Below are positions 1 through 64,000 of a stretch of 64,000 nucleotides of DNA, one piece after another. Made by a program: the position numbers and the translations under genes. The notes beneath the pieces were generated by a model. That model had not been told where the DNA came from, did no database searches, and saw only the letters and a program-made list of their open reading frames with translations. Where the stretch lies: NCBI GenBank assembly GCA_016861085.1, contig BOKR01000001.1, positions 991,298-1,055,297 of the forward strand, in the 5' to 3' direction. This DNA comes from Patescibacteria group bacterium. GTDB taxonomy: Bacteria; Patescibacteriota; Microgenomatia; UBA1400; PJMF01. Each line of letters opens with the position of its first letter. The first letter of the stretch is position 1.

Positions 1-3000
1 TACTTTTTACTCTCATGATCAATACCTACATACCCATCAGCACCCATTGGGTCCGTTGCTATAGTCACGTGTGACTGAATAAGATCATCTAGAAAAAACA
101 TTACCAACGACCCATCTTCTACTTCTCCATAGTGAGATCTAGTTCCAGGATTAGTGAAAGCTCCTAAAGTAGCTTTCTCCCCTCTAATGCCAACACCATC
201 TGGTCCTGTAACGATTGCATCGACAACAGCTCTAGAATCTAGCTTCTCCTCTTCACTCCTTGCTACGCCCTCTTTTCTAGCATGTGCCTGCCAGGTTCCA
301 TGGCCCATAACCACAAAATGGTTAAATGCTCTTTCTCTTTCAATCATCCAATTATTATTTTCGTCAGATACCTTTCTTGCTGTGTTTTCCTTCAGTGCAG
401 TTAAATTTTCATATAATTGATCTCCCAAAATATCTCTTATTGTTGTTTGTGAGAAAACCCCTCTGTTTTCACCAAAAATGAGGGAGTTTACTAAAAATAT
501 TTTGTTCTCTTCTAAATTTTGTTGCTCTGATTCTAAATCAATTGGGTCAAGACCAATAAATATTTCTCTAAAATTAACTGCAGAGTATTCTGCATTCCAC
601 TGTTTATCAGCCAATTCAGAATTATCAAAAAATGCAACTCTTGCGTCCTTTTGTCTGATTTCAGACTCAAACTGATCAAGTTTTCCTTCACTTTTCCCCA
701 AAAAATTTTTTAAAGTGTTTAAGTGTATATTATTCAAGCTTCTATATGTTAGTGTGTATGATACTGCTGTAGAATAGACGAAATCCACATCAACTCTTTC
801 GCATAGAAACTCCAAAAACTGGTGGTTAATTGGTGACGTTGCGTTTTCTAATGAAGAAACCAGCTGCTGTTCACTTTCACTTTGGGAATATTCTGCTAGC
901 TCATACAGTAGTTTGAAAGCCTCGAGACTCACATTATGATCTTCTAAACCAGACTGACAAATTAGTCTACTTTCTTGTAGGGTAAATCGATATTTTTGAG
1001 CCAATTCAACAAAGTTGCTCATTATCGTTTTCTTCTGCTGAGCAATAAAAATAACCTTATCTTTAACTTGTTGTTCAGTAACGTACAACTCAAAAATATT
1101 GAGGTAGTACATTAAACCCTGAAAATCAATCGAGTCCTCTCGTAAGTATTGGGCAAATGCATCTGAAATTTTTTCAGAAGTATAACCCCTTTCCTGACTG
1201 TGATCATGAAGTGGCACTAGAACTGTTAAAGATAAATTTTTCTCAGAAGCAATATACTCTGACAATAATTCTTCAAATTCTTCTTTATTATTAATGCATA
1301 ACACAAATAATTTTAGAATTTCATTTTGTCTTGGACTACCCGAAAGAATATATTTTTTTAGTAATTGTCTAGCTTCACTGGTATCGATAACATCTTGATC
1401 CAAAAATATCTGTACTTCACTGGCTGATAATGTAAAAATGTTATGTTTTTTTTCAAAATCTCCAGTGAAAGTATCCCAAAACCTTCTTTTCTCTTCACGA
1501 GTAAAAGGATCACCTAATTTTTCTGCGTGTTCAAATAAAACAAGGCATGTATCAGCTGAAAACCGAACATCGGTATTCAGGTATCTATACGAAATCTCTT
1601 TGAATTTTTGAGCATTAATTTCACCTTTGCTCAGTTTTACTATGTTATCTATTTGAGTTGCATACGGATAACCATCTATCACTTCAACCAATGCTTCTTC
1701 ATAATCTGCTGGGCTCTTGTATCCTGCTAAAGTCCCCAACTCAGACAACAAATCAATATCAGCCTTATCTCTTCCAGATAGATAGCGAAAAATATATTTA
1801 TAATCTTCTTCAGTTACCTCTTCCGATTCTTTTAAGACTTTACCTTCTTTAGCAAGATCAAGGAGAAAAAAAACTGATTCATAACTGCTTGGGTCGGACC
1901 TTGTCACTATAAAATCTACGAGTTCCTTCGCCGTCATCGGTTCAAGCTGATCTTGATTTAAATATTGTTTTAGTTCCTGATCCCAAAACAAACCCTCGAC
2001 CGTTTGGTCTTTTCTTTCCTCCCAATAAACATTTGCCTTATGAAGTCCAGTTAAAACAGCAGTTGTTTCATATAAAATATGGGGCTGAACCCTTGCTAAA
2101 TCAATAAGCTTTTTAACGTCTTCCAAAGACATACCCCTCGCAGCACATCTCACAACTAACGCTTTCTCACCAAGTGCAATAAGTTCCTGGGCATATGTAA
2201 CAAATTCTGGATAGACTACTTGAAAAACTTCACTATAGAGGGCATTCTGGACATCCACGTTGCTGCAGTTAGCAAACAACGCTTTAAACCATTCTGTATC
2301 CTGTGTAAAATTGTGCTCTAAAACAGAATTTATAGAAATTTTAGATTTAGCTGCAACTGCGCTGATCACTCTAATATCATTTGTTGCAAAAAGAGATTCA
2401 GGAAAATAAGTCCATTGTGTGTTGACAATTTTTTCTTTTAATTTTTCTGAAGCATTGCTCCAACCAAATTCGATCGCTGTATCTAAAACACTACTCATCT
2501 CCCAATCACTTAAATCATAACCCAGAGCTCTATCTAACAACATTTGACCACCTAAAGATTTTACTCGTTCCGAGTGACCACTTGCTATTTCTCTTAGTAA
2601 CCTCTGAGCCTGATATTTTCCCATTTCCATCACTGAGATTTTTTCTCTCCATGGTTCTGGAAAACTAAAGGATTCTAAGTAAATCACTCCGGTACTCAAT
2701 ATATCTTCCAAGGTCAAGCCTTCGTTTAGTGGGAATCTATCTGCAAACTCTTTTGGAATTTCTCCAACGTCTTTGCCAGCATATTTTATGCCCTCAAAAA
2801 AGTGTCTAAACCACTCTGTTGGCAAAGTTTTTCCGGTGTCCACTAACTGCCAAAACTGAGCATCTGCAAGAAAAGCTGTAAAACCTTTAGAAAAAAGGTA
2901 TGTTCTTAAAGCATTTAGTTTTTGTTCCTCAGTTTGCAGAAGTTCACCAACAAATTCGTATGCTAACTGTGTTTGTTCTCTGTTTGTTTTGTTTGAAAAA

Positions 3001-3863
3001 AGCGAAGAAATAAAATATTCCACCTTCCACCCCCTAGGTATCATGGGTTTTGCAAAGGTAAATAAATTGTTCTTTATTAATAATTCAATAATTCTTGATT
3101 GTAAATATGAGTCAGTATTATCTAAGTACTCAAAAATTATTGGCGAAATTGTGTTGTTATCTTCTATAATGCCAATACAAACATTTGCTAGCTCTGTAGG
3201 TTTAATAGCGCTAATTGCTTGTCTAAAATCTTGTTTACTTGCTTCACTAAATATATCAAAATTCAAAAAAGCTGAATGCAAAAATTCATTCCTAACATCT
3301 GACTTTAGCAAGTCTTGCATTTGTTGTAAGGTGAGTGACCTGCCATTTTCACCTCTAGCAAGGACTAAGGATTCTTCTAATTTTAGAAATGACTTAGCAT
3401 AGGTAACATTTTCTTTATCGGCATTTCCCTTAGAAAAAAGTCTCTTATAGTTTGCTGTAAGTCTCTCATTGCTTACAACGTGTTTTGCCAACTCTTGGAA
3501 GTTCCATCTACTAATATAAAAGTCCGTGATATTGGCATCAACGTTGTTATCTATTAAAGCCTTAATTATCGATATGTCGGTATCATGTAAATAAACATCG
3601 AGAAAATTATTTTCAACAAACTTAGACAGTTCCGATTCAAAAATGTCACCCTTGACCTTTTTTTGCAAAGAAAAAAACTCAACTACAGTAATAACTGTTA
3701 ATTTTTCCTTCTCCTCTTCAGAAGTAATACCAAGTCTAGAGATCTCTGAGAGTTTCTTTTGGTAATATTCAAGAGCCTCAGCTTCATTTTTTAACGAGAG
3801 GTTGGGCTTGAAAAAATTCTCTTTCTGAATATGTAGATCTTCAACTGGTGTTGGCATCACCAT
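1..3863 (-). CDS. Very large hypothetical protein (>1287 aa, 3' end beyond the window edge), alpha-helix-rich
   Basis: Minus-strand ATG at 3863 (MVMPTPVEDLHIQKEN...) has an in-frame stop just upstream. I sampled the frame at ~3860-3300, ~2100 and 1-120 and it stays open. The ORF track lists no other ORF >=60 aa across 1-3900, as expected for one ORF running off the window. No recognisable catalytic motif. Confidence 0.55.
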   Translation of the reverse strand, partial: MVMPTPVEDLHIQKENFFKPNLSLKNEAEALEYYQKKLSEISRLGITSEEEKEKLTVITVVEFFSLQKKVKGDIFESELSKFVENNFLDVYLHDTDISIIKALIDNNVDANITDFYISRWNFQELAKHVVSNERLTANYKRLFSKGNADKENVTYAKSFLKLEESLVLARGENGRSLTLQQMQDLLKSDVRNEFLHSAFLNFDIFSEASKQDFRQAISAIKPTELANVCIGIIEDNNTISPIIFEYLDNTDSYLQSRIIELLIKNNLFTFAKPMIPRGWKVEYFISSLFSNKTNREQTQLAYEFVGELLQTEEQKLNALRTYLFSKGFTAFLADAQFWQLVDTGKTLPTEWFRHFFEGIKYAGKDVGEIPKEFADRFPLNEGLTLEDILSTGVIYLESFSFPEPWREKISVMEMGKYQAQRLLREIASGHSERVKSLGGQMLLDRALGYDLSDWEMSSVLDTAIEFGWSNASEKLKEKIVNTQWTYFPESLFATNDIRVISAVAAKSKISINSVLEHNFTQDTEWFKALFANCSNVDVQNALYSEVFQVVYPEFVTYAQELIALGEKALVVRCAARGMSLEDVKKLIDLARVQPHILYETTAVLTGLHKANVYWEERKDQTVEGLFWDQELKQYLNQDQLEPMTAKELVDFIVTRSDPSSYESVFFLLDLAKEGKVLKESEEVTEEDYKYIFRYLSGRDKADIDLLSELGTLAGYKSPADYEEALVEVIDGYPYATQIDNIVKLSKGEINAQKFKEISYRYLNTDVRFSADTCLVLFEHAEKLGDPFTREEKRRFWDTFTGDFEKKHNIFTLSASEVQIFLDQDVIDTSEARQLLKKYILSGSPRQNEILKLFVLCINNKEEFEELLSEYIASEKNLSLTVLVPLHDHSQERGYTSEKISDAFAQYLREDSIDFQGLMYYLNIFELYVTEQQVKDKVIFIAQQKKTIMSNFVELAQKYRFTLQESRLICQSGLEDHNVSLEAFKLLYELAEYSQSESEQQLVSSLENATSPINHQFLEFLCERVDVDFVYSTAVSYTLTYRSLNNIHLNTLKNFLGKSEGKLDQFESEIRQKDARVAFFDNSELADKQWNAEYSAVNFREIFIGLDPIDLESEQQNLEENKIFLVNSLIFGENRGVFSQTTIRDILGDQLYENLTALKENTARKVSDENNNWMIERERAFNHFVVMGHGTWQAHARKEGVARSEEEKLDSRAVVDAIVTGPDGVGIRGEKATLGAFTNPGTRSHYGEVEDGSLVMFFLDDLIQSHVTIATDPMGADGYVGIDHESKK

Positions 3864-3906
3864 TGAGTATACTCAAGTAAAAGAAACAATTGTAGAGGGA
3901 ATAAAG

Positions 3907-4350
3907 CTACCTCCCCCGCTTCATTTCCCTTGCAATATCCCGTTGAATGGTTCGTTCTTTCATTTTGGCGCGCTTGTCATGTAGCTTCAAACCACGACCT
4001 AAGCCAAACGTTAACTTAACTTTGTTTCCAATTAAATCAAAACTGAGCGGAACAAGCGCGCGACCTTTTTCGGTGATAGCAGTTGTGAGTGCCGTTATTT
4101 CTTTTTTGCGCAACAATAATTTCCGGGTTCTTTTAGGATCATATTCTGCGTTATTAGCAAATTTGTATGGTGATATTTGTGCATTAATTAGAACTAATTC
4201 ATCACCAAAAGATTTAATAAAACTACCAGTCAGACTACCGCTTTGATTTCGCAAACTTTTCACCTCTGGGCCACTCAAAACAACACCTGCTGTATAGGTT
4301 TTCTCGATTGCATACTCGTGTGTTGCTTTTTTATTTTTTAGTAGCTGCAT
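3907..4350 (-). CDS. smpB: SsrA-binding protein SmpB
   Basis: 147 aa with the typical SmpB sequence (…VLSGPEVKSLR…DPKRTRKLLLRKKEI…GLGRGLKLHDKRAKMKERTIQRDIAREMKRG). Confidence 0.9.
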   Translation of the reverse strand: MQLLKNKKATHEYAIEKTYTAGVVLSGPEVKSLRNQSGSLTGSFIKSFGDELVLINAQISPYKFANNAEYDPKRTRKLLLRKKEITALTTAITEKGRALVPLSFDLIGNKVKLTFGLGRGLKLHDKRAKMKERTIQRDIAREMKRGR

Positions 4351-4373
4351 GGCTACTATTATATCAGGCTAAA

Positions 4374-6428
4374 CTACAAATTAATCTGATACACAATCGA
4401 CCCACTTGCCACAAAAATTTTTCCTAATGACTCACTCGCTGTAATAGCACTTGCTGCACCAAGTGAAACCGACTTTATTTCCCTAACAAAATCGCCGTTC
4501 TTATTAAATAAAATAATTCTATTATTACTTGGATCCAACACATATAATTTTTCTAAGTTTTCATTTGTGTAGGCATAAATATCAGAAGTGAATGCAACAT
4601 CTAATCCTCTTAAAGTAAGCGTTTCTTCTCTTCCAGAAGTGAATTTTTTGATCTGCCCATCGCTAGTAGTCAACCAAACATCACCATCAATTGACATGGA
4701 CCGTAAATCTTCATATCTAATTCCTGTAGCAGACTTCATCCACCCAACAGGCTCTGAGTACCCATCTTCAGTCTCAGCATATCTATATATATTTCTTTTT
4801 TCTGGATTAACCACATACACAAATCTGTCATAGGCATCAAGTAAAGACGCTGTCTTATTAGAATCACCAGCTTCTCTTACAGTTTCAAGCTCAGTATCTT
4901 CATCAAGATTAATCTTATATTTGTAAACACCGTTACTGATCACAAAAATATACTCACCTTGCATAACTGCGCCACTAAATTCAGAGCGATCAGAGAAGTT
5001 GCGAATCCGTACTTTTTTTGTATCCGAATCAAGCAACAATACTTGTTTCATTTCTTTGTCATACACAATGATTGAATTGTTCTGCATGTCAATGCCTGTT
5101 GCAATAAAATCAGATTTAGCTAAACGCAGGTCATAAAAGGTTTCCAGCTCTTGCAGTTCTTCTCTTCCAGAAATTGATTCTAAATACAATGTCAACGCCT
5201 CTTTTTCCTTGGCCAGCAGCTGCTTTGAGCTGCTTTGTTCATTTTCTTTTTCTAAGTTGGAAATCTGTTCAAGAGCGGATGCAATAGTTTGTCGAGCCAC
5301 AATTGGATCAGTGACAACCTGTTCCTTTGCCAGACTTACCGATGACTGAATAGGCACCAGCAATGATTGAATACGTTGTTCCTCTTTATTTCTTTGGTAC
5401 GAAAATACTCCAATAAGACCTAATGCAACCAGAGTTACTACAGCAGCAACTAATAACTTCCATAAACCTTTTCTAGGACGACTTACATCTGAGACGTAAA
5501 CAGTTCTCTTATTAAATAGAGACTGCATCCCTTCACGCCTAACCTGTGAAACTGCATCTGCTACTCGTTTAAAATCAATTTGCCTCATTTTGAGCCAGAT
5601 TTGCAACAATAATTTTTTCAATAAACGCAGCAGCCACTTAAAAAAAGGCACACTTTTGTCCTTGATTACCTCAAACCAGTGTTTTCCAAGATCAGCAGCT
5701 TTATTCACTGACTCTGGAACCTGGATTTTATCAACTTCCAAGCTAACCTGTGCAAGATCAACTTCAGTAGCATCACTTAAAACTTCTTCAACTAAATCTT
5801 CTTCTGAAACTTCAAGGAAAGGAGCACTTTCTTCTTTAGTTTCTGCTACGACTTCATTTTTGTCTTCATCTTTATTCACAAACACCAACGCGGAAAGAGA
5901 TGAATCATCTTGGGCGTGCAGCCCAGGCACTACAGAAGTAATGATTATGTCAACATCATATCCCTGCTGAAACTTAAGTTGAATTTCACTTAAAAATTGA
6001 TCAGCTTGTAGTGTGGTTAAAACGAACACATCATCAGACTCATACGTGCCTTCAACAAGCTTAACCTCATACTCACTTGAGAGAATCTTGCCTGATTTTT
6101 CTCCTCTTTTGAGAAAAATTGTTCCGCCATAGGTTGCAAAAATACTCTTGCTTCTACCTAAAACAGCACAAGCAAAATACATTTTGCACTCATTGGCATG
6201 GGCATACGAAACCAGCTGCTGCAAAAACTCATGCAATTGCTCAGCATCATAAAAATAATAATCGGAAACCTTCTCACTAATATCCCTGCCAACATTACCA
6301 GCATGCTTGCCAGATATAGCGTAAACAACGATCAAACGAACACTAACAGAAACGGTACTTTCTGCCACTTGTGACCAACCGGTAAACTGTGGCAACCCAA
6401 CAACTGGGGTGACCTTCAATCGAAGCAT
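4374..6428 (-). CDS. Membrane protein: N-terminal cytoplasmic domain (possibly degenerate PP2C-like), one TM segment, C-terminal beta-propeller-like repeat domain
   Basis: 684 aa. Hydrophobic segment LWKLLVAAVVTLVALGLIGVF mid-protein. C-terminal repeats of the YV(L/V)D..N.RI type (YVVNPEKRNIY, YVLDPSNNRIILF), resembling NHL/YVTN propeller blades. Confidence 0.55.
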   Translation of the reverse strand: MLRLKVTPVVGLPQFTGWSQVAESTVSVSVRLIVVYAISGKHAGNVGRDISEKVSDYYFYDAEQLHEFLQQLVSYAHANECKMYFACAVLGRSKSIFATYGGTIFLKRGEKSGKILSSEYEVKLVEGTYESDDVFVLTTLQADQFLSEIQLKFQQGYDVDIIITSVVPGLHAQDDSSLSALVFVNKDEDKNEVVAETKEESAPFLEVSEEDLVEEVLSDATEVDLAQVSLEVDKIQVPESVNKAADLGKHWFEVIKDKSVPFFKWLLRLLKKLLLQIWLKMRQIDFKRVADAVSQVRREGMQSLFNKRTVYVSDVSRPRKGLWKLLVAAVVTLVALGLIGVFSYQRNKEEQRIQSLLVPIQSSVSLAKEQVVTDPIVARQTIASALEQISNLEKENEQSSSKQLLAKEKEALTLYLESISGREELQELETFYDLRLAKSDFIATGIDMQNNSIIVYDKEMKQVLLLDSDTKKVRIRNFSDRSEFSGAVMQGEYIFVISNGVYKYKINLDEDTELETVREAGDSNKTASLLDAYDRFVYVVNPEKRNIYRYAETEDGYSEPVGWMKSATGIRYEDLRSMSIDGDVWLTTSDGQIKKFTSGREETLTLRGLDVAFTSDIYAYTNENLEKLYVLDPSNNRIILFNKNGDFVREIKSVSLGAASAITASESLGKIFVASGSIVYQINL

Positions 6429-6463
6429 TACCCAAATTTTACCACATCTTTAATAAAATAAAC

Positions 6464-6727
6464 CTACAGAACTGTAAAGAAATATATCAAAACAAGTATA
6501 GCTGCTATTAAATGAATAAAACCAAGTAATTTAATAATTTGAGATGCAGTTGTTGAAACAGTCTTACTCATCATCGCTATTTGTCTGGTAACTAAAATCG
6601 CAAACAATAAATACAGTACCCCTGCAATAATAAACATCGATTTTACACCAAAAAGGATGACTGCCTCACCATTTGCAAACGGGTCACTAAGCAAGCCAGA
6701 ACCAGAAATAAGAGTGAATAGTTGCAC
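6464..6727 (-). CDS. Small integral membrane protein (2-3 TM)
   Basis: 87 aa, almost entirely hydrophobic helices. Sits tightly between neighbouring same-strand genes. Confidence 0.4.
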   Translation of the reverse strand: MQLFTLISGSGLLSDPFANGEAVILFGVKSMFIIAGVLYLLFAILVTRQIAMMSKTVSTTASQIIKLLGFIHLIAAILVLIYFFTVL

Positions 6728-7404
6728 TAGACTACCCTCCCCTCAAATTTTTCAAGTTCTTCTTCTAGAATCAAGTCATTTAATAATGCGGTCACTTTTG
6801 AAGGATGTGGTACATTTTCAAAACGCAATTCCTGTTTAGTGGCAGCAGTTTGGATAATTACGGTTCCATAATCAACCAACGATGAGAAGAATCCTGCATT
6901 TATCGAGGTAATGTCTTCAATGTTATCTATCTTTGTTGTAGAGATATCTTTGTATATCAATGAAATAAAATCTACGTCTATTACTCTTTCGTCAGTAATA
7001 ATATATACGTGGTAAAACCACTTTAAAAAAGACTCAACAATCAAGCCAAATGTTAATAAATACCAACCCAGTCCTGCTGCAAACTGATATCTGCCTGGAA
7101 GGAAATCAAAAATTCCAGAAGAACTAAACAACATTGGCAAAAAAAACATGATTATGACAAGCAAAAACCATTTTAACTGTGTGATTGGATGCTGGCGCAT
7201 TACGAGAATAATTTGCTCATGTTCAGACAAAATGTCCACAGATAATTTTCTTGGTTTGGGCAGAAAAGCCTTCCAAATACCATCAGTTGGTTGTTCATTT
7301 CGCATTACCTCAGAATATTCATCAACTGATCTTCTTGGACCAGTTTTTTCTGGAGCAGTTGTGCCAGTCTTCTCTTCTTTTACTCTGTGTTTTCTGTGAG
7401 GCAT
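6727..7404 (-). CDS. Bacterial PH-domain (YdbT/bPH_2-like) membrane protein
   Basis: 225 aa. Two TM helices followed by a ~100 aa domain with the layout of bacterial PH (DUF304-like) domains. Confidence 0.45.
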   Translation of the reverse strand: MPHRKHRVKEEKTGTTAPEKTGPRRSVDEYSEVMRNEQPTDGIWKAFLPKPRKLSVDILSEHEQIILVMRQHPITQLKWFLLVIIMFFLPMLFSSSGIFDFLPGRYQFAAGLGWYLLTFGLIVESFLKWFYHVYIITDERVIDVDFISLIYKDISTTKIDNIEDITSINAGFFSSLVDYGTVIIQTAATKQELRFENVPHPSKVTALLNDLILEEELEKFEGRVV

Positions 7405-7434
7405 GTTTTTATTATATCACCTGGTTTTTTCATT

Positions 7435-8037
7435 TTATAGGAATTTTTCAAATTTCCGTTCAGGAGGAAATTGTTCCCAGTGTGGGGCTACAAAAAAAAG
7501 AACTCTATAATCTTCAACTATTTCTTTTTTTCCAGAATATGGATCTTCCACTTCATTTGTGTCCCACCACCTGTGCATAAATACAGGAATCTCTACAATT
7601 CTATTTTGATCTGCAAAATCTTTATATGGATCAACAATTATTAAGGCATCTGCATCATCATCAACATTTACCACAACACTATAATGACCAAAATCAAGAT
7701 CCTCATCGCCAATGTCCTGAGATTCTTCTTCTTCAGAGCCATAGAAAAGTCCCTGCCACTCCACAGCAACCGCATACCCTCTGGAAAGCAAATAACGAAT
7801 GTCATCTAAACTCGCACTGTATTTGTACCAAAAATGAATATGCGGCGCCAGTTTAACAGAAGCCAGTGCAATTTGATCAATTCGCATGCCATACTCTTCA
7901 AGCTTATCTTCAGAAATTTGGGCAGCCTCTCTAACTTCATCTTGGTCAATTTCAACACCAACCGCTTCAAGCAACATCTCCAACACTGCTGGTCCACAAT
8001 GACTTTCCGAAATTTGCTGAACGCGACGAATATCCAT
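7435..8037 (-). CDS. Papain-fold C39-like cysteine peptidase domain protein (standalone)
   Basis: 200 aa. N-terminal Q..SESHCGPAVLEMLL matches the C39 Gln…Cys-Gly nucleophile motif. His and Asp candidates lie downstream. No ABC transporter domain is attached. Confidence 0.45.
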   Translation of the reverse strand: MDIRRVQQISESHCGPAVLEMLLEAVGVEIDQDEVREAAQISEDKLEEYGMRIDQIALASVKLAPHIHFWYKYSASLDDIRYLLSRGYAVAVEWQGLFYGSEEEESQDIGDEDLDFGHYSVVVNVDDDADALIIVDPYKDFADQNRIVEIPVFMHRWWDTNEVEDPYSGKKEIVEDYRVLFFVAPHWEQFPPERKFEKFL

Positions 8038-8051
8038 ATAATCTTATTGTA

Positions 8052-9101
8052 TTATAAATTCCCCTTTTGAATTTTTCTGGCATGTTTACTTATGAGACTC
8101 TTTAAAAAGTAAGTAAAATCAATCCCATGTAGAGCAAGCACCTCTGTCATAGGCAAACCCTTATCTGGTCCAAGCGCCGTGTTTGGATTGCAATCTATGA
8201 AATATGGGGTATTTGTTTCAAGATTATAGCGAATATCAAATTTGGCATAGTCTCTATACCCCAAAATATCAAAAGCTCTTATGGCTAATGGATTAATTTT
8301 ATCTTGAATGAACTGTTCCGGAATTTTGTAAGAATACGCTCTTGCATCCTCATAGCTTTCTAAACTCGTAAAGTCATATTTGCCGTCTGGTTTGATTCTG
8401 AATTTCTTTTCCCCTAAAAATACATGCTTCTTTCTACCATCATCAAAAACTACACAAGTAACCTCCGGACCATTCTCAAATTTTTCAACAATGACCGGAA
8501 TTTTATATGTCTCAATCATTTTTTTGACTTTTTTTTCTGCAGCTTCTAAAGTTTCTTTAACTGCCTTATTGTCAATGCCAACACTCCCACCACTTTCATT
8601 TAGTTTCACAATCAGTGGAAATCCTAAATCAGTTGGGACATTAGAACGTAAATCTCTAATCAGTTTGTAGTCTGGAGTAGGGATATCTAGAGAAATCAGG
8701 AGTTGTTTAAATAAATGCCTATCGTTACCAACTACCAGGCCCTTTAACCCAGCCCCAGTATATTGAATTGCTGATAATTCCAGCGCCCCAGGAATTGCCG
8801 GCTGAAGTGAGTCTTTACCCTTAACAGTGTCTGCTAGATTGACTACTAAGTCAGGTTGGTCCACCAAAATGTTAGTAAAAAAATATTGATCTGCGGCATA
8901 TCCCTTAACTGGTATCCCAAGTTTGGCAATTTCTGCGATTACCTCTTCGGCTCGCTCTTCAACTTCTACTTCGGCTTCATATGCACCTTGAGTTGCGTAG
9001 TCCTCTCTATTTACTTTTGAGTACGAGACGGCTACTAAACTGAGTGCTTTCAAAGCCTCGTCATCAATAAAAAAATTTGGGAGTGAAATAGATTGATTCA
9101 T
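8052..9101 (-). CDS. ddl: D-alanine--D-alanine ligase family ATP-grasp enzyme
   Basis: 349 aa with the Ddl-like motif series (…YTGAGLKGLVVGNDRHLFKQLL…, PLIVKLNESGGSVGI, FIDCNPNTALGP). Confidence 0.55.
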   Translation of the reverse strand: MNQSISLPNFFIDDEALKALSLVAVSYSKVNREDYATQGAYEAEVEVEERAEEVIAEIAKLGIPVKGYAADQYFFTNILVDQPDLVVNLADTVKGKDSLQPAIPGALELSAIQYTGAGLKGLVVGNDRHLFKQLLISLDIPTPDYKLIRDLRSNVPTDLGFPLIVKLNESGGSVGIDNKAVKETLEAAEKKVKKMIETYKIPVIVEKFENGPEVTCVVFDDGRKKHVFLGEKKFRIKPDGKYDFTSLESYEDARAYSYKIPEQFIQDKINPLAIRAFDILGYRDYAKFDIRYNLETNTPYFIDCNPNTALGPDKGLPMTEVLALHGIDFTYFLKSLISKHARKIQKGNL

Positions 9102-9172
9102 ATATAGTATATATTGTCAGTTCCAGAGTACTTTGTCTAGCCAATAAAAAAAATTGGTGTTTGGGTATTTTT

Positions 9173-9796
9173 TTATGAAACAGGTATTTTACTTAAAGAC
9201 AAAGCAACTTCAGCAAAGCTCATTTTATGACTTTCAAAAAAAAAGTTGTCGAGCATTTCTTTACAGTTTTGGTGAAACTCTTCTATGGTGCCATTATTTT
9301 TAAGAGTGAAATCAGCTAGATCAATACAAGCCTGCACCTGCTGTCCAGATTCTGCTTCACCTTTGCCCAAGTCTCTTTCATCAATTCTTTTGAAAGAAGA
9401 AACTGTGGCATCATCTTCGCCTCTGACTTTTGCTCTTTCAAGATATCGTTCTACACGACGATTTTTATAAGCTGAAATAGTAACAATTTTGCCTCCAAAA
9501 TTATTTTTAATCGCAAAAATTTCTTCAGGATTACGAATTCCGTCGATCACAACGAAATCTTCTTTACGGATTCTTTCTTCTAAACGATTTACTAGCACCG
9601 CTCCACCATACGTTTCTCGCAGATCGTTGCCAACATCCTGCAAGTTCTTTCTGGTCATTTCCAAACCCCTAGCCATTGTCTCTTCTCGGACCACATTAGA
9701 AAGCGAAAAATACGTAAATCCAAGAGATTGCAAGTACTCACTAATTGTTCCTTTTCCACTGGCGATTGGCCCAACAAGACCGATAACGATTTGCAT
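9173..9796 (-). CDS. P-loop nucleotide/nucleoside kinase family protein (dephospho-CoA-kinase/AAA-kinase-like)
   Basis: Walker A motif IGLVGPIASGKGT. The track ORF starts 15 codons upstream at a non-ATG codon (TTG); the internal ATG (MQIVIGLVGP…) is the more likely start. Confidence 0.5.
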   Translation of the reverse strand: MQIVIGLVGPIASGKGTISEYLQSLGFTYFSLSNVVREETMARGLEMTRKNLQDVGNDLRETYGGAVLVNRLEERIRKEDFVVIDGIRNPEEIFAIKNNFGGKIVTISAYKNRRVERYLERAKVRGEDDATVSSFKRIDERDLGKGEAESGQQVQACIDLADFTLKNNGTIEEFHQNCKEMLDNFFFESHKMSFAEVALSLSKIPVS

Positions 9797-9862
9797 GTAA
9801 AACCAACTGTAGCACTTTGGGAATTTGAAATATATATGCAAAAAAGGTTATTACTTTGGCTC

Positions 9863-11788
9863 TTACATTTTAGCCAAAGAGAGCAGTTGTCTACAGTGAC
9901 TTTTCCAGTCAGTGTACTTTTGCTTTTTTGCTTCTTCCCCCATGGTTAATCTTACATTTTCGTCTGAGAGTAACCTTGCAATGGTATCTGCCCAAATTTT
10001 TGAATCTCCTTGCTGTTCAACCCCAAGGTTCAAACCAGTTTCATTATTTCTAATTGTATCTACACTCCCGATATGATCAGAAACTATTGCTGGTAAACCA
10101 AATAGTTGTGCCTCAATGGTAGTAAGACCTAACGTCTCAGAACTCGAGGGTGAAACAAATAAATCTGCAACTTTATATAGGTTTGCCAATCTAAGCCCAT
10201 GTTGATTGCCAACAAAGATTGTTTTACTTCTATCAAATAAACTTTTGATCCTATTCAACTCTTTTTCGTTTTCGTTACTCCCAACTATTAGTAGTTTATA
10301 TGTAACTTCTTTTTTATTTAGGAGGTTACAAACTCTAGCCAAAAAATCAAGATTTTTAACTCTAGACACCTTACCTACATAAATGATTATTTTTTCACCA
10401 TTGGGTGCAATTAGTTCTCTTAACTCATTTGATCTTTCGCACTTAAGGTTTTCTCGCGACATGTTGGCGGTCTTACCAATTGATACTACTTTTTTAACTC
10501 CACGTTTTTCTAATCTATCTTTATATGATTCAGATGGTGTAACAATTGCCTCTACAAATCGTGAGATACCCTTTTTAACCTTCAACCCATATCTCTCAAA
10601 CATTTTTTGAGCAAGTATTCCAATCTTTCCTGGGAACTCGTATCTAAGGTACTTGCCAATTCTTGTTTCGTCCGTAGATACAATAGGTATACCTTTTAAT
10701 TTCAGGTTTGGGAGAACTTGTAAACCTAGAATGGCAGGATTAAATACAAAAGCCGCAGAAAAATTCCTACTAGAAATAAGATTAGAAATGACTCTCGTGC
10801 CAATTGTAACCTCTCTATCTCCTCCTGGTGTTCTTCTACCACCAATTACGACAATTTCGCCAAACTCTTCGTCTTTATACACTTTATCTTCTTTACCAGT
10901 AGTAAGAAGTACTGGGTTGAAACCATTTATTTTTAAGTATCGCAAGTAGTTTTTCACAGAAAAAGCAACTCCGTGTATGCCACCAAAAGACTCTGTTACA
11001 ACTAAAATGTTTCTCCCACTACCAAAAGGCTCACTCTCCTTTAGTTCAAAATTTGATGGTCCAATATCATTAACCGGGAAAGTTTTTAATAAATTAATAA
11101 CTTCTTGTTCATTTTGAGTAGTCTGTATTACCTCTTTTTTCTTTTTATCTTTGAGTAAAAAATGAGCAAAAAGTTTAAATGAGATATTCTGTAATTCAGC
11201 TCTTAACTGGTAGGGGAATCCAGAAAATTTTCTGTTTACATGTGGGTCAATAAATGCCGCCTTATTATTAGAAGTAACTGCTACATTTTCTGAAGAAAAT
11301 GGAAATAAATTATTTATTGATGGTATTCTTATGGAACCTATTCTTATACCACTTGCTCCTATTAAATCCGGCATTTTACCAAAAAGAGCATAATACTCGC
11401 AGACACTTAAAAGTAAATCCCCCAGACTTTCCCTAAGTTCCCGAGAATTCAGAATATCTTTGTATCCTCTTCTCTTCAGCTCTCCACCTTCAGCCCAATC
11501 TTGAAGAGCATACAATGTTGGCTTACCAGTTTCAGGATGATTAGCAATAAAAAGAGATGTCACCGGAATCGCTTCACTACCCAGTGAATGAAATTCTTGA
11601 ATATCCACCAAGATTTCTCTTCCCAATCTTTCCAGCTTATCTCTACCATCAGGGTTGTATTCCTTTACAGCAAATCTACGTTCACCTAACAGTGCCTTTC
11701 TTACAGTTGCCTCTCGTCCAGATCCACCACCACTCACCAGTTCTAGTTTATTTAGTGCAGCTGGTAAGGCTTGTTCATTCTTATTCAT
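9863..11788 (-). CDS. Fusion protein: N-terminal protein-kinase-like fold domain + C-terminal GT4 glycosyltransferase
   Basis: 641 aa. N-terminus has a Gly-rich loop LVSGGGSGREATV, a VAIK-like FAVKEY and a hinge-like YALQDWAEGGEL. The C-terminal ~380 aa is a GT-B/GT4 domain (…EAQLFGLPAIVSDHIGSVDTI…). Confidence 0.6.
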   Translation of the reverse strand: MNKNEQALPAALNKLELVSGGGSGREATVRKALLGERRFAVKEYNPDGRDKLERLGREILVDIQEFHSLGSEAIPVTSLFIANHPETGKPTLYALQDWAEGGELKRRGYKDILNSRELRESLGDLLLSVCEYYALFGKMPDLIGASGIRIGSIRIPSINNLFPFSSENVAVTSNNKAAFIDPHVNRKFSGFPYQLRAELQNISFKLFAHFLLKDKKKKEVIQTTQNEQEVINLLKTFPVNDIGPSNFELKESEPFGSGRNILVVTESFGGIHGVAFSVKNYLRYLKINGFNPVLLTTGKEDKVYKDEEFGEIVVIGGRRTPGGDREVTIGTRVISNLISSRNFSAAFVFNPAILGLQVLPNLKLKGIPIVSTDETRIGKYLRYEFPGKIGILAQKMFERYGLKVKKGISRFVEAIVTPSESYKDRLEKRGVKKVVSIGKTANMSRENLKCERSNELRELIAPNGEKIIIYVGKVSRVKNLDFLARVCNLLNKKEVTYKLLIVGSNENEKELNRIKSLFDRSKTIFVGNQHGLRLANLYKVADLFVSPSSSETLGLTTIEAQLFGLPAIVSDHIGSVDTIRNNETGLNLGVEQQGDSKIWADTIARLLSDENVRLTMGEEAKKQKYTDWKSHCRQLLSLAKM

Positions 11789-11790
11789 CT

Positions 11791-12504
11791 CTAATTGGTA
11801 TCCAGCGAATTAAAAAACCATCTACTGAACTTTCGCAATGACATATTTTTAGGAGCAGGAATGTTTCCCCTGATTTTATGAAGAATAATTTGAACTGGAT
11901 ATTTTATCGCCCTTATTCTTCTATATTGATAAAAAGGGCTGAATAACTCATTATATTCAGCATTTGGGATACCTTTATACTTAGACTCCGTAGATTCATA
12001 TAGTCTTTTTTTTCCTCTATCTCTACTACGATTGGCAAATCCAATAGTACCAAATAAGTGTGCATGAACCTGAGGATCAAAAAAAGGAAGCATTTCACCA
12101 TCAACACTTAGAAAAACGGGATCAAAAAGTTCTTTGTTTACAGCCACTTTTATGTCCTTGTAACATAGAAAAAAATTGTCATTAATTTTTTTAATAATCT
12201 GATTTCCAGACAATCCTAGCGGTATTGGATGAGCTATTCTTTCTAACTCACTCACAACGTTCGATGAAATATTTTCAGCTGGAATATATATATCTAGGTC
12301 TCTCCACTGTTTTTTATCTTGCTTATACCCATCTGATAAAAAACCTGGCTTGATTGCTTCAGCATGTAAACTACCTCTGAAGATTATAGAAATACCATTG
12401 GCTTGACAGTATTGGTAAAGCTCAATAGCTTTCTTTTTCCAAAAGTTAAGCCTCTCTTCTGGAGAAAGTTTTTCTGGATCAATTGTCAACAATGTTTCAT
12501 GCAT
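11791..12504 (-). CDS. Hypothetical protein
   Basis: 237 aa ORF packed against the upstream and downstream genes; no motif recognised. Confidence 0.4.
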   Translation of the reverse strand: MHETLLTIDPEKLSPEERLNFWKKKAIELYQYCQANGISIIFRGSLHAEAIKPGFLSDGYKQDKKQWRDLDIYIPAENISSNVVSELERIAHPIPLGLSGNQIIKKINDNFFLCYKDIKVAVNKELFDPVFLSVDGEMLPFFDPQVHAHLFGTIGFANRSRDRGKKRLYESTESKYKGIPNAEYNELFSPFYQYRRIRAIKYPVQIILHKIRGNIPAPKNMSLRKFSRWFFNSLDTN

Positions 12505-12558
12505 GATATGTATTAGACATTATCACTGATACACTGGTAAACAGCAAGGAAACTAAAT

Positions 12559-14379
12559 TTATCTCTTCAACACCGCCATGAACGTATCCTGATTCAGTTC
12601 AACTTTACCAAACTTCTTCATACGCTTCTTACCTTTGGCCTGTTTTGACAACAGCTTTTTGCGTCTGGTAACGTCCCCACCATACAACTTAGCAGTCACA
12701 TCTTTTCGAAATGCTTTGACAGTTTCTCGGGCAACTACAGTACCACCAATGGTTGCTTGAATTGGTAACTCAAACATTTGCCTTGGAATCACATCTTTTA
12801 ATTTGGCAACTACTCTTCGGCCTTCGGCCTCAGCACGCTCGCGAACCGTAATAAAGCTGAGCGGTTCGATTGGTTCCCTATTTAACATAATAGTAATTTT
12901 GACTGCTTCAACAGGGATAAATTCTTTCACTTCATATTCCATAGAAGCATACCCAGAACTGAGTGACTTCAGAGTGTCATGAAAATCAGTTATCAACTCT
13001 GCTAAAGGCACAGTGCAAACAATACTCACGCGGTTACCAACGTGAGTGCTATTTACAAACTCACCTCTCCTATCTCTACAAAGATTGATTATTCCACTCA
13101 TCTGCTCTTGGGGAGCCAGAATTTTCACCAGAGTAATTGGCTCGCGAATTTCTTTAATTAATGAAGGGTCAGGCATTTCTGCGGGAGTCTGTACGATAAT
13201 CTCATCACCATTTTGCATCGTTACTTCATAGGTTACAGATGGAACAGTGGCGATTAATTCGAGATTAAACTCTCGCTGGAGTCGCTCAATCACAATCTCC
13301 GCATGCAGTATTCCCAAAAATCCGATACGTAGTCCTGAACCTAAAGCTTGCGAATGGGTTCCCGAAAATTTAAGCGCTGCATCACGAAGTGAAAGCTTAT
13401 CCATCGCATCCTGCAAAAAGGTAAACTCAGCAGGGTCAGTTGGATACACTTCCATAAACACCATTGGCATCGGTTCTTTATATCCTGGCAATGGAATTAC
13501 TTTTTCTCGTTTACTAAAAGTTGTCAGTGTGTCACCAATTTTGAGTGTTCTAGTATCTTTCAAACCAGTAGCTACATAGCCAACTTCACCAGCAAGCAAT
13601 TCTGCTCTTGGAACCATTCCTGGAGAAAAAATACCAATCTCAACAGGTTGAAAACTTGCACTAGAATTGGTGAATCCTAGTTTTTCTCGTTTTACTACAC
13701 CGTCAACAACTCTCACCAGAGCAATTGCCCCACGATGGGTGTCAAAATGTGAGGTCACTAAGAGTGCGCGTAAATCGTTGTCAACACTACCAGTAGGAGG
13801 TGGTACTTTTTCAATAATTGTGTCTAGAACTGTCTCAACATTTTGGCCAGTTTTAGCACTCACCATGATGATGTCAGTTTCATCACAATTACACAGCTCC
13901 ATTATTTCTAAAGCGACGCGTTCTGGTTCTGCAGAAGGCAAATCAATTTTATTCATAACAGGGATAACGACCAGTCCCAGTGCTTTAGCCTGTTCAAAAT
14001 TTGACAAGGTTTGAGCCTGAATTCCCTGGGTTGCATCTACAACCAATAAAACCCCTTCACAGGCGGCAAGTGATCTACTCACTTCATACCCAAAGTCAAC
14101 ATGACCTGGAGTATCAATTAAATTAAGAATGTATTTCTGATTTGCGTGCTTGCTACTTACGTACTCCATGCGAGCTGGAGCCAACTTAATAGTAATTCCC
14201 CGTTCTTGTTCGATAGGATTACTATCCATAATTCTCTCTGTAAGATTTAAATCATCAACAGTGTGGGTTAGACGCAAAAAAGCATCGGTTAGTGTTGTTT
14301 TACCGTGATCTATATGCGCAATAATCGAGAAATTGCGAATTGAAGAATTAAAATCCTTACCAATAGGAGAGCTCATCAA
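12559..14379 (-). CDS. lepA: Translation elongation factor 4 (LepA)
   Basis: 606 aa. GTPase G1 AHIDHGKTTL, and the LepA-specific C-terminal domain ending …MAVLKR. Confidence 0.92.
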   Translation of the reverse strand: MMSSPIGKDFNSSIRNFSIIAHIDHGKTTLTDAFLRLTHTVDDLNLTERIMDSNPIEQERGITIKLAPARMEYVSSKHANQKYILNLIDTPGHVDFGYEVSRSLAACEGVLLVVDATQGIQAQTLSNFEQAKALGLVVIPVMNKIDLPSAEPERVALEIMELCNCDETDIIMVSAKTGQNVETVLDTIIEKVPPPTGSVDNDLRALLVTSHFDTHRGAIALVRVVDGVVKREKLGFTNSSASFQPVEIGIFSPGMVPRAELLAGEVGYVATGLKDTRTLKIGDTLTTFSKREKVIPLPGYKEPMPMVFMEVYPTDPAEFTFLQDAMDKLSLRDAALKFSGTHSQALGSGLRIGFLGILHAEIVIERLQREFNLELIATVPSVTYEVTMQNGDEIIVQTPAEMPDPSLIKEIREPITLVKILAPQEQMSGIINLCRDRRGEFVNSTHVGNRVSIVCTVPLAELITDFHDTLKSLSSGYASMEYEVKEFIPVEAVKITIMLNREPIEPLSFITVRERAEAEGRRVVAKLKDVIPRQMFELPIQATIGGTVVARETVKAFRKDVTAKLYGGDVTRRKKLLSKQAKGKKRMKKFGKVELNQDTFMAVLKR

Positions 14380-14392
14380 GAAACCCCCTTAC

Positions 14393-14761
14393 TTATTTTT
14401 TAGCAGTTTTTTTGGCTGCTGACCGCTTTGGAGCTGCTTTTTTAACTGTTTTTGATGCGGTCGACTTTGTAGCAGCCTTTTTGGTTGCAGTTGCTTTTTT
14501 AGCTGGAGCAGTTTTCTCAATCTTTTCTGGTTTTGCTAACTTACTTAACTGAGATTTGACTCTAGCAGCCTTATTTTTATGTAAGAGGTGCTTTCGAACT
14601 GCCGTATCAAGAGCTGAGTATGCAGTAGCCAAGTTTGCTGCACTTGGGGTCTTTTTAACTTTATCAACCATTGTCTTCACAATTGACTTGACTCTAGAAT
14701 TAACTTCTGTCTTCTTTTTACTAACTCTTTGAGCTTTTCTAGCATTTGCTAAAATTGGCAT
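14393..14761 (-). CDS. rpsT: 30S ribosomal protein S20 with Lys/Ala-rich C-terminal extension
   Basis: S20 core (…RKHLLHKNKAARVKSQLSKLA…) plus a ~40 aa KKAATK-type basic tail. Confidence 0.8.
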   Translation of the reverse strand: MPILANARKAQRVSKKKTEVNSRVKSIVKTMVDKVKKTPSAANLATAYSALDTAVRKHLLHKNKAARVKSQLSKLAKPEKIEKTAPAKKATATKKAATKSTASKTVKKAAPKRSAAKKTAKK

Positions 14762-14829
14762 AATTTACATTCCTTCTAAACTACTATATTATAGATCAGA
14801 AAAGGAATTATACCAGATTTATTTTAGAA

Positions 14830-16530
14830 TTGGTACTCATGTTTTCATTAGCACGTTTTTCGATAACCAAATTACTGGCAAACAACACAAAGTGGCTGGA
14901 GACCCAGCAAACCAGTATCAACTCTGCAGCTGCCATCATTGCCATGGCGAATGCGTTTTCGATCCTGTTTGGATTTGTCCGAACCAGAATCGTATTGTCT
15001 TATTTCTCTGAAGAGGTGGTTACTGCCTGGACTCTAGCTTTCCAAATTCCAGATCTGTTGTTTCAGTTGTTAATTTTTGGAGCACTCTCAGCAGCTTTTA
15101 TTCCGATCTTTTTATCACTCAAAAAAACACACGATGATGCCACAGCTTTTAAAATGGGTGGAATAGTTTTAAATATTTTGCTGATAGCATTCACTTTAGC
15201 AAGTCTTCTAATTTTCATTTTTGCTGAACCCTTAACTTTGGCTCGTGTTGGCGACAAGCTTTCATTAGAACAACTGCAAATTGTCATTAAACTCACAAGG
15301 GTAATGCTCTTAGCTCAAATTTTCTTTACAGTCTCTAATGTTATGACCGGTGTTTTGCAATCATACAAACAATTTATTGTTCCAAGTCTCGCTCCAATTA
15401 TTTACAACCTTGGAATTATTCTTGGAGTCGTTTTGTTTTCAGGACAATTTGGCATTTACTCTGCAGGGTTGGGTGTAATTCTTGGAGCTTTCATGCATAT
15501 GGTAGTGCAAATTCCGCTCGGGTTTAAATTAGGTTTTAGGCCAACGTTTTCATTGAATATTAAACATCCAGGTGTATTAAAGCTATTTTTACTTTCTCCT
15601 GCCCGATTTTTAACTATCGGTATTTCTGAATTTCAGACCCTGGCTATAGCTTACTTTGCCACTTCTATCGGCCAGCTGAGCTTTTTATATATCTCATATG
15701 CCAACTTTTTATCGACATTCCCAATCAGAATGTTTGGGGTTCCACTCAGTCAGGCAGCGCTCCCATTTCTATCCCAATACTCAAAACAAGAAGAATTGGC
15801 AAAGTTCCGTGATCTTATGTTGCAGTCATTACATCAAATTTCATTTTTGGCTATGCCAACTTCGGTCTTGCTCCTCATTTTGAGAGTCCCAATTGTTCGT
15901 ATCGCTTTTGGTACTGATAACTTCAGTTGGACATCAACGGTTACAACTGGAAAAGTACTCGCAATCCTCGCACTCTCAATTACAGCTCAAGCCATGGTTC
16001 AATTACTTATTAGAGGTTTCCATGCATTAAAAAATACTAATACACCGCTCATTATTTCCGCCATTTTTACAACTTTCTATTTGTCTACCTCTTACTATAT
16101 AGTCAAATTTACTTCGTTTGGGGTTGTGGGACTTGCCGCTGCCAGCGCAGTGAGCTTTGTTCTAGAATTACTGCTCTTTGTCATTATGTTAAACAAAATT
16201 GTTCCAGAATTTATTAGCAAAAAAATGCTTGTCCCACAATTCAAAATGCTTTTATCTAGCTTCTTCATGGCTGTATTTCTATATTTGCCATTTAGAATTT
16301 TCGACGAACTCATCTTTGATACTACAAAAACAGTAGAACTAATTGGGCTAACAATAACTACCGGTACGATTGGTATGCTTGTGTATATTTACTTTGCAGC
16401 TCTTTTTGAAATAAAGGAGCTTGAGTTAATCACCAAAACGCTTGCCAGCTTCTCCAACAAATGGCGTTCAAGTGTGAGTAAGACAGAAGAATTCATGGTT
16501 GAAACCTCTGCTGATAATGAAGGTGTCTGA
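14830..16530 (+). CDS. murJ: Lipid II flippase MurJ (MviN family)
   Basis: 566 aa polytopic membrane protein with the MurJ N-terminal signature (…ILFGFVRTRIVLSYF…LAFQIPDLLFQLLIFGALSAAFIPIF). Confidence 0.8.
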   Translation: MVLMFSLARFSITKLLANNTKWLETQQTSINSAAAIIAMANAFSILFGFVRTRIVLSYFSEEVVTAWTLAFQIPDLLFQLLIFGALSAAFIPIFLSLKKTHDDATAFKMGGIVLNILLIAFTLASLLIFIFAEPLTLARVGDKLSLEQLQIVIKLTRVMLLAQIFFTVSNVMTGVLQSYKQFIVPSLAPIIYNLGIILGVVLFSGQFGIYSAGLGVILGAFMHMVVQIPLGFKLGFRPTFSLNIKHPGVLKLFLLSPARFLTIGISEFQTLAIAYFATSIGQLSFLYISYANFLSTFPIRMFGVPLSQAALPFLSQYSKQEELAKFRDLMLQSLHQISFLAMPTSVLLLILRVPIVRIAFGTDNFSWTSTVTTGKVLAILALSITAQAMVQLLIRGFHALKNTNTPLIISAIFTTFYLSTSYYIVKFTSFGVVGLAAASAVSFVLELLLFVIMLNKIVPEFISKKMLVPQFKMLLSSFFMAVFLYLPFRIFDELIFDTTKTVELIGLTITTGTIGMLVYIYFAALFEIKELELITKTLASFSNKWRSSVSKTEEFMVETSADNEGV

Positions 16531-16573
16531 TGTACTTGGTGTTCTCGCAATTTTTTAGTAGAATGAAATAGAA

Positions 16574-17188
16574 ATGAAAAAAGCTGCCCAGATAAACATC
16601 AATCTTCTCCCTAGGGACCCATTTTTTTCTACAATTTTTGGGCAAGTGTTGCGTTGGGCTTTGTCAGCAGGTAGATATGTTGTGATTTTCACCGAGTTAG
16701 TAGTGATTATGAGTTTCATCGCAAGATTCACACTAGATAGGCAAGTTACAGACCTCAATAGTGCAATTGAGAAAAAACGACAAATTATTCTTTCATATGG
16801 TGATCTAGAAGACAATTTCAGGTCAGTTCAAGAAAAGATTACCCAATACAAACAGACCGAGCAAGAAACGAATATAGTTGATACTTTTGAACACCTGGGC
16901 GCTGTAGTTCCAGAGGGAATTACTTTAACTGAGCTTGCAATCCGTCCTACTTCCGTCACCATTTCTGGAACTACGCTCTCTCAAACAGCTTTTAATTTAT
17001 TGATTAATAACTTACAGCTTTCTTCAGAATTCAAGAATATTACAGTTGGTGAAATTCAGTCAAATGAAAACGATGATGAAGGAATCAGTTTTAATATCAG
17101 AGCTGATACTAAAATTGTCCAAAAAGTAAAAGCAGGAGCAAATTCAGAAGAAAAAGTTGACTTATTAGATAGGACGCAAGGATTATAA
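16574..17188 (+). CDS. pilN: Type IV pilus assembly protein PilN-like
   Basis: N-terminal ININLLP motif, a single TM helix and a periplasmic domain, typical of PilN. Confidence 0.6.
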   Translation: MKKAAQININLLPRDPFFSTIFGQVLRWALSAGRYVVIFTELVVIMSFIARFTLDRQVTDLNSAIEKKRQIILSYGDLEDNFRSVQEKITQYKQTEQETNIVDTFEHLGAVVPEGITLTELAIRPTSVTISGTTLSQTAFNLLINNLQLSSEFKNITVGEIQSNENDDEGISFNIRADTKIVQKVKAGANSEEKVDLLDRTQGL

Positions 17189-17190
17189 TT

Positions 17191-17862
17191 ATGCAGGAAG
17201 CAAGTCCAAATCCAAATGTCTCTACTGCCAAAAAACGAAGAGAAATCGCTACCGTTTTAAATCAGTTTTACATGAATCCAGTCGCAAAAGCGTCAACTGA
17301 GTTATTTTTAACTGTTGGATTAGTACTTTTTCTCGGAGCGTTTGCTATTCGACCAACTATCTTAACGATGTCAAATCTGCTGAAAGAAATCGAAACAAAA
17401 AAAGAACTAGATGCCTCACTTACTAAGAAAATTGCAGCACTTCAGACTGCTCAAACACAATATGTGAGCATTGAAAATGAATTAGAAGTACTCAATGAGG
17501 CAATCCCCGAACAACCAGATATTATACTCGGAACAAAATTGATCGAAAAAATGGCTGCCGATAATAGAGTTGTGATAAATAGCTTGAGCATTTCTGATTT
17601 ACCTGAAGACAGTGAATCTACAGTACTATTCACACAAAAATCAAAGCAGTTACTGAATATCTCTATAAGAATCACCGGTGACTACGTTTCTATTAGAGAA
17701 TTCGTAGAAGCACTGAGAAATTCCCGAAAGAGCTTCGTAGTTGAATCTGTTGTTTTTGCATTAGAAGAAGATCGTGGTAATAAAAAATTAGGTGCAAATA
17801 TTACAGTTGGGACGCCATATTTTGGTGTGGCAGACCCTACTGAGCAAACGGCAAAAAAATGA
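17191..17862 (+). CDS. pilO: Type IV pilus assembly protein PilO-like
   Basis: 223 aa with one TM helix, a coiled-coil stretch and a C-terminal domain. Translationally coupled immediately after the pilN-like gene. Confidence 0.45.
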   Translation: MQEASPNPNVSTAKKRREIATVLNQFYMNPVAKASTELFLTVGLVLFLGAFAIRPTILTMSNLLKEIETKKELDASLTKKIAALQTAQTQYVSIENELEVLNEAIPEQPDIILGTKLIEKMAADNRVVINSLSISDLPEDSESTVLFTQKSKQLLNISIRITGDYVSIREFVEALRNSRKSFVVESVVFALEEDRGNKKLGANITVGTPYFGVADPTEQTAKK

Positions 17863-18302
17863 CAAAACAAGATACAGTCAAACAAGACATAAAAAAACTG
17901 CAGCAGAACAAACAGTTTCTAACAATAATGATTTTGTTATTTGTAATTTTACTGTTTTGGATCACAATTTCTTTAATAAGTTCTCAGACTACAGAAAAAA
18001 TATCACCTGAGCTACAAAAACTTTCAAAACCTTTAACTCCAGTTATCGACTCTGAGGTGTTAACAAGAATTTCCGAAAAAAGACAATACACTTCAGATGA
18101 ACTCTCGGCATTTACTATTTATAAAGTCTTAGTAAGTAGGGACGGAACCACTGAGCGTGTTGTACCAATTGAGGTAACTGCTGAAGATCTAGAGCCTACT
18201 GAGACACCTCCTTCTACGCCAAGTCCAGGCGGGTCTTTACTCCAGGGAGAGATCGAACCGACTCCTACATCAACCGATGAACCCACAGTTGTTGCCCCAT
18301 AA
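17859..18302 (+). CDS. Membrane-anchored Pro/Thr-rich protein (possible pilus-biogenesis accessory)
   Basis: 147 aa. One N-terminal TM helix and a PT-rich C-terminus (TETPPSTPSPGG…EPTPTSTDEPT). Start overlaps the pilO-like stop. Confidence 0.4.
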   Translation: MTKQDTVKQDIKKLQQNKQFLTIMILLFVILLFWITISLISSQTTEKISPELQKLSKPLTPVIDSEVLTRISEKRQYTSDELSAFTIYKVLVSRDGTTERVVPIEVTAEDLEPTETPPSTPSPGGSLLQGEIEPTPTSTDEPTVVAP

Positions 18303-18395
18303 CTTTTGGTTTTTGTTCGCGTTGATTCTTTGGCTTTTTTTCTTTACAGTTAATGATAGGACTCTCCTTAAAGTCCTCTTGTTTTATGTGAAAAT

Positions 18396-19925
18396 ATGAA
18401 AAAGCCTGCGATACCAAAGAAATTACTCGATAAACGCATTCCCACATTACTCGGAATTTTTGTGCTTGTCGTCGCTTTGATTGCTGGAACGTTGTTACTA
18501 GGTGAAGGTCCAGGAGTTTTTGCCCCAAGAGCTACCCCAACAACAACTCCAAAAAAAATTAAAGTCACTAATGTCACTGATAACAGCTTTACTATCTCCT
18601 TTTTGACTGATGATCTAACGCCAGGATTTGTGAAATATGGCACTCAACCAGGGGCATTAAGTTCTCAAGCGAGTGACGATAGGGACCAGCTCAGTGGTAC
18701 AGTTTCCGACTACCGCGTACACCATGTGACTGTTCGAGGATTGCAACCAACTACAACCTACTACTATACCTTGGGAACTGGTGCAGGAACCAATTTTGAT
18801 GATAACGGTAATCCATTCATGATAAAAACAACTGCCCGAAGTGGTGCTCCTGCAGCAGCCAAAACTATTTATGGCAGTGTTAGTACCCAAGCTGGGAGTC
18901 CTGCTGACGGGTCTATCGTGTATGTTGCCTTAGCAAATGCCGGCGAGATGTCCTCATTAGTCAAAGCCTCGGGAAGTTGGGCAGTTCCACTTTCTAATGC
19001 TCGTACAAAAGATGGCAGTGGATACGCACAAATTACCGATGCAGACAGCATTATTTTAACAGTGCAAGGACAACTGCCAACCGATGTTATTACACATACC
19101 ACAATGGTTTCAGAAGCTCAGCCAGTCCCAACATTGACCTTTGGCCAAACAGCCCCACCAACCACAGTTCCTACCTCCCCAACTCCAACGCCAACCCCAG
19201 AAACTACGCCAGAACCAACTGTTGAGCCTACCTCTGAACCATCTACCCCAAGTGCTTCAATTGGTGATGAATTTGCAAGTACACCACTCTCAACCGAAAG
19301 TGCTGTAACAACCCAAGCCAGTGAAAGCGCTACAGCCATTACTGTAGTTGACCTTGAAAAAACTGAACCACAACAAGTAACAACAACTCAACCAGTTATT
19401 GTAGGAAAAGCAGCTCCAAATGTTACCGTTACTCTTGAAGTTCATTCAGACGGAAACATTCAGGAATTCGTTACCGCAGATGCAAATGGGAACTTTACAC
19501 TTGATATTGCTGCCCTCTCTAAAACTTTAGAACCTGGCCCACATACTGCAACCTATTCATATACTGATCCAACAACAGGGGAAGTAGTAACCAAAACAGT
19601 TGACTTCGTTGTAGCTGCACCTCAGCAGTTGGCACAAGCACAACCATTTGGCTCAGGCAATCCGTTCCCGCCACCAACTGCGACACCTACCCCAACTCCT
19701 GCAACCCAATCTGCCGTGGCTACACAGTCAGCAACCGCTACACAGTCAGCACAGGCTACAGAGAGCGGTAGAACAACAATGCCAGCTACAGACAGTGGTG
19801 TGCCTGTTTCAGGCTCTGTAGGAACCACACTTGCTTTAGTTTTTGGGGGCCTTTTCTTCATCATTTCCGGTTTGTGGAGTTTCTGGATTTCGCATCAGCT
19901 TGGAAAAAATGAGGTGGAGTTTTAA
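18396..19925 (+). CDS. Cell-surface protein with fibronectin-III-like (purple-acid-phosphatase-N-like) domain, PT-rich linkers and a C-terminal hydrophobic anchor
   Basis: N-terminal TM/signal segment. VTNVTDNSFTISFLTD…YYYTLG is FN3-like. TPTPTPE and ATQSA repeats. C-terminal …TTLALVFGGLFFIISGLWSFW hydrophobic segment. Confidence 0.55.
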   Translation: MKKPAIPKKLLDKRIPTLLGIFVLVVALIAGTLLLGEGPGVFAPRATPTTTPKKIKVTNVTDNSFTISFLTDDLTPGFVKYGTQPGALSSQASDDRDQLSGTVSDYRVHHVTVRGLQPTTTYYYTLGTGAGTNFDDNGNPFMIKTTARSGAPAAAKTIYGSVSTQAGSPADGSIVYVALANAGEMSSLVKASGSWAVPLSNARTKDGSGYAQITDADSIILTVQGQLPTDVITHTTMVSEAQPVPTLTFGQTAPPTTVPTSPTPTPTPETTPEPTVEPTSEPSTPSASIGDEFASTPLSTESAVTTQASESATAITVVDLEKTEPQQVTTTQPVIVGKAAPNVTVTLEVHSDGNIQEFVTADANGNFTLDIAALSKTLEPGPHTATYSYTDPTTGEVVTKTVDFVVAAPQQLAQAQPFGSGNPFPPPTATPTPTPATQSAVATQSATATQSAQATESGRTTMPATDSGVPVSGSVGTTLALVFGGLFFIISGLWSFWISHQLGKNEVEF

Positions 19926-19981
19926 TCTTGAAAACTCACGAATAAAAAATTACAATCAAATAACTTGCCCAAGAAAGAAGT

Positions 19982-20899
19982 ATGAAAGTATTAGTGACTG
20001 GCGGATGTGGCTTTATTGGTTCACATGTTGTCGATGCATATGTAGATGCTGGTTACGAAGTAATGGTAGCAGATAAAAAAAAGGTGCATACATTTCCGTA
20101 TAAAAATGTTGGGGCTACTTATTTTCAAATTGATCTAACAGATTCAAAAAAAGTTTCTGAACTAATTAATGAGATTGAACCTGATGTTATAAATCATCAT
20201 GCTGCCAATATTTCATTATCCAAATCGATAGAAAAACCGCTATACGATGCAAAAAATAATACAACTGCCATAATCAATTTGCTCGAATCTGCAAGAAAAT
20301 TTGGAGTTCAAAAATTTATCTTTGCATCCTCAGCTGGCGCCTTGTACTCAAAAGACTCCAAACTTCCCTTCACCGAAAAAACACCAACAAATCCCATTTC
20401 ACCGTATGGTGTCTCAAAGTTAGCAAGCGAACACTATATCAAGGTCTACGCAAGTTTATATGGACTTAAATATGTGATTTTGAGGTATTCCAATGTCTAT
20501 GGACCAAGGCAAAACAGTAAATTGAAACCTGTTGTATCAGTCTTTATTGAAAGCCTGATACAAGACAAACAGCCAACTATACACAATAAGGGGGATCAAA
20601 CTAGAGACTTTTTGTATGTTGAGGATATAAAAAGCGCAAACGTTCTTGCACTTAACTATAATGAAAATGAATGTTTTAATATAGCCTCAGAAACTGAAAA
20701 CAGCATTTGGGAAACATACAAAATAATCGAGAGAATACTCAAGAAAAACCTTGAACCAAAGTTCAGGGAAAAAATGGTTAAAGAGCAACACAGAAGTTAC
20801 ATTTCCAATAAAAAAGCAAAGAAAAAATTAGGTTGGAAACCAAGGCATACTTTGAGAAATGGACTGATCAAAACAATAGAATGGTATGAAAAAAATTAA
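19982..20899 (+). CDS. NAD-dependent epimerase/dehydratase (extended SDR; UDP-sugar 4-epimerase-like)
   Basis: MKVLVTGGCGFIGSH Rossmann motif and a YxxxK catalytic pair. Confidence 0.8.
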   Translation: MKVLVTGGCGFIGSHVVDAYVDAGYEVMVADKKKVHTFPYKNVGATYFQIDLTDSKKVSELINEIEPDVINHHAANISLSKSIEKPLYDAKNNTTAIINLLESARKFGVQKFIFASSAGALYSKDSKLPFTEKTPTNPISPYGVSKLASEHYIKVYASLYGLKYVILRYSNVYGPRQNSKLKPVVSVFIESLIQDKQPTIHNKGDQTRDFLYVEDIKSANVLALNYNENECFNIASETENSIWETYKIIERILKKNLEPKFREKMVKEQHRSYISNKKAKKKLGWKPRHTLRNGLIKTIEWYEKN

Positions 20900-22220
20900 T
20901 AGTGTTTCCTACATTTTCCCCGTTCATAACGAATCTGAATTTCTAGAAAAACAAATAGATGCTTTTTTAGAGCAAATAAAAAAATACCGATTACCAATCA
21001 CTGATATTATTCTAGTAGAAAATGGAAGTTCAGACGATTCTTGGCAAATCTGTAAAAAATTAGCGAAGAAAAATAAAAAAATAATTGCCAAGAGAATCTG
21101 TGTTGGATCTTATGGTCTGGCTGTTAAGCATGGTCTTTTGTGTTCTCAATCAGATACCCTCGTCTTATTAAATGTCGATTTTTTCGACGTTAAGTTTATT
21201 CACAAAGCGCTTTTCTTACCCGAACCATACGAAGTCGTCAACGGCTCGAAACTTCATCCGGAAAGTAACGATACTAGAGTTATCTTAGATAAACTCAGAA
21301 CAAAATCTTTCAATTTTTTTCTCAATCATTTTTTTAAATATTCCGGAACTGATACACACGGAATAAAAGTATTCAAGAATACAAAAAAGTTACAGCAAGC
21401 AATTAATGCTACAGTAACGAAACATGAACTATTTGATACTGAACTGCTGTACCGTATGATGGGTTCTGTTACTGAATTACCTGTTACGATTCATGAGCTC
21501 AGACCAACTCGATACTCCAGCATTAAAAGGGCTAAAAGAACTTTGATCGATGTGGTCAGACTACTTTCCTATCTTCTCTTCTCAAAAAAAACTATACCTA
21601 AAAACTTGTTAAGAGTTGCTGATGATTATGGCCTCAATCCTGTTATTAGTCGAGCAATTGTTGACCTCTACGAAAGTAAGCAAATTGATGTTATTTCTGT
21701 TCTGCCTAATATGGTTACGGAAAGTGAACTTCTTACGTTAAAAAAAAGGGTAAAAAATAGTCGAATAGCTGTTCATCTTAATTTGGTTAGAGGGAAACCA
21801 GTTACAAATCCTAATCAAATCAGCTCACTGGTTACAAAAAAACGAGAGTTTTATTCACTCCCTAAATTTCTGTTGAGGTTAATTCTTAGAAAAATTAACC
21901 TCTCTGAAGTAAAAACTGAGTTGCAAAACCAAATTGAATCTCTTAACAAAGTTGGTATACGTCCGAATTACATTAATTCAGAGCAACACACACATGTACT
22001 TGCTCCAATTTATAACATCGTTGCCAAACTAGCAAAGAAAAACAAAATTAGATATATTCGTAACACATGTGATATAACAAATTACCTGTCATGGAGGATT
22101 CATAAACGCATCATATTCATGATGATTACTTTTATACTCGAGCTACTATACTCAAGTGTTGTGTCAAAAAATCGAGTAGTAAAAGAAATAATCTGTCACC
22201 CAGGATCAAACTATGACTGA
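20886..22220 (+). CDS. Fusion: GT2 glycosyltransferase + YdjC/ChbG/HpnK-like carbohydrate deacetylase domain
   Basis: N-terminus is GT-A (…IFPVHNESEFL…ILVENGSSDDS…). C-terminus …RVADDYGLNPVISRAIVDL…ISVLPNM…IAVHLNLVRGKPV… matches the YdjC-family pattern. Confidence 0.6.
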   Translation: MKKINSVSYIFPVHNESEFLEKQIDAFLEQIKKYRLPITDIILVENGSSDDSWQICKKLAKKNKKIIAKRICVGSYGLAVKHGLLCSQSDTLVLLNVDFFDVKFIHKALFLPEPYEVVNGSKLHPESNDTRVILDKLRTKSFNFFLNHFFKYSGTDTHGIKVFKNTKKLQQAINATVTKHELFDTELLYRMMGSVTELPVTIHELRPTRYSSIKRAKRTLIDVVRLLSYLLFSKKTIPKNLLRVADDYGLNPVISRAIVDLYESKQIDVISVLPNMVTESELLTLKKRVKNSRIAVHLNLVRGKPVTNPNQISSLVTKKREFYSLPKFLLRLILRKINLSEVKTELQNQIESLNKVGIRPNYINSEQHTHVLAPIYNIVAKLAKKNKIRYIRNTCDITNYLSWRIHKRIIFMMITFILELLYSSVVSKNRVVKEIICHPGSNYD

Positions 22221-22830
22221 TATAACAATACACAGATATTACCATTCAAGAAGTAAACGAATACTGGACTTTTTTCTTGCTCTTAGCTTACTTACACTAC
22301 TCTCACCACTCATTGTCTGCCTTTGTTGTAGTACAGGAATAGTTGGTGGAAAGCCAGTTGTCTACAAACAAATGAGACTTGGTAAAAACAAAAAGCCATT
22401 TATTTTATATAAAATTAGAACTATGAAAAAAGGAGCATCAGTATTGCAACAAAAACTCAAAGACCTAAATGAGGCTCCCTATCCTATGTTCAAAATAGCA
22501 AATGATCCTAGATTTACGAGAATAGGTAAGTACCTTTCTCGCTTGGGCTTAGATGAAATACCTCAAATAATCAATATCATTAAAGGAGAAATGAGTTTTA
22601 TTGGACCTCGTCCTCTTCCTATTTACGAAGCTAGTCAGCTTGATGATACCTGGGACTTTAGGTACAAAGTAAAACCAGGAATCCTTTCAACATGGGCACT
22701 TTCTCCTAAAAGGCATGATTCACTTGCTGAGTGGAAAAAACTTGAGATAAGTGGACTGCAATGTGCATCGATTGCAAATGACATACGACTGATCATTAGA
22801 TCAGTTAAAACAGTAATCTTTAGACATTAA
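22213..22830 (+). CDS. Polyprenyl-phosphate sugar phosphotransferase (bacterial sugar transferase, WbaP/CpsE/PglC-like initiating enzyme)
   Basis: 205 aa. One N-terminal TM helix plus the conserved KxRTM…PRxTxxGxxLRxxxLDELPQ…GxMSxIGPRP signature. Confidence 0.85.
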   Translation: MTDITIHRYYHSRSKRILDFFLALSLLTLLSPLIVCLCCSTGIVGGKPVVYKQMRLGKNKKPFILYKIRTMKKGASVLQQKLKDLNEAPYPMFKIANDPRFTRIGKYLSRLGLDEIPQIINIIKGEMSFIGPRPLPIYEASQLDDTWDFRYKVKPGILSTWALSPKRHDSLAEWKKLEISGLQCASIANDIRLIIRSVKTVIFRH

Positions 22831-25085
22831 CGAGGTACTCTTCCATCGTATAAGTATTCCTGAATTACTTTTGCTTTTTCTTTTTCACCTCTGGAGAATA
22901 AAGTATTCATTAATTTATACTGATATTCCTTTTCAATTAAGTTTGGTTCATCGACAGATTGTATATACTTGTTCCAAAAATCATACCACCACAATATGTA
23001 CGGCTGACCCTCTTCTTGAGTTGAACGTTTCATATGAGTATATATCTCACTCGAAATAATAAACCACAAATCATTTTCTGATATAAAAGTCAGATATACT
23101 TTTAAGTCCTGCATCTCAACAAATAAAATGTCTTTAATAACTCTTTTTTCAAACCACTGAATAAATGTCTCGTAATTTTTTCCAAAAGATGTTTTATCTG
23201 CCTCACTAAGCTTTAGTAAAATCCCCACATCTTTTATCGTTATAGATTCTTGATTAATAAAATATGGTTCTGATAAATGGAAAGTCCATTTCTCCACCTG
23301 AAGCACCTCGTTGTAATACTTTCCTGCAGTCTGAGGGTCACCAATATTCAAATGGTAATTTGCCGACTGATTCAGATAACTTGCAACGTTTTCTTTTACC
23401 TCATAACGAAAAACATATCCTTTACTCTGAGCTTCGTTAATTAATCTCAACCCATTGATTGCTGTTATTCCTAACTCCTCGAACATCTGTTCTGATTCAA
23501 GTAACTTCATGTAATCAGTGTTAATAGTTGTCCAAGGAGAAATGGAAACTAACTTTTGATATAGAGCTATTTTTTTTCTTTGATCGTTAATTTTTTCCAA
23601 AAACAAAAAAAGAATGTCTGGGTCATTTTTGTGTATCTCCATCATTTTGCTAATATTCGTCTCGTTTAGGCTGTTATCATTTATAATCTCTTTTGCTTGA
23701 TAGCGAGAATATGGGAAAAACCCAACCAATAAATTTGCCTGGCTATCTGCTAAAAGGGCTTTTGACAAAATAAGAACCATACCTAGGGTCACAATCATCA
23801 ACGCAGTAATTGCCCAAAACAAAGTTATTAATTTGACAAGCCTTATGTTTTTTGATTCTGAACTTTGTAAAAAACCAGCAGCAAATAAAAGTGATAACTG
23901 AAAAATAAAAAAAGTATTCCAATCAAAATCTAAGAGTGAGTTTGCAAAAATCAGGATGAAACCTATGGCTAGATAGTATTCTATGCTTCTAGTTCGGTTT
24001 GATATCACTGTTGTCACTGCACGAAGAAAGATGGAAACTAATAAAATCAGAACTACAGTTCCGGCTACAATACCTGATTCAGAAAAAGTTTGAAGGAAAA
24101 AATTGTGTGCATAAATAGAGCCATGCTGCCCTATTTGACTATATTTTTTTGTTATCAAAGAAAAAGTTCCTGGCCCATATCCAAATAGTGGATAATCAAA
24201 AAAAGAATAAACCGCCTGTTTAAAGTACTCTGGTCTGATCTCTTTCACAACTGGTTTACATAGCTGCTGTTTGAATTCAACTGTTTTACAATTATCTGAA
24301 CTGAAAGAAACAAAAAACAAACCAGGAATGACTATCAAAAATAGTGATAAAAGAAATAACTTCAAACCCTTATTTTCAACAAAATTCTTACTCAACAAAA
24401 AAGGAAGACTTAAGAAAGACAATATGATAGCGAGTCTACCAAAAGTAAACAAGAGCAAAGTATAAAATAACATGACCAAAAAAAACTTAAACCTAAATAG
24501 CTCTGAGTATCTTGAATAGTTAAACCACCACACGATTGGTAAAACCAGTAGTAAGATCGCTGCAAAATGGCTATGTCCATATGAAAGCGTTAGAAGGTTT
24601 AATGTTGGTAAAAAAGCAGAGAGCGATGGAAACACAAACAAAAGAATGAAAAAGAAACTAAGCACAAACAAAATCAGCAAAACTGCCAGAAAAATATGTT
24701 CTTTCTCAATCTTTCTGGAGTGAAACGCGCTATAAAAAAAACTAAACACTAAAAATGATGCTATATAAAGTGTAACGTTCTCTAATGAAAGAGAAAAACT
24801 ATGTGAAAAAAATAAGGATATTACTACCAATGGTATCGATAAGAAGAAAAAAAATGATAGTTTTTCATCAAGAATGATCTTCAACTTTAAAAGAAAAAAA
24901 CTAATCAAAAGAAACAGTATGTATGCCGAAACAACAATTAACTCGTAGCTCGTAGCAAATGAAAAAACTAGCAGTATCTGAAAAATGGAGAAAAATAGTA
25001 AAAAAATACTCCATCTCAATGATAGAATCATATCTGTAATGGTAGCATAAAAACCATTCTTGGATTTAGATGAAAAATATAGCAA
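22827..25085 (-). CDS. Polytopic membrane protein, O-antigen ligase/polymerase (Wzy/WaaL)-like, with C-terminal soluble TPR-like domain
   Basis: 752 aa. About 12 predicted TM helices over ~430 aa, then a ~300 aa helical soluble domain. Confidence 0.5.
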   Translation of the reverse strand: MLYFSSKSKNGFYATITDMILSLRWSIFLLFFSIFQILLVFSFATSYELIVVSAYILFLLISFFLLKLKIILDEKLSFFFFLSIPLVVISLFFSHSFSLSLENVTLYIASFLVFSFFYSAFHSRKIEKEHIFLAVLLILFVLSFFFILLFVFPSLSAFLPTLNLLTLSYGHSHFAAILLLVLPIVWWFNYSRYSELFRFKFFLVMLFYTLLLFTFGRLAIILSFLSLPFLLSKNFVENKGLKLFLLSLFLIVIPGLFFVSFSSDNCKTVEFKQQLCKPVVKEIRPEYFKQAVYSFFDYPLFGYGPGTFSLITKKYSQIGQHGSIYAHNFFLQTFSESGIVAGTVVLILLVSIFLRAVTTVISNRTRSIEYYLAIGFILIFANSLLDFDWNTFFIFQLSLLFAAGFLQSSESKNIRLVKLITLFWAITALMIVTLGMVLILSKALLADSQANLLVGFFPYSRYQAKEIINDNSLNETNISKMMEIHKNDPDILFLFLEKINDQRKKIALYQKLVSISPWTTINTDYMKLLESEQMFEELGITAINGLRLINEAQSKGYVFRYEVKENVASYLNQSANYHLNIGDPQTAGKYYNEVLQVEKWTFHLSEPYFINQESITIKDVGILLKLSEADKTSFGKNYETFIQWFEKRVIKDILFVEMQDLKVYLTFISENDLWFIISSEIYTHMKRSTQEEGQPYILWWYDFWNKYIQSVDEPNLIEKEYQYKLMNTLFSRGEKEKAKVIQEYLYDGRVPR

Positions 25086-26083
25086 TCATACATGACAGTT
25101 ACCTTCACGTAGGTGGTGCAGAAAAAGTACTGAAATATTTTGTTTCGGCATATCCAAAAGCTGATATATATATTCCACTTTTGAAAAAAAAATATTCTGG
25201 AGAAACAAAAACAACGGGTAGAATCTATACTTCCATTTTGAGCGAGCTGCCATTTGTAGAAAAATATGCGAGTATATTAAAACCACTTGTTTTACTCTAC
25301 TGGGAAACCCTTAACTTGAAGAAATATGATTTAATCATTTCTTCCTCACATTCCTTTTCATCAAAATCAGTCAATAAATCAAAACATGCAAAACATGTTT
25401 CATACATACATACACCTCCAAAATATTTATATAGTGAACTTAATGAGATGAATTGGATAAAAAAGTTGCCTTTCAGTGTGTTATTTTGGCCACTCTTCTT
25501 TTTATTAAGAAAATATGATTATTACTCCGCCCAAAAACCAGATTTGCTAATAGCTAACTCTAAAAACGTACAAAGTAGAATAAAAAAATATTATAACCGC
25601 AATAGCATTGTTATCTACCCTCCCCATACCGTAGCTCCCGTCGACTTTAAAAAGCGAAAAGGAAAATACTATCTCTTCTTTTCTAGATTAGAAAAACAAA
25701 AGGGAGCTGAGTTAGTAATTAGAACTTGTTCGCAATATAAACTGCCGCTTGTTGTTATCGGAACTGGAAGTCAGGAAAAATATCTAAAAAAAATAGCTAG
25801 CAAAAATATCGAATTTACGGGATTCATAACTGAGGAAGAAAAGGTACTTATCTTTGCTGAAGCAAAAGCATTGTTATATGCCGCAATTGATGAAGACTAT
25901 GGTTTAGTTATTCCAGAAGTTCTCTCCTACGGAATTCCCGTTATCGCATATGATTCCGGCTCAATAAGAGAAATTCAATCAAAACAAACGAGTAAAAATG
26001 AGATATTATTGTTTTCAGAGTATAACTGTTCCTCATTAGTCCATGCAATTCACGAGCATAAAAAAATATATAAAGATATTTAG
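25070..26083 (+). CDS. GT4 family glycosyltransferase
   Basis: GT-B fold with the C-terminal E…G(L/I)V..E(A/V)…G.PVI motif region. Confidence 0.7.
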   Translation: MKNIAIIHDSYLHVGGAEKVLKYFVSAYPKADIYIPLLKKKYSGETKTTGRIYTSILSELPFVEKYASILKPLVLLYWETLNLKKYDLIISSSHSFSSKSVNKSKHAKHVSYIHTPPKYLYSELNEMNWIKKLPFSVLFWPLFFLLRKYDYYSAQKPDLLIANSKNVQSRIKKYYNRNSIVIYPPHTVAPVDFKKRKGKYYLFFSRLEKQKGAELVIRTCSQYKLPLVVIGTGSQEKYLKKIASKNIEFTGFITEEEKVLIFAEAKALLYAAIDEDYGLVIPEVLSYGIPVIAYDSGSIREIQSKQTSKNEILLFSEYNCSSLVHAIHEHKKIYKDI

Positions 26084-27488
26084 AAATAGAAACAAATTCC
26101 TTTATTTTGAGTTGTCGTTTCTTATTGCTGTTTTTTTTCTAGCATTTTTTCTCAGATCAAAAAATACTTTGGATTCTCCGATATGGTTTGACGAAGCAAT
26201 CTCGGTCATACTCCCAAAAACACTAACCTACAAAGAACTTTTTCTTATGCAACATTGGGATAAGGCACATCCACCACTATTTTATATTTTCTCTAAGTTT
26301 TTTCTCTCTTTCATTGGGTCTATAGAAATAAACATTCTTAGAATTCCCAGCATTTTTTTTAGCTCACTTGCAGTTATACCTCTCTATTACATTAGCAAAA
26401 TCATTGTTAAAACCAAATTAAGTTTGTTTGTGCCGATCTGGTATTCAATGCATCCAACAGTTATTTTATACGGATATTCATTTAGAGGTTATGGTTTTTT
26501 GCAATTTGCATACCCTCTTGTCGTTCTACTCTATATTAAAGACAGAAAAAAATATACAAAAACAATATTAAAGTTCATTGCTTTTTTACTTCTCTGGAAC
26601 TATGCAACCATATGGCTGATAACTGGCCTCACTTTGCATCAACTTGTTTTAAAGAGAGGTAGAATATTTATGGAATTACCTGTATTCATTAGAAAAAACT
26701 ATCTTATTCTAGTCGTAATACTATTAGAACTATTGTTCTATTTCATACCTAGTATCCGTTCTGGATTTAACCTCAATAGGCATCTGTCTGAGAATATTTA
26801 CCCTTTCATTTATTCACTCTTGGGTTTAGAAGGAGAACTGCACTCGTTAACCTATCATATGGGTAAAACTAGATTTGATGCAGTGTTGCTAGTACCTAGT
26901 TTCATCGTACTCTGTGCAAACTTATCATACTCATTAGCAACAAAGATGAAAAAGTATCTGATAATTTTGTTCCTAGTTATCTCATCCATATTGATCGCCT
27001 ATGTTACTTCGATCACATATCAACCTATACTATCGCTAACCAACCAAACTTTATCCCTGATATTATTTCCTCTCTTGTTCACTCCAATTTTGAACTCAAA
27101 AATCTTAGGGCCTATATATGCAGTCATCATAACAGTTGTTATGTACCTCGGATACATGAACATCTATTCATTCACCTTTGACCCATTGGTCTTTATCGAT
27201 CAACAAGCGAAAAATGAATTGAGTAAATCAAGAGGTGAAATTTATTTTATTTCTGATGCGAATGAAAGCACTTCTGGAACAGCATTTAAATATATTTGTC
27301 TTAAAACTTTTGACCAAATTAAGCCCTTTAGATTGTCACATATTGATACCATTTCACCTCTAACTGATAGGTTTATATATTCTGAAAATCTGGACCAAAA
27401 ATATGAAGATTACATCAAAAAGTATTGTTTTGTTGATCGTTTTGAAACTATCAAAAAACAGACAATATACTTTTGTCCAGGGAAATAA
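26043..27488 (+). CDS. GT-C membrane glycosyltransferase, PMT_2/ArnT (GT39/GT83)-like, paralog 1
   Basis: 481 aa, ~11 TM helices. N-terminal loop motif WFDEA…HWDKAHPPLFY is typical of PMT_2. Confidence 0.65.
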   Translation: MQFTSIKKYIKIFRNRNKFLYFELSFLIAVFFLAFFLRSKNTLDSPIWFDEAISVILPKTLTYKELFLMQHWDKAHPPLFYIFSKFFLSFIGSIEINILRIPSIFFSSLAVIPLYYISKIIVKTKLSLFVPIWYSMHPTVILYGYSFRGYGFLQFAYPLVVLLYIKDRKKYTKTILKFIAFLLLWNYATIWLITGLTLHQLVLKRGRIFMELPVFIRKNYLILVVILLELLFYFIPSIRSGFNLNRHLSENIYPFIYSLLGLEGELHSLTYHMGKTRFDAVLLVPSFIVLCANLSYSLATKMKKYLIILFLVISSILIAYVTSITYQPILSLTNQTLSLILFPLLFTPILNSKILGPIYAVIITVVMYLGYMNIYSFTFDPLVFIDQQAKNELSKSRGEIYFISDANESTSGTAFKYICLKTFDQIKPFRLSHIDTISPLTDRFIYSENLDQKYEDYIKKYCFVDRFETIKKQTIYFCPGK

Positions 27489-27498
27489 TTTGTACAGT

Positions 27499-28971
27499 AT
27501 GTATATAAAAACTCTAAATGCGCTCACAAAATCAGAATGGCTAATTCTTTTTTTCACTTTCTTTTTTGCACTTTTACTAAGGATCAAATACTCAACAATC
27601 ACCGACGTTTGGCTTGATGAAACAACCGTATATACTCTCGCTGCAACATATTCTTACAGAAACCTGTTTTTTATAAATCATTGGGATGCTGCACACCCCC
27701 CATTGTTATATCTGTTTGTTAAGCTCCTGATTGATATTTTTGGTATACAACAAGCATCTATTCATAGCATTAGAATCTTACAAATATTTTTTAGTTCACT
27801 TGCTGTGTTTCCAATATATGTTATTGCGAAAAAACTAATTAAAAATGCGACAGCGTTTTTTGTACCTGTTTTTTACTCAGTAAATATTTTCCAAATATAC
27901 TGGGGTGCTACCATGAGACCGTACGGTGTATTGCAGTTCTTCCTACCAGTGGCACTGGTGACATTTTTCAAAAATAGTTGGAACACTAAACGGAAAATAA
28001 TACTTTGCAATATACTCTTTATTTTTTTGTTCTTTTGGGACTACTCGACTATATGGTTTTTCGTTACCTTCTACCTCTATCACTTACTAGCTTTCGGTAT
28101 AAGAGCGTTATTTAAAAAAATATATGATACTAAGATTTTCTTACTGTCTGTACTGTTATGGTTTCCAGTTTTTGTGAAAGGTTTTTCTCAAGCTATTAAC
28201 CTAGAGGCCTATCTCAATGTCAGTCTTCTAACTCTTAAATTCGCTATAGCTGAGTTTTACGGAGTCCAAACAATCTTTAATGCGAACGATTTTTTCTACG
28301 GTATTGTCATCGTTTTAATCGTTTCTGCAATTGCCTTTATCGTCAAAAAAAAGAAAACAATGTATTTTATTTTGATAGGTATCATTGTTCCAATAGTTAC
28401 TTCGTTTTTATACTCCATTTACTTAAATCCGATCTTTGTACCACCAAACCTTATTTTTTCTGCAATTCTTTTCCTCTACTTCCCGTTACTTTTTACACCA
28501 AAAAAACTGATAGTTGCAGTAGTGTGCGTGTATCTACTTTTTGTTATGCTTTCTAATACAAATGCTCTGTTTACCACTTCAAAATTCCAATCAAGAAAGA
28601 TAATTTCACATTTTGACATTTCAAAGGAGATGAATACTGAACAAAACAAAATAGCTTTCATTTCTAGAGAATCAGAAAGTGAGTTGGGTGCCCCTATTGA
28701 ATACTTTTTGTTACAAAATGGCTTTATACCAGCACAGGACAAGAACCATCATTTTTCACTGAAAAATAAGTCTTATATAGTAAGCGTAAAAAAATTTTGG
28801 GAAATCACTGATAGTAATACAGAAAACCTCTTTTTTGTAACCGATAGAGTTGAAAAACCGTATTCACAAGAAGATCTTAAAAAGATAATAACTGTTTGCC
28901 CGCTAATGGAGTTCGTGCCGGTGTTTGAGATTAATCAGCAAACGAATCCACACTTATATAAATGTATGTAA
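27499..28971 (+). CDS. GT-C membrane glycosyltransferase, PMT_2/ArnT-like, paralog 2
   Basis: Carries the same WLDETT…HWDAAHPPLLY motif. The internal ATG (MYIKTLNAL…) abuts the upstream stop; the track start at 27403 would overlap the previous gene by 86 nt. Confidence 0.65.
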   Translation: MYIKTLNALTKSEWLILFFTFFFALLLRIKYSTITDVWLDETTVYTLAATYSYRNLFFINHWDAAHPPLLYLFVKLLIDIFGIQQASIHSIRILQIFFSSLAVFPIYVIAKKLIKNATAFFVPVFYSVNIFQIYWGATMRPYGVLQFFLPVALVTFFKNSWNTKRKIILCNILFIFLFFWDYSTIWFFVTFYLYHLLAFGIRALFKKIYDTKIFLLSVLLWFPVFVKGFSQAINLEAYLNVSLLTLKFAIAEFYGVQTIFNANDFFYGIVIVLIVSAIAFIVKKKKTMYFILIGIIVPIVTSFLYSIYLNPIFVPPNLIFSAILFLYFPLLFTPKKLIVAVVCVYLLFVMLSNTNALFTTSKFQSRKIISHFDISKEMNTEQNKIAFISRESESELGAPIEYFLLQNGFIPAQDKNHHFSLKNKSYIVSVKKFWEITDSNTENLFFVTDRVEKPYSQEDLKKIITVCPLMEFVPVFEINQQTNPHLYKCM

Positions 28972-28996
28972 AAACATATAATTAACTGAAGTACAT

Positions 28997-30475
28997 ATGC
29001 AAACCAAAGTAGCTGTTTTAGTTTTGTTGTTTGTTGTTTCTATTAGCCTTTTTTTTAGAACCTACAATGTTGAGAATACTACGAGAGTATTCAGCGATTC
29101 TGGCAGGGATTTTCTTGTTGCTAAAAAAATAGCCGAAGGATCTGCCCCATATAATCCATATTTAGCTTCATCATCTGGTTTTGAAAGCACTCCTATCTAT
29201 TATTGGGTTATTGCTTTTTTTTGGTCGATTGGAAGATCAATCGAAAACACTATAACTATTTATTCCGTGACTTTAGCTATAGCTACACCACTTATATTTT
29301 ATTTAATTGGAAAGGAAATTCATTCAAAAGAGCTCGGATTGTTCCTTGCTTTTTATTCCTCAATTCAACCATATTTTGTTGGTTTATCTAGGTGGATCTG
29401 GCAACCAAATGTGTTGATATTACTAATTCCAACGTTGTATTTATTTTTTTTATACAACAAAAAAGTTTTACTAAGAAAGAACCAACACAAGGAAAAATTT
29501 ATTCATATTTTTTTACTATTTCTCATACTAAATTTGAATATTCATATTCACTTCTCTTCGATAGTCTGCGTTTCTTTTCTGATCTCAATATTGATATATG
29601 AATTGCTAAAAAATAAGAAAATACTACTCGCTATCTCAGTAGGTTTAGGTTTTATTTCTTCGGTGTTAATTAGAGCGATAGTTGTCAATATTGCAACCCC
29701 AACAATCTTTGGTGTTGGCCTAAGTTTAAATCAAATGCTCATAAACTATAAACAAATTATTGGATCTTATGACAAAACTATTTTCTTAAATGAATGGTCA
29801 GAAAAACCTTCATTTTTCCCAAACATGATTCTTTTATTAGTTTTTCTTTCTATTTATTCATTTAAGAAACATAAAAAGTTGCCAAACCAGCTTATTACCT
29901 TACTAATAGGGTCACTACTCTCATTCATAACAGTAGTTTACCCAAAAACCGTGTATACCTACTTCTACATACCCCAGCTAGTACTTTTTCATATTCTTTT
30001 TGGAAGCATTCTGTACTTTTTTATGAAAATTAAGATTCAAATTTGTAGCAAGTTTTGTTTTGCACTAATCACAATAATTATATGTGGTTACTATATTGCT
30101 CACACCTATCAAATAATACACACAACCAACGAAATCAAAATCTCACAAATACTTTCGTTGGAGATTTACAAAGATTATAATACCAACCATCTCAGTATAT
30201 TTAGCATTGATTTTGTACCAAACAATTATGGACAAACAGACCATCAAAGTACATTTGACGCTATTTTGTGGCTACAAATGGAGTCCTTAATGAAAACTCA
30301 ACTCGTAAAAATTGGCACAACGTCACCTACAATAATCGAACCAAACAACCCCAAAATCACGTATTATGTTTTAGGCAACTCAGACCTAGTAGTACCACAA
30401 AAAAATACTGTGAAGATATTCGAACGAAAAATAGAGGGCGATACTTACTCAATTTATAAAGAATTAGCACTGTAA
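28997..30475 (+). CDS. GT-C-like polytopic membrane protein, third tandem paralog (divergent)
   Basis: 492 aa with multiple TM helices. N-terminal loop FSDSGRDFLVA…, in the same position as the DE/HPPL loop of the two upstream paralogs. Confidence 0.45.
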   Translation: MQTKVAVLVLLFVVSISLFFRTYNVENTTRVFSDSGRDFLVAKKIAEGSAPYNPYLASSSGFESTPIYYWVIAFFWSIGRSIENTITIYSVTLAIATPLIFYLIGKEIHSKELGLFLAFYSSIQPYFVGLSRWIWQPNVLILLIPTLYLFFLYNKKVLLRKNQHKEKFIHIFLLFLILNLNIHIHFSSIVCVSFLISILIYELLKNKKILLAISVGLGFISSVLIRAIVVNIATPTIFGVGLSLNQMLINYKQIIGSYDKTIFLNEWSEKPSFFPNMILLLVFLSIYSFKKHKKLPNQLITLLIGSLLSFITVVYPKTVYTYFYIPQLVLFHILFGSILYFFMKIKIQICSKFCFALITIIICGYYIAHTYQIIHTTNEIKISQILSLEIYKDYNTNHLSIFSIDFVPNNYGQTDHQSTFDAILWLQMESLMKTQLVKIGTTSPTIIEPNNPKITYYVLGNSDLVVPQKNTVKIFERKIEGDTYSIYKELAL

Positions 30476-30509
30476 TAAAATTAGAAAACGGGTAGAATTC
30501 TGATGTACT

Positions 30510-31529
30510 ATGAACTTGTTAATCACTGGCTCACTTGGTCTAGTCGGTTCGACTGCAACCGAATATTTCCTAAATAAAAATCATTCTATAACTGGTATTG
30601 ATAATGACATGAGGGCAGTCTTTTTCGGAAACGATGGTAGCACAACAACGCAGTTGAAACGATTCCTAAAAAATAGTAACTATACGCATACAGATCTAGA
30701 CATTCGCGATTATAAAAACCTAGAGAATATTTTCAAAGGCAACTCATTTGATGCCATTATTCACACGGCTGCACAGCCAAGCCATGACAAAGCCAGGGAA
30801 ATTCCACTCTTAGACTTCGAAGTTAATGCGTTAGGCACCCTCAACCTTTTGGAACTGACAAAACAATACGCTCAAAAAGCTGTCTTCATTTTCACAAGTA
30901 CTAATAAAGTTTACGGAGACAACCCCAACAAAATTGGCTTAAGAGAAAATAAAAAAAGATATGTATTTAAAGATAAATTGTTTGTTGGATTCAATGAATT
31001 GACCCCAGTCGATCACACTACACATTCACTGTTTGGAGCGAGTAAACTTAGTGCAGATATATGCGTCCAAGAATATGGCAAATACTTTGGACTCAAAACA
31101 ACTTGCTTACGGCTCGGTTGTATTACAGGGCAAGCACACTCTGGAGTAAAACTGCATGGGTTTCTCTCCTATTTAATTAAGTCCTTAAAAGAAAAAAAAT
31201 CATACGAAATTATTGGCTATAATGGTAAGCAAGTTCGCGACCAGATCCATGCATATGATCTCGCTGCCGCGTTTGAACAAATAATAAAAAAACCTGGTGT
31301 AGGGGAAGTCTTTAATCTTGGAGGTGGGTCTCAAAATACGATTTCCGTGTTAGAAGCTATTGAATTAGTCTCAAAAAAAATTAATATCGAGCCAAAACTC
31401 AAGTATACAAAAGCAAATCGAATTGGTGATCATATCTGTTACATTTCAGATATTAGAAAATTTCAAAAAAGATATCCCAAATGGAAACTAACGCAGAGCA
31501 TTGAGGATATTGTAAACGAACAACTATGA
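30510..31529 (+). CDS. NAD-dependent epimerase/dehydratase (CDP-paratose-2-epimerase-like SDR)
   Basis: MNLLITGSLGLVGS…GIDNDMR…, then a YxxxK catalytic pair. Confidence 0.75.
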   Translation: MNLLITGSLGLVGSTATEYFLNKNHSITGIDNDMRAVFFGNDGSTTTQLKRFLKNSNYTHTDLDIRDYKNLENIFKGNSFDAIIHTAAQPSHDKAREIPLLDFEVNALGTLNLLELTKQYAQKAVFIFTSTNKVYGDNPNKIGLRENKKRYVFKDKLFVGFNELTPVDHTTHSLFGASKLSADICVQEYGKYFGLKTTCLRLGCITGQAHSGVKLHGFLSYLIKSLKEKKSYEIIGYNGKQVRDQIHAYDLAAAFEQIIKKPGVGEVFNLGGGSQNTISVLEAIELVSKKINIEPKLKYTKANRIGDHICYISDIRKFQKRYPKWKLTQSIEDIVNEQL

Positions 31530-32284
31530 AACAAGTATCTATTCTCTCTGTTCCTGTGACAGTGACAAATTATCTTGAAACTATTACTTTTGTTAAGCGA
31601 ACTATTTCTCAAAGAAAAAAAATATATATTTATGTAGCCGCAGTTCATTTAATAATGGAATGTCAAAAAAACCCAAAGTTGCTGAAAAGTTTAAAAGGAG
31701 CAGCTATTGTTACTCCTGACGGAATGCCACTTGTATGGATTTCAAAACTATTGGGAAATAAACTTGCGGGTCGAGTATACGGACCAAATTTGACCATAAT
31801 GCTCTGTAGATTGGCTGAACTGTCTGGTTTTACAATTTTTTTGTTAGGAGGCTCTACTGGACAGTCTAAGAATTTAGTGAGTACCTTGCAATCAAAATTT
31901 AAAAAAATAAATATCGTTGGGAATATTGATACACCAATCAGGCCTATCCCAAAAAAAGAGAATCAAATAATAGTTGATGCTATAAATAAAAGTAAGCCAG
32001 ACATTGTTTTCGTTGGACTTGGCTGCCCTAACCAGGAATTGTGGATCATGGAGAATAGAAGTAAAGTCTCAGCACCCGTTTTAATCGGAGTTGGGGCGGC
32101 ATTTGACTTTATTTCTGGGAAAGTTCAACAAGCCCCAGTGTGGATGCAAAATAGTGGTCTTGAATGGCTGTATCGTTTGATTCAAGAACCAAAGCGTTTG
32201 TGGAAACGCTACTTAATACTTAACACGTTATTTATATTTAAAATTATTAAACAAATACTTAAATCTTTTTTTGTAGGACAGTAA
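31526..32284 (+). CDS. GT26 glycosyltransferase (WecB/TagA/CpsF family)
   Basis: …TPDGMPLVW…GRVYGPNL…FLLGG…VGLGCPNQELW… family signature. Confidence 0.8.
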   Translation: MKQVSILSVPVTVTNYLETITFVKRTISQRKKIYIYVAAVHLIMECQKNPKLLKSLKGAAIVTPDGMPLVWISKLLGNKLAGRVYGPNLTIMLCRLAELSGFTIFLLGGSTGQSKNLVSTLQSKFKKINIVGNIDTPIRPIPKKENQIIVDAINKSKPDIVFVGLGCPNQELWIMENRSKVSAPVLIGVGAAFDFISGKVQQAPVWMQNSGLEWLYRLIQEPKRLWKRYLILNTLFIFKIIKQILKSFFVGQ

Positions 32285-32332
32285 CTCACTTAGAACTCGG
32301 GTCTCACCAAAAAAGATAGTATACTACATCGC

Positions 32333-33556
32333 ATGCGAAAAAAAATTCTCTTTCTAAGTCAAGTATATCCATATCCAGCGGATGGTGGCGGTAAAATTAA
32401 AACATTAAACTCACTAAAAACACTTGCTAAAGATTTTGACGTCTATGCAATCTTTATTTCAGAAAAAAAACCGCTCAAAAAAGATATCGAATATCTTAAA
32501 AAAATTGGAGTAAAAAAAATCAAAGTATTTTACAATCTAAAAATTTTAGCATCTGTTAAAGATGATTATCCTCATCTAATTATGAATTTCCTGAAACTGA
32601 GGCCACACTATGTATTTCAGTATACTTTTGCACCGGCATTTTCATATATAAAAAATGCTGTCAGTAGCTACAAACCAGACATCATACACATCGACCATAT
32701 TAATATTGCTCAATATTTGCCAAAAGAAAAGAATGAAGTCTGGATTCTTGAGCACCACAATCTTGAATTTTATCTTCTATGGACAAGATTTTTATACTCC
32801 TCCAAATGGTCAAGAAAACTGTATCTGCTCATCGAGTCAGTACTAACATATTTATTTGAATCAAAAAAAATAAAACAATTTGATTTTGTTTTTACTATTT
32901 CTCAAGAAGAAGCTGAAAGATCAAAAAGATTTTTTGGGATAAGAAACGTTTCAGCTCAACCTCTTGTGTACCCCACCATTACTATTAAGAAGAAATTGTC
33001 ACTCAATCCTCACCTCCTTTTCATAGGTGGTCTAGGTTGGCCACCTAACGAAGATGCCATAGAGTGGTTTATCAATCAAATGTTTCCAATAATTCTAGAA
33101 AAAATTCCAAACGTTGAGCTTCATGTAGTTGGTAAAGATAACCCCATTCTTACTCATAGGTTACCAAAACACACTAATATCTTTTTACATGGGTATCAAA
33201 AAGATATCACACCTTTTTTGCAAAAAGCAGATATTTTTATCTTGCCCTTCCGCATGGGTGGCGGGGTTAGAATTAAGAGCCTGACTGCTCTTTCTGCGGG
33301 AGTACCAATCGTGTCTACAAAGTTGGGTGTAGAGGGACTAAAAGTCAAAAATAATACACACTATCTAGAAGCAAACACTGAAATAGATTTTGCCAACAGC
33401 GTTATCACACTGCTTAAGTCAAAAAAAATGCAAGATAAAATGTCAAAGAATCAAACCGAATATTTGACTGAAAACCACTCAAAAAAATTGAATAGAAAAT
33501 GGCTGGATGAATATCACTTTTGGTCTACATATCCCCATAAAAAAAACCGTTCATAA
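32333..33556 (+). CDS. GT4 family glycosyltransferase
   Basis: GT-B fold with a C-terminal …FILPFRMGGGVRIKSLTALSAGVPIVST…G.EG motif. Confidence 0.75.
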   Translation: MRKKILFLSQVYPYPADGGGKIKTLNSLKTLAKDFDVYAIFISEKKPLKKDIEYLKKIGVKKIKVFYNLKILASVKDDYPHLIMNFLKLRPHYVFQYTFAPAFSYIKNAVSSYKPDIIHIDHINIAQYLPKEKNEVWILEHHNLEFYLLWTRFLYSSKWSRKLYLLIESVLTYLFESKKIKQFDFVFTISQEEAERSKRFFGIRNVSAQPLVYPTITIKKKLSLNPHLLFIGGLGWPPNEDAIEWFINQMFPIILEKIPNVELHVVGKDNPILTHRLPKHTNIFLHGYQKDITPFLQKADIFILPFRMGGGVRIKSLTALSAGVPIVSTKLGVEGLKVKNNTHYLEANTEIDFANSVITLLKSKKMQDKMSKNQTEYLTENHSKKLNRKWLDEYHFWSTYPHKKNRS

Positions 33557-34419
33557 ATCTTCAAAAAGATAAAAGATAAAATGCTTCTTCTTTTACCAAA
33601 GGAGAAATATTGTCTATATTCCTGCGGCCATCCCTTGAGAGATTTGAAATATGTTTTCCAATTCACATAGGGCAAATATACAAACTCATTAGAAATTTCC
33701 CATTTTTCAGCTAGTAATCTTGCTAATCTACCACGGTAATACCCTTTTTTCAGGAAATAAGTCATACTTGTTGTTTCCTCGTGCCAAATTTGCAACTGCT
33801 TTATAAACAATCCTTTTAAACCCTTAGACTGCATTGCAAATCCCATATCTGTATCTGCGCTATCAAACCAATCAATATGAATTTTTGTATCAAAACTCAA
33901 TCTATTTCTTTTTAGATCTGAAACTTTGAATATAATATTTTTCGTATCTACATTAAAAGGAGTTGTTAATACTCCACCTTGAAGCTTTTGCATAAACCAG
34001 TACTTTTGGTGGACGTATTGAGCTGTGGCAGTTGCACTATAAGAGTTCAGTACTTTTGAATCTCCAATAAAGTACGAATTATTGGGAAAAATCTTTACAA
34101 TCCTTTCTGCAACAGTAATCCAACTCTTATGAAGTACGCAATCATCGTCAACAAAAGCCAAGTATTTTGTTTTTACATTTCTTAGAGCCACATTCCTAGC
34201 AAAAGGGACACCTTGTTTTTTTTCTGATATGTATCGAATCTGTAAAATATTTGAAAAAGAACAAGCAACGCTTTTTGCACTTAAGGCAATATCATTATCA
34301 ACAATTAATATCTCTAAAGGATATGTAGTCTGATCTACTAAAGAACAAAGTAAGCGGTGTAGTTGTTCCGGCCTTTTTTTTGTAACGATTGCTAAAGTAA
34401 CTTGCCTTTTTTCATGCAT
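33514..34419 (-). CDS. GT2 family glycosyltransferase
   Basis: N-terminal …AIVTKKRPEQL…ILIVDND… GT-A signature. Confidence 0.7.
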   Translation of the reverse strand: MHEKRQVTLAIVTKKRPEQLHRLLCSLVDQTTYPLEILIVDNDIALSAKSVACSFSNILQIRYISEKKQGVPFARNVALRNVKTKYLAFVDDDCVLHKSWITVAERIVKIFPNNSYFIGDSKVLNSYSATATAQYVHQKYWFMQKLQGGVLTTPFNVDTKNIIFKVSDLKRNRLSFDTKIHIDWFDSADTDMGFAMQSKGLKGLFIKQLQIWHEETTSMTYFLKKGYYRGRLARLLAEKWEISNEFVYLPYVNWKTYFKSLKGWPQEYRQYFSFGKRRSILSFIFLKIYERFFLWGYVDQK

Positions 34420-35876
34420 AGCAGCGTAAGTACCCCTAAATATAAAAATAATAAATCAAAACTTGGATCTTGATTAAATAGTGTGTGAACTTGCGAATTT
34501 AGGATAAACCCTACAACCCCCAACCATATACCAAAAAACACGTTTTTTTTAACATACTTAAAACTCAATTGTAATATACCAAGTAAAAACAAAATAAAAA
34601 ATACAGTACTAGGAATTCCTAGCTCTGAGAAAAAAAGAAAGAAAGTGTTATGCACGGGAAACATAAAACCTCTTAATTCAGGGGGCAATAAACTTTGTTC
34701 GTTCATCATTCTAGTACTTAAATTCAGTCCAACCCCAAATAAGGGAAATTCCTTTATCATAATTAGTGCCTGTTCAATGAGAGCTATTCTGACAACTCCA
34801 CTTCCATCTGATAAAAATTCCGTAGTGCTTACTATTCTGAGCCAAAATCGTTTACCAAATAGAACTAAAAAACTGCTTATTCCGGCGATAAAAAATAGTA
34901 GATATTTACTGATAAATTCTTTTAAAAAAATTCTTTCATTAAAATACAAGTTGAGGAAAAAAACTATGAAAAAAAGTAAGCTTGAAAACCATCCGCTCCT
35001 AACAAAACTCCCATACAACGCTAGCAGTCCTAGAAGTACACAGATAGATGAAACCACAGTTGTACCTCTCTGTTTTTCTTGCAATGAGAAAATTGAAAAA
35101 ACAATGGCAAATGGTAACAACATGCTAACAAAACTAGCAAAAAAAGTTGGGTGTCCAATTAAGCCAGAAGCTCTGTATAAACTTTCCGAACCGTCTGAAG
35201 TAAGGTATCCCTGTTGTTCATAACCAGCTCCGTCCTCGAGGTACCAACCTATTGGCCCACCATTTTGATGTTGTAAAAAACCAACGTACCCATTTAAAAA
35301 TAGGACCAAAATTATCGATAGGAAAAAATATTTTACAAATGTTCTGTTTTGTAAAATGATAATCGTTATAAAAAATAAAAACACCGCTTGTAAGATTCTT
35401 AAAAATCCAAAAAAGCTTAAAAAGTAGTCACTGGAAAACACTGTGCTTACAAAAGCTAGTACAATAAAGCCTAGTAATGCAAAAAGTACTAGCATAATAT
35501 TCTGATTAAATGATTTTCTAAAGTAGAAAAATAATTCTGGAGATGAAATTAAAAAAAGTAGCAAAATTATAATTGATCTCAGACTTACACCGTAATACAA
35601 GCTAAAACCGTGCATCCAAAATTCCCTTCCCTGAGCCACAGCAACCAAATCCCATCCACGAATGCCTTTGTCAAATGAAAAAACAAATAGCAACGCAACA
35701 AATAAGACTTCCTTTATTGAAAAATCAAAAAGTAGAAAATTAAATGTTACAAATGAAGACACGATAAAAAGCAAGGTCTTTATATCGTGAACAAATTGAA
35801 GAGCAACAATATGTACTAAAAAAACAAAAATAAAAAATAGTGAATTACCTAGTAACTGTTTCAACTTCAGCAACAT
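34392..35876 (-). CDS. Polytopic membrane protein, O-antigen ligase/polymerase-like
   Basis: 494 aa with ~12 TM helices and a large extracytoplasmic loop (…LEDGAGYEQQGYLTSDGSESLYRASGLIGHPTFFASF…), typical of the Wzy_C/O-antigen-ligase family. Confidence 0.5.
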   Translation of the reverse strand: MLLKLKQLLGNSLFFIFVFLVHIVALQFVHDIKTLLFIVSSFVTFNFLLFDFSIKEVLFVALLFVFSFDKGIRGWDLVAVAQGREFWMHGFSLYYGVSLRSIIILLLFLISSPELFFYFRKSFNQNIMLVLFALLGFIVLAFVSTVFSSDYFLSFFGFLRILQAVFLFFITIIILQNRTFVKYFFLSIILVLFLNGYVGFLQHQNGGPIGWYLEDGAGYEQQGYLTSDGSESLYRASGLIGHPTFFASFVSMLLPFAIVFSIFSLQEKQRGTTVVSSICVLLGLLALYGSFVRSGWFSSLLFFIVFFLNLYFNERIFLKEFISKYLLFFIAGISSFLVLFGKRFWLRIVSTTEFLSDGSGVVRIALIEQALIMIKEFPLFGVGLNLSTRMMNEQSLLPPELRGFMFPVHNTFFLFFSELGIPSTVFFILFLLGILQLSFKYVKKNVFFGIWLGVVGFILNSQVHTLFNQDPSFDLLFLYLGVLTLLCMKKGKLL

Positions 35877-36711
35877 CTGTTATTTCTAAAATAATACTAA
35901 CTTCTGGAAAAAAAAGTGAAAGATGTTCACCCAACCTTACTACTTGGTGACCAGAAAAATAATAATTTTCAAAAAGTTTTTCAACTTGCATTCTTAAAAC
36001 CATGTCAACATCTTTAACTGTATAATCAGTTCTCAGGTTTATATTTGATGTATATTCGTTTTTGTAGAGGGTCGAGACAAAACTCTGATGTGTTTCTGAT
36101 TTTTCAACTACAGCGTAAACTTTTCCTGTGTATGGGTTTTTTATATCCATTCCCTTATAAATTGCTTGCGCAACCGGATTAGGAACTGCTTTCGCTACTC
36201 CTGATACCAACACTTCTTCAGTTTGGTTCTTATAATTTGTATCAAAAATATCTACAACTTGCCCAACTATAAATACGCTGTCGAAATGAAAATCAATTTT
36301 TTGACCTACTTCAATATTCTTGCCTTTGTACACTGTCCTGCCAGTACTAAAATTTTCAACTGTTTCTATTTGAACATACAAAAATACTTGGGCGTTACCC
36401 CCATTTCTTTCAAAGAAATCAATATCAACAATTTCCGCAACCACCCTTCCATCAGGACTCACCTCATAAGCACCAATTTGTAAGTCTTTAACGAGCCATA
36501 GCGGTGGTCTATAACCCTCAAACTGAGAATAGTTATTTGTCCAATCTTGTCCAGTAACCTCAACTTTAATGAGCTGCTGATGAAGCTGTACTTTTTGATG
36601 TTTAACTAATGAAACAACAAAAAATGAAACTACTAAAAGAACTACCAAAGTATAAGGATTCAGAAAGCGTAGCTTATTTTTTATATACTCTGATACAGTT
36701 TTTTTCTTCAT
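35845..36711 (-). CDS. Hypothetical membrane-anchored protein
   Basis: 288 aa, one N-terminal TM helix, no motif recognised. Co-directional with and overlapping the ligase-like gene. Confidence 0.4.
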   Translation of the reverse strand: MKKKTVSEYIKNKLRFLNPYTLVVLLVVSFFVVSLVKHQKVQLHQQLIKVEVTGQDWTNNYSQFEGYRPPLWLVKDLQIGAYEVSPDGRVVAEIVDIDFFERNGGNAQVFLYVQIETVENFSTGRTVYKGKNIEVGQKIDFHFDSVFIVGQVVDIFDTNYKNQTEEVLVSGVAKAVPNPVAQAIYKGMDIKNPYTGKVYAVVEKSETHQSFVSTLYKNEYTSNINLRTDYTVKDVDMVLRMQVEKLFENYYFSGHQVVRLGEHLSLFFPEVSIILEITDVAEVETVTR

Positions 36712-36804
36712 AGTTTTGATTGTACAGAAAAGAAAAGGAAATTCAAAAGCAAATCATATTGCTTGCTAACTCTTTATGCTTAGGGTATATTCAGCCATGT
36801 CATT

Positions 36805-37605
36805 ATGAAAAATAGCCACTATGATTGGAAAAACTTACTTATCGAGCTAACAAAGAAAGAGATATCTGTTAGATACAAAAAAACATTCTTTGGTTTTTTA
36901 TGGATGTTCTTAAACCCACTTTCTCAAATGCTAATTTTAGGGATTGTTTTTCAAAATTTTGCGAATCTCTCAATAAAAACTGAGAATTACTTTTTGTTTT
37001 TATTTATTGGACTTATCATTTGGAATTTTTTTTCAAATACTTTATATACTACAATTCCCATTTATGTTAATGAACGGGCTCTACTACAAAAAAGCAAATT
37101 TCCGAGAGAAATCATCCTTATTTCAGTACTATTTTCCAATCTATTTCATTACTTAGTTTCCCTTCTTGTTCTTCTTTGTTTTATTAGTATCTACTTCCTC
37201 TTCAGCAATGGTATGGGCGTTGTATTGAATTTGATTATTAGAACACCACTCATTCTCCTGACTACAATCTGGCTTGGACTACTTACAACCGGTATTGGTT
37301 TATTTCTCTCGTCACTGAATGTTAAATATAGAGATATTAATTTTTTTACTAGCGCAGCACTGCCACTCCTGTTTTATGCCTCCCCAATCATCTGGGAACT
37401 CCATTTTGTTCCGAAAGCTATTTTACCGATTCTGTACCTAAATCCACTCGCCTCTATCATTGAAATAAACAGGTATGTTTTTCTAAATGAAGGATTAGCT
37501 TTTTCAAAAGGAATTCTTTTAGGATTAATTGTTACCATCATTGTACTAGCGCTCGGAATTTATATTTTCGAAAAAGAAAGTCCTTACTTTGACGATTGGC
37601 TATAG
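36805..37605 (+). CDS. ABC-2 type polysaccharide/teichoic-acid export permease (Wzm/TagG-like)
   Basis: 266 aa, 6 TM helices, N-terminal …ISVRYKKTFFGFLWMFLNPL… ABC-2 signature. Confidence 0.75.
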   Translation: MKNSHYDWKNLLIELTKKEISVRYKKTFFGFLWMFLNPLSQMLILGIVFQNFANLSIKTENYFLFLFIGLIIWNFFSNTLYTTIPIYVNERALLQKSKFPREIILISVLFSNLFHYLVSLLVLLCFISIYFLFSNGMGVVLNLIIRTPLILLTTIWLGLLTTGIGLFLSSLNVKYRDINFFTSAALPLLFYASPIIWELHFVPKAILPILYLNPLASIIEINRYVFLNEGLAFSKGILLGLIVTIIVLALGIYIFEKESPYFDDWL

Positions 37606-38359
37606 AATGAAACCGAAACAAAAAAAACTACAAGAAATAGCGGTCAAACTAACGAAAGTGAGTAAAGTTTATACTGTAAAAACAGAAAAACCAACACTTG
37701 TTGAAACAGTACTAAACAAAAAGGGTATCACAAAATATACTGCTCTTAATTCTTTTGATTTAACTGTTCTTAAAGGTGAAAAACTTGGAATCATTGGTTC
37801 AAATGGTGCAGGAAAAACGACACTATTAAAAATTATTGTCGGAATTACACAGCCTCAAAGCGGAACTGTCACCGTAAATGGTAAAATTGTCTCATTGATT
37901 AATCTAATGGCAGGTTTTCACCCAGAGATGTCTGGTTTTGACAACATCAAGCTTAACGGACTGCTCATTGGTATGAGTGGAGCAGAAATCGAGGAAAAGA
38001 AAAATAAAATAGTAAAATTTGCAGATATTGGTGAGTTTATCTATGCGCCATTACATACCTACTCAACTGGAATGAAGTTGCGTCTTGGATTTTCTATAGC
38101 GGTTCACTCGGACCCAGATATTCTTATTCTCGATGAAGGGGTAAGTGCCGGTGATGAAAAATTCAGAGCGAAAGCGAACAATAAAATTCAAAAATTATTC
38201 AAACAAAATAAAACCATTATTGTCGTTTCACACTGGCTCAATTTTCTTAAAGAAAATTGTAATAGAATAATTTGGATGGAAAAAGGCAAAATAAAAAAAG
38301 ACGGCTCAACTAAGCTACTAGATGAATATCTGGCCTTTTATGCAGGAAAGAAAAAGTAA
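37589..38359 (+). CDS. ABC transporter ATP-binding protein (Wzt/TagH-like)
   Basis: Walker A GSNGAGKTTLLK, ABC signature YSTGMKLRL, Walker B ILILDEG. Start overlaps the permease stop. Confidence 0.8.
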   Translation: MTIGYRMKPKQKKLQEIAVKLTKVSKVYTVKTEKPTLVETVLNKKGITKYTALNSFDLTVLKGEKLGIIGSNGAGKTTLLKIIVGITQPQSGTVTVNGKIVSLINLMAGFHPEMSGFDNIKLNGLLIGMSGAEIEEKKNKIVKFADIGEFIYAPLHTYSTGMKLRLGFSIAVHSDPDILILDEGVSAGDEKFRAKANNKIQKLFKQNKTIIVVSHWLNFLKENCNRIIWMEKGKIKKDGSTKLLDEYLAFYAGKKK

Positions 38360-39844
38360 CACAACCCTTGGTTTGAAAATCATTCTGTGAAATGGAAGCT
38401 TCAAAGCTAATCGCATAACATGCAGTTCCACCAGAAATTTCCGAGCAAAGTAGCTGTTCTCGTCCCACCAATTCCCTTCACCTTGATAAGTTGCTATCCT
38501 ATTTAAGTCAAAATGCTTCGATAATAATTTGACTCTTCTGTTCACACCGAATGAAGAAAGATATTTCTCATTAAGTTGTAAATTAAAAATCCTGTTCCCA
38601 ACGTACATCAGTAGTTGAACTTCATCCCAAAACCCATACTGACTAGAAATCCTCTGTAACTTCTGCCAATTAATTTTGGTGTCTTCCGAAAGAATTTTCG
38701 ACAGTTCAAATATTTTTCGCAATCCATGAAAAAAGTCGTTTGCCCATAATCTTACAACTGAACTTAAAATGTAATATTCGATCTCTATTATCCCATCTTT
38801 TGAGTGAGATAAAATGTCTTTTGTTAGTCTCATTGTTTCTTTTCGTGTGAAAATCAAGTTTCTTGGAATTGAAGAATAGTAATGCAAATCTATGACAAGA
38901 TTGTGTTTATCATGAATCAACTGCACTTCCTGAGGAGGACAATCTTTCGTTCTGTATCCCAGAATATATAATGCAATCAAATATCTTTTTAAGTATCTTT
39001 TGCCGACAAGAATATCAATGTCATATGTTGTATTTTGTTTTAGTTTTATGTCACCTTGATATTTTTTCAATAAAACAAATCTAACTCCCAACTTTTTTGC
39101 TATTAAATGCAAATCATTTTTCAGCTTGTCCTTTTGCCAGTCAAGAAAAATATTCTTTTTAAAAAGATTTTCAATTCGTAACAAAAATTGATCTGAAAAG
39201 TAACTTCTACAATTTATACAATTTAAAATATGATTAAAATAAGTAATTGATTTGTTATTTTCAGCTATTTTAAATAACCGGTCTTCAAGTACAACATTCT
39301 GTTGAAAATCCCACTTACATTTCTTCCCCTTTTCCTTAGATATACTAAGTAAAAAATCGTATGATAAATCAATTCCTTTTCTATTTCTTTTTTGTGCAAG
39401 AATTTTTAAAATAACAACTTCGTAAAAAAAATAGTTGTGTACCAATTTGAAAATATATTTTCTTGGAATAGTTAGACTCATTAAAAATGAATATATTTGA
39501 AAAAAAGGTATGATCAGTTTTGAAATGAAAACTTCAAGATCTAAAACATATGCTCCATTCTTGATAACAGTAACAATTCCAATATAACTGCTGCCATTCA
39601 CAAGATCTCCGTCTTCTGTTAGATTAAAATCTCCTTTTACCTTCAGTAATCTGCCACTATCACCGTTAACTACTTTAGTAACCCTGTGTGATAAAAGGTT
39701 GCCTGTATAGTTTCTATATAAAACTATATCTCCAGATTGTACTTGAGAAAAAGGATAATCCAATTGAACTGTTAACCTATCCCCTGAAGAAATAAGGGGA
39801 AACATACTTTTTCCTGAAGACGTAATCTGTATATATTGTTTCAT
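38318..39844 (-). CDS. Fusion: S24/S26 (signal-peptidase-I-like) peptidase domain + PF14907-type 'uncharacterised nucleotidyltransferase' domain
   Basis: N-terminus GKSMFPLISSGDRLTV…SGDIVLY…TKVV… has the S26 Ser/Lys signature. C-terminus has …GVRFVLLKKYQG…YDIDILVGKRYL… (R-x-DIDLLV-like nucleotidyltransferase motif). The internal ATG (MKQYIQITSSGKSMFP) is preferred because the track start at 39919 would overlap the divergent GT2 gene start. Confidence 0.5.
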   Translation of the reverse strand: MKQYIQITSSGKSMFPLISSGDRLTVQLDYPFSQVQSGDIVLYRNYTGNLLSHRVTKVVNGDSGRLLKVKGDFNLTEDGDLVNGSSYIGIVTVIKNGAYVLDLEVFISKLIIPFFQIYSFLMSLTIPRKYIFKLVHNYFFYEVVILKILAQKRNRKGIDLSYDFLLSISKEKGKKCKWDFQQNVVLEDRLFKIAENNKSITYFNHILNCINCRSYFSDQFLLRIENLFKKNIFLDWQKDKLKNDLHLIAKKLGVRFVLLKKYQGDIKLKQNTTYDIDILVGKRYLKRYLIALYILGYRTKDCPPQEVQLIHDKHNLVIDLHYYSSIPRNLIFTRKETMRLTKDILSHSKDGIIEIEYYILSSVVRLWANDFFHGLRKIFELSKILSEDTKINWQKLQRISSQYGFWDEVQLLMYVGNRIFNLQLNEKYLSSFGVNRRVKLLSKHFDLNRIATYQGEGNWWDENSYFARKFLVELHVMRLALKLPFHRMIFKPRVVLLFLSCIKGQIFI

Positions 39845-39924
39845 GTGACTAACTATATCAAACCTATTATAAGCAAATATTTTTAGTTCTGGAAATGCAA
39901 AACAAAATACTGTATACAAACCTT

Positions 39925-40929
39925 ATGAGTAAGGTGTCTGTAATCATACCAACAAAAAATAGACAAGAATATCTAAAAAAGAACTTGAATGCCCTCGTGA
40001 ACCAAACAGTTGCACCTGACGAAGTTATTGTAGCTGATAATGGTTCAACAGATAATACAAAAAAGATTATCAGTTCATTTAAAGATAAGCTTCCGATTAA
40101 GTACCTCTTGGTTAAAAAATCAGGGGTCACCCATGCTCGAAATAACGCTGTTAAAAAAGCAACACATGAGATCGTTGCTTTTCTTGATGATGACTGCGAA
40201 GCAAAAAATAACTGGATTGAAAAAATCAAGAAAAACCAACACTATCTTGATACCCATGTTGTCCAGGGAAAATCGATTAACCCTAATAAAAAAAATATAA
40301 TCGCCGAAGTTATGTACTTCTGCTCTGAAACAGGTGTTAGAGTTTGCATTAGTGAATCAAAAATTATTAATAATCAAATAGATAATAAACCAATTTTTTT
40401 CGATTTTCTTGACACAAAGAACTTGGTGATAGGCAAAAAAATCATTAAAAAAGTTGGTACTCTATTTGACAATAACCTTGAAAGTTACAATTATGGTGAA
40501 GATACAGAACTTGGAATAAGACTACATTCTATGGGTATTTCTTCAATATATTGTGAGGACATCAAAGTCGATCATCATTACATTGATAATCTTATGCCAT
40601 TTATCAAAAAAAGCTTCCTAGCGGGTAAAACACAAGTGGCTGTAACAAAGATAATTAAAATGAAGCACAAGGAGAGGTATGAAAATGAAAAAAAATATGC
40701 TGAGATTTTTGGCAATAAGGCAATGAAAAATATTGTTGGGAAGAGACTAAAAAATGTGAGAATAATTTCAAATGAGTATTTTAGAATATTATCAAAAAAA
40801 TATTCACCTTTGCGTATAATCACATTCAAATCATTATTTTATGGGCATATTCTTTTCAAAAATCTGGGAATTTACTACCAGAAGTTACTTTACTTATTTA
40901 TAAAACTACCCTATACTCACTCTCGTTAA
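39925..40929 (+). CDS. GT2 family glycosyltransferase with C-terminal extension (paralog A)
   Basis: MSKVSVIIPTKNRQEYL…VIVADNGSTDNT…AFLDDDC… GT-A core plus a ~100 aa helical tail. Paralogous to the 41291-42205 gene. Confidence 0.65.
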   Translation: MSKVSVIIPTKNRQEYLKKNLNALVNQTVAPDEVIVADNGSTDNTKKIISSFKDKLPIKYLLVKKSGVTHARNNAVKKATHEIVAFLDDDCEAKNNWIEKIKKNQHYLDTHVVQGKSINPNKKNIIAEVMYFCSETGVRVCISESKIINNQIDNKPIFFDFLDTKNLVIGKKIIKKVGTLFDNNLESYNYGEDTELGIRLHSMGISSIYCEDIKVDHHYIDNLMPFIKKSFLAGKTQVAVTKIIKMKHKERYENEKKYAEIFGNKAMKNIVGKRLKNVRIISNEYFRILSKKYSPLRIITFKSLFYGHILFKNLGIYYQKLLYLFIKLPYTHSR

Positions 40930-40932
40930 ATT

Positions 40933-41196
40933 ATGAAAAAATATAAGATAAATTCAAAATTAGTATATAAACAAGTATCAGACCAAGTCATCATCTTAGA
41001 TGAAGAAAGAGCTGAAGTCCGAGAACTCAATGATGTTGCAAGCCTTATATTCCTCAATATGATTTCTTGGACCACTCTAGAAAAAATTTCTGAAAAAATA
41101 TCAAAAGAATACGACGTTTCTCAAAAAGAGGTATTGCGTGATGTAAATGAGTTTGTTACTATGTATATAGATAAAGGTTATATATTAACCAAGTGA
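40933..41196 (+). CDS. PqqD-family peptide chaperone (RiPP recognition element, RRE)
   Basis: 87 aa. …VIILDEERAEVRELNDVASLIFLNMISWTTLEKISEKISKEYDVSQKEVLRDVNEFVTMYIDKGYIL matches the PqqD consensus end to end. Confidence 0.75.
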   Translation: MKKYKINSKLVYKQVSDQVIILDEERAEVRELNDVASLIFLNMISWTTLEKISEKISKEYDVSQKEVLRDVNEFVTMYIDKGYILTK

Positions 41197-41209
41197 TTCA
41201 GAAAGGCAT

Positions 41210-41284
41210 ATGAAAAAAACATACAAAAAACCAGCAGAAAAAGTTGAAAAACTATTGGTCTACACTGGTAATCAAACCCTCTAG
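41210..41284 (+). CDS. Small ORF (24 aa, MKKTYKKPAEKVEKLLVYTGNQTL), candidate modified-peptide precursor
   Basis: Fills the 94-nt gap between the PqqD and GT2 genes. GAAAGG Shine-Dalgarno sits 3 nt before the ATG. Contains a YxxP leader-like motif; below the ORF-track length cut-off. Confidence 0.3.
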   Translation: MKKTYKKPAEKVEKLLVYTGNQTL

Positions 41285-41290
41285 TTAGAG

Positions 41291-42205
41291 ATGATTTCTG
41301 TTATAGTTGTGACGAGGAATAGGCAATCTCATTTGTTTGGTTGTCTAGTTTCCCTTTCAAAACAGACTAGACAGCCAAAGGAAATTCTAGTTATCGACAA
41401 TGCTTCGACTGATAACACTAGGGTAGTTGTTGAAGAATTTTCAAGGAAGTACCCTCACATTAAATACATTTATTGTTCAAAACTTGGAATTCCCTACTCT
41501 AGGAATATGTCTGTTGAAAAGGCTAAATATGACATACTTGCTTGTTTAGATGACGATTGCAACCCTGATTTGGATTGGTATGAGAATATTGAAAAACAGG
41601 CTGAATTAGCGAATAATTATGTACTTCAAGGAGGAGCTAAAAATCCCAATCCTACTAATGTACTTTCAACCACTCTTTTTTATCTAAATCAGAGATTTCT
41701 CAACCTAGAATTACTAATTAGCAATAATACTTATCGAAAGTATAAAGTTATTCATTTTTTTGATACAAAAAATTTCGTAATACACAAAAAACACATCAAA
41801 AAGGTTGGTCATTTTTTAAATGAAAAACACATTCTCGCTGCAGACTTATTCTTCCAAAAGGATCTCGAAAATAACAACATTAAAATTCTCTACTTGCCTG
41901 GCATAGATGTATACCACAGTTACATGACAAATTTATTTGGATATTTGAACAAAATCATTTGGGCAAAAAAATGCAAGCAAATTTTTGGTTCTGTTCAACT
42001 CATACATACAAAAAAATTAGAATCAACCAAAAACTTGTTTGGTATGGATAGGGTTGCTAAAGTTCAAACAACATTTTACAAGAAACTTAAAAAAATAAAC
42101 CAAGATTTTTTTGATACTTGTGCAGCAAAAATGAATTTTCCCAAAAAGATTATGCTTAAAACAACAGTTTTTTTGACGCAGTTGTATCTTGGTGACACTA
42201 TCTAA
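41291..42205 (+). CDS. GT2 family glycosyltransferase with C-terminal extension (paralog B)
   Basis: MISVIVVTRNRQSHL…LVIDNASTDNT…ACLDDDC…, same layout as paralog A. Confidence 0.65.
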   Translation: MISVIVVTRNRQSHLFGCLVSLSKQTRQPKEILVIDNASTDNTRVVVEEFSRKYPHIKYIYCSKLGIPYSRNMSVEKAKYDILACLDDDCNPDLDWYENIEKQAELANNYVLQGGAKNPNPTNVLSTTLFYLNQRFLNLELLISNNTYRKYKVIHFFDTKNFVIHKKHIKKVGHFLNEKHILAADLFFQKDLENNNIKILYLPGIDVYHSYMTNLFGYLNKIIWAKKCKQIFGSVQLIHTKKLESTKNLFGMDRVAKVQTTFYKKLKKINQDFFDTCAAKMNFPKKIMLKTTVFLTQLYLGDTI

Positions 42206-42222
42206 AGTATAATACAACTCCA

Positions 42223-42972
42223 ATGCATAAAAGTTTTTGTATCGATTTAGCATCAAAAAAGGTAGAGATTTCTGCAAATACAGATAATGTTTTCGAACAC
42301 TTAATGCAAAGTTATAGTAACTTTATCGTTAGAGATAGCAGAAAAACAAACATTAATTTACAGATCAAAGGCATTAAAACAAGAAAAAATTATAAACCGA
42401 TTAGTGATATTTCATCCAGAAGTGGAAAAATTATTATTCCCAACAACGCCAATCTAAGTTTTTCTGAAATACACTTTAATATCAAAATTGTTCTAACTCA
42501 ACTTCTAATTCAAGATGATTTTATGCTTCTGCACGCTTCGGCATTCATAAAGAATAATAATATGTATATTATGAGTGCTCCGTCTGGAACTGGCAAATCA
42601 ACAACTTGTAGATTTGCAAAAGAAAAAGGATTAAATGTTGTTTGCGATGACTCTGTTTTGCTAAGGGTCGAAAACAGAAAACTAATCGGGTATACAACTC
42701 CTTATATCGAAACTCATAAAAAGGTTTCTTCTCCACAATCATATCAGGTTGCTGGGATATACTTTTTGCATCAATCTAAAACAGACAAACTACAAAAACA
42801 AAACACCGTTGAATCAGTACGAAGCATTTTGTTTAATAGTTATATTTTTCAAAATGACTACAAAGAAAAGTATATAAGCAAGTATTTTTCTTTAGCCCAT
42901 GTGATAGCTAGTAGAACGAAAACGTACGATCTGTTTTTTACCAAATCTTCAAAATTTTTGGGAATAATTTAG
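42223..42972 (+). CDS. HPr-kinase/phosphorylase C-terminal-domain-like P-loop kinase (RiPP-associated Ser/Thr kinase type)
   Basis: …LLHASAFIKNNNMYIMSAPSGTGKSTTC…VVCDDSVLL… matches the HprK-like/lasso-peptide-kinase P-loop pattern LHAS.V…GxSGxGKST…DD. Confidence 0.6.
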   Translation: MHKSFCIDLASKKVEISANTDNVFEHLMQSYSNFIVRDSRKTNINLQIKGIKTRKNYKPISDISSRSGKIIIPNNANLSFSEIHFNIKIVLTQLLIQDDFMLLHASAFIKNNNMYIMSAPSGTGKSTTCRFAKEKGLNVVCDDSVLLRVENRKLIGYTTPYIETHKKVSSPQSYQVAGIYFLHQSKTDKLQKQNTVESVRSILFNSYIFQNDYKEKYISKYFSLAHVIASRTKTYDLFFTKSSKFLGII

Positions 42973-43904
42973 ATTACTTTGTTATAATCTTGAAATTTAT
43001 TGTCCATGTTGATACCGATATAATATACGAGGTAGTGTTTATTATGTTTATAGAGACAAAAATTCGGAAATGAACTATAAAGCTTTTGCATATTTTTTCT
43101 AACATTGTCAATTTCAGCAGCGAAGTTAAAAAAGATGATTCCATCTTTTTTAAGTATTCTATGAAGCCCATTTAAAAATGCTTTTGAAAATAATTGTTTA
43201 GGAAGTCGCCCATCAATAAATAGATCAATAAATATGAAATCGTATTTACTTTTCGATTCTTTTACAAAGTCAAATGCATCACTATTAATTTGGAAAATTT
43301 TTGCTGAATCTGTATTTTTAATTAATGGTAAAAAATAATTGGCTCCAATTTCACTAATTTTTGTATTGATCTCCACAGAGTCAACTTTCCTCACATTTCT
43401 CAAAATCGCTGTTACACAAGGAACAGATTCTGCACCACCACCTAGTACTAGAACATCATTATTTTTTGTGTTTTTTGACTGTAAGATGTCTCTAACAACC
43501 TTAAAATGAACGCATCTATCGTAAGGAAAAAGTGAAACTTTTGAGTGTGTCCAGTATACTCCAGGTGTTTTTTCATAAAAAGCTATTCTGGCTGATTCTT
43601 GAACCAAATCAAATCTTAGATGATCAACGACTGAGTGTTTCTTTTCGTCTATGTAAAAATCAGTAATGTGTATAAACAACCCCTGCTTTTTAAGCAAAAA
43701 GTAAAAGTAAATCAAGCTCAACAATAATACAACTACAACTACGCATGAAATAAGGAAATCTACCTTTAGCGAAATAAGTAGCAATACAAATAGCAGTACA
43801 AAATATGCTATTAATTTTTTGCTACCGTAAGGAGTTCCCTTGATGTACATGTTCCTATCATAATTTCTTATAACTTTTCTAAATAAAAAAATAAGTGTTG
43901 ACAT
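42969..43904 (-). CDS. Membrane-anchored class I SAM-dependent methyltransferase / spermidine-synthase-like protein
   Basis: N-terminal TM helices, then VLVLGGGAESVPCVTAIL…VDSVEIN…IFIDLF (Rossmann, spermine/spermidine-synthase-like). Confidence 0.5.
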   Translation of the reverse strand: MSTLIFLFRKVIRNYDRNMYIKGTPYGSKKLIAYFVLLFVLLLISLKVDFLISCVVVVVLLLSLIYFYFLLKKQGLFIHITDFYIDEKKHSVVDHLRFDLVQESARIAFYEKTPGVYWTHSKVSLFPYDRCVHFKVVRDILQSKNTKNNDVLVLGGGAESVPCVTAILRNVRKVDSVEINTKISEIGANYFLPLIKNTDSAKIFQINSDAFDFVKESKSKYDFIFIDLFIDGRLPKQLFSKAFLNGLHRILKKDGIIFFNFAAEIDNVRKNMQKLYSSFPNFCLYKHNKHYLVYYIGINMDNKFQDYNKVI

Positions 43905-43975
43905 AAATCCTGATAATTATAGTAAGAATGTTAACTAATTCAATCGGAGAAATGTTATATAATTTCTGAGCATAT

Positions 43976-44863
43976 ATGAAAAGAGCTTGGAAATATTATT
44001 CTGGTGTGTTTGCACATGAAAACGAACTTGATGACATTCTTTCTGGTTGGTATGGTCTGAGGAAATTTGGTTATGACGTAGTTAACTATTTAGAACCAAA
44101 AATTATAGTTGAACTTGGTACCCATAAAGGAACTTCTTTTTTATCTTTCTGTAATTCAGTTAGAAACAATACATTGAGTACAAAATTATATGCCATAGAT
44201 ACTTGGCAAGGTGACTCACAAACCGGCCTTTACGTTTCTGAAGTTTTAGAGAAACTAAAAAAGATAATAAAAAAACACTACTCTACCCAAAACATAAAAT
44301 TGGTAAAGAAAAGTTTTAATACTGCTGTCACACAGTTCAAGAACAAAAAAATAGATCTATTGCATATTGATGGACTTCATACTTATAACGCTGTTAAAAA
44401 TGATTACAACTTGTGGAACAAACTTACGAGTGAAAACGGTCTGATCATTTTTCACGACATTCACTGCAAAAACCCTGGATTTGGAGTTCACATATTCTGG
44501 AGTGAAATAAAAAAAGAAAATTATACATTAGAACTAAAGCATTCAAATGGGTTGGGAATTTTGTTTAAAAACAGAGAAGTCTACGAAAAATTGAGACCTT
44601 TGGAAAGTTCCTGGCAAGCATACTATAGTACCGTTGCCCAGCTGGATTACTACAAAAATTTTCCCAAAAACAAAAAATCTTCGTTAGCAAAAGAATATGA
44701 AGAAAAGCTAAAAACTTTAGAAAAAGTAACAATTAGAAGAAATAATGAGCTGATAAAAGAAAATGATGCTCTTGTTAAGCAGCTAGCAACAATCAACAGT
44801 TCGAATATACAAAAGATTGCACAAAAATACTACTCTACTCGAAAAAAAATTATTGGTAAATAG
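43976..44863 (+). CDS. Class I SAM-dependent methyltransferase (Methyltransf_24/CmcI-like) with C-terminal coiled coil
   Basis: …IVELGTHKGTSF…AIDTW…HIDGLHTY…IFHD… motif series. Confidence 0.55.
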   Translation: MKRAWKYYSGVFAHENELDDILSGWYGLRKFGYDVVNYLEPKIIVELGTHKGTSFLSFCNSVRNNTLSTKLYAIDTWQGDSQTGLYVSEVLEKLKKIIKKHYSTQNIKLVKKSFNTAVTQFKNKKIDLLHIDGLHTYNAVKNDYNLWNKLTSENGLIIFHDIHCKNPGFGVHIFWSEIKKENYTLELKHSNGLGILFKNREVYEKLRPLESSWQAYYSTVAQLDYYKNFPKNKKSSLAKEYEEKLKTLEKVTIRRNNELIKENDALVKQLATINSSNIQKIAQKYYSTRKKIIGK

Positions 44864-44884
44864 CCACAAAAAAAGCGCTTAATT

Positions 44885-45009
44885 CTGGCCTCGACCTATC
44901 TTCTCACTAGGGTTGCCCCTGCAATATTGTCAGCGCTGAGGCGTTTCAAGACTCTGTTCGGGAAGGGAAGAGTTGGGTCCACCTCGCTCCAGAGACCAGA
45001 ATTAAACGC
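44885..45009 (-). rRNA. rrf: 5S ribosomal RNA
   Basis: Minus-strand transcript GCGUUUAAUUCUGG…CCCGAACAGAGUCUUGAAACGCCUCAGCGCUGACAAUAUUGCAGGGGCAACC…CCAGAAUUAAGCGC. Helix I terminal pairing and loop-C/helix-IV consensus are present. Ends are approximate. Confidence 0.75.
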
Positions 45010-45189
45010 TTTAATCTGTATTATACTTCTCTCTTAACTTGTTAATGGGTGCAAAATCGTGTTTTCACGAGGTTTGCACACTGTTGTTGTTGCAAGCAGC
45101 CAAACGGTTTGCACAACAACGTAATTTGAACTCTAACAAGTGAAGAAAATCTGCCATGGGTCAAAAAGTCATTTGGTCGATTGGCCATA

Positions 45190-48115
<2,926 letters not shown>

Positions 48116-48587
48116 TAAATTTTAATTTAAAATTTTGCATGTTTGTATAATATTTTTCAATATGATACGGTTTGTAGCTTACTTATTATGTGCTTGAATT
48201 TGCATTCAAGCTCAAGTAATTATTTAATTCTTTAGTTAATCTCAAAATTGAAATTATAAAGATGTACGGCCAACTTAAATGATCAAATCATCTATTTGAC
48301 CTATACATGACAGTTTTCTTCACTTGTTAAAGTTCATCTTATAATTTTAAGTCTCAAAGCTTTCGGATTTATGCGTATAGAGCTTTTAAAAAACGTAGAG
48401 TTCAATATAATCTATACACCACCACTTATTTGACTTTAGCTTAGTTGCTAATTGTTAGTTCCTAGTTAATCCCGGGTGAGAGAAACCAAAGAACTAATAA
48501 CTAACAACCAATGTTATTTTAGTTTTCGCGCCAAAAAAAAAGAGTGATCAAATTATGAAAAGTAGTCTTATCCAGAGAAAAACTCTG

Positions 48588-48661
48588 TGGACCCTAAGGG
48601 GATCGAACCCTTCACCTCCTCATTGCAAATGAGGCGCTCTAGCCAGATGAGCTAAGGGCCC
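48588..48661 (-). tRNA. tRNA-Ala (anticodon UGC), CCA not encoded
   Basis: Cloverleaf read by hand: acceptor GGGCCCU/AGGGUCC with the G3:U70 alanine identity pair, D-arm AGCUCAUCUGGCUAGAGC, anticodon loop UUUGCAA, T-arm GGUUCGAUCCC. Confidence 0.85.
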
Positions 48662-48871
48662 CCTAGATTTGATCGTTTCTTTATTTTTTAAGCAATGTAA
48701 CGTTTCACAACGTTGCTGTTGGATATGATTTTGAGGGATTCTTGTCTAAAAAAAGACAAAGAATGTCGAATATGAATGTTTTCCCGAACAGTCAAGAGTA
48801 GTATTGTATATCACACCAAAAATATTTGCAAGAGCAAAATGTAGGGTTAATGCACTATATAATGTAGTTAC

Positions 48872-49834
48872 ATGATAAATGAAGATTTTGAGATAACTAT
48901 ACTTAGTTCTGAAGAATTGGGACAAGAGGCTGAACAAAAAGAACTAACTCTAGATGAGTTGCTAGCTCTTCCACATCCCTTTGAACAAAATCCCGAATTA
49001 CTTGATTTAGTCGAAAACTATTTCCCTGGAAAAAATTACAGAGAACAACTTCTTGCTGCAACCCAACCTGGTATAAGTGATAATCCAGATGAACTTGAGA
49101 AATGGGAAGCTGAAGTAATCTTAAGAAGGAAACAAAAACTTCCAAATGACTTTGCTATTGCCCACCTGATACGAATTCTGTATGAAGAAACTTTCAGTGT
49201 ACGGCAATTTCAAGGAAAGCAGTCCGGATCTGAGGGGATGACATTAGGAGGTCTTTTGAGCCATCACTACTTTCGCCATAAAGTAGATGGAGTCGATTTG
49301 AATACAGTCTTGGATCTTGAAATAACCGAAAATACTTTTAAGGATGAATTTGAAAGATTAGTTAAAGATAATGATTTCAAATCACTAGAAAAATTGGTAA
49401 TACTGGTAACAGAGACTGCATTTACAGAACGATACTTTACCCAAGGACACGCCCACAGAATGAGAACCAACTTATTAAGAAGAAGAATGTATATCCACTC
49501 AGAAATGGCAGAAAATATGGGCTTTAGAGCCATAAAAGTTATCCATAGCAATCCTACACTACTACAAAAAGTAACAGACAAAAAACTTCTTGAGATTCCA
49601 AGAGTAGATTTTGAAACTAATTTACTCTATTTACTTCATAGACTTTGGGGAATCCTGGGAAACAGCCCTGGTGTGTTTTTTAGCGAGGGTGGGTATTACA
49701 AATATGAAGCTACAGAGGAATTACTTACTGGTCTTGAGCGACTTATTCTATTTCGAATCAATACTCAAACCCAAATATTATATAAATACCTCTCACCTTC
49801 AGGATACATAAACAATCAAAAAAAAACAGACTAA
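48872..49834 (+). CDS. Hypothetical protein
   Basis: 320 aa ORF, no motif recognised. Confidence 0.45.
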   Translation: MINEDFEITILSSEELGQEAEQKELTLDELLALPHPFEQNPELLDLVENYFPGKNYREQLLAATQPGISDNPDELEKWEAEVILRRKQKLPNDFAIAHLIRILYEETFSVRQFQGKQSGSEGMTLGGLLSHHYFRHKVDGVDLNTVLDLEITENTFKDEFERLVKDNDFKSLEKLVILVTETAFTERYFTQGHAHRMRTNLLRRRMYIHSEMAENMGFRAIKVIHSNPTLLQKVTDKKLLEIPRVDFETNLLYLLHRLWGILGNSPGVFFSEGGYYKYEATEELLTGLERLILFRINTQTQILYKYLSPSGYINNQKKTD

Positions 49835-50277
49835 TACTCAACTCTTATCTCTTCAGGGTATCCATCCTTAATGTAAGTCCTTAACCGTACAGATTCTACA
49901 GCGATTGTAGCCAACACTGGTTTACCTTTATGCTTTAAGAGCGGTAGAGTTTGGTGTAATAGGAATGCGCCATTTAATTTAGCTGTCAATTCAGTAATCA
50001 TTTTATTTATTTGCTCAAGATCTTCAGTAAATGAAACTCTACCCCTAATTTGAGCAGTTTGTAAATCTTTTTCACCAATTACAGTCAAAACCACAGAAGG
50101 ATTCTCAATCATATTTTTATATTTTTGGGTTTCAGCCTTGGTAAGAAAAAAAATTTTAGAATCCTCAGCAACAAAATAAATTGTAGCTGCATCAATTACA
50201 CCTGTTTTTCTTAGTGTAGATAAGACTGCAATATTATAGTGATTGAGAAACGAGGCAACTTTTTCTTGGTCAGTCAT
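49831..50277 (-). CDS. Pyridoxamine-5'-phosphate-oxidase-like FMN-binding split-barrel protein
   Basis: 148 aa. …NIAVLSTLRKTGVIDAATIYFVAEDSKIFFLT… and overall PNPOx-family layout. Confidence 0.55.
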   Translation of the reverse strand: MTDQEKVASFLNHYNIAVLSTLRKTGVIDAATIYFVAEDSKIFFLTKAETQKYKNMIENPSVVLTVIGEKDLQTAQIRGRVSFTEDLEQINKMITELTAKLNGAFLLHQTLPLLKHKGKPVLATIAVESVRLRTYIKDGYPEEIRVEY

Positions 50278-50293
50278 GCTTTAAGTATAACAT

Positions 50294-50572
50294 TTAATAA
50301 ACCATCAAGTCAGTTTCTGCGTCTAGCTCAGCTTCTAAGTCAGTAAAATCTTCATCTTCAATAACTGTGGCGTCTAGTTCAGACTCAATTGTTTGCAAAG
50401 AATCATCTTCAGATACTTCTGTAAAAGTTTCATCATCTCCAGTTACCTCATCAACGGTATATTGCAAGTCGGTATCCTTACTTTTACCAGGAAATAAAGT
50501 GCACCCGGCAAATAGAACAGCAATCACTGCCACCAGACCAACATTCATGAGTAATCTTGAACTACTAGCCAT
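50294..50572 (-). CDS. Acidic lipoprotein
   Basis: Signal peptide with lipobox LFAGC, then a D/E-rich tail. Confidence 0.5.
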   Translation of the reverse strand: MASSSRLLMNVGLVAVIAVLFAGCTLFPGKSKDTDLQYTVDEVTGDDETFTEVSEDDSLQTIESELDATVIEDEDFTDLEAELDAETDLMVY

Positions 50573-50574
50573 AG

Positions 50575-51249
50575 TTACTCCTCGCTCTCTGAAGGCTCAA
50601 CAGAATCTGCATCTCCAGAAGCAGCTGCTCTAATTGCTTTGGCTACTTCTTTGTATGCTTGCAATACTTCTCTAAATGGATTTTTTAACTCTTTGACTTT
50701 AGCAATCACTTCACCAAGCGTTTCAGTTGAGGTAATCTCTATGTTTGCAATTTCTTCTATGAGCGCTAAAGCATTTTGGTATGCTTCCTCAAGTGCTGCA
50801 TCAGCTATTTCAAGTTTTTCTTGAGCTTGCGTCATATCAACACCTGTTTCTTTTAACTGGGTGATTCTGTTCTGTAGTTTTTCTGAAAGTTGTGAAAGTC
50901 TTTCATAATACTTCCCAACCTTTTCAGTCAAAACCTCTACAAATCGTGCAAGTTTTTCTGCAATCTTTTCTTGACGATCAGCTTGTAGCTGCTCACGTTT
51001 TTCTTCACGTTGCTCTTTCACCTCAGTTTTTTTCTGTTCTCTTTCTTGACTTCTTTCTTCTTTTTCAGCTTTCAATTGCGCTTTGTAGGCTTCAATTTGT
51101 TCTGCTTTTTGTGCCCTTAACTCAGCTTTATATGCTTCTATTTCTTCTTTGGTTTTTGGTGTTGTTGAACCCTCAACAGCAAACACTGCAGTGGTTGCAA
51201 ACAAAGCGAGGACAGCTAAAAACAAACCTACAGTTACTCTCATTTTCAT
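50575..51249 (-). CDS. Secreted coiled-coil protein
   Basis: Signal peptide …AVFAVEG, then a K/E-rich heptad-repeat sequence. Confidence 0.5.
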   Translation of the reverse strand: MKMRVTVGLFLAVLALFATTAVFAVEGSTTPKTKEEIEAYKAELRAQKAEQIEAYKAQLKAEKEERSQEREQKKTEVKEQREEKREQLQADRQEKIAEKLARFVEVLTEKVGKYYERLSQLSEKLQNRITQLKETGVDMTQAQEKLEIADAALEEAYQNALALIEEIANIEITSTETLGEVIAKVKELKNPFREVLQAYKEVAKAIRAAASGDADSVEPSESEE

Positions 51250-51351
51250 ACAAATAGTATCCTTTCGGAGGCTATTACTTAATACAGTACGAGATAGTTA
51301 TACCATAGTACCATGAGAATTTGCTGAGAAAATTGCTACAGGAAAATAATT

Positions 51352-51402
51352 TAAAACAAAAAACCCCCTGATGAATAGAGCGCTTTGCTAGATCATCAAG
51401 GG
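51352..51402 (-). terminator. Rho-independent terminator downstream of the GC-rich beta-CA-like gene
   Basis: Minus strand ccccttgatga…tcatcaggggg hairpin followed by ttttttgtttt. Confidence 0.45.
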
Positions 51403-51567
51403 GTTCCTACTTCTGCTTTGTTTTAGTAATTTCGCCTGGATCCGGAAAAAATAGTTTCCTTTGATCGATTGATCAAAAACACCAAAATATTTTCTCTGGA
51501 CCACAGGCGGAATCACCCGCTTGTGGTTGTAAATTGTGTTACTTACTAAGAAATGCTGGCGACAGTA

Positions 51568-52224
51568 TCAGCGAAAAGTCACAAAATTGATCTTTTCGCC
51601 ACTTTGGGCGACAAGTACTTTTTGGACAATCCGCCGTTGCTGTCTGTCGAAAATTTCGTTCACAGAGACAGAGATAGCATTCTGCATGTAGGTATTTTCC
51701 TTTTTGTCACCGGCCGCACATTTCAGGGCTTCGTACACTTTCTGTCCTTTGAACATGATGTGAGCCACGCCGCCACAGCCACAGTTGTGGCCAGAAGCGA
51801 TAACCTTTTTCACATTCAATTTTTCCAAACAATACTGGGCAATCACCCTCATCGCCTGGAGGCGATTCGGGTCCCCGGACTGACAGATTCCCGCGGCAAC
51901 AAAAACTGGCAGGATGAACAGCCGAGGATTGGTGTCAACCGCCCAGTTGTACAGGGGTCGTGCAAATCGTTGATCCATACACCCAACCAACAGGGCCACT
52001 TCTCTGCCTCCACCGTAATGCTTCAAAAATGCTGGCTCATCAGTCAGAGAAAAATCTGTGAGCGAATACCTCCCCGGCATCCATGGGGCCGCCAAAGGCG
52101 ATACTTTTGGAGTCGCCGAAGCTGAAACCAAATACAAATCTGCGCCAAAGTGCTGACTAGCTTTTAGAACTTTCGGCCAGTCGAGGCCATTTCCAGTTGT
52201 CTTTATCATGTTTTCACCTATCAA
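51568..52224 (-). CDS. Beta-carbonic-anhydrase-like Cys/His-motif protein (GC-rich gene)
   Basis: LLVGCMDQRF (CxDxR dyad) and VIASGHNCGCGGV (H…CGG) occupy the relative positions of the beta-CA zinc ligands. Local GC is clearly higher than the flanks. Confidence 0.4.
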   Translation of the reverse strand: MIGENMIKTTGNGLDWPKVLKASQHFGADLYLVSASATPKVSPLAAPWMPGRYSLTDFSLTDEPAFLKHYGGGREVALLVGCMDQRFARPLYNWAVDTNPRLFILPVFVAAGICQSGDPNRLQAMRVIAQYCLEKLNVKKVIASGHNCGCGGVAHIMFKGQKVYEALKCAAGDKKENTYMQNAISVSVNEIFDRQQRRIVQKVLVAQSGEKINFVTFR

Positions 52225-52477
52225 TTTTTGAGATTGACTTCAAGAAAATGAAGTCTTGCTGATAAAAACTTCCATTTAGCACGTGATTGTTTAAACCACA
52301 AACGTGACAAAACAGAAGGGAGAAAAGAGCCACAAATAGCACCTTTCTTCCTTCTGCTTGAAACGTCTAAATATTAATTTGTTAAAGATCAAAACAGAAT
52401 TATGCGTTATACATAATCAACAATTCCGAAAAGACTATTATAGGATAAAAATGGCAAAATTTCAAGGGGTATCAAAA

Positions 52478-53254
52478 TTATTTTTTTGAAATAGGCAAAT
52501 CGCGTCTATCTCTCTGAATTTTAACGCTGTCTCTTTTATCTAAAGTAAAATGGGCAACAAAAAGCTTTACTTTCTCTCTTAGTTTTTCAGGCACTATCTG
52601 CAAAGCACTACTGTAAACCATGTCTTGCATTGCTTTGATTTCTTTCTGGGAACCTTTTTCGCAATTTAGTTTTTCAGGAACTCCAACTCCATCATTATAA
52701 AAAGCACAGGCTCCACACCTACAATCATGGCCACCTGCATAAATTTGTTTGATTTGCTCTGAGTGATTAGCTAAATATCTGTAAATGGTTGATGATGCAG
52801 TTTTTCTTCCCAGGTTAACTTTTTTTCTTTCTCTTGTTGCCTCATCAACCTGAATAATGCCACCACCGTGAGAAATAAGAATTATTACTGTTCTACTCCC
52901 AAATTTTCTTTTAGCCTCTCTTGCAAGTTTCGTATACGTATCAACAGCCCCACGAGCATCCATGCACATATCAATAACAACAACTGGATTGTCACCAATT
53001 TTTTCTTTAAATTGTGTTTCAGTCATACCTTCTGGCACTGTTGTAACAGTATATTTATGGTCGCGTCCTCGACCTTTTCTTGGTTCATCAAAGATTGAAA
53101 CAGTTGGTTCTCCAGCATGACCCACGATACCGTAATCTCCGGCAAAAACTTTAAATGCTGCAGCAAAATCCTGAAATGAAACTTCTTTCTTTTGCAAAGA
53201 TTCCAAGCCAGCTCTACCACCAGCTTCTGTTATGATTGATCTTTTTAGTCCCAT
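52478..53254 (-). CDS. Beta-carbonic-anhydrase-like Cys/His-motif protein (paralog)
   Basis: VIDMCMDARG and YAGGHDCRCGA motifs. Confidence 0.4.
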   Translation of the reverse strand: MGLKRSIITEAGGRAGLESLQKKEVSFQDFAAAFKVFAGDYGIVGHAGEPTVSIFDEPRKGRGRDHKYTVTTVPEGMTETQFKEKIGDNPVVVIDMCMDARGAVDTYTKLAREAKRKFGSRTVIILISHGGGIIQVDEATRERKKVNLGRKTASSTIYRYLANHSEQIKQIYAGGHDCRCGACAFYNDGVGVPEKLNCEKGSQKEIKAMQDMVYSSALQIVPEKLREKVKLFVAHFTLDKRDSVKIQRDRRDLPISKK

Positions 53255-53310
53255 ATAAACTCACTAATAAGAAGTATAAGAAAGCCAGGATTTTAGCACA
53301 AGTGACAAGT

Positions 53311-54033
53311 CTACTCAAATATAGGCGCGTTTCCGACCATCTCGACAACCGGCTCATTGGTTGAAACATCTACCGTATAGATTGGCTTTCCTTTACTGGA
53401 CCCTAATAACCCTAATGTTGCAGTTGTTTGTTTATCACTTGCCTCTACTAAAGCCTCGTATGAAACACTCTTGCCTTGCGCATTCAAGTACTCTACTAAT
53501 CTCTTGAGTAAATCTAGGTGTCTAACCTTATCGTAAATAAAGAATTGGACATCATTTTCCTGATCCCAAGGTTTAACAGTGTAATCAGTGCTTGTTACTA
53601 CCAAAATTGCTTCTTCTTTATGTTCTCTGTCTAAAATAACCAGCTCCATATTTTCACGATCATTTTGAGCTGACCGTACCAGATCTAATAACTCTTGCAC
53701 ATCTAAACCAGCAACACTATATTTTTCACCTTTACTAATAGCTGCATTGCAATGACCGCAACCAACAATAGTCCCATGGTGACCTTCGTGTGTATCTGTG
53801 TGCCAACAGTATGGATTTCCATCTTTGGTAACAAATTTATATACTAACTCAAATGCCTCTTCAGGGGAAAAACCAAGTTGCAGCAACGCCATTGAAATTC
53901 CCAAATGTGCCCCAGGCATTGCAATCGCTCCGACTGCCTCTTCTCCTCTGTATCCACCATCTACACATTTTGCATGGGTAGAATCTGCAGCTACTCTCAT
54001 TTTTTTTGCGTGGGCAATAATTTTGTCGTTCAT
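53311..54033 (-). CDS. Cys/His-rich hypothetical protein (distantly related third member)
   Basis: KCVDGGYRG, HEGHHGTIVGCGHCNAA motifs. Confidence 0.4.
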   Translation of the reverse strand: MNDKIIAHAKKMRVAADSTHAKCVDGGYRGEEAVGAIAMPGAHLGISMALLQLGFSPEEAFELVYKFVTKDGNPYCWHTDTHEGHHGTIVGCGHCNAAISKGEKYSVAGLDVQELLDLVRSAQNDRENMELVILDREHKEEAILVVTSTDYTVKPWDQENDVQFFIYDKVRHLDLLKRLVEYLNAQGKSVSYEALVEASDKQTTATLGLLGSSKGKPIYTVDVSTNEPVVEMVGNAPIFE

Positions 54034-54125
54034 ATTCTTTCTTTTCTGTCTTATTTTTACTTACTAAAAAACCTCGTCAGGCTGACGATTATAAACTAAA
54101 TCACACTTTTTTGGGAGAATGGTTT

Positions 54126-54740
54126 TTACTTTTCTGAAGATTCAAAACCCATTTTTTTCAAGATTGCAGCATTCTTTGCAGCAACATCTGAACCAAGCAC
54201 GCCTTCAGATTCAAAGACAATTTTTAAGTCGGTGCCACTCACTAAGCTTTTGTAAAATTCAACTTGTGACTTAATTACGCTTTGAGCCAATTTATAATCT
54301 ACTAAGTGAAGCCACTCAGCACTGATTACAAAACAACCTAAATTAAAAGTTTGCTCACCACCAGCTAAAGTAAAACAAATTTTGTTTGCAATATGAACAC
54401 CTCTTGGACGAACCATGTGAGCTTTAATTTCATGTGCAAGTTGTTTTGGATCGGTAAATGGGACAAATCCTGAATAGAGCAATTTCTCTCTATCAGCTAA
54501 AGCTTCAATGTGTTGTTGGGTGCTTGCAGTTACTTGCTCCCAATTGGAAAGTTCTAACTGTTGTTTCATCCAATCACATTCTTCTGAAGCAGCAATTCTA
54601 ATATCAGGGCCCAAGAGTGACTTTAATGCCGTAATAATCTCACTAAAGCCTTCAATTCTAAAACCAGAGCCAGCAAAACCGAGTCTCGTTCCTTCGTTTA
54701 CTTGAACACCTTCGTCTCCACAGGTTATTACGTATGACAT
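54126..54740 (-). CDS. Hypothetical protein
   Basis: 204 aa, same strand as and downstream of the three Cys/His proteins. Confidence 0.4.
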   Translation of the reverse strand: MSYVITCGDEGVQVNEGTRLGFAGSGFRIEGFSEIITALKSLLGPDIRIAASEECDWMKQQLELSNWEQVTASTQQHIEALADREKLLYSGFVPFTDPKQLAHEIKAHMVRPRGVHIANKICFTLAGGEQTFNLGCFVISAEWLHLVDYKLAQSVIKSQVEFYKSLVSGTDLKIVFESEGVLGSDVAAKNAAILKKMGFESSEK

Positions 54741-54860
54741 ATGTCTCCTTTGCCTACTAAAAAATGCTTCATCAGCAATTTTTGGGTAAACTAAGGGTAT
54801 TATACCATAAAACGAGTAAAAAAGCTTGGTTTGTTGCGATGTTTGAGAACAAAAGTATAC

Positions 54861-54890
54861 AAAAAGACCTCGAGTAACCGAGGTCTTTTC
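54861..54890. terminator. Bidirectional rho-independent terminator
   Basis: Perfect hairpin agacctcg-agtaa-cgaggtct flanked by A5 upstream and T4 downstream. Serves the minus-strand rpsA/small-ORF transcript. Confidence 0.55.
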
Positions 54891-54909
54891 AAATTATAAC
54901 TTTTTGTGG

Positions 54910-55086
54910 TTACTCCTCATCAGATTCATCATCTTCTGAGACCATGTTTTGAATTGCTTCTAAGTAATTGTTCATGTCTTGTTCGACTTTTTCCCAATCA
55001 CCATTAGCTTCACGGATCGCGTTGAAGAGTAAATCCATATCAATCAAAAGTTGATCATCGGTTACGATCATTCGTTGTTTTGCCAT
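54910..55086 (-). CDS. Small acidic protein (58 aa), unannotated in the ORF track
   Basis: MAKQRMIVTDDQLLIDMDLLFNAIREANGDWEKVEQDMNNYLEAIQNMVSEDDESDEE. Lies between the rpsA stop and a perfect bidirectional terminator hairpin. Confidence 0.3.
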   Translation of the reverse strand: MAKQRMIVTDDQLLIDMDLLFNAIREANGDWEKVEQDMNNYLEAIQNMVSEDDESDEE

Positions 55087-55114
55087 AAGTACCTTTCAGT
55101 ATAAATAGTATAGC

Positions 55115-56230
55115 TTATTTGTATCCAAGCGGAACTTCGGTTAAAACGAGACTCAGACTCATACGTCTTTGTTCAGGATCAACACTTTCAACGTTAACAG
55201 TGATGTGGTCGCCTTTTTTAAGGTTGTGACCTTCTTCAAGTTTACTTGAATGAATTAAACCATCAATACCTGTCTCAACGTTGACAAATACACCAAATGG
55301 CTCAACTCTAGAAACAACACCTTCAACTGTTGTGCCAACTTGATATTTATCTGCAATAACTTTCCATGGATCATCACTGAGCTGTTTAATAGAAAGGTTG
55401 AGTTTACCGGTTTTCTCATCAATACCAAGCACTCTTACTTTTAATCTATCACCAACTGCGTGGAACTCTTTTGGATGAGTCACTTTTTCCCATGAAATTT
55501 CTGAAATGTGAACTAAACCTTCAACGTGTCCAACTGAGTTTGAACCTTCGACAGGAACTTCTACAGTCACGAACAAACCAAAGTGCATCACGCCAGAGAC
55601 AACACCTTCATAGATTGCGCCAGTTTTGACACTATCAAGTGCTTCTTGTTTATTAGCAAGTTCTTCTGCCTCAGAAACGTGTCTTTCAGAAAAAATAAGT
55701 CTGTTTTTGTCTTTATCAACTTCAATGACACGAACTTTAATTGTTTCGCCTTTGAGTTTTGAAAACGTACCTACTAAATCTTTACCAAATTGGCTTGAAG
55801 GCACAAAACCTCTGGTTCCGTTGACAGAAACGATTAACCCACCTTTGTTGACTTCTAAGCCTTTGGCTTCAAGAATTGTCTCTTTTTCGTATGCCTCAAT
55901 AAAGTAATCCCATCTTGAGTCTGTTGCAGCTTTTCGTAGTGAAAGCATCACTTGTCCTTGATCATTTTCTGTTGAAACAACAACAGCTTCAATCTTGTCA
56001 CCAACCTTGAGGTCGGTCACATAATCACTAGCAGATTCAAATTCTTTATCAGCAACAATACCTTCAGTTTTAGCACCAATATCGATAGTTAAGGACTTTT
56101 TACTAATTGCGGTAATCGTACCAACAACTGTTTCTCCTTTCCTAGGAATAACCATTTTACTTGTAGCAGAAGCTAAAAGCTCAGCCATGGTTTGTGGCTT
56201 TTTTGTTTTTGTATCTGTGTCAGATGCCAT
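55115..56230 (-). CDS. rpsA: 30S ribosomal protein S1 (short, four S1 domains)
   Basis: Four S1 OB-fold repeats. Start MASDTDTK… is preceded by a strong AAAGGGGAAAT Shine-Dalgarno; the track start at 56275 lies 15 codons upstream. Confidence 0.85.
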   Translation of the reverse strand: MASDTDTKTKKPQTMAELLASATSKMVIPRKGETVVGTITAISKKSLTIDIGAKTEGIVADKEFESASDYVTDLKVGDKIEAVVVSTENDQGQVMLSLRKAATDSRWDYFIEAYEKETILEAKGLEVNKGGLIVSVNGTRGFVPSSQFGKDLVGTFSKLKGETIKVRVIEVDKDKNRLIFSERHVSEAEELANKQEALDSVKTGAIYEGVVSGVMHFGLFVTVEVPVEGSNSVGHVEGLVHISEISWEKVTHPKEFHAVGDRLKVRVLGIDEKTGKLNLSIKQLSDDPWKVIADKYQVGTTVEGVVSRVEPFGVFVNVETGIDGLIHSSKLEEGHNLKKGDHITVNVESVDPEQRRMSLSLVLTEVPLGYK

Positions 56231-56438
56231 AAACGTTATTTCCCCTTTCATGAGAGTGAGGCACAATTGTACCATAATTTCAAAAAAACTCGAGAGTAAA
56301 AATACGAATCAAAGGTTGCTAGGATCAAAGTATCCACGGGATCTTTTGTACCTGCAAAAATTTTTTGACAAAAATTGCTGGGTCAAAAATATGACGAAGT
56401 ATGATACTTTTGATTCTGTAGATAGAGAAAGTACAAAC

Positions 56439-57710
56439 ATGAAACTAAAACTTCCCCAAATCTCAGATATTAAGAACAAAACAGTCCTAGTACGTGTTGA
56501 CTTTAATGTCCCGCTTAAAAAAGATGATTCTGGAGTTCTAAAAGTTACAAATGATGAAAGAATCACAGCATCTCTTGAAACAATCAACTTTTTGCTCAAA
56601 CACGATGCGAAAGTAGTTTTAGCTTCACATTTAGGTAGACCAGAATCAGCAAGAGATGTGAAATATAGTCTGAGACCGGTAGCAGAATATATGAAAAGTG
56701 TGCTGGGATTACCAGTTGTTTTTTCCAATGAGTGTATTGGGAAGAATGCTCAAAAAGAAGTATTTCTTGCTAAAAAAGGCGAGATAGTACTCTTGGAAAA
56801 CATTCGTTTTCATAGTGGTGAACAAGAAAATGATGCGCAATTTGCAAAAGAGTTATCAAAGCTAGCTGATGTCTATATTAATGAGGCTTTTTCCACTTCA
56901 CATCGTGCTCATGCTTCTATTGTGGGAATCCCAAAGCACCTCCCTTCATTTGCTGGATTTGCACTTGAAAAAGAAGTGTCAACGTTTACTAAAATGACTG
57001 AGAAACCTGAAAGACCCCTCGTAATAATTTTGGGAGGTGCAAAAATCTCTGACAAGGTTGGAGCAATTGAACATTTGGCAAAAATTGCAGACATTGTGTT
57101 AGTTGGTGGCGCTGTTGCCAATAGTTTCCTAAAAGCCGAAGGTTTGGAGATTTATAAATCCTTTATTGAAGATGCACCTGCGGACTTAAAGAAAAAAAAT
57201 ATCAACTATACTGATGTTGCTTGCTCACTACTTGAAGAACATAAAACTGAAAAAATGCTCATGAATGGCTATATTCCACTACCAAAAATTGTCTACCCAA
57301 TTGATGTCGTTGCAGGACACTCACTTGAAGAAGCTGATCCTAAAAAAACTGAGGTCATTGATCTTACCAAAGAAAACGGACATCACGATAAAAACCTGTT
57401 ATACCTTGATATTGGTCCCAATACCGTCAAACTCTATCAAGAAATTATTTTGCATGCAAAAACGGTTTTTTGGAATGGTCCTATGGGAGTTTGGGAAAAT
57501 CCAGTTCTGGCCAACGGCAGTAAGAAAATTGCGGCTAGTGTGGCTCTGAGTAACGGTACTACTATAATAGGTGGTGGTGACACAATTGCTTGTGCTACCC
57601 ATTTTGGCCTGGACAAACAGTTTAGCTATGTTTCTGCTGCGGGAGGCGCTGCCCTTGATTTTTTAAGTGGCAAAAAGCTACCTGGGCTGGTTCCTTTAGA
57701 AGATAAATAA
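56439..57710 (+). CDS. pgk: Phosphoglycerate kinase
   Basis: …KNKTVLVRVDFNVPL…VVLASHLGRP… and the C-terminal …GGGDT… motifs. Start placed at MKLKLPQISD…, 15 aa before the conserved block; the track ORF start at 56187 overlaps divergent rpsA and is unlikely. Confidence 0.88.
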   Translation: MKLKLPQISDIKNKTVLVRVDFNVPLKKDDSGVLKVTNDERITASLETINFLLKHDAKVVLASHLGRPESARDVKYSLRPVAEYMKSVLGLPVVFSNECIGKNAQKEVFLAKKGEIVLLENIRFHSGEQENDAQFAKELSKLADVYINEAFSTSHRAHASIVGIPKHLPSFAGFALEKEVSTFTKMTEKPERPLVIILGGAKISDKVGAIEHLAKIADIVLVGGAVANSFLKAEGLEIYKSFIEDAPADLKKKNINYTDVACSLLEEHKTEKMLMNGYIPLPKIVYPIDVVAGHSLEEADPKKTEVIDLTKENGHHDKNLLYLDIGPNTVKLYQEIILHAKTVFWNGPMGVWENPVLANGSKKIAASVALSNGTTIIGGGDTIACATHFGLDKQFSYVSAAGGAALDFLSGKKLPGLVPLEDK

Positions 57711-57735
57711 GTGGAGTGTTATATAATTCCTCCAT

Positions 57736-58359
57736 ATGAAGCGGAGCATTAGACATTGTGAAACACTTACTTGCCACCAAAGTGACTTATTTTCCCCGAA
57801 AAGAACACCAGATCTTTCTCCGTACATTCCAGATAAAATCACTTTCGGTAATTCTGGATTTAGTGTTGGTTGGAATACTGTAGCAGAATTCCCTTTTCAC
57901 AAACTATGGAATTTAGACTTTACCCCAGAGCATAATCGTGACGGTAATATCGATGAAGAGAGAGCTGATCTATATAGAAACCTATTTTATTTTAACCTTG
58001 GACAGCTATTTGATTTTATACATACACTCAAACAAAAACATCGAACTATAGAAAAGCAATTTCCAGGAATACATTTTTTGGCGATTGCTGGAACAAATTA
58101 CCGATTTATGCGATTTCTTTGTAATCTCACAGGAAAATCAGAAAACAGTACAGTAATTTCACATTTTCGAATGGAAAGTAATCCAAAAATTAATTTTAGT
58201 AGTGACCAGCTAAAAAAAATGGCAGCAAAGTATTACTTTTTGATTAATTTGACTGAACTACAAAAATCAAATGCAGTAAAAAAGAAAATAAAAGCATCAA
58301 AACGAATCATAAAACAAGCTATAGCCAAGGGTGAGCAAATGTGCGAGGACTATTCATAG
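57736..58359 (+). CDS. Hypothetical protein
   Basis: 207 aa ORF directly downstream of pgk. Confidence 0.4.
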   Translation: MKRSIRHCETLTCHQSDLFSPKRTPDLSPYIPDKITFGNSGFSVGWNTVAEFPFHKLWNLDFTPEHNRDGNIDEERADLYRNLFYFNLGQLFDFIHTLKQKHRTIEKQFPGIHFLAIAGTNYRFMRFLCNLTGKSENSTVISHFRMESNPKINFSSDQLKKMAAKYYFLINLTELQKSNAVKKKIKASKRIIKQAIAKGEQMCEDYS

Positions 58360-58493
58360 TTTTTTGCTTTCATTTAGCACACATTTTTCCCTCAATTCCC
58401 TATTGACGCAGCCTTCAAAAGTCGAGTATTCTTAATCAAGGGAGTGTTTTCCCTGCTTGTTTTGTATCGAACAATAAAGTAATAAAAGTCAAA

Positions 58494-61313
58494 ATGATTA
58501 ATACGACAAATAACTCACAAACATCTACAAATACTGATTCATCAGCAAAAAACAATCCAGAAATTGTGAAGCTTTCTGAGTATATGCAAGACAAACCAGC
58601 TACAACTACAACGACTACAACTACAACCACACTGAGCTCAGATTCCGTAAAACCAAAAAAGAAACTAAGCCCTAAATTAATTATTGGGGCTGTGGTGCTT
58701 TTACTGATTATTATTGGTGCGGCTGCTGGTTACTATCTAACCCAGTACTCTCAAGATATTAGACAACAGGCATATGACCCATCAATTTGTGCTCCATTTG
58801 CGCCATTTGCTACTTGTGACTTAACTCCCTCAACTCCAGATAATCCTTGTACTGGCCAAATTGAAAACGTTAGCTGTATTCAAGGCTACACACAATGGCG
58901 TTGTGGCAACAAAAACTGGATTCCAAACTACGAAAATCCAAATGCTAACTGTGGTGGCTGTCCATGGGAGCTCACTAATGGCGAGTGTTGTCCTAAAGGC
59001 GTAGATGCTTGTAATCCAGATGTAGACGAGCACATGTGTGTTGCTGATCCATTTGTTTCAAAATGCGAGCCATGGAATAACTCAGCCTGCCCAGCAAACC
59101 AGCAAGGATATTGGCATGCAATTGCTTGGTGCAATACTCCAGGCTGTGAGTGTGGTCCAAATGGTTTATTTTCAGATTATACTGGTCCGGGATGTGAGTG
59201 TGGCGGTGGCGGTCAACAATGTAATGATCAGTGTGACACTAATGCAGAATGTCAGGCTACCAACCCTGCATGGTCTTGTGTAATGGCAAGTGATGGCTTC
59301 AAACGATGCCGTTTGACCTCTAACCCAACCTCACCAACCTGTGGTGGCGGTGGTGGTGGACTCAATTGTAATGATTCTTGTACAGTAGGAGGTACTCAAT
59401 GTCAGGCAGTTAACCCAGCTTGGTTCTGTGATCCTGCAAGTAGCAAGTGTAGATTGCAATCAAATCCTTCTAATACTTCTTGCCAGCCAGGAACTACCTA
59501 CCAATGTAATAGTGACTGTACAACAACTGCACAGTGTCAAGGTTCTTTAGGAAGCGCATACTCATGTGTCAGTAACAAATGTAGGCTAACCGCCAACCCA
59601 ACTTCATCTACCTGTCAACCTGCTACTCCATTGGTTTGTAACGACATCTGTACATCAAGTAGTCAATGTCCAACTGGGACACAATGTTTAGATACCTATA
59701 ACTTCAGTGCTGAATTCACTGATGTCTCTAATACTACTGCTAATGTTGGATCAGGTACTGTTACTGGTTTTGATTCATTCGTTAGAAACGGTATTGTTGA
59801 ACAATACTTTGTCCGTGGTGGTCAAATCTGGTATAGACCCAATGCCTCTGGCTCTGACCCATGGCAAAATGTTACCGCTAACGTTACCAACGTTGGATCA
59901 GGTACTATCACCTCATTTAGTGCCTTCGTAAATACCTCTGGTGCTGTTGAACAATGGTTAGTCAGAGGTGGTAAAATCTGGTACAGACCAAATATCAACT
60001 CCGGTACTCAATTCACTGATGTCACTGGCAATGTTACTAATGTCGGCTCTGGTACTATCATGGCCTACACTGTAGACAAGTATTCTCCAAACCATGGTAA
60101 TATTGTCTCTGCGTACTTAATCAGAGGTGGTAAAGTCTGGCATCATTCCAGTTCTAATTGGAGCTTATGGCAAGATGTCACCAGTGCTCTCAATAAAGGT
60201 ACCGGTGAAATCACTTCTCATGCCTTCTTCGTTCACACCAGTGGCTCTATCAGACACCACTATATCCGTGGTGGTGCAACCTGGTTCAGAGAAGCACCTC
60301 TCGCCGCTGAAGACAGATGTAGATTGCCTGCGTATCCAAATTCTGGTAGCTGCCAACCTCCAACTCCTACACCAACAAACACGCCTACCCCAACTCCTAC
60401 ACCGACACCGACGCCAACGTCGACCCCTACACCAACCCCAACTCCTACACCGACGCCAACGCCAACAGTGTACGTATGTAACTCAGTCTGTAATCCAAAC
60501 TTAATGCAGGATCCATGTAACGCAGCAAACCCATTATGGACTTGTGACGATGCAACAAGTAGATGTAGGTTGACTTCTAATCCGACTTCTACAACTTGTG
60601 ACGCCGCTGCTTTGACCTGTAATTCAGCTTGTAACCCAAGTGATAGTGGTACGGCAAAAGACCTTTGTACTGCAGCAAATGATAAATGGTACTGCTATCC
60701 AACAACGAGCACTTGTAGATTTAAAGAAAATCCAACCTCTACAACTTGTGCACCACCTGTTGGAGCAGTTGACTGTAATGAGGCGTGTACTTCGAACGCA
60801 CAATGTACTGCAACAAATGCAAATTACACCTGTGACACAACTTCAAACACCTGTAGATTGGCCTCTAACCCAACTTCTACAAGCTGTGAACCAATACCTC
60901 CAGCTTGTAACGAAGCTTGTGCTACAAATGCACAATGTAAGAGGACAAATGCAAATTATGTTTGTGATGAAACAACAGATACTTGTAGACTTGAGACAAA
61001 CCCAAGCTCCACAACTTGCCAACCACCTGCCAGTACCCCAACTCCTACACCAGCTGTTGGTTGTAATGAAGTCTGTGTGACCAATGCTGACTGTTCTAAT
61101 ACAAGTCATATCTGTGCAACAACAGAAGATGGTTCACTTAAATGTAGACTGTCAGGTAACCCAAGTTCGACTACGTGTACTTTACCAGGTGGAACCACAC
61201 AACCAACCCTTCCTCCAGCTCTGCCACAAACTGGACCTGAGGATTGGCTTAACTGGTTGAAAGCAGGTTTGATTACCCTAGGACTTGGTGCAACACTATT
61301 CTTCCTGCTTTAG
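58494..61313 (+). CDS. Large Cys-rich repeat surface protein with N-terminal TM anchor, poly-Thr tract, ~45-aa beta-propeller-like tandem repeats, (TP)n linker and C-terminal LPQTG sortase-type sorting signal
   Basis: 939 aa. ≥12 copies of the module C..C…NP.W.C…S.CRL.SNP(T/S)S..C. Four to five copies of …NVTNVGSGTI…VEQW.VRGGKIWYRPN…. TPTPTPTPT linker. C-terminus LPQTGPEDWLNWLKAGLITLGLGATLFFLL. Confidence 0.7.
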   Translation: MINTTNNSQTSTNTDSSAKNNPEIVKLSEYMQDKPATTTTTTTTTTLSSDSVKPKKKLSPKLIIGAVVLLLIIIGAAAGYYLTQYSQDIRQQAYDPSICAPFAPFATCDLTPSTPDNPCTGQIENVSCIQGYTQWRCGNKNWIPNYENPNANCGGCPWELTNGECCPKGVDACNPDVDEHMCVADPFVSKCEPWNNSACPANQQGYWHAIAWCNTPGCECGPNGLFSDYTGPGCECGGGGQQCNDQCDTNAECQATNPAWSCVMASDGFKRCRLTSNPTSPTCGGGGGGLNCNDSCTVGGTQCQAVNPAWFCDPASSKCRLQSNPSNTSCQPGTTYQCNSDCTTTAQCQGSLGSAYSCVSNKCRLTANPTSSTCQPATPLVCNDICTSSSQCPTGTQCLDTYNFSAEFTDVSNTTANVGSGTVTGFDSFVRNGIVEQYFVRGGQIWYRPNASGSDPWQNVTANVTNVGSGTITSFSAFVNTSGAVEQWLVRGGKIWYRPNINSGTQFTDVTGNVTNVGSGTIMAYTVDKYSPNHGNIVSAYLIRGGKVWHHSSSNWSLWQDVTSALNKGTGEITSHAFFVHTSGSIRHHYIRGGATWFREAPLAAEDRCRLPAYPNSGSCQPPTPTPTNTPTPTPTPTPTPTSTPTPTPTPTPTPTPTVYVCNSVCNPNLMQDPCNAANPLWTCDDATSRCRLTSNPTSTTCDAAALTCNSACNPSDSGTAKDLCTAANDKWYCYPTTSTCRFKENPTSTTCAPPVGAVDCNEACTSNAQCTATNANYTCDTTSNTCRLASNPTSTSCEPIPPACNEACATNAQCKRTNANYVCDETTDTCRLETNPSSTTCQPPASTPTPTPAVGCNEVCVTNADCSNTSHICATTEDGSLKCRLSGNPSSTTCTLPGGTTQPTLPPALPQTGPEDWLNWLKAGLITLGLGATLFFLL
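60358..60470 (+). repeat. Imperfect (ACN-CCN)n repeat encoding a Thr-Pro linker
   Basis: ccaactcctacaccaacaaacacgcctaccccaactcctacaccgacaccgacgccaacg… read directly. Confidence 0.6.
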
Positions 61314-61343
61314 TGAGAAGATCATTGAAAAGGATTATAAAAA

Positions 61344-61373
61344 AGCGCTCGGAAAACCGGGCGCTTTTAATTT
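61344..61373 (+). terminator. Rho-independent terminator of the surface-protein gene
   Basis: agcgctcgg-aaaa-ccgggcgct hairpin followed by tttaattt. Confidence 0.6.
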
Positions 61374-61635
61374 CTATATCCTTTACTTCAAAGTGAGCCA
61401 AGTGGGTTTAGCATGGAACACCTTCTTGAGTTTTTCAAAAGACTAAAGGCCACCTTTGATGAACTAGGCATCGTACCCCCACTAGGGTTGCCCTCGAGGG
61501 GAGGTCTTGCACAAGCTCTTGTCCACTAGGCTTTTTGAGCCTACCCCAGAGCCCCTCTATGAGATTTACCCTTAAAGAGGCGACCTATGCCAGTGGAATA
61601 GATTGGCATGCACATTAACTATGTCTTTAGTAAAG

Positions 61636-62628
61636 CTATGGCTCTAATTTGAATAGTTTAGAAAATTCTTCCCAACTCATTCCCCCAGAGCGAACCATAT
61701 AGGGACGTATATCAGGAAATACTTTTGTTTGTAAAACATTATTTAATAGTAGTATTCGTGTTACTTCATGCATATTTTGTTCTAAAGCAGTTAGCGCATG
61801 AGCATCTGTTTTAAAACTATTTATGACTGTCTCAACGTCAAACTGATTATCTCCTGGTTGCAACCGACTTTCTGGCCTTTGATGCGGATAATCACTTTCA
61901 TGGGCAGTTTTGTGCCTAATATTTTGTCGAACAGTCCAAATAATTTTCATATATTGGTCAATCTTTTCTTCGTCACCAATAATCTCCAACAATCTTCCTT
62001 TAGTCCATTCTTGTGCACTAAGTGGATTATGCAGAATCCCAGTTCTATTACACTTTGAACAATCATGAATTCCTTCGCAAAACGGTTGGCGACCCACTAT
62101 TGCCTCGACTATTGAAAAATCAATGACCATTCTCCAGTACGAATAATCAGCCATCTCAGAATGTGACCACTGTTGCCCAGGTTTTAAATCTAGGAGTAGG
62201 TTTTTCACCATGCCGCTCTGTTGTTCGCTTAGCAATATGAATCTGCTGTACAACTGCTCATAACTCATTTTCTCTCTGATGCCTTCAGTTCGATATACGG
62301 TATTTAAAATGTCACTATAATCTCTTTCAGAACCGAATGGTTTTCCCATATACTCTACAATGCCATCAATAGTGCCCATATAGGATGGTAGTGTCCAAGG
62401 GTCGCCAATAATAAAAGCGTGAAAAAGTACCCACAAAGATAACTGGCCTTGAGGTAAATTTTCATACTCCAGGCTTACAGTTGGCCAAAGAGACTGGCCG
62501 CTTGAATTGGTTGTTTTTGTATTTATTATTGCGCCATTGCCCGCTGATACCTTAATGTTACCAACGGTTACGACTTTCTTAGGGGGATGCCATGTTATAA
62601 AAGAATTAGCTCCAAGTATATTTTCCAT
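61636..62628 (-). CDS. Hypothetical protein
   Basis: 330 aa ORF convergent with the surface-protein gene; no motif recognised. Confidence 0.4.
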   Translation of the reverse strand: MENILGANSFITWHPPKKVVTVGNIKVSAGNGAIINTKTTNSSGQSLWPTVSLEYENLPQGQLSLWVLFHAFIIGDPWTLPSYMGTIDGIVEYMGKPFGSERDYSDILNTVYRTEGIREKMSYEQLYSRFILLSEQQSGMVKNLLLDLKPGQQWSHSEMADYSYWRMVIDFSIVEAIVGRQPFCEGIHDCSKCNRTGILHNPLSAQEWTKGRLLEIIGDEEKIDQYMKIIWTVRQNIRHKTAHESDYPHQRPESRLQPGDNQFDVETVINSFKTDAHALTALEQNMHEVTRILLLNNVLQTKVFPDIRPYMVRSGGMSWEEFSKLFKLEP

Positions 62629-62769
62629 GGAGTTATTTTAATTGATTTTAACGACACATTAAATAAGCTTTGCTTGTCATTCTAGATGCACCAGAATCCA
62701 ACTTTAACTTCGTGTAAACTATGGGTATAATGTCGAGAATTTACAACAAAACAGAGAGGCCCAAAACTT

Positions 62770-63915
62770 ATGAGTAAAGAAGTTAGAACAGAAATAGCAG
62801 TCATTGGTGGCGGTGCCGGTGGATTGATGACAACCAAGAAACTAGCCGAACTTGGCTACGATGTCGCTTTAATAGATAAAGCTCCAACTTTTGGCTCAGG
62901 TCCTTCTACCAGGAATGAAGGCTGGTTACACAGAGGAACAGTCCATTCAGGAGTCATTAAAGAACCAGATAGGGCTATGAAAATTGCTCGAAGAGTTATG
63001 TATGGCTATGAGCAAATCATGAGTTTTGCTCCAGAAGCAGTAGAAGACTTAACTTCAACAACATACGCCCTATTTAAGGATGGAGAGCTTGCTGATGCTA
63101 CAGAAGAACGCTGGAAAGCAGTTGATGTTTGGTTTCAAGCAATGCAATTACAAGCCTTTTTTAGAGAAAACCCAGAAATTAGTCCTGACATTGTAGCTCG
63201 TGCCTATAAAACCAAAGATAAAAGCCTTAACTTTAGACTTTTGTATCAAAAGTTGTTAGCTATATCAGAAAAGCTAGGTGTACAAACACTTCTAAATACA
63301 GAAGTTATTCCTGAAGAAGAAGGAAGAGCGATGCTTGTTGAAAGCGATGGCTCAAGAAGACCTTTATTCGCCGATATTTTTGTGTTCACCACAGGATTAG
63401 CTGCTAGAAAAATATTTGGCACTATGGGTTATGACATGGCCGTCAGGTTCTGGAAAAGTCACTCGGTAATGATACCAAGATTGAGCAAAAATGGTTTCTT
63501 TTTTGTTGACCCACTTGAAGCATCAATGATGCCGCACGGAAAATATTCCATTGCTTGCCAAAGTGAAGATGATTTCCAGATAGAAGAACCTACATTTGAA
63601 GTAGTTCCACATATGGCTCACCAAGTTTTCGAAGCATTAGTGAGAATGGTCCCAGAAGCAGAACAATACGAAGATAATTATCACGCCAATGCTTGTGTTA
63701 AACCAGATATCATCAAAGGGCCAAACTCCCCAAGGTCCGTTGATATTGAATTGCACGAGCCAATGCCTAACTATTTTGTTGCATTTCCAGGGAAAGTCAC
63801 CGAGTCGCCTTATATGGCAGACACTGTTGTGAAAACAATATTTGACCGAAAATCTGACAGTCGAATTTCACAACGCCCAGGTGATATCATATTTGGTGAT
63901 GAAACAGCAAAATAA
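62770..63915 (+). CDS. FAD-dependent oxidoreductase (DAO/glycerol-3-phosphate-dehydrogenase-like)
   Basis: N-terminal dinucleotide-binding motif IAVIGGGAGGLMTTKKLAELGYDVALIDK. Confidence 0.7.
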   Translation: MSKEVRTEIAVIGGGAGGLMTTKKLAELGYDVALIDKAPTFGSGPSTRNEGWLHRGTVHSGVIKEPDRAMKIARRVMYGYEQIMSFAPEAVEDLTSTTYALFKDGELADATEERWKAVDVWFQAMQLQAFFRENPEISPDIVARAYKTKDKSLNFRLLYQKLLAISEKLGVQTLLNTEVIPEEEGRAMLVESDGSRRPLFADIFVFTTGLAARKIFGTMGYDMAVRFWKSHSVMIPRLSKNGFFFVDPLEASMMPHGKYSIACQSEDDFQIEEPTFEVVPHMAHQVFEALVRMVPEAEQYEDNYHANACVKPDIIKGPNSPRSVDIELHEPMPNYFVAFPGKVTESPYMADTVVKTIFDRKSDSRISQRPGDIIFGDETAK

Positions 63916-64000
63916 TCAATCTAGCATCTCTCTGGGATGTGGGCTTATACGACTCGGCAGAGTTTGGGGAGTTGATAATAAACCTGTTCCCTCTGAGTCT

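Follow-up and report, generated by a model that had tools for sequence, protein, structure and literature searches.

Introduction

Polytopic glycosyltransferases of the GT-C type have been described that decorate or ligate wall polysaccharides (PMC8035078, PMC10821137). Gram-positive bacteria have multi-component transmembrane glycosylation systems (GacI/J/K/L, CsbB/GtcA/YfhO, lactococcal WpsA/B/G/H/J and Csd) in which the gene for the GT-C enzyme lies in or beside a locus for wall polysaccharide or teichoic acid, a cytoplasmic GT2 enzyme is available for charging polyprenyl phosphate, the backbone is exported through an ABC-2 transporter, and the GT-C part varies between strains (PMC8035078, PMC10821137, PMC9574508). 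In the dual-chain model for lactococci, it is the region with the GT-C genes that varies (PMC10821137, PMC9574508). A different combination, GT2 plus deacetylase plus PMT_2/ArnT-like GT-C enzyme, makes up the ArnC/ArnD/ArnT and FlmF2/NaxD/FlmK trios of lipid A modification, where NaxD, a member of the YdjC family, deacetylates undecaprenyl-P-GalNAc before the GT-C enzyme transfers GalN (PMC11279074). Proteins can be acceptors as well: besides the GT39 Pmts (yeast Pmt1/2/4 and actinobacterial Pmt), which carry an Asp-Glu motif in the first luminal or outer loop, streptococcal GT-C enzymes O-glycosylate Ser/Thr-rich regions (bioRxiv 10.1101/2024.05.05.592596).

Here we analyse a window of 64,000 nucleotides from the metagenome-assembled genome (MAG) of a tiny, uncultivated member of the Patescibacteria, in which three adjacent genes, hereafter A, B and C, encode GT-C enzymes within a surface-glycopolymer locus. 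Patescibacteria, or CPR bacteria, are monoderm and lack lipid A, and they live attached to host cells and exposed to phages, so that surface glycans likely decide their partner and phage specificity. To our knowledge, almost nothing has been established experimentally about their cell surface.

A surface-glycopolymer locus with three GT-C genes

A, B and C are embedded in a ~25-kb locus of the polysaccharide/teichoic-acid assembly type, which contains a Bac_transf enzyme, a WecG/TagA enzyme, two GT4 and several GT2 glycosyltransferases, two Wzy_C proteins and a Wzm/Wzt transporter:

18396..19925, + strand: Thr/Pro-rich membrane-anchored surface protein with fn3/purple-acid-phosphatase-N domain, conserved beside the locus; possible alternative acceptor
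20886..22220, + strand: GT2-YdjC fusion, 444 aa (Pfam GT2 and YdjC)
22213..22830, + strand: polyprenyl-phosphate phosphoglycosyl transferase (Bac_transf), initiator of a lipid-PP-linked glycan
22827..25085, - strand: Wzy_C-domain membrane protein of O-antigen ligase/polymerase type; 752-aa ORF, elsewhere called as 667 aa
25070..26083, + strand: GT4 glycosyltransferase, a conserved gene on the left edge of the variable GT-C slot
26043..27488, + strand: GT-C paralog A, 481 aa, A/B subfamily, with WFDEA...HWDKAHPPL in the first outer loop
27403..28971, + strand: GT-C paralog B, 490 aa from the likely start at 27499, A/B subfamily, with WLDET...HWDAAHPPL
28997..30475, + strand: GT-C paralog C, 492 aa, separate subfamily, with FSDSGRDFLVAKK in the equivalent loop
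30510..31529, + strand: NAD-dependent sugar epimerase/dehydratase, a conserved gene on the right edge of the GT-C slot
31526..32284, + strand: WecG/TagA/CpsF-family glycosyltransferase, linkage-unit type
32333..33556, + strand: GT4 glycosyltransferase, locus member
33514..34419, - strand: GT2 glycosyltransferase, locus member
34392..35876, - strand: second Wzy_C-domain membrane protein, 494 aa
36805..38359, + strand: ABC-2 permease and ATPase, glycopolymer exporter of Wzm/Wzt, TagG/TagH type

The three genes are co-directional with both GT4 genes, the epimerase gene and the TagA/WecG gene, and the intergenic gaps range from -41 to +48 nt. The long C-terminal extension of the first Wzy_C protein had no Pfam match.

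With moderate confidence, we propose that A, B and C are divergent PMT_2-superfamily GT-C enzymes which decorate the glycopolymer of this locus and can be swapped between strains. They would take sugar from polyprenyl-phosphate-linked donors and add it to the glycopolymer that the neighbouring genes make and export, on the model of the Gram-positive multi-component systems (GacL, WpsH/WpsJ and YfhO type). The locus shares with those systems its type of gene context, the ABC-2 transporter, a strain-variable GT-C part and a cytoplasmic GT2 enzyme that may here charge polyprenyl phosphate. It departs from them in having three GT-C genes in a row, a GT2 fused to a YdjC deacetylase and a CPR bacterium, not a Firmicute, as host; moreover, A, B and C match no YfhO or other named family, but only PMT_2, weakly. 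A further difference, which speaks against decoration from polyprenyl-P-sugars, is that no GtrA- or Wzx-type flippase was found among the window ORFs of at least 120 aa. A gene for one may lie in another part of the genome; as to the MOP-family gene at 14830, it scores as a true MurJ, above the MurJ equivalog cut-off.

Alternatively, what at least one of the three enzymes transfers from the polyprenyl-P carrier might be a finished chain or entire oligosaccharide repeats instead of single sugars. A second glycan would then be polymerised, or linked to the backbone that is exported, a role that has been proposed for lactococcal WpsH and WpsJ. Two possible initiators, Bac_transf and the fusion GT2, are present in the locus, and its many cytoplasmic GT4/GT2 enzymes, together with the ABC exporter, parallel the dual-chain lactococcal model; C-type genes also retain a GT4/WecG neighbourhood in two related loci (L003 and L138). 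We nevertheless consider a polymerase or ligase role quite unlikely, because the two Wzy_C proteins are already candidates for it, the window holds no Wzx-type flippase for a lipid-linked oligosaccharide, and no sequence feature distinguishes mono- from oligosaccharide donors.

A, B and C are intact genes

The sequence-only reading had placed three adjacent membrane-protein ORFs at 26043-30475, and they are indeed present there, co-directional and intact, encoding polytopic proteins of ~490 aa. A starts within the 3' end of the GT4 gene, with a 41-nt overlap up to the GT4 stop. The start candidates for B are ATG 27403, TTG 27430, which was chosen by an independent gene call, and ATG 27499; the last is the likely start, since it lies 10 nt past the stop of A and agrees best with the family alignment.

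In the deposited record, A, B and C are called only as short 'hypothetical' fragments. Their being pseudogenes was rejected, because the ORFs are also intact in independent assemblies (Logan DRR258782 and two further samples) and their motifs are conserved. Homopolymer phase variation as the cause of the truncated public gene calls was rejected too: within A-C no homopolymer run exceeds 8 nt, which does not set these genes apart from the rest of the window. A promoter and terminator scan was uninformative, with promoter-like sites rarer than in shuffled sequence and terminator-like sites about equally frequent.

Fold and domain architecture

That A, B and C are polytopic, PMT_2/ArnT-like glycosyltransferases of the GT-C fold is solidly established by PMT_2 matches, a profile link between the A/B and C families, the acidic loop motif and, for B, structural matches to GT-C enzymes only; the superfamily had been correctly called from the sequence alone. 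Each protein consists of a conserved N-terminal GT-C helical module, a variable C-terminal module and a soluble tail of ~110-130 aa, with a mean pairwise identity of 37-38% in the N-terminal module and of 16-21% in the C-terminal module plus tail. The acidic motif lies in the first extracytoplasmic loop after TM1; the net charge of this loop is acidic and that of the N-terminus basic, as would fit an N-in topology. An AlphaFold model of B built from a 53-sequence alignment reached a pLDDT of 88.5 and a pTM of 0.89, and an earlier model from 5 sequences (pLDDT 52) was set aside in its favour. The structural matches of the model were exclusively GT-C enzymes, and they give no means of telling a glycan acceptor from a lipid or a protein.

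At the sequence level, the link to named families is weak. PMT_2 (PF13231, gathering cut-off 26.1 bits) is a catch-all of bacterial and archaeal ArnT/PMT-like enzymes; C passes it slightly (27.2 bits), B falls below the cut-off (21.7-21.9 bits), and A had no match at E <= 0.1 and no Pfam match of its own. PMT_2 was matched by 32 of the 53 family relatives (best E 2.7e-19), the region common to B and most of them running from HPPL, that is, from TM2 onward. The NCBIfam search gave zero family matches for A, B or C, and the Pfam search found no YfhO domain (PF09586) in them. When PDB sequences were compared with the 5- and 53-sequence profiles, no glycosyltransferase was retrieved (Pmt, ArnT and Emb chains were unmatched), the sole match at E <= 10 being an unrelated coiled-coil protein (E 0.77). 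The Arabinose_trans/Emb-type domains and the large C-terminal carbohydrate-binding domain of Emb/Aft arabinosyltransferases are absent from all three. Distant relatives bear source names such as 'glycosyltransferase family 39 protein', 'mannosyltransferase' and 'Ara4N transferase-like'.

A, B and C belong to two divergent subfamilies

The three proteins fall into two subfamilies, A/B and C. By sequence comparison, A and B are paralogs, 30% identical over 398 aa (BLASTP, E 2e-39), and C is related to them only at the profile level. A and C matched at only E 0.005 over 61 aa, and the pairwise comparison of B and C gave no significant similarity. Alignment of the 53-sequence A/B-family profile with the C-family profile (hhalign) returned a probability of 96.4% and an E of 1.2e-9 over ~185 N-terminal columns, and the A/B-family HMM matched A at E 2.5e-87 and C at E 1.3e-7. 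On these comparisons, the kinship of the three is far beyond chance.

The DE…HWD(K/A)AHPPL motif ascribed to two of the genes was found in A and B, and corresponds to the family signature W-x-D-E...H-W-D-x-A-H-P-P-L; the third gene, described as having an SDSGRD-type loop, carries FSDSGRDFLVAKK, and its D-S aligns with the D-E of A and B (B D40-E41 on C D34-S35 in hhalign). C therefore keeps the Asp and has Ser in place of Glu as the second residue. Among the 53 sequences of the A/B family, Asp40 is nearly invariant and Glu41 invariant; in the C family the loop Asp is invariant and followed by S, T or E. Relatives of C include P0004 (39% identity) and P0005 (Curtissbacteria, motif GDEGRD). The missing second acidic residue of C counts against its proposed role in polymer decoration.

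The description of the genes as tandem paralogs holds for their adjacency and for the paralogy of A and B, but not in the sense of a recent duplication, which was rejected because A and B share just 30% identity and each is nearer to a gene in another genome (A to A', 38%; B to B', 96%). The close A/B family is tiny: a search of 1.84 billion representatives gave 15 clusters at E <= 1e-30. Public annotation overlooks both of these very divergent GT-C subfamilies, which the locus brings to light.

A GT2-YdjC module accompanies close members of the A/B subfamily

In three types of rearranged locus, close members of the A/B family co-occur with GT2 and YdjC, either as a fusion or as separate genes. 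In L136/L137, the stop of the GT2-YdjC fusion overlaps the GT-C start, and the pair sits between ABC transporter genes, adjoining a TagF-like enzyme; in L138/L139, GT2 and YdjC are separate genes. L003, which has C-type genes only, lacks GT2-YdjC at the syntenic position. It counts against the proposed explanation that the co-occurrence is drawn from only about five independent locus types, several contigs being too short to judge (those of P0010 and P0017 span just 2-3 kb and are uninformative). Also against it, no YdjC lies near the more distant relatives (E 1e-37 to 1e-42), which occur in mixed contexts, and the varied settings of the distant relatives P0165, P0168 and P0169 mean that no general neighbourhood rule applies to the wider superfamily.

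The YdjC part of the fusion matches 2i5i and 8jqe. Its GT2 domain, classed with a single sequence and then with a 5-sequence profile (PDB, NCBIfam), matched DPMS (E 4e-9), GtrB (1e-6) and ArnC (3e-6), with generic GT2 enzymes ranking higher; it is not clearly of the polyprenyl-phosphate class, which again weighs against polymer decoration.

The presence of GT2 and YdjC beside close A/B members suggests a lipid-linked amino-sugar donor, as in the ArnC/ArnD/ArnT and NaxD systems, whose genomic trio recurs here with a deacetylase of the same family as NaxD. We infer that the fusion may make lipid-linked HexNAc and its de-N-acetylated form, and that the A/B subfamily could draw on the resulting polyprenyl-P-HexN, by analogy with ArnC/ArnD/ArnT and FlmF2/NaxD/FlmK. 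C might use another donor or linkage, its relatives keeping the GT4/WecG neighbourhood. The locus differs from those trios by joining GT2 to YdjC in one protein and by giving no match at cut-off to an ArnT or ArnC equivalog; in a monoderm CPR cell, moreover, lipid A cannot be the acceptor.

Systems that modify lipid A follow the same logic of GT2, deacetylase and GT-C enzyme (PMC11279074), and A, B and C could by this token resemble ArnT and place a (cationic) sugar on a glycolipid or lipid anchor instead of on a polymer or protein. This seems very improbable, given that no NCBIfam ArnT model matched them, that the host is a member of the Patescibacteria with a sortase-type LPQTG surface protein, and that a locus so rich in polymer-assembly genes is ill suited to a lipid acceptor.

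Unlikely, but of wider consequence, would be that A/B and GT2-YdjC form a previously undescribed hexosamine transfer system of monoderm CPR bacteria, with the GT-C slot as a fast-recombining surface-glycan switch; an ArnC/ArnD/ArnT- or NaxD-like pathway would then act on a wall polymer or surface protein where its counterparts act on lipid A. If so, exchange at the cassette site between GT4 and epimerase would change the type of surface glycan from one near-identical strain to the next, and could thereby govern phage or host-cell recognition in these episymbionts. In the literature found, YdjC was linked with GT-C enzymes in lipid A systems alone, and no paper dealt with GT-C enzymes of Patescibacteria; coverage was incomplete, which makes this weak evidence of novelty. 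Unless the amino-sugar pathway is confirmed, the finding is incremental for glycobiology, a known enzyme class in its expected use; the locus does offer a testable pairing of the A/B subfamily with a GT2+YdjC donor module.

GT-C content varies between conserved flanks

Between the GT4 and epimerase genes, GT-C content varies among related genomes while the flanking genes are constant. The slot holds A+B+C in the window and in L134, B'+A' without C in L001/L002 (flanks 97-99% identical in nucleotides), C' in L003, where a second C-type gene lies past the epimerase, and two other GT-C genes in L005/L058/L059.

This variability bears on the acceptor. The sequence-only reading had favoured protein O-mannosylation of the long Thr/Pro linkers of two surface proteins, both of which exist in the window: the 18396-19925 protein and a Thr/Pro-rich, sortase-type LPQTG protein at 58494-61313. 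A, B and/or C would then move polyprenyl-P-linked sugar onto Ser/Thr of these linkers, like actinobacterial PMT or the streptococcal Pgf/PgtC2 GT-C enzymes. GT-C enzymes do modify Ser/Thr-rich disordered regions in Gram-positive bacteria (10.1101/2024.05.05.592596; PMC5856776), and the first protein is conserved within the locus across relatives, at 76-98% identity; its presence there counts against polymer decoration. O-mannosylation itself received no positive support, and we consider protein O-glycosylation rather unlikely. A, B and C share the GT-C fold and loop motif with GT39 Pmts but had no PF02366, PMT_4TMC or YfhO match (Pfam, E <= 0.1), PF02366 being matched in just 2 of the 53 family relatives. 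They lack MIR domains and detectable similarity to solved Pmts (Pmt1, Pmt2 and Pmt4 were unmatched in the profile search of PDB sequences), are shorter (~490 aa versus ~520-750 aa), and have their soluble domain at the C-terminus, not inserted in a loop as the MIR domain of Pmts is. Their genes lie inside a polysaccharide operon, between GT4 and epimerase/TagA, and the cassettes swap between 98-99% identical strains in which the Thr/Pro protein is unchanged at 98% identity.

If A, B and C decorate the glycopolymer, as we favour, differing cassette sets would yield differing surface glycan structures, in a serotype-like manner. The locus is in any case a defined hot spot of GT-C gene exchange between strains otherwise 97-99% identical, and homology with strain L001 ends ~100 nt ahead of the stop of the left-border GT4 gene.

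Three intact GT-C genes from a divergent PMT_2 branch

The sequence-only reading had placed three tandem PMT/ArnT-like genes in this region, and three GT-C genes (A, B and C) were indeed confirmed: their ORFs were all intact and co-directional in the window sequence, A and B were paralogs and C was linked to them by profile.

26043-27488, + strand: A, 481 aa
27403-28971, + strand: B, with alternative starts at TTG 27430 and ATG 27499
28997-30475, + strand: C, 492 aa
26043-30475: deposited fragments of A, B and C (GIK84388.1, BroJett025_10110, GIK84390.1)

The ATG start of B at 27499 agreed with the family alignment and lay 10 nt past the stop of A. All three proteins had a basic N-terminus and an acidic first loop; their hydrophobic core covered residues ~10-370, and the last 109-131 residues formed a hydrophilic tail. 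G+C around the genes was low, about 31-35%. The deposited annotation (MAG Patescibacteria BroJett025) has nothing of them beyond C-terminal pieces measuring 115, 265 and 61 aa, each called 'hypothetical protein'. Since the full ORFs were intact in the window and also in independent Logan assemblies, this fragmentation is probably a gene-calling artefact.

BLASTP aligned A and B over 398 residues (30% identity, E 2e-39), and the two are clear paralogs; with the same program C showed marginal similarity to A and none detectable to B. The C-family profile matched the 53-sequence A/B-family profile with 96.4% probability (E 1.2e-9), and this alignment put the F-S-D-S of C on the W-L-D-E of B. Because the profiles align with these motifs superposed, the motifs as first described, and their equivalence across A/B and C, were correct. 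Pfam support was thin: only C formally entered PMT_2 (27.2 bits, cut-off 26.1), B scored 21.7 bits, A had no Pfam match, and nothing in NCBIfam matched any of the three. Word-index searches of 5.8 billion proteins returned just 3 and 2 relatives, and among 1.84 billion representatives searched exhaustively with HMMER, 3049 reached E ≤ 0.001 but only 15 reached E ≤ 1e-30. Relatives at E ≤ 1e-10 numbered ~229. PMT_2 was matched by 32 of the 53 close and intermediate relatives (best E 2.7e-19). Taken together, the thin Pfam scores, the few close relatives and these PMT_2 matches place the genes in a small and highly divergent PMT_2 branch, and the superfamily assignment already made from sequence was right; by no tested feature were A, B and C members of the GT39, ArnT, YfhO or Emb families. 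They are divergent additions to an already known enzyme kind.

The AlphaFold model of B, computed from a 53-sequence alignment, was confident (pLDDT 88.5, pTM 0.89), and the GT-C fold is settled. Its structural matches were nearly tied among protein-, lipid- and glycan-directed enzymes, so the acceptor cannot be read from the fold. Conservation in the A/B family was by far highest in the N-terminal module (first loop and next helices), with a mean pairwise identity of 37-38% versus 21% for the C-terminal membrane module and 16% for the soluble tail. A split of this kind is usual in GT-C enzymes, the well-conserved portion being the donor/catalytic part and the variable one the acceptor-specific part.

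A glycan locus and the proposed role of its GT-C enzymes

A, B and C belonged to a tightly spaced + strand block (gaps of -41 to +48 nt) in the order GT4, A, B, C, NAD-dependent epimerase, WecG/TagA-family transferase and GT4. Flanking it were a GT2-YdjC fusion, a polyprenyl-phosphate phosphoglycosyl transferase, two Wzy_C-domain proteins, more GT2 enzymes, methyltransferases and a Wzm/Wzt (TagG/TagH-like) ABC exporter. Genes of this set make up wall-polysaccharide or teichoic-acid-type pathways, and the setting differs from the typically solitary one of bacterial protein O-mannosyltransferase genes.

The likeliest reading, somewhat probable, is that A, B and C would act outside the membrane, drawing on lipid-phosphate-linked sugar donors and using as acceptor the glycopolymer built by the surrounding locus, and that the content of the GT-C cassette would determine the structure of that glycan. 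Judged from sequence and gene context, they resemble known GT-C enzymes that serve in multi-component transmembrane glycosylation systems. Action as a polymerase or ligase, as with lactococcal WpsH/WpsJ, would be a variant of this glycan reading and seems doubtful. For a monoderm CPR cell, a lipid target of the ArnT kind is unlikely. Protein O-mannosylation of Thr/Pro linkers, the function first proposed, found no support in a polysaccharide-type locus whose GT-C enzymes were not GT39 by any tested feature. O-glycosylation of Thr/Pro-rich surface proteins in the broader sense is rather improbable given the same locus content, although streptococcal GT-C enzymes do perform it (10.1101/2024.05.05.592596) and both Thr/Pro-rich proteins cited as plausible substrates are real, the one at 18396-19925 being conserved next to the locus.

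A strain-variable cassette slot

The analysis added two features to this picture, a strain-variable cassette slot and a recurrent GT2+YdjC partnership. Related loci from other assemblies or genomes (L-numbers) had flanking genes in common and differed in what lay between the GT4 (25070-26083) and the epimerase (30510-31529). In L001 and L002, whose flanks were 97.3-98.7% identical to the window in DNA, this slot carried two A/B-family genes, B' then A', without C; B' compared with B at 96% but had another N-terminus, and A' with A at 38%. Homology to the window ended ~100 nt before the GT4 stop, returned over B (27588-28976) and was lost again until 30462. L003 (flanks 45-73% at the aa level) had no A/B-type gene and no GT2-YdjC at the syntenic position upstream of Bac_transf; a single C-type gene occupied its slot and a second followed the epimerase.

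4325-5803 and 6852-8183 of L003: C-type GT-C genes, either side of the epimerase

In L005, L058 and L059 (flanks 38-87% aa) the slot held two other GT-C genes that BLASTP did not match to A, B or C. The A/B HMM hit one of them (E 1.5e-8); the other matched PMT_2 weakly and carried a GDEG motif. As the flanks are common while the GT-C content differs, the slot is a cassette site, always filled with GT-C genes but with different ones. Serotype-determining regions of lactococcal and streptococcal wall-polysaccharide loci behave likewise (PMC9574508, PMC10821137). Loci of this type have a second site of variable GT-C content: between homologues of the window GT4 at 32333 and GT2 at 33514, L005 had an additional inserted gene of 445 aa (17066-18403, - strand) whose match to PMT (PF02366) was a true one. 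The L005 contig (CAZZDG010000009.1) is titled 'uncultured Pseudomonadales bacterium'; since it shows synteny to the Patescibacteria locus, with 50-87% protein identity across the 15 flanking genes having a match, it is likely mislabelled or mis-binned.

A candidate donor module beside A/B-family genes

The GT2-YdjC fusion was kept across syntenic loci and, fused or as two genes, turned up again in rearranged loci beside GT-C genes that are close members of the A/B family.

20886-22220, + strand: GT2-YdjC fusion
227-1573 of L136: GT2-YdjC fusion
2302-3693 of L138: GT2 and YdjC

In L136 and L137 the fusion stop overlapped the GT-C start, and the pair was flanked by ABC transporter genes and adjoined a TagF-like glycerophosphotransferase. 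In L138 and L139, GT2 (228 aa) and YdjC (233 aa) were separate adjacent genes next to an A/B-type GT-C, and a C-type GT-C lay between GT4 and WecG. This co-occurrence was seen in a small sample of loci, and the more distant relatives examined had no YdjC neighbours. PMC11279074, citing Llewellyn et al. 2012, describes how the YdjC-family NaxD deacetylates undecaprenyl-P-GalNAc, after which a GT-C adds galactosamine to lipid A. By analogy with NaxD, GT2-YdjC may possibly be a lipid-linked HexNAc synthase plus a NaxD-like deacetylase that would provide polyprenyl-P-hexosamine to the A/B enzymes; sequence comparison gave the GT2 domain no assignment to the polyprenyl-phosphate class.

Other genes of the locus and its neighbourhood

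One Wzy_C-domain protein (22827-25085, - strand) continued at its C-terminus for another ~400 aa that matched nothing in Pfam, and its start is uncertain (a 752-aa ORF from TTG versus 667 aa in other gene calls). Within the glycan locus, a 533-aa protein (38318-39919, - strand) weakly matched both Peptidase_S24-like and NTP_transf_5, an uncharacterised nucleotidyltransferase family. Further downstream were rRNA genes.

44883-48661, - strand: bacterial 23S rRNA, 5S rRNA and tRNA-Ala(UGC)

With an unrelated ORF (48872-49834) after the tRNA and no 16S rRNA found within the 64-kb window, the rRNA genes appear unlinked. The second Thr/Pro-rich protein (58494-61313, 939 aa) had no Pfam match and ended in LPQTG plus a hydrophobic tail, a sortase signal; its Cys-rich 'CRL(T/Q)SNPTS..C' repeats were numerous, its 'RGGK(I/V)W(Y/H)' repeats numbered four, and its (TP)n linkers were long. 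Directly upstream of the glycan locus (16574-19925) lay PilN, PilO, a 147-aa membrane protein and the Thr/Pro-rich fn3-type protein, and the conservation of this set in L001 and L005 suggests that pilus or surface-protein genes are linked with the glycan genes.

What the first reader, a model, noticed from the sequence alone, without database searches (positions are those of the whole stretch)
38318..42972. RiPP-like peptide-tailoring module (PqqD RRE + HPr-kinase-like kinase + PF14907-type nucleotidyltransferase) without any known RiPP core enzyme
Five to six co-localised genes encode:
- a high-confidence PqqD-family peptide-binding chaperone (40933-41196);
- an HPr-kinase-like P-loop kinase (42223-42972; LHASAF…SAPSGTGKST motif);
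- a nucleotidyltransferase of the 'uncharacterised NTase' type fused to an S26 signal-peptidase-like domain (38318-39844);
- two paralogous GT2 enzymes bracketing the RRE gene;
- a 24-codon ORF in the RRE-GT2 gap.

From established knowledge, PqqD + HprK-like kinase + this NTase family co-occur in phosphorylated lasso-peptide clusters of Firmicutes. Here the obligatory lasso enzymes are absent: no transglutaminase-like B2 protease and no Asn-synthetase-like C cyclase. A peptidase domain is fused to the NTase instead, and the module sits inside a cell-envelope glycan locus. This fits an undescribed class of kinase/NTase/glycosyl-modified peptide, or peptide-primed glycan synthesis, rather than any characterised RiPP family.
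Basis: partly seen in the sequence, partly recalled or inferred. Interest (0 to 1): 0.85.

Follow-up and report, generated by a model that had tools for sequence, protein, structure and literature searches.

The report
Phosphopeptide (LPP-like) gene cluster in Patescibacteria
This is a real, conserved gene cluster that most likely makes a tiny phosphorylated, probably sugar-decorated, peptide; it is a reduced and rearranged relative of the "linear polyphosphorylated peptide" clusters described in 2026 in Bacillota, found here in a candidate-phyla-radiation bacterium.

Summary
All the genes are at the stated coordinates, and the 24-codon ORF (41210-41284) is a conserved gene. It recurs in two relatives whose kinases are only 49-55% identical, with 9 synonymous against 4-5 amino-acid codon changes.

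The whole module recurs in other Patescibacteria contigs (L001, L002, L066). It comprises a Wzm/Wzt exporter, a signal-peptidase-like/NTase protein, GT2, a PqqD RRE, the peptide, GT2 and an HprK-like kinase. The adjacency is therefore not coincidental.

No lasso cyclase, B2 protease or radical-SAM enzyme lies between 12.5 and 58 kb.

Popov et al. (Nat Commun 2026, PMC13381572) defined "linear polyphosphorylated peptides" (LPPs). Their core is the same domain set: SipW-like peptidase, discrete RRE, HprK-like kinase and NTP_transf_5, with no cyclase, inside polysaccharide loci.

The window carries a variant outside Bacillota. The peptidase and NTase are fused, two GT2 paralogues sit inside the operon, the exporter is Wzm/Wzt-type rather than MsbA-type, and the predicted core is only 4-5 residues.

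Distant relatives combine the same unit with radical-SAM/SPASM enzymes and Cys-rich precursors that share the leader.

Verdict: new variant of a known kind, moderate-to-high interest.

The parts
36805..37605 (+). ABC-2 permease, Wzm/TagG type. Probable exporter associated with the module.
   Evidence: PF01061 at 61.9 bits. Best NCBIfam hit is the galactan export permease Wzm/RfbD, E 8e-18. The gene is syntenic next to the module in L001. The same type of gene sits next to the module in L066.
37589..38359 (+). ABC ATPase, Wzt/TagH type. Partner of the permease.
   Evidence: PF00005 at 76.5 bits. NCBIfam: teichoic-acid export TagH E 4e-55 and galactan Wzt E 3e-56. Syntenic in L001 and L066.
38318..39844 (-). 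Fusion protein. Residues 1 to about 100 form an archaeal/ER-type signal-peptidase-I-like (S26, SipW-like) domain, the LppS equivalent and predicted leader peptidase. A hydrophobic linker lies at about 103-150. Residues from about 200 to 445 form a PF14907 NTP_transf_5 domain, the LppN/PsmN equivalent.
   Evidence: Family hits. Ser13, His53, Asp78 and D275xD277 are invariant in the orthologues. The peptidase domain aligns with SEC11A. hhalign against NTP_transf_5 proteins gives E 2e-4. The same fusion occurs in L042 and L120. The AlphaFold2 model was unusable, pLDDT 37.7.
39895..40929 (+). GT2 glycosyltransferase A, with the DDD motif (FLDDDC).
   Evidence: PF00535 at 101.6 bits. Conserved in L001 and L002, as a single copy in L066, and in L003.
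40933..41196 (+). Discrete PqqD-family RiPP recognition element, the LppB/B1 equivalent.
   Evidence: PF05402 at 43.3 bits against a cut-off of 23.4. Solved relatives by sequence: lasso TfuB1 E 1.7e-4, PqqD E 6e-3, LppB (9x8z) E 0.018.
41210..41284 (+). Precursor peptide gene, 24 codons: MKKTYKKPAEKVEKLLVYTGNQTL. The leader carries a YxxP motif. The predicted cleavage site is after the conserved Thr19. The predicted core is GNQTL, with a conserved Thr/Ser at +4.
   Evidence: Homologues are MKKVYKKPAEKIEKLLVYTVEITL (L001) and MKKKSYTKPAEKVEKLLVYTGLQSL (L002). Codon counts are 10-11 identical, 9 synonymous and 4-5 non-synonymous, and each copy has an SD-like site. L066 carries ...IYQKPAEKVKRIEILRGY. 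The leader is shared with Cys-rich precursors in L004 and L005. The motif occurs only once in the window.
41291..42205 (+). GT2 glycosyltransferase B, a paralogue of GT2 A.
   Evidence: PF00535 at 88.7 bits. It is 32% identical to GT2 A, E 5e-45. Conserved in L001 and L002.
42223..42972 (+). HprK-like (ScmC-family) P-loop kinase, the LppK/PsmK/PadeK equivalent.
   Evidence: Family hits. H104, G124, K125 and T127 are invariant and D142 is nearly invariant across the family, and D142 and D143 are invariant among the closest relatives. The AlphaFold2 model has pLDDT 93.4 and a PEPCK-like fold. Profile search: 5283 relatives at E<=1e-3 but only 4 at E<=1e-30.
42969..43904 (-). Membrane-anchored protein of the spermidine-synthase/methyltransferase fold. 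Possible accessory gene; membership in the module is uncertain.
   Evidence: PF01564 at 54.5 bits. Syntenic in L001 and L002. Its status in L066 is not known, because that locus is cut.
43976..44863 (+). Methyltransf_24 class methyltransferase. Possible accessory gene; membership in the module is uncertain.
   Evidence: PF13578 at 93.7 bits. Syntenic in L002.

Best explanation
The module is a ribosomal-peptide (RiPP) pathway of the linear-polyphosphorylated-peptide (LPP) type.

**Proposed steps** (all inferred by homology and analogy; nothing was measured for this organism)
1. The 24-residue peptide is translated.
2. Its YxxP leader (Y5-K-K-P8...) is bound by the discrete PqqD RRE.
3. The HprK-like kinase phosphorylates a hydroxyl residue in the short C-terminal part, possibly several times. 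The conserved Thr/Ser four residues after the conserved Tyr-Thr is the best candidate.
4. The NTP_transf_5 domain and the two operon-internal GT2 enzymes extend the phosphate with sugar(s). The precedent is PsmN, which is required for hexose addition to phosphoserine in pseudomycoidin.
5. The SipW-like Ser/His/Asp peptidase domain fused to the NTase removes the leader. Cleavage would fall after Val-Tyr-Thr19, which fits the -3/-1 rule and the T-1 site of LppA.
6. The 4-5-residue phospho(glyco)peptide is exported, perhaps by the adjacent Wzm/Wzt-type ABC transporter.

**What is shown here:** gene content, catalytic motifs, selection on the peptide, and synteny.
For: - **Same domain set as LPP.** The models Popov et al. 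use to define LPP clusters all hit here: TIGR02228, PqqD, TIGR04249/04352/04355 and NTP_transf_5. No cyclase, B2 protease or radical-SAM enzyme is in the window.
- **Experimental precedent (PMC13381572).** LppK polyphosphorylates core Ser3. LppS (Ser/His/Asp) cleaves after T-1 and needs the RRE. Those clusters lie inside polysaccharide loci.
- **Glycosylation precedent.** PsmN-dependent hexose addition to the phosphate, and the PsmK D158/D159 and PsmN D134/D136 motifs, come from PMC6993621. The equivalents here are D142/D143 and D275/D277.
- **The peptide is under purifying selection**. Y5 to T19 puts Tyr at -15 from the predicted cleavage site, against Y-16 in LppA and W-15 in PbaA.
- **The genes form a tight operon.** Gaps between genes are 3, 13, 6 and 17 nt.
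- **The module recurs.** L001 has a different upstream flank. L002 also carries it. L066, from Candidatus Shapirobacteria, has the genes rearranged and the peptidase and NTase encoded separately.
- **Cyclase-free cassettes exist in gut Clostridia.** They run precursor, kinase, PqqD, S26, NTase, and include the same peptidase-NTase fusion.
Against: - No biochemical data exist for this organism.
- The precursor is much shorter than LPP precursors (24 aa against 35-200) and lacks most of the LPP consensus (YxxPxVLxHQxIxFETxxS).
- The hydroxyl residue is at +4, and is Thr in two of three homologues. LppK did not accept S3T or S3Y.
- The L066 peptide has neither the Thr nor any Ser/Thr after the leader, only a C-terminal Tyr.
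- The MsbA-like exporter of LPP clusters is missing. The neighbouring ABC pair is of the glycan-export type and may belong to the surrounding glycan locus.
- The RRE is no closer to LppB than to lasso B1 proteins or PqqD.
- The peptidase domain lacks the roughly 28-residue N-terminal segment whose helix contacts the RRE in LppS (sequence).
- The PF14907 and TIGR02228 scores are below the curated cut-offs.
- One hydrophobic segment between the two domains could put them on opposite sides of the membrane.
Confidence: 0.62

Rival explanations
1. Peptide-anchored or peptide-primed glycan. The phosphorylated peptide would serve as an acceptor on which the NTase and GT2 enzymes build a phospho-linked glycan chain. 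The Wzm/Wzt (TagGH-like) transporter would export it as part of the cell envelope. The module would then be an integral part of the glycan locus rather than a stand-alone natural-product pathway.
For: - A Wzm/Wzt-type exporter is next to the module in the window, L001 and L066.
- GT2 genes interleave with the RRE and peptide genes.
- Related cassettes lie beside sugar-nucleotide and glycosyltransferase genes: L003, L004, L005 and L021.
- LPP and paeninodin clusters are embedded in capsular polysaccharide loci and are co-induced with an EPS gene.
- The window locus from 19982 to 36711 is a full glycan pathway, with Bac_transf, WecG, Wzy_C and PMT_2 proteins.
Against: - No known Wzm/Wzt system exports a peptide-linked polymer (established knowledge).
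- The window already encodes a polyprenyl-phosphate priming transferase, Bac_transf at 22213-22830. That is enough for a conventional lipid-linked pathway.
- Glycan loci are common, so adjacency to one is weak evidence.
- Clostridial relatives use an ABC_membrane-type exporter or have no adjacent transporter.
Confidence: 0.17
2. Scaffold peptide for a small molecule. The peptide would be mainly a carrier whose last few residues are modified and then released, as in PQQ, mycofactocin or pearlin-type pathways. The product would be a phospho- or glycosyl-amino-acid derivative rather than a peptide.
For: - After a leader of LPP or lasso length, only 4-5 residues remain in the window, L001 and L002, and only about 2 (Gly-Tyr) in L066.
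- The GT2 enzymes score best against exopolysaccharide EpsD (E 9e-28) and next against the mycofactocin glycosyltransferase model TIGR03965 (E 3e-24), among other generic GT2 hits.
Against: - No radical-SAM enzyme, oxidase or amino-acid ligase is present.
- The TIGR03965 score is far below its cut-off, and the hits to solved structures are generic GT2 enzymes.
- The last residues differ between homologues (GNQTL, VEITL, GLQSL, GY). That argues against a single conserved small-molecule product.
Confidence: 0.1
3. Decaying remnant of a radical-SAM/SPASM (SynChlorMet-like) cassette. It would have lost its maturase and the Cys-rich core, and would now be non-functional or functioning only through the GT2 genes.
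For: Relatives L004, L005, L052 and L087 carry kinase, PqqD and rSAM/SPASM genes, with an S26-like peptidase and an NTase. In L004 and L005 the precursors have a leader homologous to the window peptide but a long Cys-rich core.
Against: - The peptide shows 9 synonymous against 4-5 non-synonymous codon differences.
- Catalytic motifs are intact in all enzymes.
- The module is retained in at least four divergent contigs, with kinase identities of 49-55% and lower.
- rSAM-free cassettes are common elsewhere, and one is experimentally active.
Confidence: 0.04
4. Coincidental adjacency of unrelated genes within a polysaccharide locus.
For: The module sits at the end of a long glycan locus.
Against: - The same gene set recurs with different flanks in L001, and rearranged in L066.
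- Among the 125 fetched loci with a kinase hit (118 of them 8-kb or shorter genome pieces), 70 have PqqD, 31 have the S26-like peptidase and 18 have the NTase.
- The published co-occurrence table shows the same linkage.
Confidence: 0.02

Closest known systems
Linear polyphosphorylated peptide (LPP) clusters of Bacillota: lppA, K, B, S, D, N of Paenibacillus alginolyticus (Popov et al., Nat Commun 2026, PMC13381572)
   Same: - Archaeal/SipW-type SpI leader peptidase with a Ser/His/Asp triad.
- Discrete PqqD RRE.
- HprK-like kinase (TIGR04249/04352 models).
- NTP_transf_5 protein.
- No macrolactam cyclase.
- YxxP leader, with a Thr at the predicted -1 position about 15-16 residues after the Tyr.
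- Location in a polysaccharide locus.
   Different: - The host is Patescibacteria; LPPs were reported as restricted to Bacillota.
- The peptidase and NTase are fused.
- The peptidase lacks the N-terminal helix of LppS.
- Two GT2 genes lie inside the operon.
- The adjacent exporter is Wzm/Wzt-type instead of MsbA-type.
- The precursor is 24 aa against 35-200 aa, with a 4-5-residue core and Thr/Ser at +4 instead of Ser at +3.
- The rest of the LPP leader consensus is absent.
Phosphorylated and phosphoglycosylated lasso peptides: paeninodin (PadeK) and pseudomycoidin (PsmK, PsmN) (PMC8498205, PMC6993621)
   Same: - HprK-like kinase acting on the precursor.
- PF14907 NTase required for hexose addition to the phosphate.
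- RRE-dependent leader recognition through a [Y/W]xxP motif.
- In some clusters the NTase is fused to the leader peptidase (B2).
   Different: - No lasso cyclase and no B2 cysteine protease here.
- The peptidase is an S26-type serine protease.
- The acceptor is not a C-terminal Ser.
SynChlorMet-type cassettes (NCBIfam TIGR04249 ScmC, TIGR04248 ScmD; Pfam PF27840), known only from comparative genomics
   Same: - ScmC-family kinase adjacent to a PqqD homologue.
- In the relatives found here (L004, L005, L052, L087) an S26-like peptidase and NTP_transf_5 are also present.
- L004 and L005 carry a precursor whose leader is homologous to the window peptide.
   Different: - Those cassettes carry one or two radical-SAM/SPASM maturases and Cys-rich cores.
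- The window has neither; it has GT2 enzymes instead.
Glycocins and mycofactocin (GT2 enzymes acting on ribosomal peptides or their derivatives)
   Same: A GT2 enzyme is encoded next to a peptide and, for mycofactocin, next to a PqqD-like RRE.
   Different: - No specific sequence relationship was found: the hits to solved structures are generic GT2 enzymes.
- No radical-SAM enzyme is present.
- No Cys/Ser acceptor motif of glycocins is present.

Membership tests
LPP (linear polyphosphorylated peptide) RiPP clusters | Archaeal-type (SipW-like) signal peptidase I homologue, TIGR02228, with a Ser/His/Asp triad | tested here: met
   TIGR02228 E 1e-11 at 44.9 bits, below the 51.85 cut-off. Ser13, His53 and Asp78 are invariant and align with the corresponding SEC11A motifs. 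The peptidase is present as a domain fused to the NTase.
LPP (linear polyphosphorylated peptide) RiPP clusters | Discrete PqqD-type RRE encoded next to the peptidase and the kinase | tested here: met
   PF05402 at 43.3 bits, above the cut-off. It is only weakly similar to LppB itself (9x8z, E 0.018) and no closer to it than to lasso B1 proteins.
LPP (linear polyphosphorylated peptide) RiPP clusters | HprK-like kinase (TIGR04249/TIGR04352/TIGR04355 models) | tested here: met
   All three models hit, E 5e-9, 1e-10 and 5e-6. Precomputed PF27840. PEPCK-like fold in the AlphaFold2 model. The P-loop and the DD motif are conserved.
LPP (linear polyphosphorylated peptide) RiPP clusters | NTP_transf_5 (PF14907) protein | tested here: met
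   28.4 bits, E 1.5e-6, just under the cut-off. The orthologue in L001 is assigned PF14907. hhalign E 2e-4 with the DxD motif aligned.
LPP (linear polyphosphorylated peptide) RiPP clusters | MsbA-like ABC exporter (TIGR02203/02204) | tested here: not met
   No ABC_membrane-type transporter lies between 12.5 and 58 kb. The adjacent ABC pair is of the Wzm/Wzt (TagGH) type.
LPP (linear polyphosphorylated peptide) RiPP clusters | Absence of a macrolactam cyclase, so the product stays linear | tested here: met
   No Asn-synthase-like or transglutaminase-like protein was found among the ORFs scanned between 12.5 and 58 kb.
LPP (linear polyphosphorylated peptide) RiPP clusters | Precursor of 35-200 aa with the N-terminal consensus YxxPxVLxHQxIxFETxxS | tested here: inconclusive
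   The peptide is 24 aa. It has YxxP and a conserved Thr 14 residues after the Tyr (the consensus has 15). It lacks the VLxHQxIxFE part, and the hydroxyl residue is at +4 rather than +3.
LPP (linear polyphosphorylated peptide) RiPP clusters | Kinase-dependent (poly)phosphorylation of the core, and SpI-dependent, RRE-assisted leader cleavage | not testable with these tools
   This needs expression and mass spectrometry. It has been shown only for P. alginolyticus lpp.
Lasso peptide clusters | Asn-synthetase-like macrolactam cyclase (C) and transglutaminase-like leader peptidase (B2) | tested here: not met
   Neither is present in the window region scanned.
SynChlorMet-type (Scm) cassette | Radical-SAM/SPASM maturases next to ScmC and ScmD | tested here: not met
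   No Radical_SAM or SPASM hit was found in the window. These enzymes are present in the relatives L004, L005 and L052.

The most novel reading that the evidence does not exclude
In Patescibacteria the LPP-type machinery has been rebuilt around glycosylation. The kinase would put a phosphate on a 4-5-residue core. The fused NTase and the two operon-internal GT2 enzymes would build a phosphodiester-linked glycan on it. The product would leave the cell through a Wzm/Wzt-type glycan exporter. That would be a ribosomally templated, peptide-primed phosphoglycan or micro-glycopeptide linked to the cell envelope. It would also identify GT2 enzymes as the missing partner of the NTP_transf_5 enzyme that was inactive in the published heterologous LPP system.
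Probability: 0.2. Interest if true: 0.85.

Novelty: new variant of a known kind. Interest (0 to 1): 0.6.

Why it matters
- **Range.** LPPs were described only in 2026. Their final structure and biological role are unknown, and they were reported as confined to Bacillota. This cluster shows the same core machinery in a candidate-phyla-radiation bacterium with a small genome.
- **A lead on the NTase.** The NTP_transf_5 step could not be reconstituted in the published system, and the authors suspected a partner encoded outside the core cluster. Here glycosyltransferases sit inside the operon and the NTase is physically fused to the leader peptidase. That gives a concrete candidate partner and a compact system for reconstitution.
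- **A modular unit.** The survey shows that the kinase, RRE, SpI peptidase and NTase form a unit. In different lineages it is combined with a lasso cyclase, with radical-SAM/SPASM enzymes, with GT2 enzymes, or with nothing.
- **Link to surface polysaccharides.** The repeated link to glycan genes and glycan exporters supports the idea that these peptides are tied to surface polysaccharides.

Tried and rejected
- **Word-seeded homologue searches.** The kinase and the fusion protein gave only 4 and 2 hits. The subclade is rare in public data.
- **Genome scan with the kinase alignment.** The search for related loci on GTDB genomes found nothing. A hand-made P-loop DNA pattern worked instead.
- **Metagenome scan with a leader pattern.** A degenerate leader-peptide pattern found only two Cys-rich precursors of another subclade (L008, L009). 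It found no further short-core examples.
- **Structure of the fusion protein.** AlphaFold2 with three sequences failed, pLDDT 37.7, so no fold search was run on it.
- **Promoter and terminator scan.** It found no more sites than in shuffled sequence.
- **Literature searches.** Searches for ScmC, SynChlorMet, PF14907 and HprK-related kinase found nothing relevant. The RRE-Finder papers do not mention this gene set.
- **Specific GT2 relationship.** A link of the GT2 enzymes to glycocin or mycofactocin glycosyltransferases was considered and rejected, because the hits to solved structures are generic GT2 enzymes.
- **Other readings rejected.** Lasso-peptide membership, a decaying remnant and chance adjacency were all rejected on the evidence above.

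Full report
**1. What is in the sequence**

The window comes from a Patescibacteria genome. The kinase is 100% identical to a protein named "BroJett025_10250 [Patescibacteria group bacterium]".

Between 36.8 and 44.9 kb the ORFs are as follows:
- ABC-2 permease, 36805-37605 (+).
- ABC ATPase of the TagH/Wzt type, 37589-38359 (+).
- A 508-residue protein, 38318-39844 (-).
- GT2 glycosyltransferase, 39895-40929 (+).
- PqqD protein, 40933-41196 (+).
- A 24-codon ORF, 41210-41284 (+).
- Second GT2, 41291-42205 (+).
- HprK-like kinase, 42223-42972 (+).
- Membrane protein with a spermidine-synthase fold, 42969-43904 (-).
- Methyltransf_24 protein, 43976-44863 (+).

5S and 23S rRNA genes and tRNA-Ala follow.

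The five genes from GT2 A to the kinase are separated by only 3, 13, 6 and 17 bases. They therefore form one tight operon.

Upstream, 19982-36711 is a conventional glycan locus. It encodes epimerases, a Bac_transf protein, WecG, GT1, GT2 and PMT_2 proteins, and two Wzy_C proteins.

**2. Are the family assignments sound?**

*PqqD.* It is above Pfam's cut-off, 43.3 against 23.4 bits.

*Kinase.*
- It matches the three NCBIfam HprK-related models at E 1e-10 to 5e-6. It carries the precomputed Pfam family PF27840 "ScmC".
- With a 46-sequence alignment, AlphaFold2 gives pLDDT 93.4. The best solved folds are PEP carboxykinases, E 3e-10. Established knowledge places HPr kinase in the same P-loop superfamily.
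- H104, G124, K125 and T127 are invariant and D142 nearly so across distant relatives; D143 is invariant among the nine closest. The D142/D143 pair corresponds to the D158/D159 metal site mutated in PsmK.

*Peptidase-NTase fusion.*
- Each half scores just below the curated thresholds: PF14907 28.4 against 31.2 bits, TIGR02228 44.9 against 51.85 bits.
- The 50%-identical orthologue in L001 is assigned PF14907.
- The N-terminal domain aligns with the SEC11A motifs. "KSMFP", "SHRV" and "GDFNLTED" place Ser13, His53 and Asp78 opposite the catalytic triad, and all three are invariant.
- D275-x-D277 aligns with the DxD of bona fide NTP_transf_5 proteins.
- The same peptidase-NTase fusion occurs in Clostridia, with PF14907 at 117-148 bits.
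- The structure prediction of the fusion failed, pLDDT 37.7.

*GT2 genes.* The two are paralogues, 32% identical with E 5e-45, and both carry DDD motifs.

**3. The small ORF is a real gene**

The three homologues are:
- Window: MKKTYKKPAEKVEKLLVYTGNQTL.
- L001, in the same position: MKKVYKKPAEKIEKLLVYTVEITL.
- L002, in the same position: MKKKSYTKPAEKVEKLLVYTGLQSL.

In these contigs the kinases are only 49% and 55% identical to the window's.

Codon by codon, the window against L001 shows 10 identical, 9 synonymous and 5 non-synonymous codons. Against L002 the counts are 11, 9 and 4. Each ORF has a Shine-Dalgarno-like site, and the other frames contain stop codons.

The leader motif occurs only once in the window.

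**4. The module is co-conserved**

L001 has, in the same order: ABC-2, ABC ATPase, fusion (-), GT2, PqqD, peptide, GT2, kinase and the spermidine-synthase-like gene (-). Its upstream flank is different, with QueC, Ham1 and ThyA.

L066 comes from Candidatus Shapirobacteria. It carries the following:
- Wzm/Wzt-type ABC genes.
- A CBM96/metallophosphatase.
- A separate NTP_transf_5 gene, 70.6 bits.
- One GT2 of the same clade.
- A small ORF, ...IYQKPAEKVKRIEILRGY.
- PqqD and the kinase.
- A separate S24/S26 peptidase (TIGR02228 E 1.5e-13).

The gene set therefore survives rearrangement and gene fission or fusion. That is the signature of a functional unit.

**5. The wider family**

A profile of the kinase finds 5283 cluster representatives at E<=1e-3. 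Only 4 reach E<=1e-30. The window belongs to a small subclade of a large family.

I searched the fetched loci with HMMs built from the sequences in hand; 118 of the 125 with a kinase hit are 8-kb or shorter pieces of GTDB genomes. Of those 125 loci:
- 70 have a PqqD gene.
- 33 have a radical-SAM/SPASM gene.
- 31 have the S26-like peptidase.
- 18 have the NTase.

Two recurrent architectures stand out.

*(a) With radical-SAM/SPASM.* The order is kinase, PqqD, rSAM/SPASM, precursor, S26-like peptidase, NTP_transf_5, often beside sugar genes (L004, L005, L052, L087). The L004 and L005 precursors are MKKAYQKPALKAEKMFERTVLACLKC... and MKRKYQKPEIKTEKMFEKRVLACGKC.... They share the window peptide's leader but continue into a Cys-rich core.

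*(b) Without rSAM or cyclase.* The order is precursor, kinase, PqqD, S26 peptidase, sometimes an NTase (in some cases fused to the peptidase), and sometimes an ABC exporter. These occur in gut Clostridia (L042, L062, L103, L120 and others).

**6. What is known**

Popov et al. [quoted passage not shown] Only about a third of these sets are linked to lasso enzymes. They named the products linear polyphosphorylated peptides.

Their domain table uses TIGR02228, PqqD, TIGR04249/04352/04355 and NTP_transf_5. These are the same models that hit here.

Their experimental results:
- LppK adds up to four phosphates to Ser3 of the core.
- LppS (Ser29/His68/Asp93) cleaves after T-1 and needs the RRE.
- The unphosphorylated precursor is cleaved poorly.
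- Deleting LppN had no effect in the heterologous host. The authors suspect a partner encoded outside the core cluster.

They state that LPPs and paeninodins are restricted to Bacillota, and that the biological role is unknown.

Earlier work showed that PsmN (PF14907) is required for adding one or two hexoses to the phosphoserine of pseudomycoidin. It also showed that in some lasso clusters the NTase is fused to the B2 peptidase.

**7. Most likely mechanism**

By homology, the RRE binds the YxxP leader. The kinase then phosphorylates a hydroxyl residue in the short C-terminal part. The NTase domain and the two GT2 enzymes elaborate the phosphate with sugar. The fused SpI-like domain removes the leader, and the product is exported.

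The conserved Val-Tyr-Thr19 fits the -3/-1 preference of type I signal peptidases and the T-1 of LppA. It places the motif Tyr at -15, against Y-16 in LppA and W-15 in PbaA.

The core would then be GNQTL, VEITL or GLQSL, with a conserved Thr/Ser at +4.

All of these steps are inferred. The shown facts are gene content, motifs, selection and synteny.

**8. Difficulties**

- The precursor is far shorter than published LPP precursors and lacks most of their consensus.
- LppK did not accept Thr or Tyr in place of Ser3.
- The L066 peptide ends in Gly-Tyr, with no Ser or Thr after the leader.
- The RRE is no closer to LppB (E 0.018) than to lasso TfuB1 (E 1.7e-4).
- The peptidase domain starts only 12 residues before the catalytic Ser. 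It therefore lacks the N-terminal helix that contacts the RRE in the LppS model.
- The MsbA-type exporter is missing.
- A hydrophobic segment around residues 103-125 separates the two domains of the fusion, so their topology is uncertain.

These points make this a variant, not a typical member. They also keep open two rivals: a peptide-primed glycan exported by the Wzm/Wzt pair, and a scaffold-peptide route to a small molecule.

**9. Verdict**

The claim that the class is undescribed has been overtaken by the 2026 LPP paper.

What remains new:
- The occurrence in Patescibacteria.
- The SpI-NTase fusion in this context.
- The operon-internal GT2 pair.
- The Wzm/Wzt association.
- The minimal core.
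- The link between LPP-type and radical-SAM (Scm-type) cassettes through a shared leader.

Noticed in passing
window 44883-48661 (-): 5S rRNA (44883-45000), 23S rRNA (45199-48120) and tRNA-Ala(TGC) (48588-48661) lie directly downstream of the module. No 16S rRNA gene was found anywhere in the window, so the 16S gene is at least not adjacent to the 23S gene.
   Followed up: partly
window 19982-36711: A long glycan-assembly locus. It encodes two epimerase/dehydratases, a GT2-YdjC fusion, a Bac_transf priming transferase, two Wzy_C proteins (one of 752 aa), GT1 and GT4 enzymes, two PMT_2-like membrane proteins, WecG and a GT2. A 288-aa protein (35845-36711, -) and a 481-aa protein (26043-27488) have no family hit.
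   Followed up: partly
L066:5962-6063 (+) and L066:1886-3922 (+): In the Candidatus Shapirobacteria version of the module the small peptide (…IYQKPAEKVKRIEILRGY) ends in Gly-Tyr. It has no Ser or Thr after the leader, so the modification site may differ from that of the window peptide. A CBM96/metallophosphatase gene sits between the ABC genes and the NTase. Phosphatases are also frequent neighbours of LPP clusters in the published table.
   Followed up: partly
L042:899-4049; L120:877-3505; L062:84-3339; L103:3927-7067: Gut Clostridia (Eubacteriales, Acutalibacteraceae) carry compact cassettes with no cyclase or rSAM gene in the stretch held. The order is precursor, kinase, PqqD, S26 peptidase, then an NTase (L042, L062, L120) or an ABC exporter (L103). 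L042 and L120 have the same S26-NTase fusion as the window. The candidate precursors found lack Cys, for example MKEFKTPEFEVVDFELEDIITVSIGSGGIDDGWY in L042.
   Followed up: partly
L053, L095, L122 (Bacteroidota); L110 (Chloroflexota); L105 (Methylomirabilia); L039 (Planctomycetota); L031 (Myxococcaceae): Kinase plus S26-like peptidase, in several loci also with PqqD and in L110 with an NTase, occur with no rSAM hit in the 8-kb or shorter piece held, in phyla other than Bacillota. This suggests that LPP-like cassettes are not confined to Bacillota. The short pieces may hide further genes.
   Followed up: no
L040:6182-6497; L059:3486-3698; L119:147-245: Solirubrobacterales and Conexibacter loci have one to three tandem short Cys-free precursors next to ScmC-like kinases, for example MEQEPNYEAPEVEELDVSQDPVETAAG.... 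L040 and L059 also have a radical-SAM hit.
   Followed up: no
L006:103-3968; L007:83-3945: The closest non-orthologous kinases (29-30% identical) sit in yet another context. It runs radical SAM, a PAPS_reduct-like protein, a QueC-like protein, the kinase, PqqD and a conserved 52-aa ORF on the opposite strand (…KKRYMKPKFTVKFLFTNL…).
   Followed up: no
L002:366-2250: Both GT2 genes of L002 are split into two ORFs each. The contig name carries '2x', which probably marks low read coverage, so these are more likely sequencing frameshifts than pseudogenes.
   Followed up: no
window 38318-38359 and 39844-39919: The 3' ends of the ABC ATPase gene (+) and the fusion gene (-) overlap by 42 bases. The fusion ORF could also start at an upstream TTG (39919), which would overlap the GT2 A start codon on the other strand. 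The ATG at 39844 matches the called orthologue starts.
   Followed up: partly
window 16574-17862 and 18396-19925: PilN- and PilO-like genes lie upstream of the glycan locus, together with a secreted-looking protein carrying a purple-acid-phosphatase N-terminal domain.
   Followed up: no

Follow-up and report, generated by a model that had tools for sequence, protein, structure and literature searches.

A peptidase-nucleotidyltransferase fusion protein that probably serves an LPP-type RiPP pathway in Patescibacteria

The fusion gene and its surroundings

The window analysed here is a stretch of 64,000 nucleotides from a Patescibacteria group bacterium of the candidate phyla radiation. A gene on its reverse strand encodes a single protein with an S26 peptidase domain at its N-terminus and an NTP_transf_5 (PF14907) nucleotidyltransferase domain at its C-terminus, as the initial annotation had proposed and as the open frame, the family profiles and the colinear homologues bear out. 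This gene and its neighbours form an unusually compact cluster that is easy to delimit (positions are those of the window).

36805..38359, forward strand: ABC-2 type exporter, with a Wzm-like permease (36805-37605) and a Wzt/TagH-like ATPase (37589-38359)
38318..39844, reverse strand: fusion gene of a putative S26B leader peptidase and NTP_transf_5 (S26B::NTP_transf_5), 508 aa plus stop
38321..39364, reverse strand: NTP_transf_5 (Pol-beta-like) domain, residues 161-508, with D275-x-D277, D319 and H321
39365..39544, reverse strand: linker, residues 101-160, with two amphipathic helices (106-122 and 128-155) predicted by AlphaFold2
39545..39844, reverse strand: peptidase domain, residues 1-100, with SGKSMFP (Ser13), SHRV (His53), KGD (Asp72) and TEDGD (Asp78)
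39895..40929, forward strand: GT2 glycosyltransferase that heads the operon, diverges from the fusion gene and is syntenic in locus L001 (Pfam Glycos_transf_2, E 5.8e-29)
40933..41196, forward strand: discrete RiPP recognition element (RRE) of the PqqD family, LppB / lasso B1-like (Pfam PqqD, E 4.8e-11, above the cut-off)
41210..41284, forward strand: candidate precursor MKKTYKKPAEKVEKLLVYTGNQTL, 24 aa, unannotated, with a YxxP leader motif and a short variable core
41291..42205, forward strand: second GT2 glycosyltransferase, between precursor and kinase, syntenic in L001 (Pfam Glycos_transf_2, E 5.4e-25)
42223..42972, forward strand: HprK-like P-loop kinase, LppK / ScmC-like, with Walker A SGTGKST
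42969..43904, reverse strand: transferase of the spermine-synthase fold with an N-terminal membrane segment (Pfam Spermine_synth, E 1.4e-14)

The operon runs in the order GT2-RRE-precursor-GT2-kinase; the stop of the first GT2 gene lies 3 bp ahead of the PqqD start, and the second GT2 gene starts 6 bp past the precursor stop. The exporter is convergent with the fusion gene, their 3′ ends overlapping by 42 bp, and is syntenic in L001 at 75-78% identity. It matches Pfam ABC2_membrane and ABC_tran, and NCBIfam TagH and galactan Wzt at about 1e-55. The surrounding locus of about 25 kb contains GT1, GT2, WecG/TagA, an epimerase, two Wzy_C, PMT_2 and this TagH/Wzt-like ABC exporter. The gene of the spermine-synthase fold is also syntenic with the module and occupies the same position in L001 at 37% identity.

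The open reading frame of the fusion gene (38318-39919, reverse strand) is a single uninterrupted frame of 533 codons that opens at TTG 39919, and translation likely starts at ATG 39844 to give 508 aa. The Met at this position is the called start in both close homologues (P0001 at 97% and P0002 at 50% identity), and the gap between the fusion gene and the divergent GT2 gene in L001 is only 8 bp. The -10-like TATAAT found just upstream of 39844 lends this start weak support, since the count of promoter-like sites was not above chance; promoter and terminator scans both gave counts at chance level. In the database the protein is recorded as GIK84399.1, a 'hypothetical protein' with its start called at Met14. 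The present analysis corrects this record, in which the deposited start cuts off the catalytic serine and the precursor gene is left without annotation.

An artefact of assembly or frameshift, or a peptidase domain decayed to an inactive remnant, might be suspected from this truncated start, as well as from HMM scores under the cut-offs. However, the frame is single, the linker region is colinear in homologues at 50% and 30% identity, and the identical architecture is found in independent assemblies, at 97%, 50% and 30% identity, and in distant lineages. In addition, alignments of 15 fusions and of 18 domains show no variation at the catalytic Ser, the His or the KGD Asp (D72). An artefact or a decayed domain is thus effectively refuted, and the two separate genes considered in the initial annotation are not what is found.

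The fusion recurs in other genomes. At least 15 distant clusters of fusion proteins were found among 1.84 billion representatives, and two of them (P0016 and P0068) have the reverse domain order. Such repeated fusion in both orders is Rosetta-stone evidence, which suggests that the two enzymes work jointly on one substrate. In P0119, an S26B domain of the same kind is joined to a full ABC exporter. P0162 was rejected as a further fusion. An S26-like domain lies at its C-terminus, but the protein is unrelated and matches no Pfam family, and its fused appearance was due to a misaligned alignment. Word-indexed protein searches gave few relatives of the full-length fusion protein, genome and metagenome scans with a 3-sequence alignment gave one and two loci, and loci could not be scanned with the 15-sequence alignment because of its divergence. 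The related cassettes are fused or unfused. A high-GC locus, L009, has PqqD, a small ORF, an HprK-like kinase and an S26::NTP_transf_5 fusion. Unfused versions are found in L006 (41-aa ORF, PqqD, HprK-like, S26, NTP_transf_5), in L003 (39-aa ORF, PqqD, HprK-like, S26), and further in L005 and L002. The cassettes in L003 and L009 are without glycan genes.

Peptidase and nucleotidyltransferase domains

Both domains have counterparts in the LPP ('linear polyphosphorylated peptide') RiPP pathway, comprising LppA/LppB/LppK/LppS/LppN/LppD of Bacillota and described in 2026 (Popov et al., Nat Commun 2026, PMC13381572). The characterised LPP proteins compared here come from Paenibacillus alginolyticus (PMC13381572). 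LppS is a SipW-like peptidase with catalytic residues S29/H68/D93, whose cleavage of the LppA leader was shown by experiment to require the RRE LppB, and it contacts LppB via an N-terminal alpha1 helix (PMC13381572).

The window protein matches NCBIfam TIGR02228 sigpep_I_arch with E 2.9e-12 (46.7 bits, under the 51.85 cut-off), and SipW and Pfam Peptidase_S24 with E 3e-8 and 2e-3, both under the curated cut-offs; the TIGR02228 cut-off is passed by the stand-alone peptidase relatives in L003 and L006. A profile of 18 such peptidase domains matches human SEC11A/C with E about 4e-12. Characterised LppS aligns with the window peptidase domain in BLASTP with E 1e-14, the alignment reaching residue 129 of the window protein, and the domain-family profile matches LppS at 99.4% in hhalign. 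A single-sequence search of the PDB gave nothing meaningful, and profiles were required. The AlphaFold2 model of residues 1-160 (pLDDT 84, pTM 0.80, with pLDDT above 90 over residues 1-100) adopts the S24/S26 fold, as had been anticipated for the N-terminal half; its best PDB fold matches are the type I signal peptidases SpsB, SEC11A/C and SipA and the lambda repressor S24 domain, each with probability 1.00.

The initial annotation had assigned a Ser/Lys dyad to this domain, an assignment that has to be revised. S13/H53/D78 align with S56/H96/D122 of SEC11A and with S29/H68/D93 of LppS, and the catalytic machinery as predicted by this alignment is a Ser13-His53-Asp78 triad of the ER/archaeal Sec11/SipW type, in which His53 of SHRV is the general base. 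S13, M14, P16, H53, R54 and D72 are invariant in the 18 domains, and D78 is retained in most fusions and invariant in the three closest. Because only 12 residues precede the catalytic Ser, the window peptidase has no equivalent of the N-terminal alpha1 helix that LppS uses to contact LppB. In a simple hydropathy test, no 19-residue stretch of the window protein reaches a Kyte-Doolittle value of 1.6. The fusion proteins and their closest stand-alone relatives are likewise without an anchor, whereas values of 2.6-3.3 are reached by the true signal peptidases of that search. The linker helices, which were rejected as a membrane anchor for hydrophobicity under the membrane-helix threshold, are the equivalent of the hydrophobic C-terminal tail of stand-alone LppS.

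These properties bear on whether the peptidase is a dedicated SipW-like secretory signal peptidase for neighbouring gene products, such as that of 35845-36711, with the nucleotidyltransferase as an unrelated passenger. Its best family matches are indeed named signal peptidase I or SipW, and the product of the adjoining gene has an N-terminal hydrophobic segment. Nevertheless, such a role is very unlikely: neither the window protein nor its fusion relatives have an anchor or a membrane-grade segment, the closest relatives adjoin PqqD and HprK-like genes, and the same domain is joined to cytoplasmic partners in both orders. The 288-aa signal-anchored neighbour was also rejected as a conserved substrate, as the genes in the corresponding position of L001 do not resemble it. 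In contrast, the proposal of the initial annotation that the peptidase removes the leader in an RRE-containing module is supported by its homology to LppS, an experimentally shown RRE-dependent leader peptidase, and by the neighbouring RRE, kinase and LPP-like candidate precursor.

The C-terminal domain matches Pfam PF14907 NTP_transf_5 with E 1.7e-6 (28.3 bits, under the 31.2 gathering threshold). The same family is matched by 14 of the 15 fusion homologues (best E 5e-50), and P0002 carries a precomputed match. Residues 275-280 form the DIDILV motif. Among 35 relatives, D275 and D277 are present in all, D319 is D or E in all, and H321 is kept in 34; a C176/H205/C209/C212 cluster is also present. 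The domain-family profile matches LppN in hhalign (97.4%, E 1.6e-11) with the DxD and (E/D)LH motifs aligned, while pairwise BLASTP between the C-terminal domain and LppN is not significant (E 0.62). A weak profile match to the lincosamide nucleotidyltransferase LnuA (4fo1; E 0.009) lies at the DxD motif. The LppK and LppN sequences used here were rebuilt from an alignment in a PDF and are a few residues short. A full-length AlphaFold2 prediction from just three sequences was unusable (pLDDT 38), and a mixed alignment for both domains, which placed nucleotidyltransferase-only sequences on the N-terminus, was set aside. Since the AlphaFold2 model used covers residues 1-160 only, the fold of the C-terminal domain rests on sequence profiles. 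The nucleotidyltransferase is an LppN/PsmN-type NTP_transf_5 enzyme, a regular companion of HprK-like kinases in phosphorylated lasso and LPP clusters, and hence no 'orphan' as first described.

Candidate precursor and predicted maturation

A listing of ORFs with at least 20 aa in the gap between the PqqD and GT2 genes brought up the candidate precursor, which fills this gap, and GAAAGG lies 5 nt upstream of it. L001, the locus of the relative at 50% identity, has a syntenic 24-aa ORF in which 19 of 24 residues are identical (79%), the neighbouring proteins being 37-78% identical. Nine codon changes between the two are synonymous and five non-synonymous. Codons 1-19 differ by seven synonymous and two conservative changes, residues 20-22 all differ, and Thr23-Leu24 are retained via synonymous changes. 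Published LPP precursors are 35-200 aa long with the leader motif YxxPxVLxHQxIxFETxxS (PMC13381572). The 24-aa ORF is shorter and agrees with this motif at Y, P, hydrophobic 12, aromatic 14 and hydroxyl 19, and is without VL, HQ and ET. Aligned without gaps to the LppA precursors in the literature, it agrees at Y, P, an aromatic residue in position -3 and the hydroxyl in core position 3; where LppA leaders conserve T-1, the candidate precursors have Gly or Val. A regular expression for lasso-type leaders, Y..P.[LIVM], missed this ORF because position +5 is Glu.

The RRE matches TfuB1 best among PDB entries (1.7e-4), followed by LppB (9x8z, 0.018) and TbiB1 (0.02). The kinase matches NCBIfam HprK_rel_A (E 9.7e-11) and ScmC (E 5e-9), both under cut-off, and aligns with LppK across the P-loop region (BLASTP E 9e-11); its L001 orthologue has Pfam ScmC. 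B2::nucleotidyltransferase fusions and PsmK/PsmN occur in paeninodin/pseudomycoidin-type lasso clusters of Firmicutes, the presumed task of the nucleotidyltransferase there being to glycosylate the phosphate that the kinase adds (PMC8498205). The genes might be the tailoring set of a phosphorylated lasso peptide of this type, with cyclase and B2 encoded elsewhere in the genome. An HprK-like kinase, NTP_transf_5 and a B1-type RRE make up such a set, the lasso B1 protein TfuB1 is the best PDB match of the RRE, and the leader has a YxxP motif. Nonetheless, this origin is highly improbable, as a core of 4-5 residues cannot form a lasso, the ORFs scanned in the 64-kb window and L001 include neither an asparagine-synthase-like cyclase nor a transglutaminase-like B2, and an S26 peptidase stands in place of B2, exactly as in LPP clusters.

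The fusion gene probably encodes a bifunctional maturation enzyme of an LPP-type RiPP pathway yielding a linear phosphorylated, and probably glycosylated, peptide. The fusion halves being counterparts of LppS and LppN, the locus is a compact version of the known LPP system and not a new kind of system. By analogy with that system, one can predict the enzymatic steps and the sequence in which they occur, as well as cleavage site, acceptor residue and final product. First, the discrete PqqD-type RRE would bind the 24-aa precursor through its leader (MKKTYKKP..., with the YxxP motif). Second, the HprK-like kinase would phosphorylate a hydroxyl residue in the short core, for which Thr23, aligned with phospho-Ser3 of LppA, is the best candidate; in the published system, LppK did not accept an S3T substitution (PMC13381572). 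Third, the soluble Sec11/SipW-type N-terminal domain would cut the leader off the RRE-presented peptide, probably near VYT/G, after Thr19 or Gly20. Fourth, the C-terminal NTP_transf_5 domain (D275xD277...D319/H321) might decorate the phosphate from a nucleotide-activated donor, as PsmN adds hexose to the phosphoserine of pseudomycoidin. The fusion of peptidase and transferase would couple leader removal to this step. Fifth, both operon GT2 enzymes may lengthen the glycan, and finally the adjacent Wzm/Wzt-type ABC transporter would export the product.

The glycan genes around the module raise the question of whether it serves the synthesis of a cell-surface glycan (capsule, teichoic-like or O-antigen-like) with no free peptide product. 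In that case, the nucleotidyltransferase and the GT2 enzymes would have as their substrate a lipid- or polymer-linked glycan that Wzm/Wzt exports, and the peptide, if made, would be a primer or carrier. The locus of about 25 kb is rich in glycan genes and has a TagH/Wzt-like exporter, the GT2 genes lie interspersed among those for the RRE, precursor and kinase, and published LPP clusters themselves lie in capsule loci. However, the PqqD RRE, the LppK-like kinase, the LppS-like peptidase and the conserved YxxP peptide are hallmarks of peptide modification, and the cassette occurs in L003 and L009 in the absence of glycan genes. Such a role in glycan synthesis is improbable as an account of the locus, and it overlaps with the LPP explanation rather than excluding it. 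Somewhat less unlikely, but still doubtful, is that the peptide is the primer of a phosphate-linked glycan, i.e., a ribosomally primed surface glycoconjugate, and not an antibiotic-like end product. The kinase would then phosphorylate Thr23 of the 4-5-residue core, the fused enzyme, working as one complex, would both remove the leader and attach the first sugar phosphate or sugar, chain extension would fall to the two GT2 enzymes, and the polysaccharide-type Wzm/Wzt transporter would export the glycoconjugate. If true, this would reveal the role of LppN and its partner enzymes, which was beyond the reach of the 2026 study (PMC13381572). LppN was inactive in the heterologous host, and no activity was demonstrated for it (PMC13381572). 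As the two GT2 genes are translationally packed among the RRE, precursor and kinase genes, they are a pointer to the partner enzymes that LppN has been proposed to need. The 24-aa precursor with its 4-5-residue core would also make a simple substrate for reconstitution and mass spectrometry.

Comparison with known systems

The bifunctional LPP-type enzyme preferred here is best compared with the published LPP clusters, which share with the window a PqqD RRE, an HprK-like kinase, a SipW-like Ser/His/Asp leader peptidase, an NTP_transf_5-type transferase and an ABC exporter, as well as the lack of a lasso cyclase and the setting in a polysaccharide locus; the candidate precursor has the YxxP leader motif of theirs. 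LPP clusters have been reported within capsule/polysaccharide loci, and LPPs have been called restricted to Bacillota (PMC13381572). The present locus extends the LPP core machinery to Patescibacteria, and related loci are found also in Methylococcales, Thermodesulfobacteriota and other uncultured lineages. Besides this host phylum, the LppS::LppN fusion, the 4-5-residue core, the two operon GT2 genes and the Wzm/Wzt-type transporter are new here. LppS and LppN are separate proteins in Bacillota but one polypeptide here, and the fusion is not mentioned in PMC13381572; the statement of the initial annotation that no characterised protein has the fused architecture stands within the literature searched. 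The precursor has 24 aa instead of 35-200 aa, the candidate acceptor is Thr instead of Ser, and the LppB-contacting alpha1 helix is missing from the window peptidase. The exporter is of the Wzm/Wzt ABC-2 type, in contrast to the MsbA-like LppD; among the large window ORFs scanned there was no ABC_membrane (MsbA-like) exporter, the only adjacent transporter being the ABC-2 type one.

The B2::nucleotidyltransferase fusions of lasso clusters set a precedent for the window fusion: a leader peptidase is likewise joined to a nucleotidyltransferase of this kind, with an HprK-like kinase and a B1-type RRE alongside. However, their peptidase is a transglutaminase-fold cysteine protease and their product a lasso made by a cyclase, whereas an S26B serine peptidase and no cyclase are found here. 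Sec11/SipW/archaeal type I signal peptidases (MEROPS S26B; TIGR02228) have the same fold and the same Ser-His-Asp residues (SGxSMxP, HRV, KGDNNxxD), but they carry a signal-anchor helix and cleave Sec signal peptides, while the window domain is anchorless, fused to a cytoplasmic transferase and predicted to cleave a cytoplasmic RRE-presented leader. PCATs, in which a C39 domain serves bacteriocin export, are alike in concept in that a leader peptidase is joined to another pathway component, although there a cysteine protease resides on a transporter and here an S26B serine peptidase on a transferase. Finally, mycofactocin (MftA/MftB/MftE/MftF) resembles the predicted pathway in that a few C-terminal residues of a short RRE-bound precursor become a small product glycosylated by a GT2, and MftF is the second-best NCBIfam match of the GT2 at 39895-40929 (E 2.9e-24, under cut-off). 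Since the window module has no radical SAM enzyme and would follow other chemistry, this likeness is an analogy and not evidence of membership.

Fusion gene and its two domains

The peptidase and nucleotidyltransferase domains lie in a single frame on the minus strand (38318..39919), open back to a TTG. The likely start is ATG 39844, which would give a protein of 508 aa; this Met is the start of both the 97% and the 50% homologues, and residues are numbered from it here. In L001, the syntenic locus of the relative at 50% identity, the gap between the fusion gene and the divergent GT2 gene is only 8 bp. The deposited record (GIK84399.1, 495 aa, "hypothetical protein") begins at Met14, and the catalytic Ser13 is therefore cut off from it (window 39806-39844 (-)). 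Two homologous proteins, P0002 (50% identity) and P0003 (30%), are colinear with the window protein through the linker region: the gene is a genuine fusion and no product of a frameshift, as the initial annotation had read it. GC content across the region (0.29-0.34) is the same as in its surroundings.

The N-terminal domain matches TIGR02228 (signal peptidase I, archaeal/ER type; E 2.9e-12), SipW (3e-8) and Peptidase_S24 (2e-3), each under its curated cut-off. S13, M14, P16, H53, R54 and D72 are invariant in 18 aligned peptidase domains, one of them from a stand-alone relative and the others from fusions, and the best match of this 18-domain profile among solved structures is human SEC11A/SEC11C (E about 4e-12). 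The SEC11 alignment spans SGSMEP, HRV and KGDNNxxDD and equates S13/H53/D78 with SEC11A S56/H96/D122, so that the chemistry is Ser/His/Asp and not the Ser/Lys dyad of the initial annotation. The S24/S26 fold claimed there was borne out by structure prediction. An AlphaFold2 model of residues 1-160 from 70 sequences reached pLDDT 84.2 and pTM 0.80 (pLDDT >90 over the first 100 residues), and Foldseek matched it in the PDB to the type I signal peptidases SpsB, SEC11A and SEC11C, to SipA and to the S24 domain of lambda repressor, each with probability 1.00; superposition on SEC11A and SEC11C gave an rmsd of 3.2-3.7 A over about 105 columns. The signal anchor is absent because Ser13 lies only 12 residues from the N-terminus, and a Kyte-Doolittle scan of the fusion protein found zero membrane-grade segments. 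Other fusions and the closest stand-alone relatives are almost free of such segments; the N-terminal helices of genuine signal peptidases lower in the same match list score 2.6-3.3.

The C-terminal half matches Pfam NTP_transf_5 (PF14907) at residues 299-445 of the 533-aa frame (E 1.7e-6, under the cut-off), and this family was found in 14 of the 15 fusion homologues (best E 5e-50). D275 and D277, which belong to the DIDILV motif on which the nucleotidyltransferase had originally been recognized, are invariant across 35 relatives, and the assignment stands; position 319 is D or E in 35/35 and H321 is kept in 34/35. The C-domain profile also has a weak match, at the DxD, to LnuA, a lincosamide nucleotidyltransferase (E 0.009), which would fit a Pol-beta-type fold. 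Of the 35 closest NTP_transf_5 relatives, 27 also retain together the residues of a separate C-x28-H-x3-C-x2-C pattern (C176, H205, C209 and C212; window 39209-39319 (-)). The pattern is missing from LppN, the NTP transferase of linear polyphosphorylated peptide (LPP) clusters, and may be a subfamily-specific zinc site.

Gene neighbourhood and candidate precursor

A tightly packed operon with intergenic gaps of 3-17 bp diverges from the fusion gene, and an exporter converges with it:

36805-38359 (+), Wzm/Wzt-type ABC-2 exporter, convergent with the fusion gene
39895-40929 (+), GT2, operon gene 1
40933-41196 (+), PqqD (RiPP recognition element, RRE), operon gene 2
41210-41284 (+), 24-codon ORF, operon gene 3
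41291-42205 (+), GT2, operon gene 4
42223-42972 (+), HprK/ScmC-like kinase, operon gene 5

The whole arrangement, the 24-codon ORF included, is kept in L001. At its 3'-end the ABC ATPase gene (+) shares 42 bp with the 3'-end of the fusion gene (-) (window 38318-38359); in L001 the corresponding overlap is 33 bp (6068-6100). The second-best NCBIfam match of the first GT2 (39895-40929 (+)) is the mycofactocin glycosyltransferase MftF (E 2.9e-24, far under the cut-off), a GT2 working on a small RiPP-derived product.

The small ORF encodes 24 aa, MKKTYKKPAEKVEKLLVYTGNQTL in the window and MKKVYKKPAEKIEKLLVYTVEITL in L001, of which 19/24 are identical; identity of the flanking proteins is 37-78%. 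The two copies differ by 9 synonymous and 5 non-synonymous codon changes: residues 1-19 are almost fixed, residues 20-22 differ at every position, and Thr23-Leu24 is retained via synonymous changes. Each copy is preceded by a purine-rich, ribosome-binding-like sequence. The ORF is unannotated in the deposited genome, where accessions run consecutively from PqqD (GIK84401) to the next GT2. This combination of conserved leader and variable core is the pattern of a RiPP precursor.

Upstream of the module is a large surface-glycan locus (window 22827-36711) with two Wzy_C (O-antigen-ligase-like) genes, GT1/GT4, GT2, WecG/TagA, an NAD-dependent epimerase/dehydratase-family gene and a PMT_2-like gene. 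ORFs of 684, 481, 522 and 939 aa are Pfam-negative at E <= 1e-4 (window 4374-6428 (-), 26043-28971 (+), 58494-61313 (+)), and two of these large ORFs fall within the glycan locus. The cluster also adjoins a 5S (44883-45000) and a 23S rRNA gene (45199-48120), with a tRNA gene at 48588-48661 (region 44883-48661 (-)); no 16S rRNA gene is present anywhere in the 64-kb window, and therefore the rRNA genes appear unlinked.

Recurrence of the fusion and related cassettes

The domain fusion, for which a search in other genomes had been suggested, recurs: when 1.84 billion representatives were searched exhaustively with a profile, both domains turned up together in at least 15 clusters, in 2 of which (P0016, P0068) the domain order is reversed. 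Such fusion is Rosetta-stone evidence for the two domains acting together. L009, a high-GC metagenomic locus, carries PqqD, a small ORF, an HprK-like kinase and a 542-aa S26::NTP_transf_5 fusion. The closest stand-alone peptidase relatives lie in cassettes with the same parts as separate genes.

Gene content of cassettes with a stand-alone S26 peptidase
L006 (Thermodesulfobacteriota): 41-aa ORF, PqqD, HprK-like, unknown gene, S26, NTP_transf_5
L003 (Methylococcales): 39-aa ORF, PqqD, HprK-like, S26
L005, 2072-8628: rSAM-SPASM, HprK-like, 1024-aa C25 peptidase, S26, PqqD
L002, 5848-11799: GT1, NTP_transf_5, rSAM, QueC-like::PqqD fusion, S26, ScmC-like

The L002 and L005 cassettes may be further uncharacterised RiPP classes using an S26B leader peptidase. 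Small ORFs adjoin the PqqD genes of L003 (5723-5842), L006 (203-328), L009 (1719-1865) and the related locus L008 (401-517). Three of these four share (Y)xxPx(V/I)x(T/S)Y(T/D)xx(E/D)(I/L)(L/V)E, which differs from the published LPP leader consensus; the L008 ORF (METYKKPSIKK...) resembles the window leader. Anchor-less S26B domains also occur joined to an AAA_18 P-loop domain (L008, 1551-2441) and, in the homologous protein P0119 (728 aa), to a complete ABC_membrane+ABC_tran exporter, in a serine-peptidase counterpart to the C39-type PCAT transporters.

Comparison with LPP and lasso peptide systems

LPP clusters, located in Bacillota capsule loci, comprise the precursor LppA, the RRE LppB, the HprK-like kinase LppK, the SipW-like peptidase LppS, the uncharacterised NTP transferase LppN and an MsbA-like exporter (Popov et al., Nat Commun 2026; PMC13381572). 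LppK polyphosphorylates core Ser3, and LppS removes the leader after T-1 only with LppB present; the S29A, H68A and D93A mutants of LppS are dead, LppN activity was not seen, and the final product is unknown (PMC13381572).

The Lpp sequences compared here were taken from the supplement of that paper, with LppK and LppN rebuilt from its PDF alignment. The earlier interpretation is essentially right, and its suggestion that the peptidase could be a leader-removing protease beside an RRE is supported by the homology of this domain to LppS (BLASTP E 1e-14, all three catalytic residues aligned; profile hhalign 99.4%). The window kinase matches the rebuilt LppK (E 9e-11), and the nucleotidyltransferase profile matches the rebuilt LppN (97.4%, E 1.6e-11), the pairwise comparison being not significant. 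Among the PDB matches of the RRE are lasso B1 proteins and chain 9x8z, from the crystal structure of LppB. The peptide aligns ungapped with published LppA precursors, e.g. MKKVYEAPQVLAHQMIQFET|TAS..., with Y5 and P8 coinciding, Y18 on F-3 and Thr23 on the phosphorylated Ser3. The neighbouring glycan locus resembles the capsule-locus setting of LPP clusters.

Several features differ from the LPP systems. First, the peptidase lacks the N-terminal helix by which LppS contacts LppB. Second, the precursor is shorter than every described LppA, its candidate acceptor is Thr, yet LppK rejects S3T, and the T-1 equivalent is Gly or Val. Third, the exporter is of the ABC-2 and not the MsbA-like type. The sub-threshold HMM scores of the protein itself also speak against an LPP-type reading.

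The analysis establishes what the domains are, how the peptidase folds, which residues are conserved, that the components are homologous to those of LPP clusters and that the peptide is conserved; each catalytic step with its place in the sequence of events, the site of cleavage and the product are inferred as follows. The YxxP leader would be bound by the RRE, and the short core would be phosphorylated by the kinase, with Thr23 as the best candidate acceptor. The RRE-presented leader would be cut near VYT/G by the fusion's soluble S26B domain, the phosphate decorated by the NTP_transf_5 domain and both GT2s, and the product exported by the ABC-2 transporter. The compact cluster names candidate partner glycosyltransferases for the LppN step, which is still unassigned.

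Lasso clusters of the paeninodin/pseudomycoidin type contain the same kinase and nucleotidyltransferase pair; there, hexose is attached to the phosphate by the nucleotidyltransferase, which in some cases forms one protein with B2, the leader protease (PMC8498205). These B2::nucleotidyltransferase proteins set an independent precedent for the fusion of a leader peptidase to a nucleotidyltransferase. Of the window ORFs scanned, none was identified as a lasso cyclase, a B2 protease or an MsbA-like exporter. Rather than a new kind of system, the locus is a minimal version of the LPP pathway from outside Bacillota, with two of its enzymes fused.
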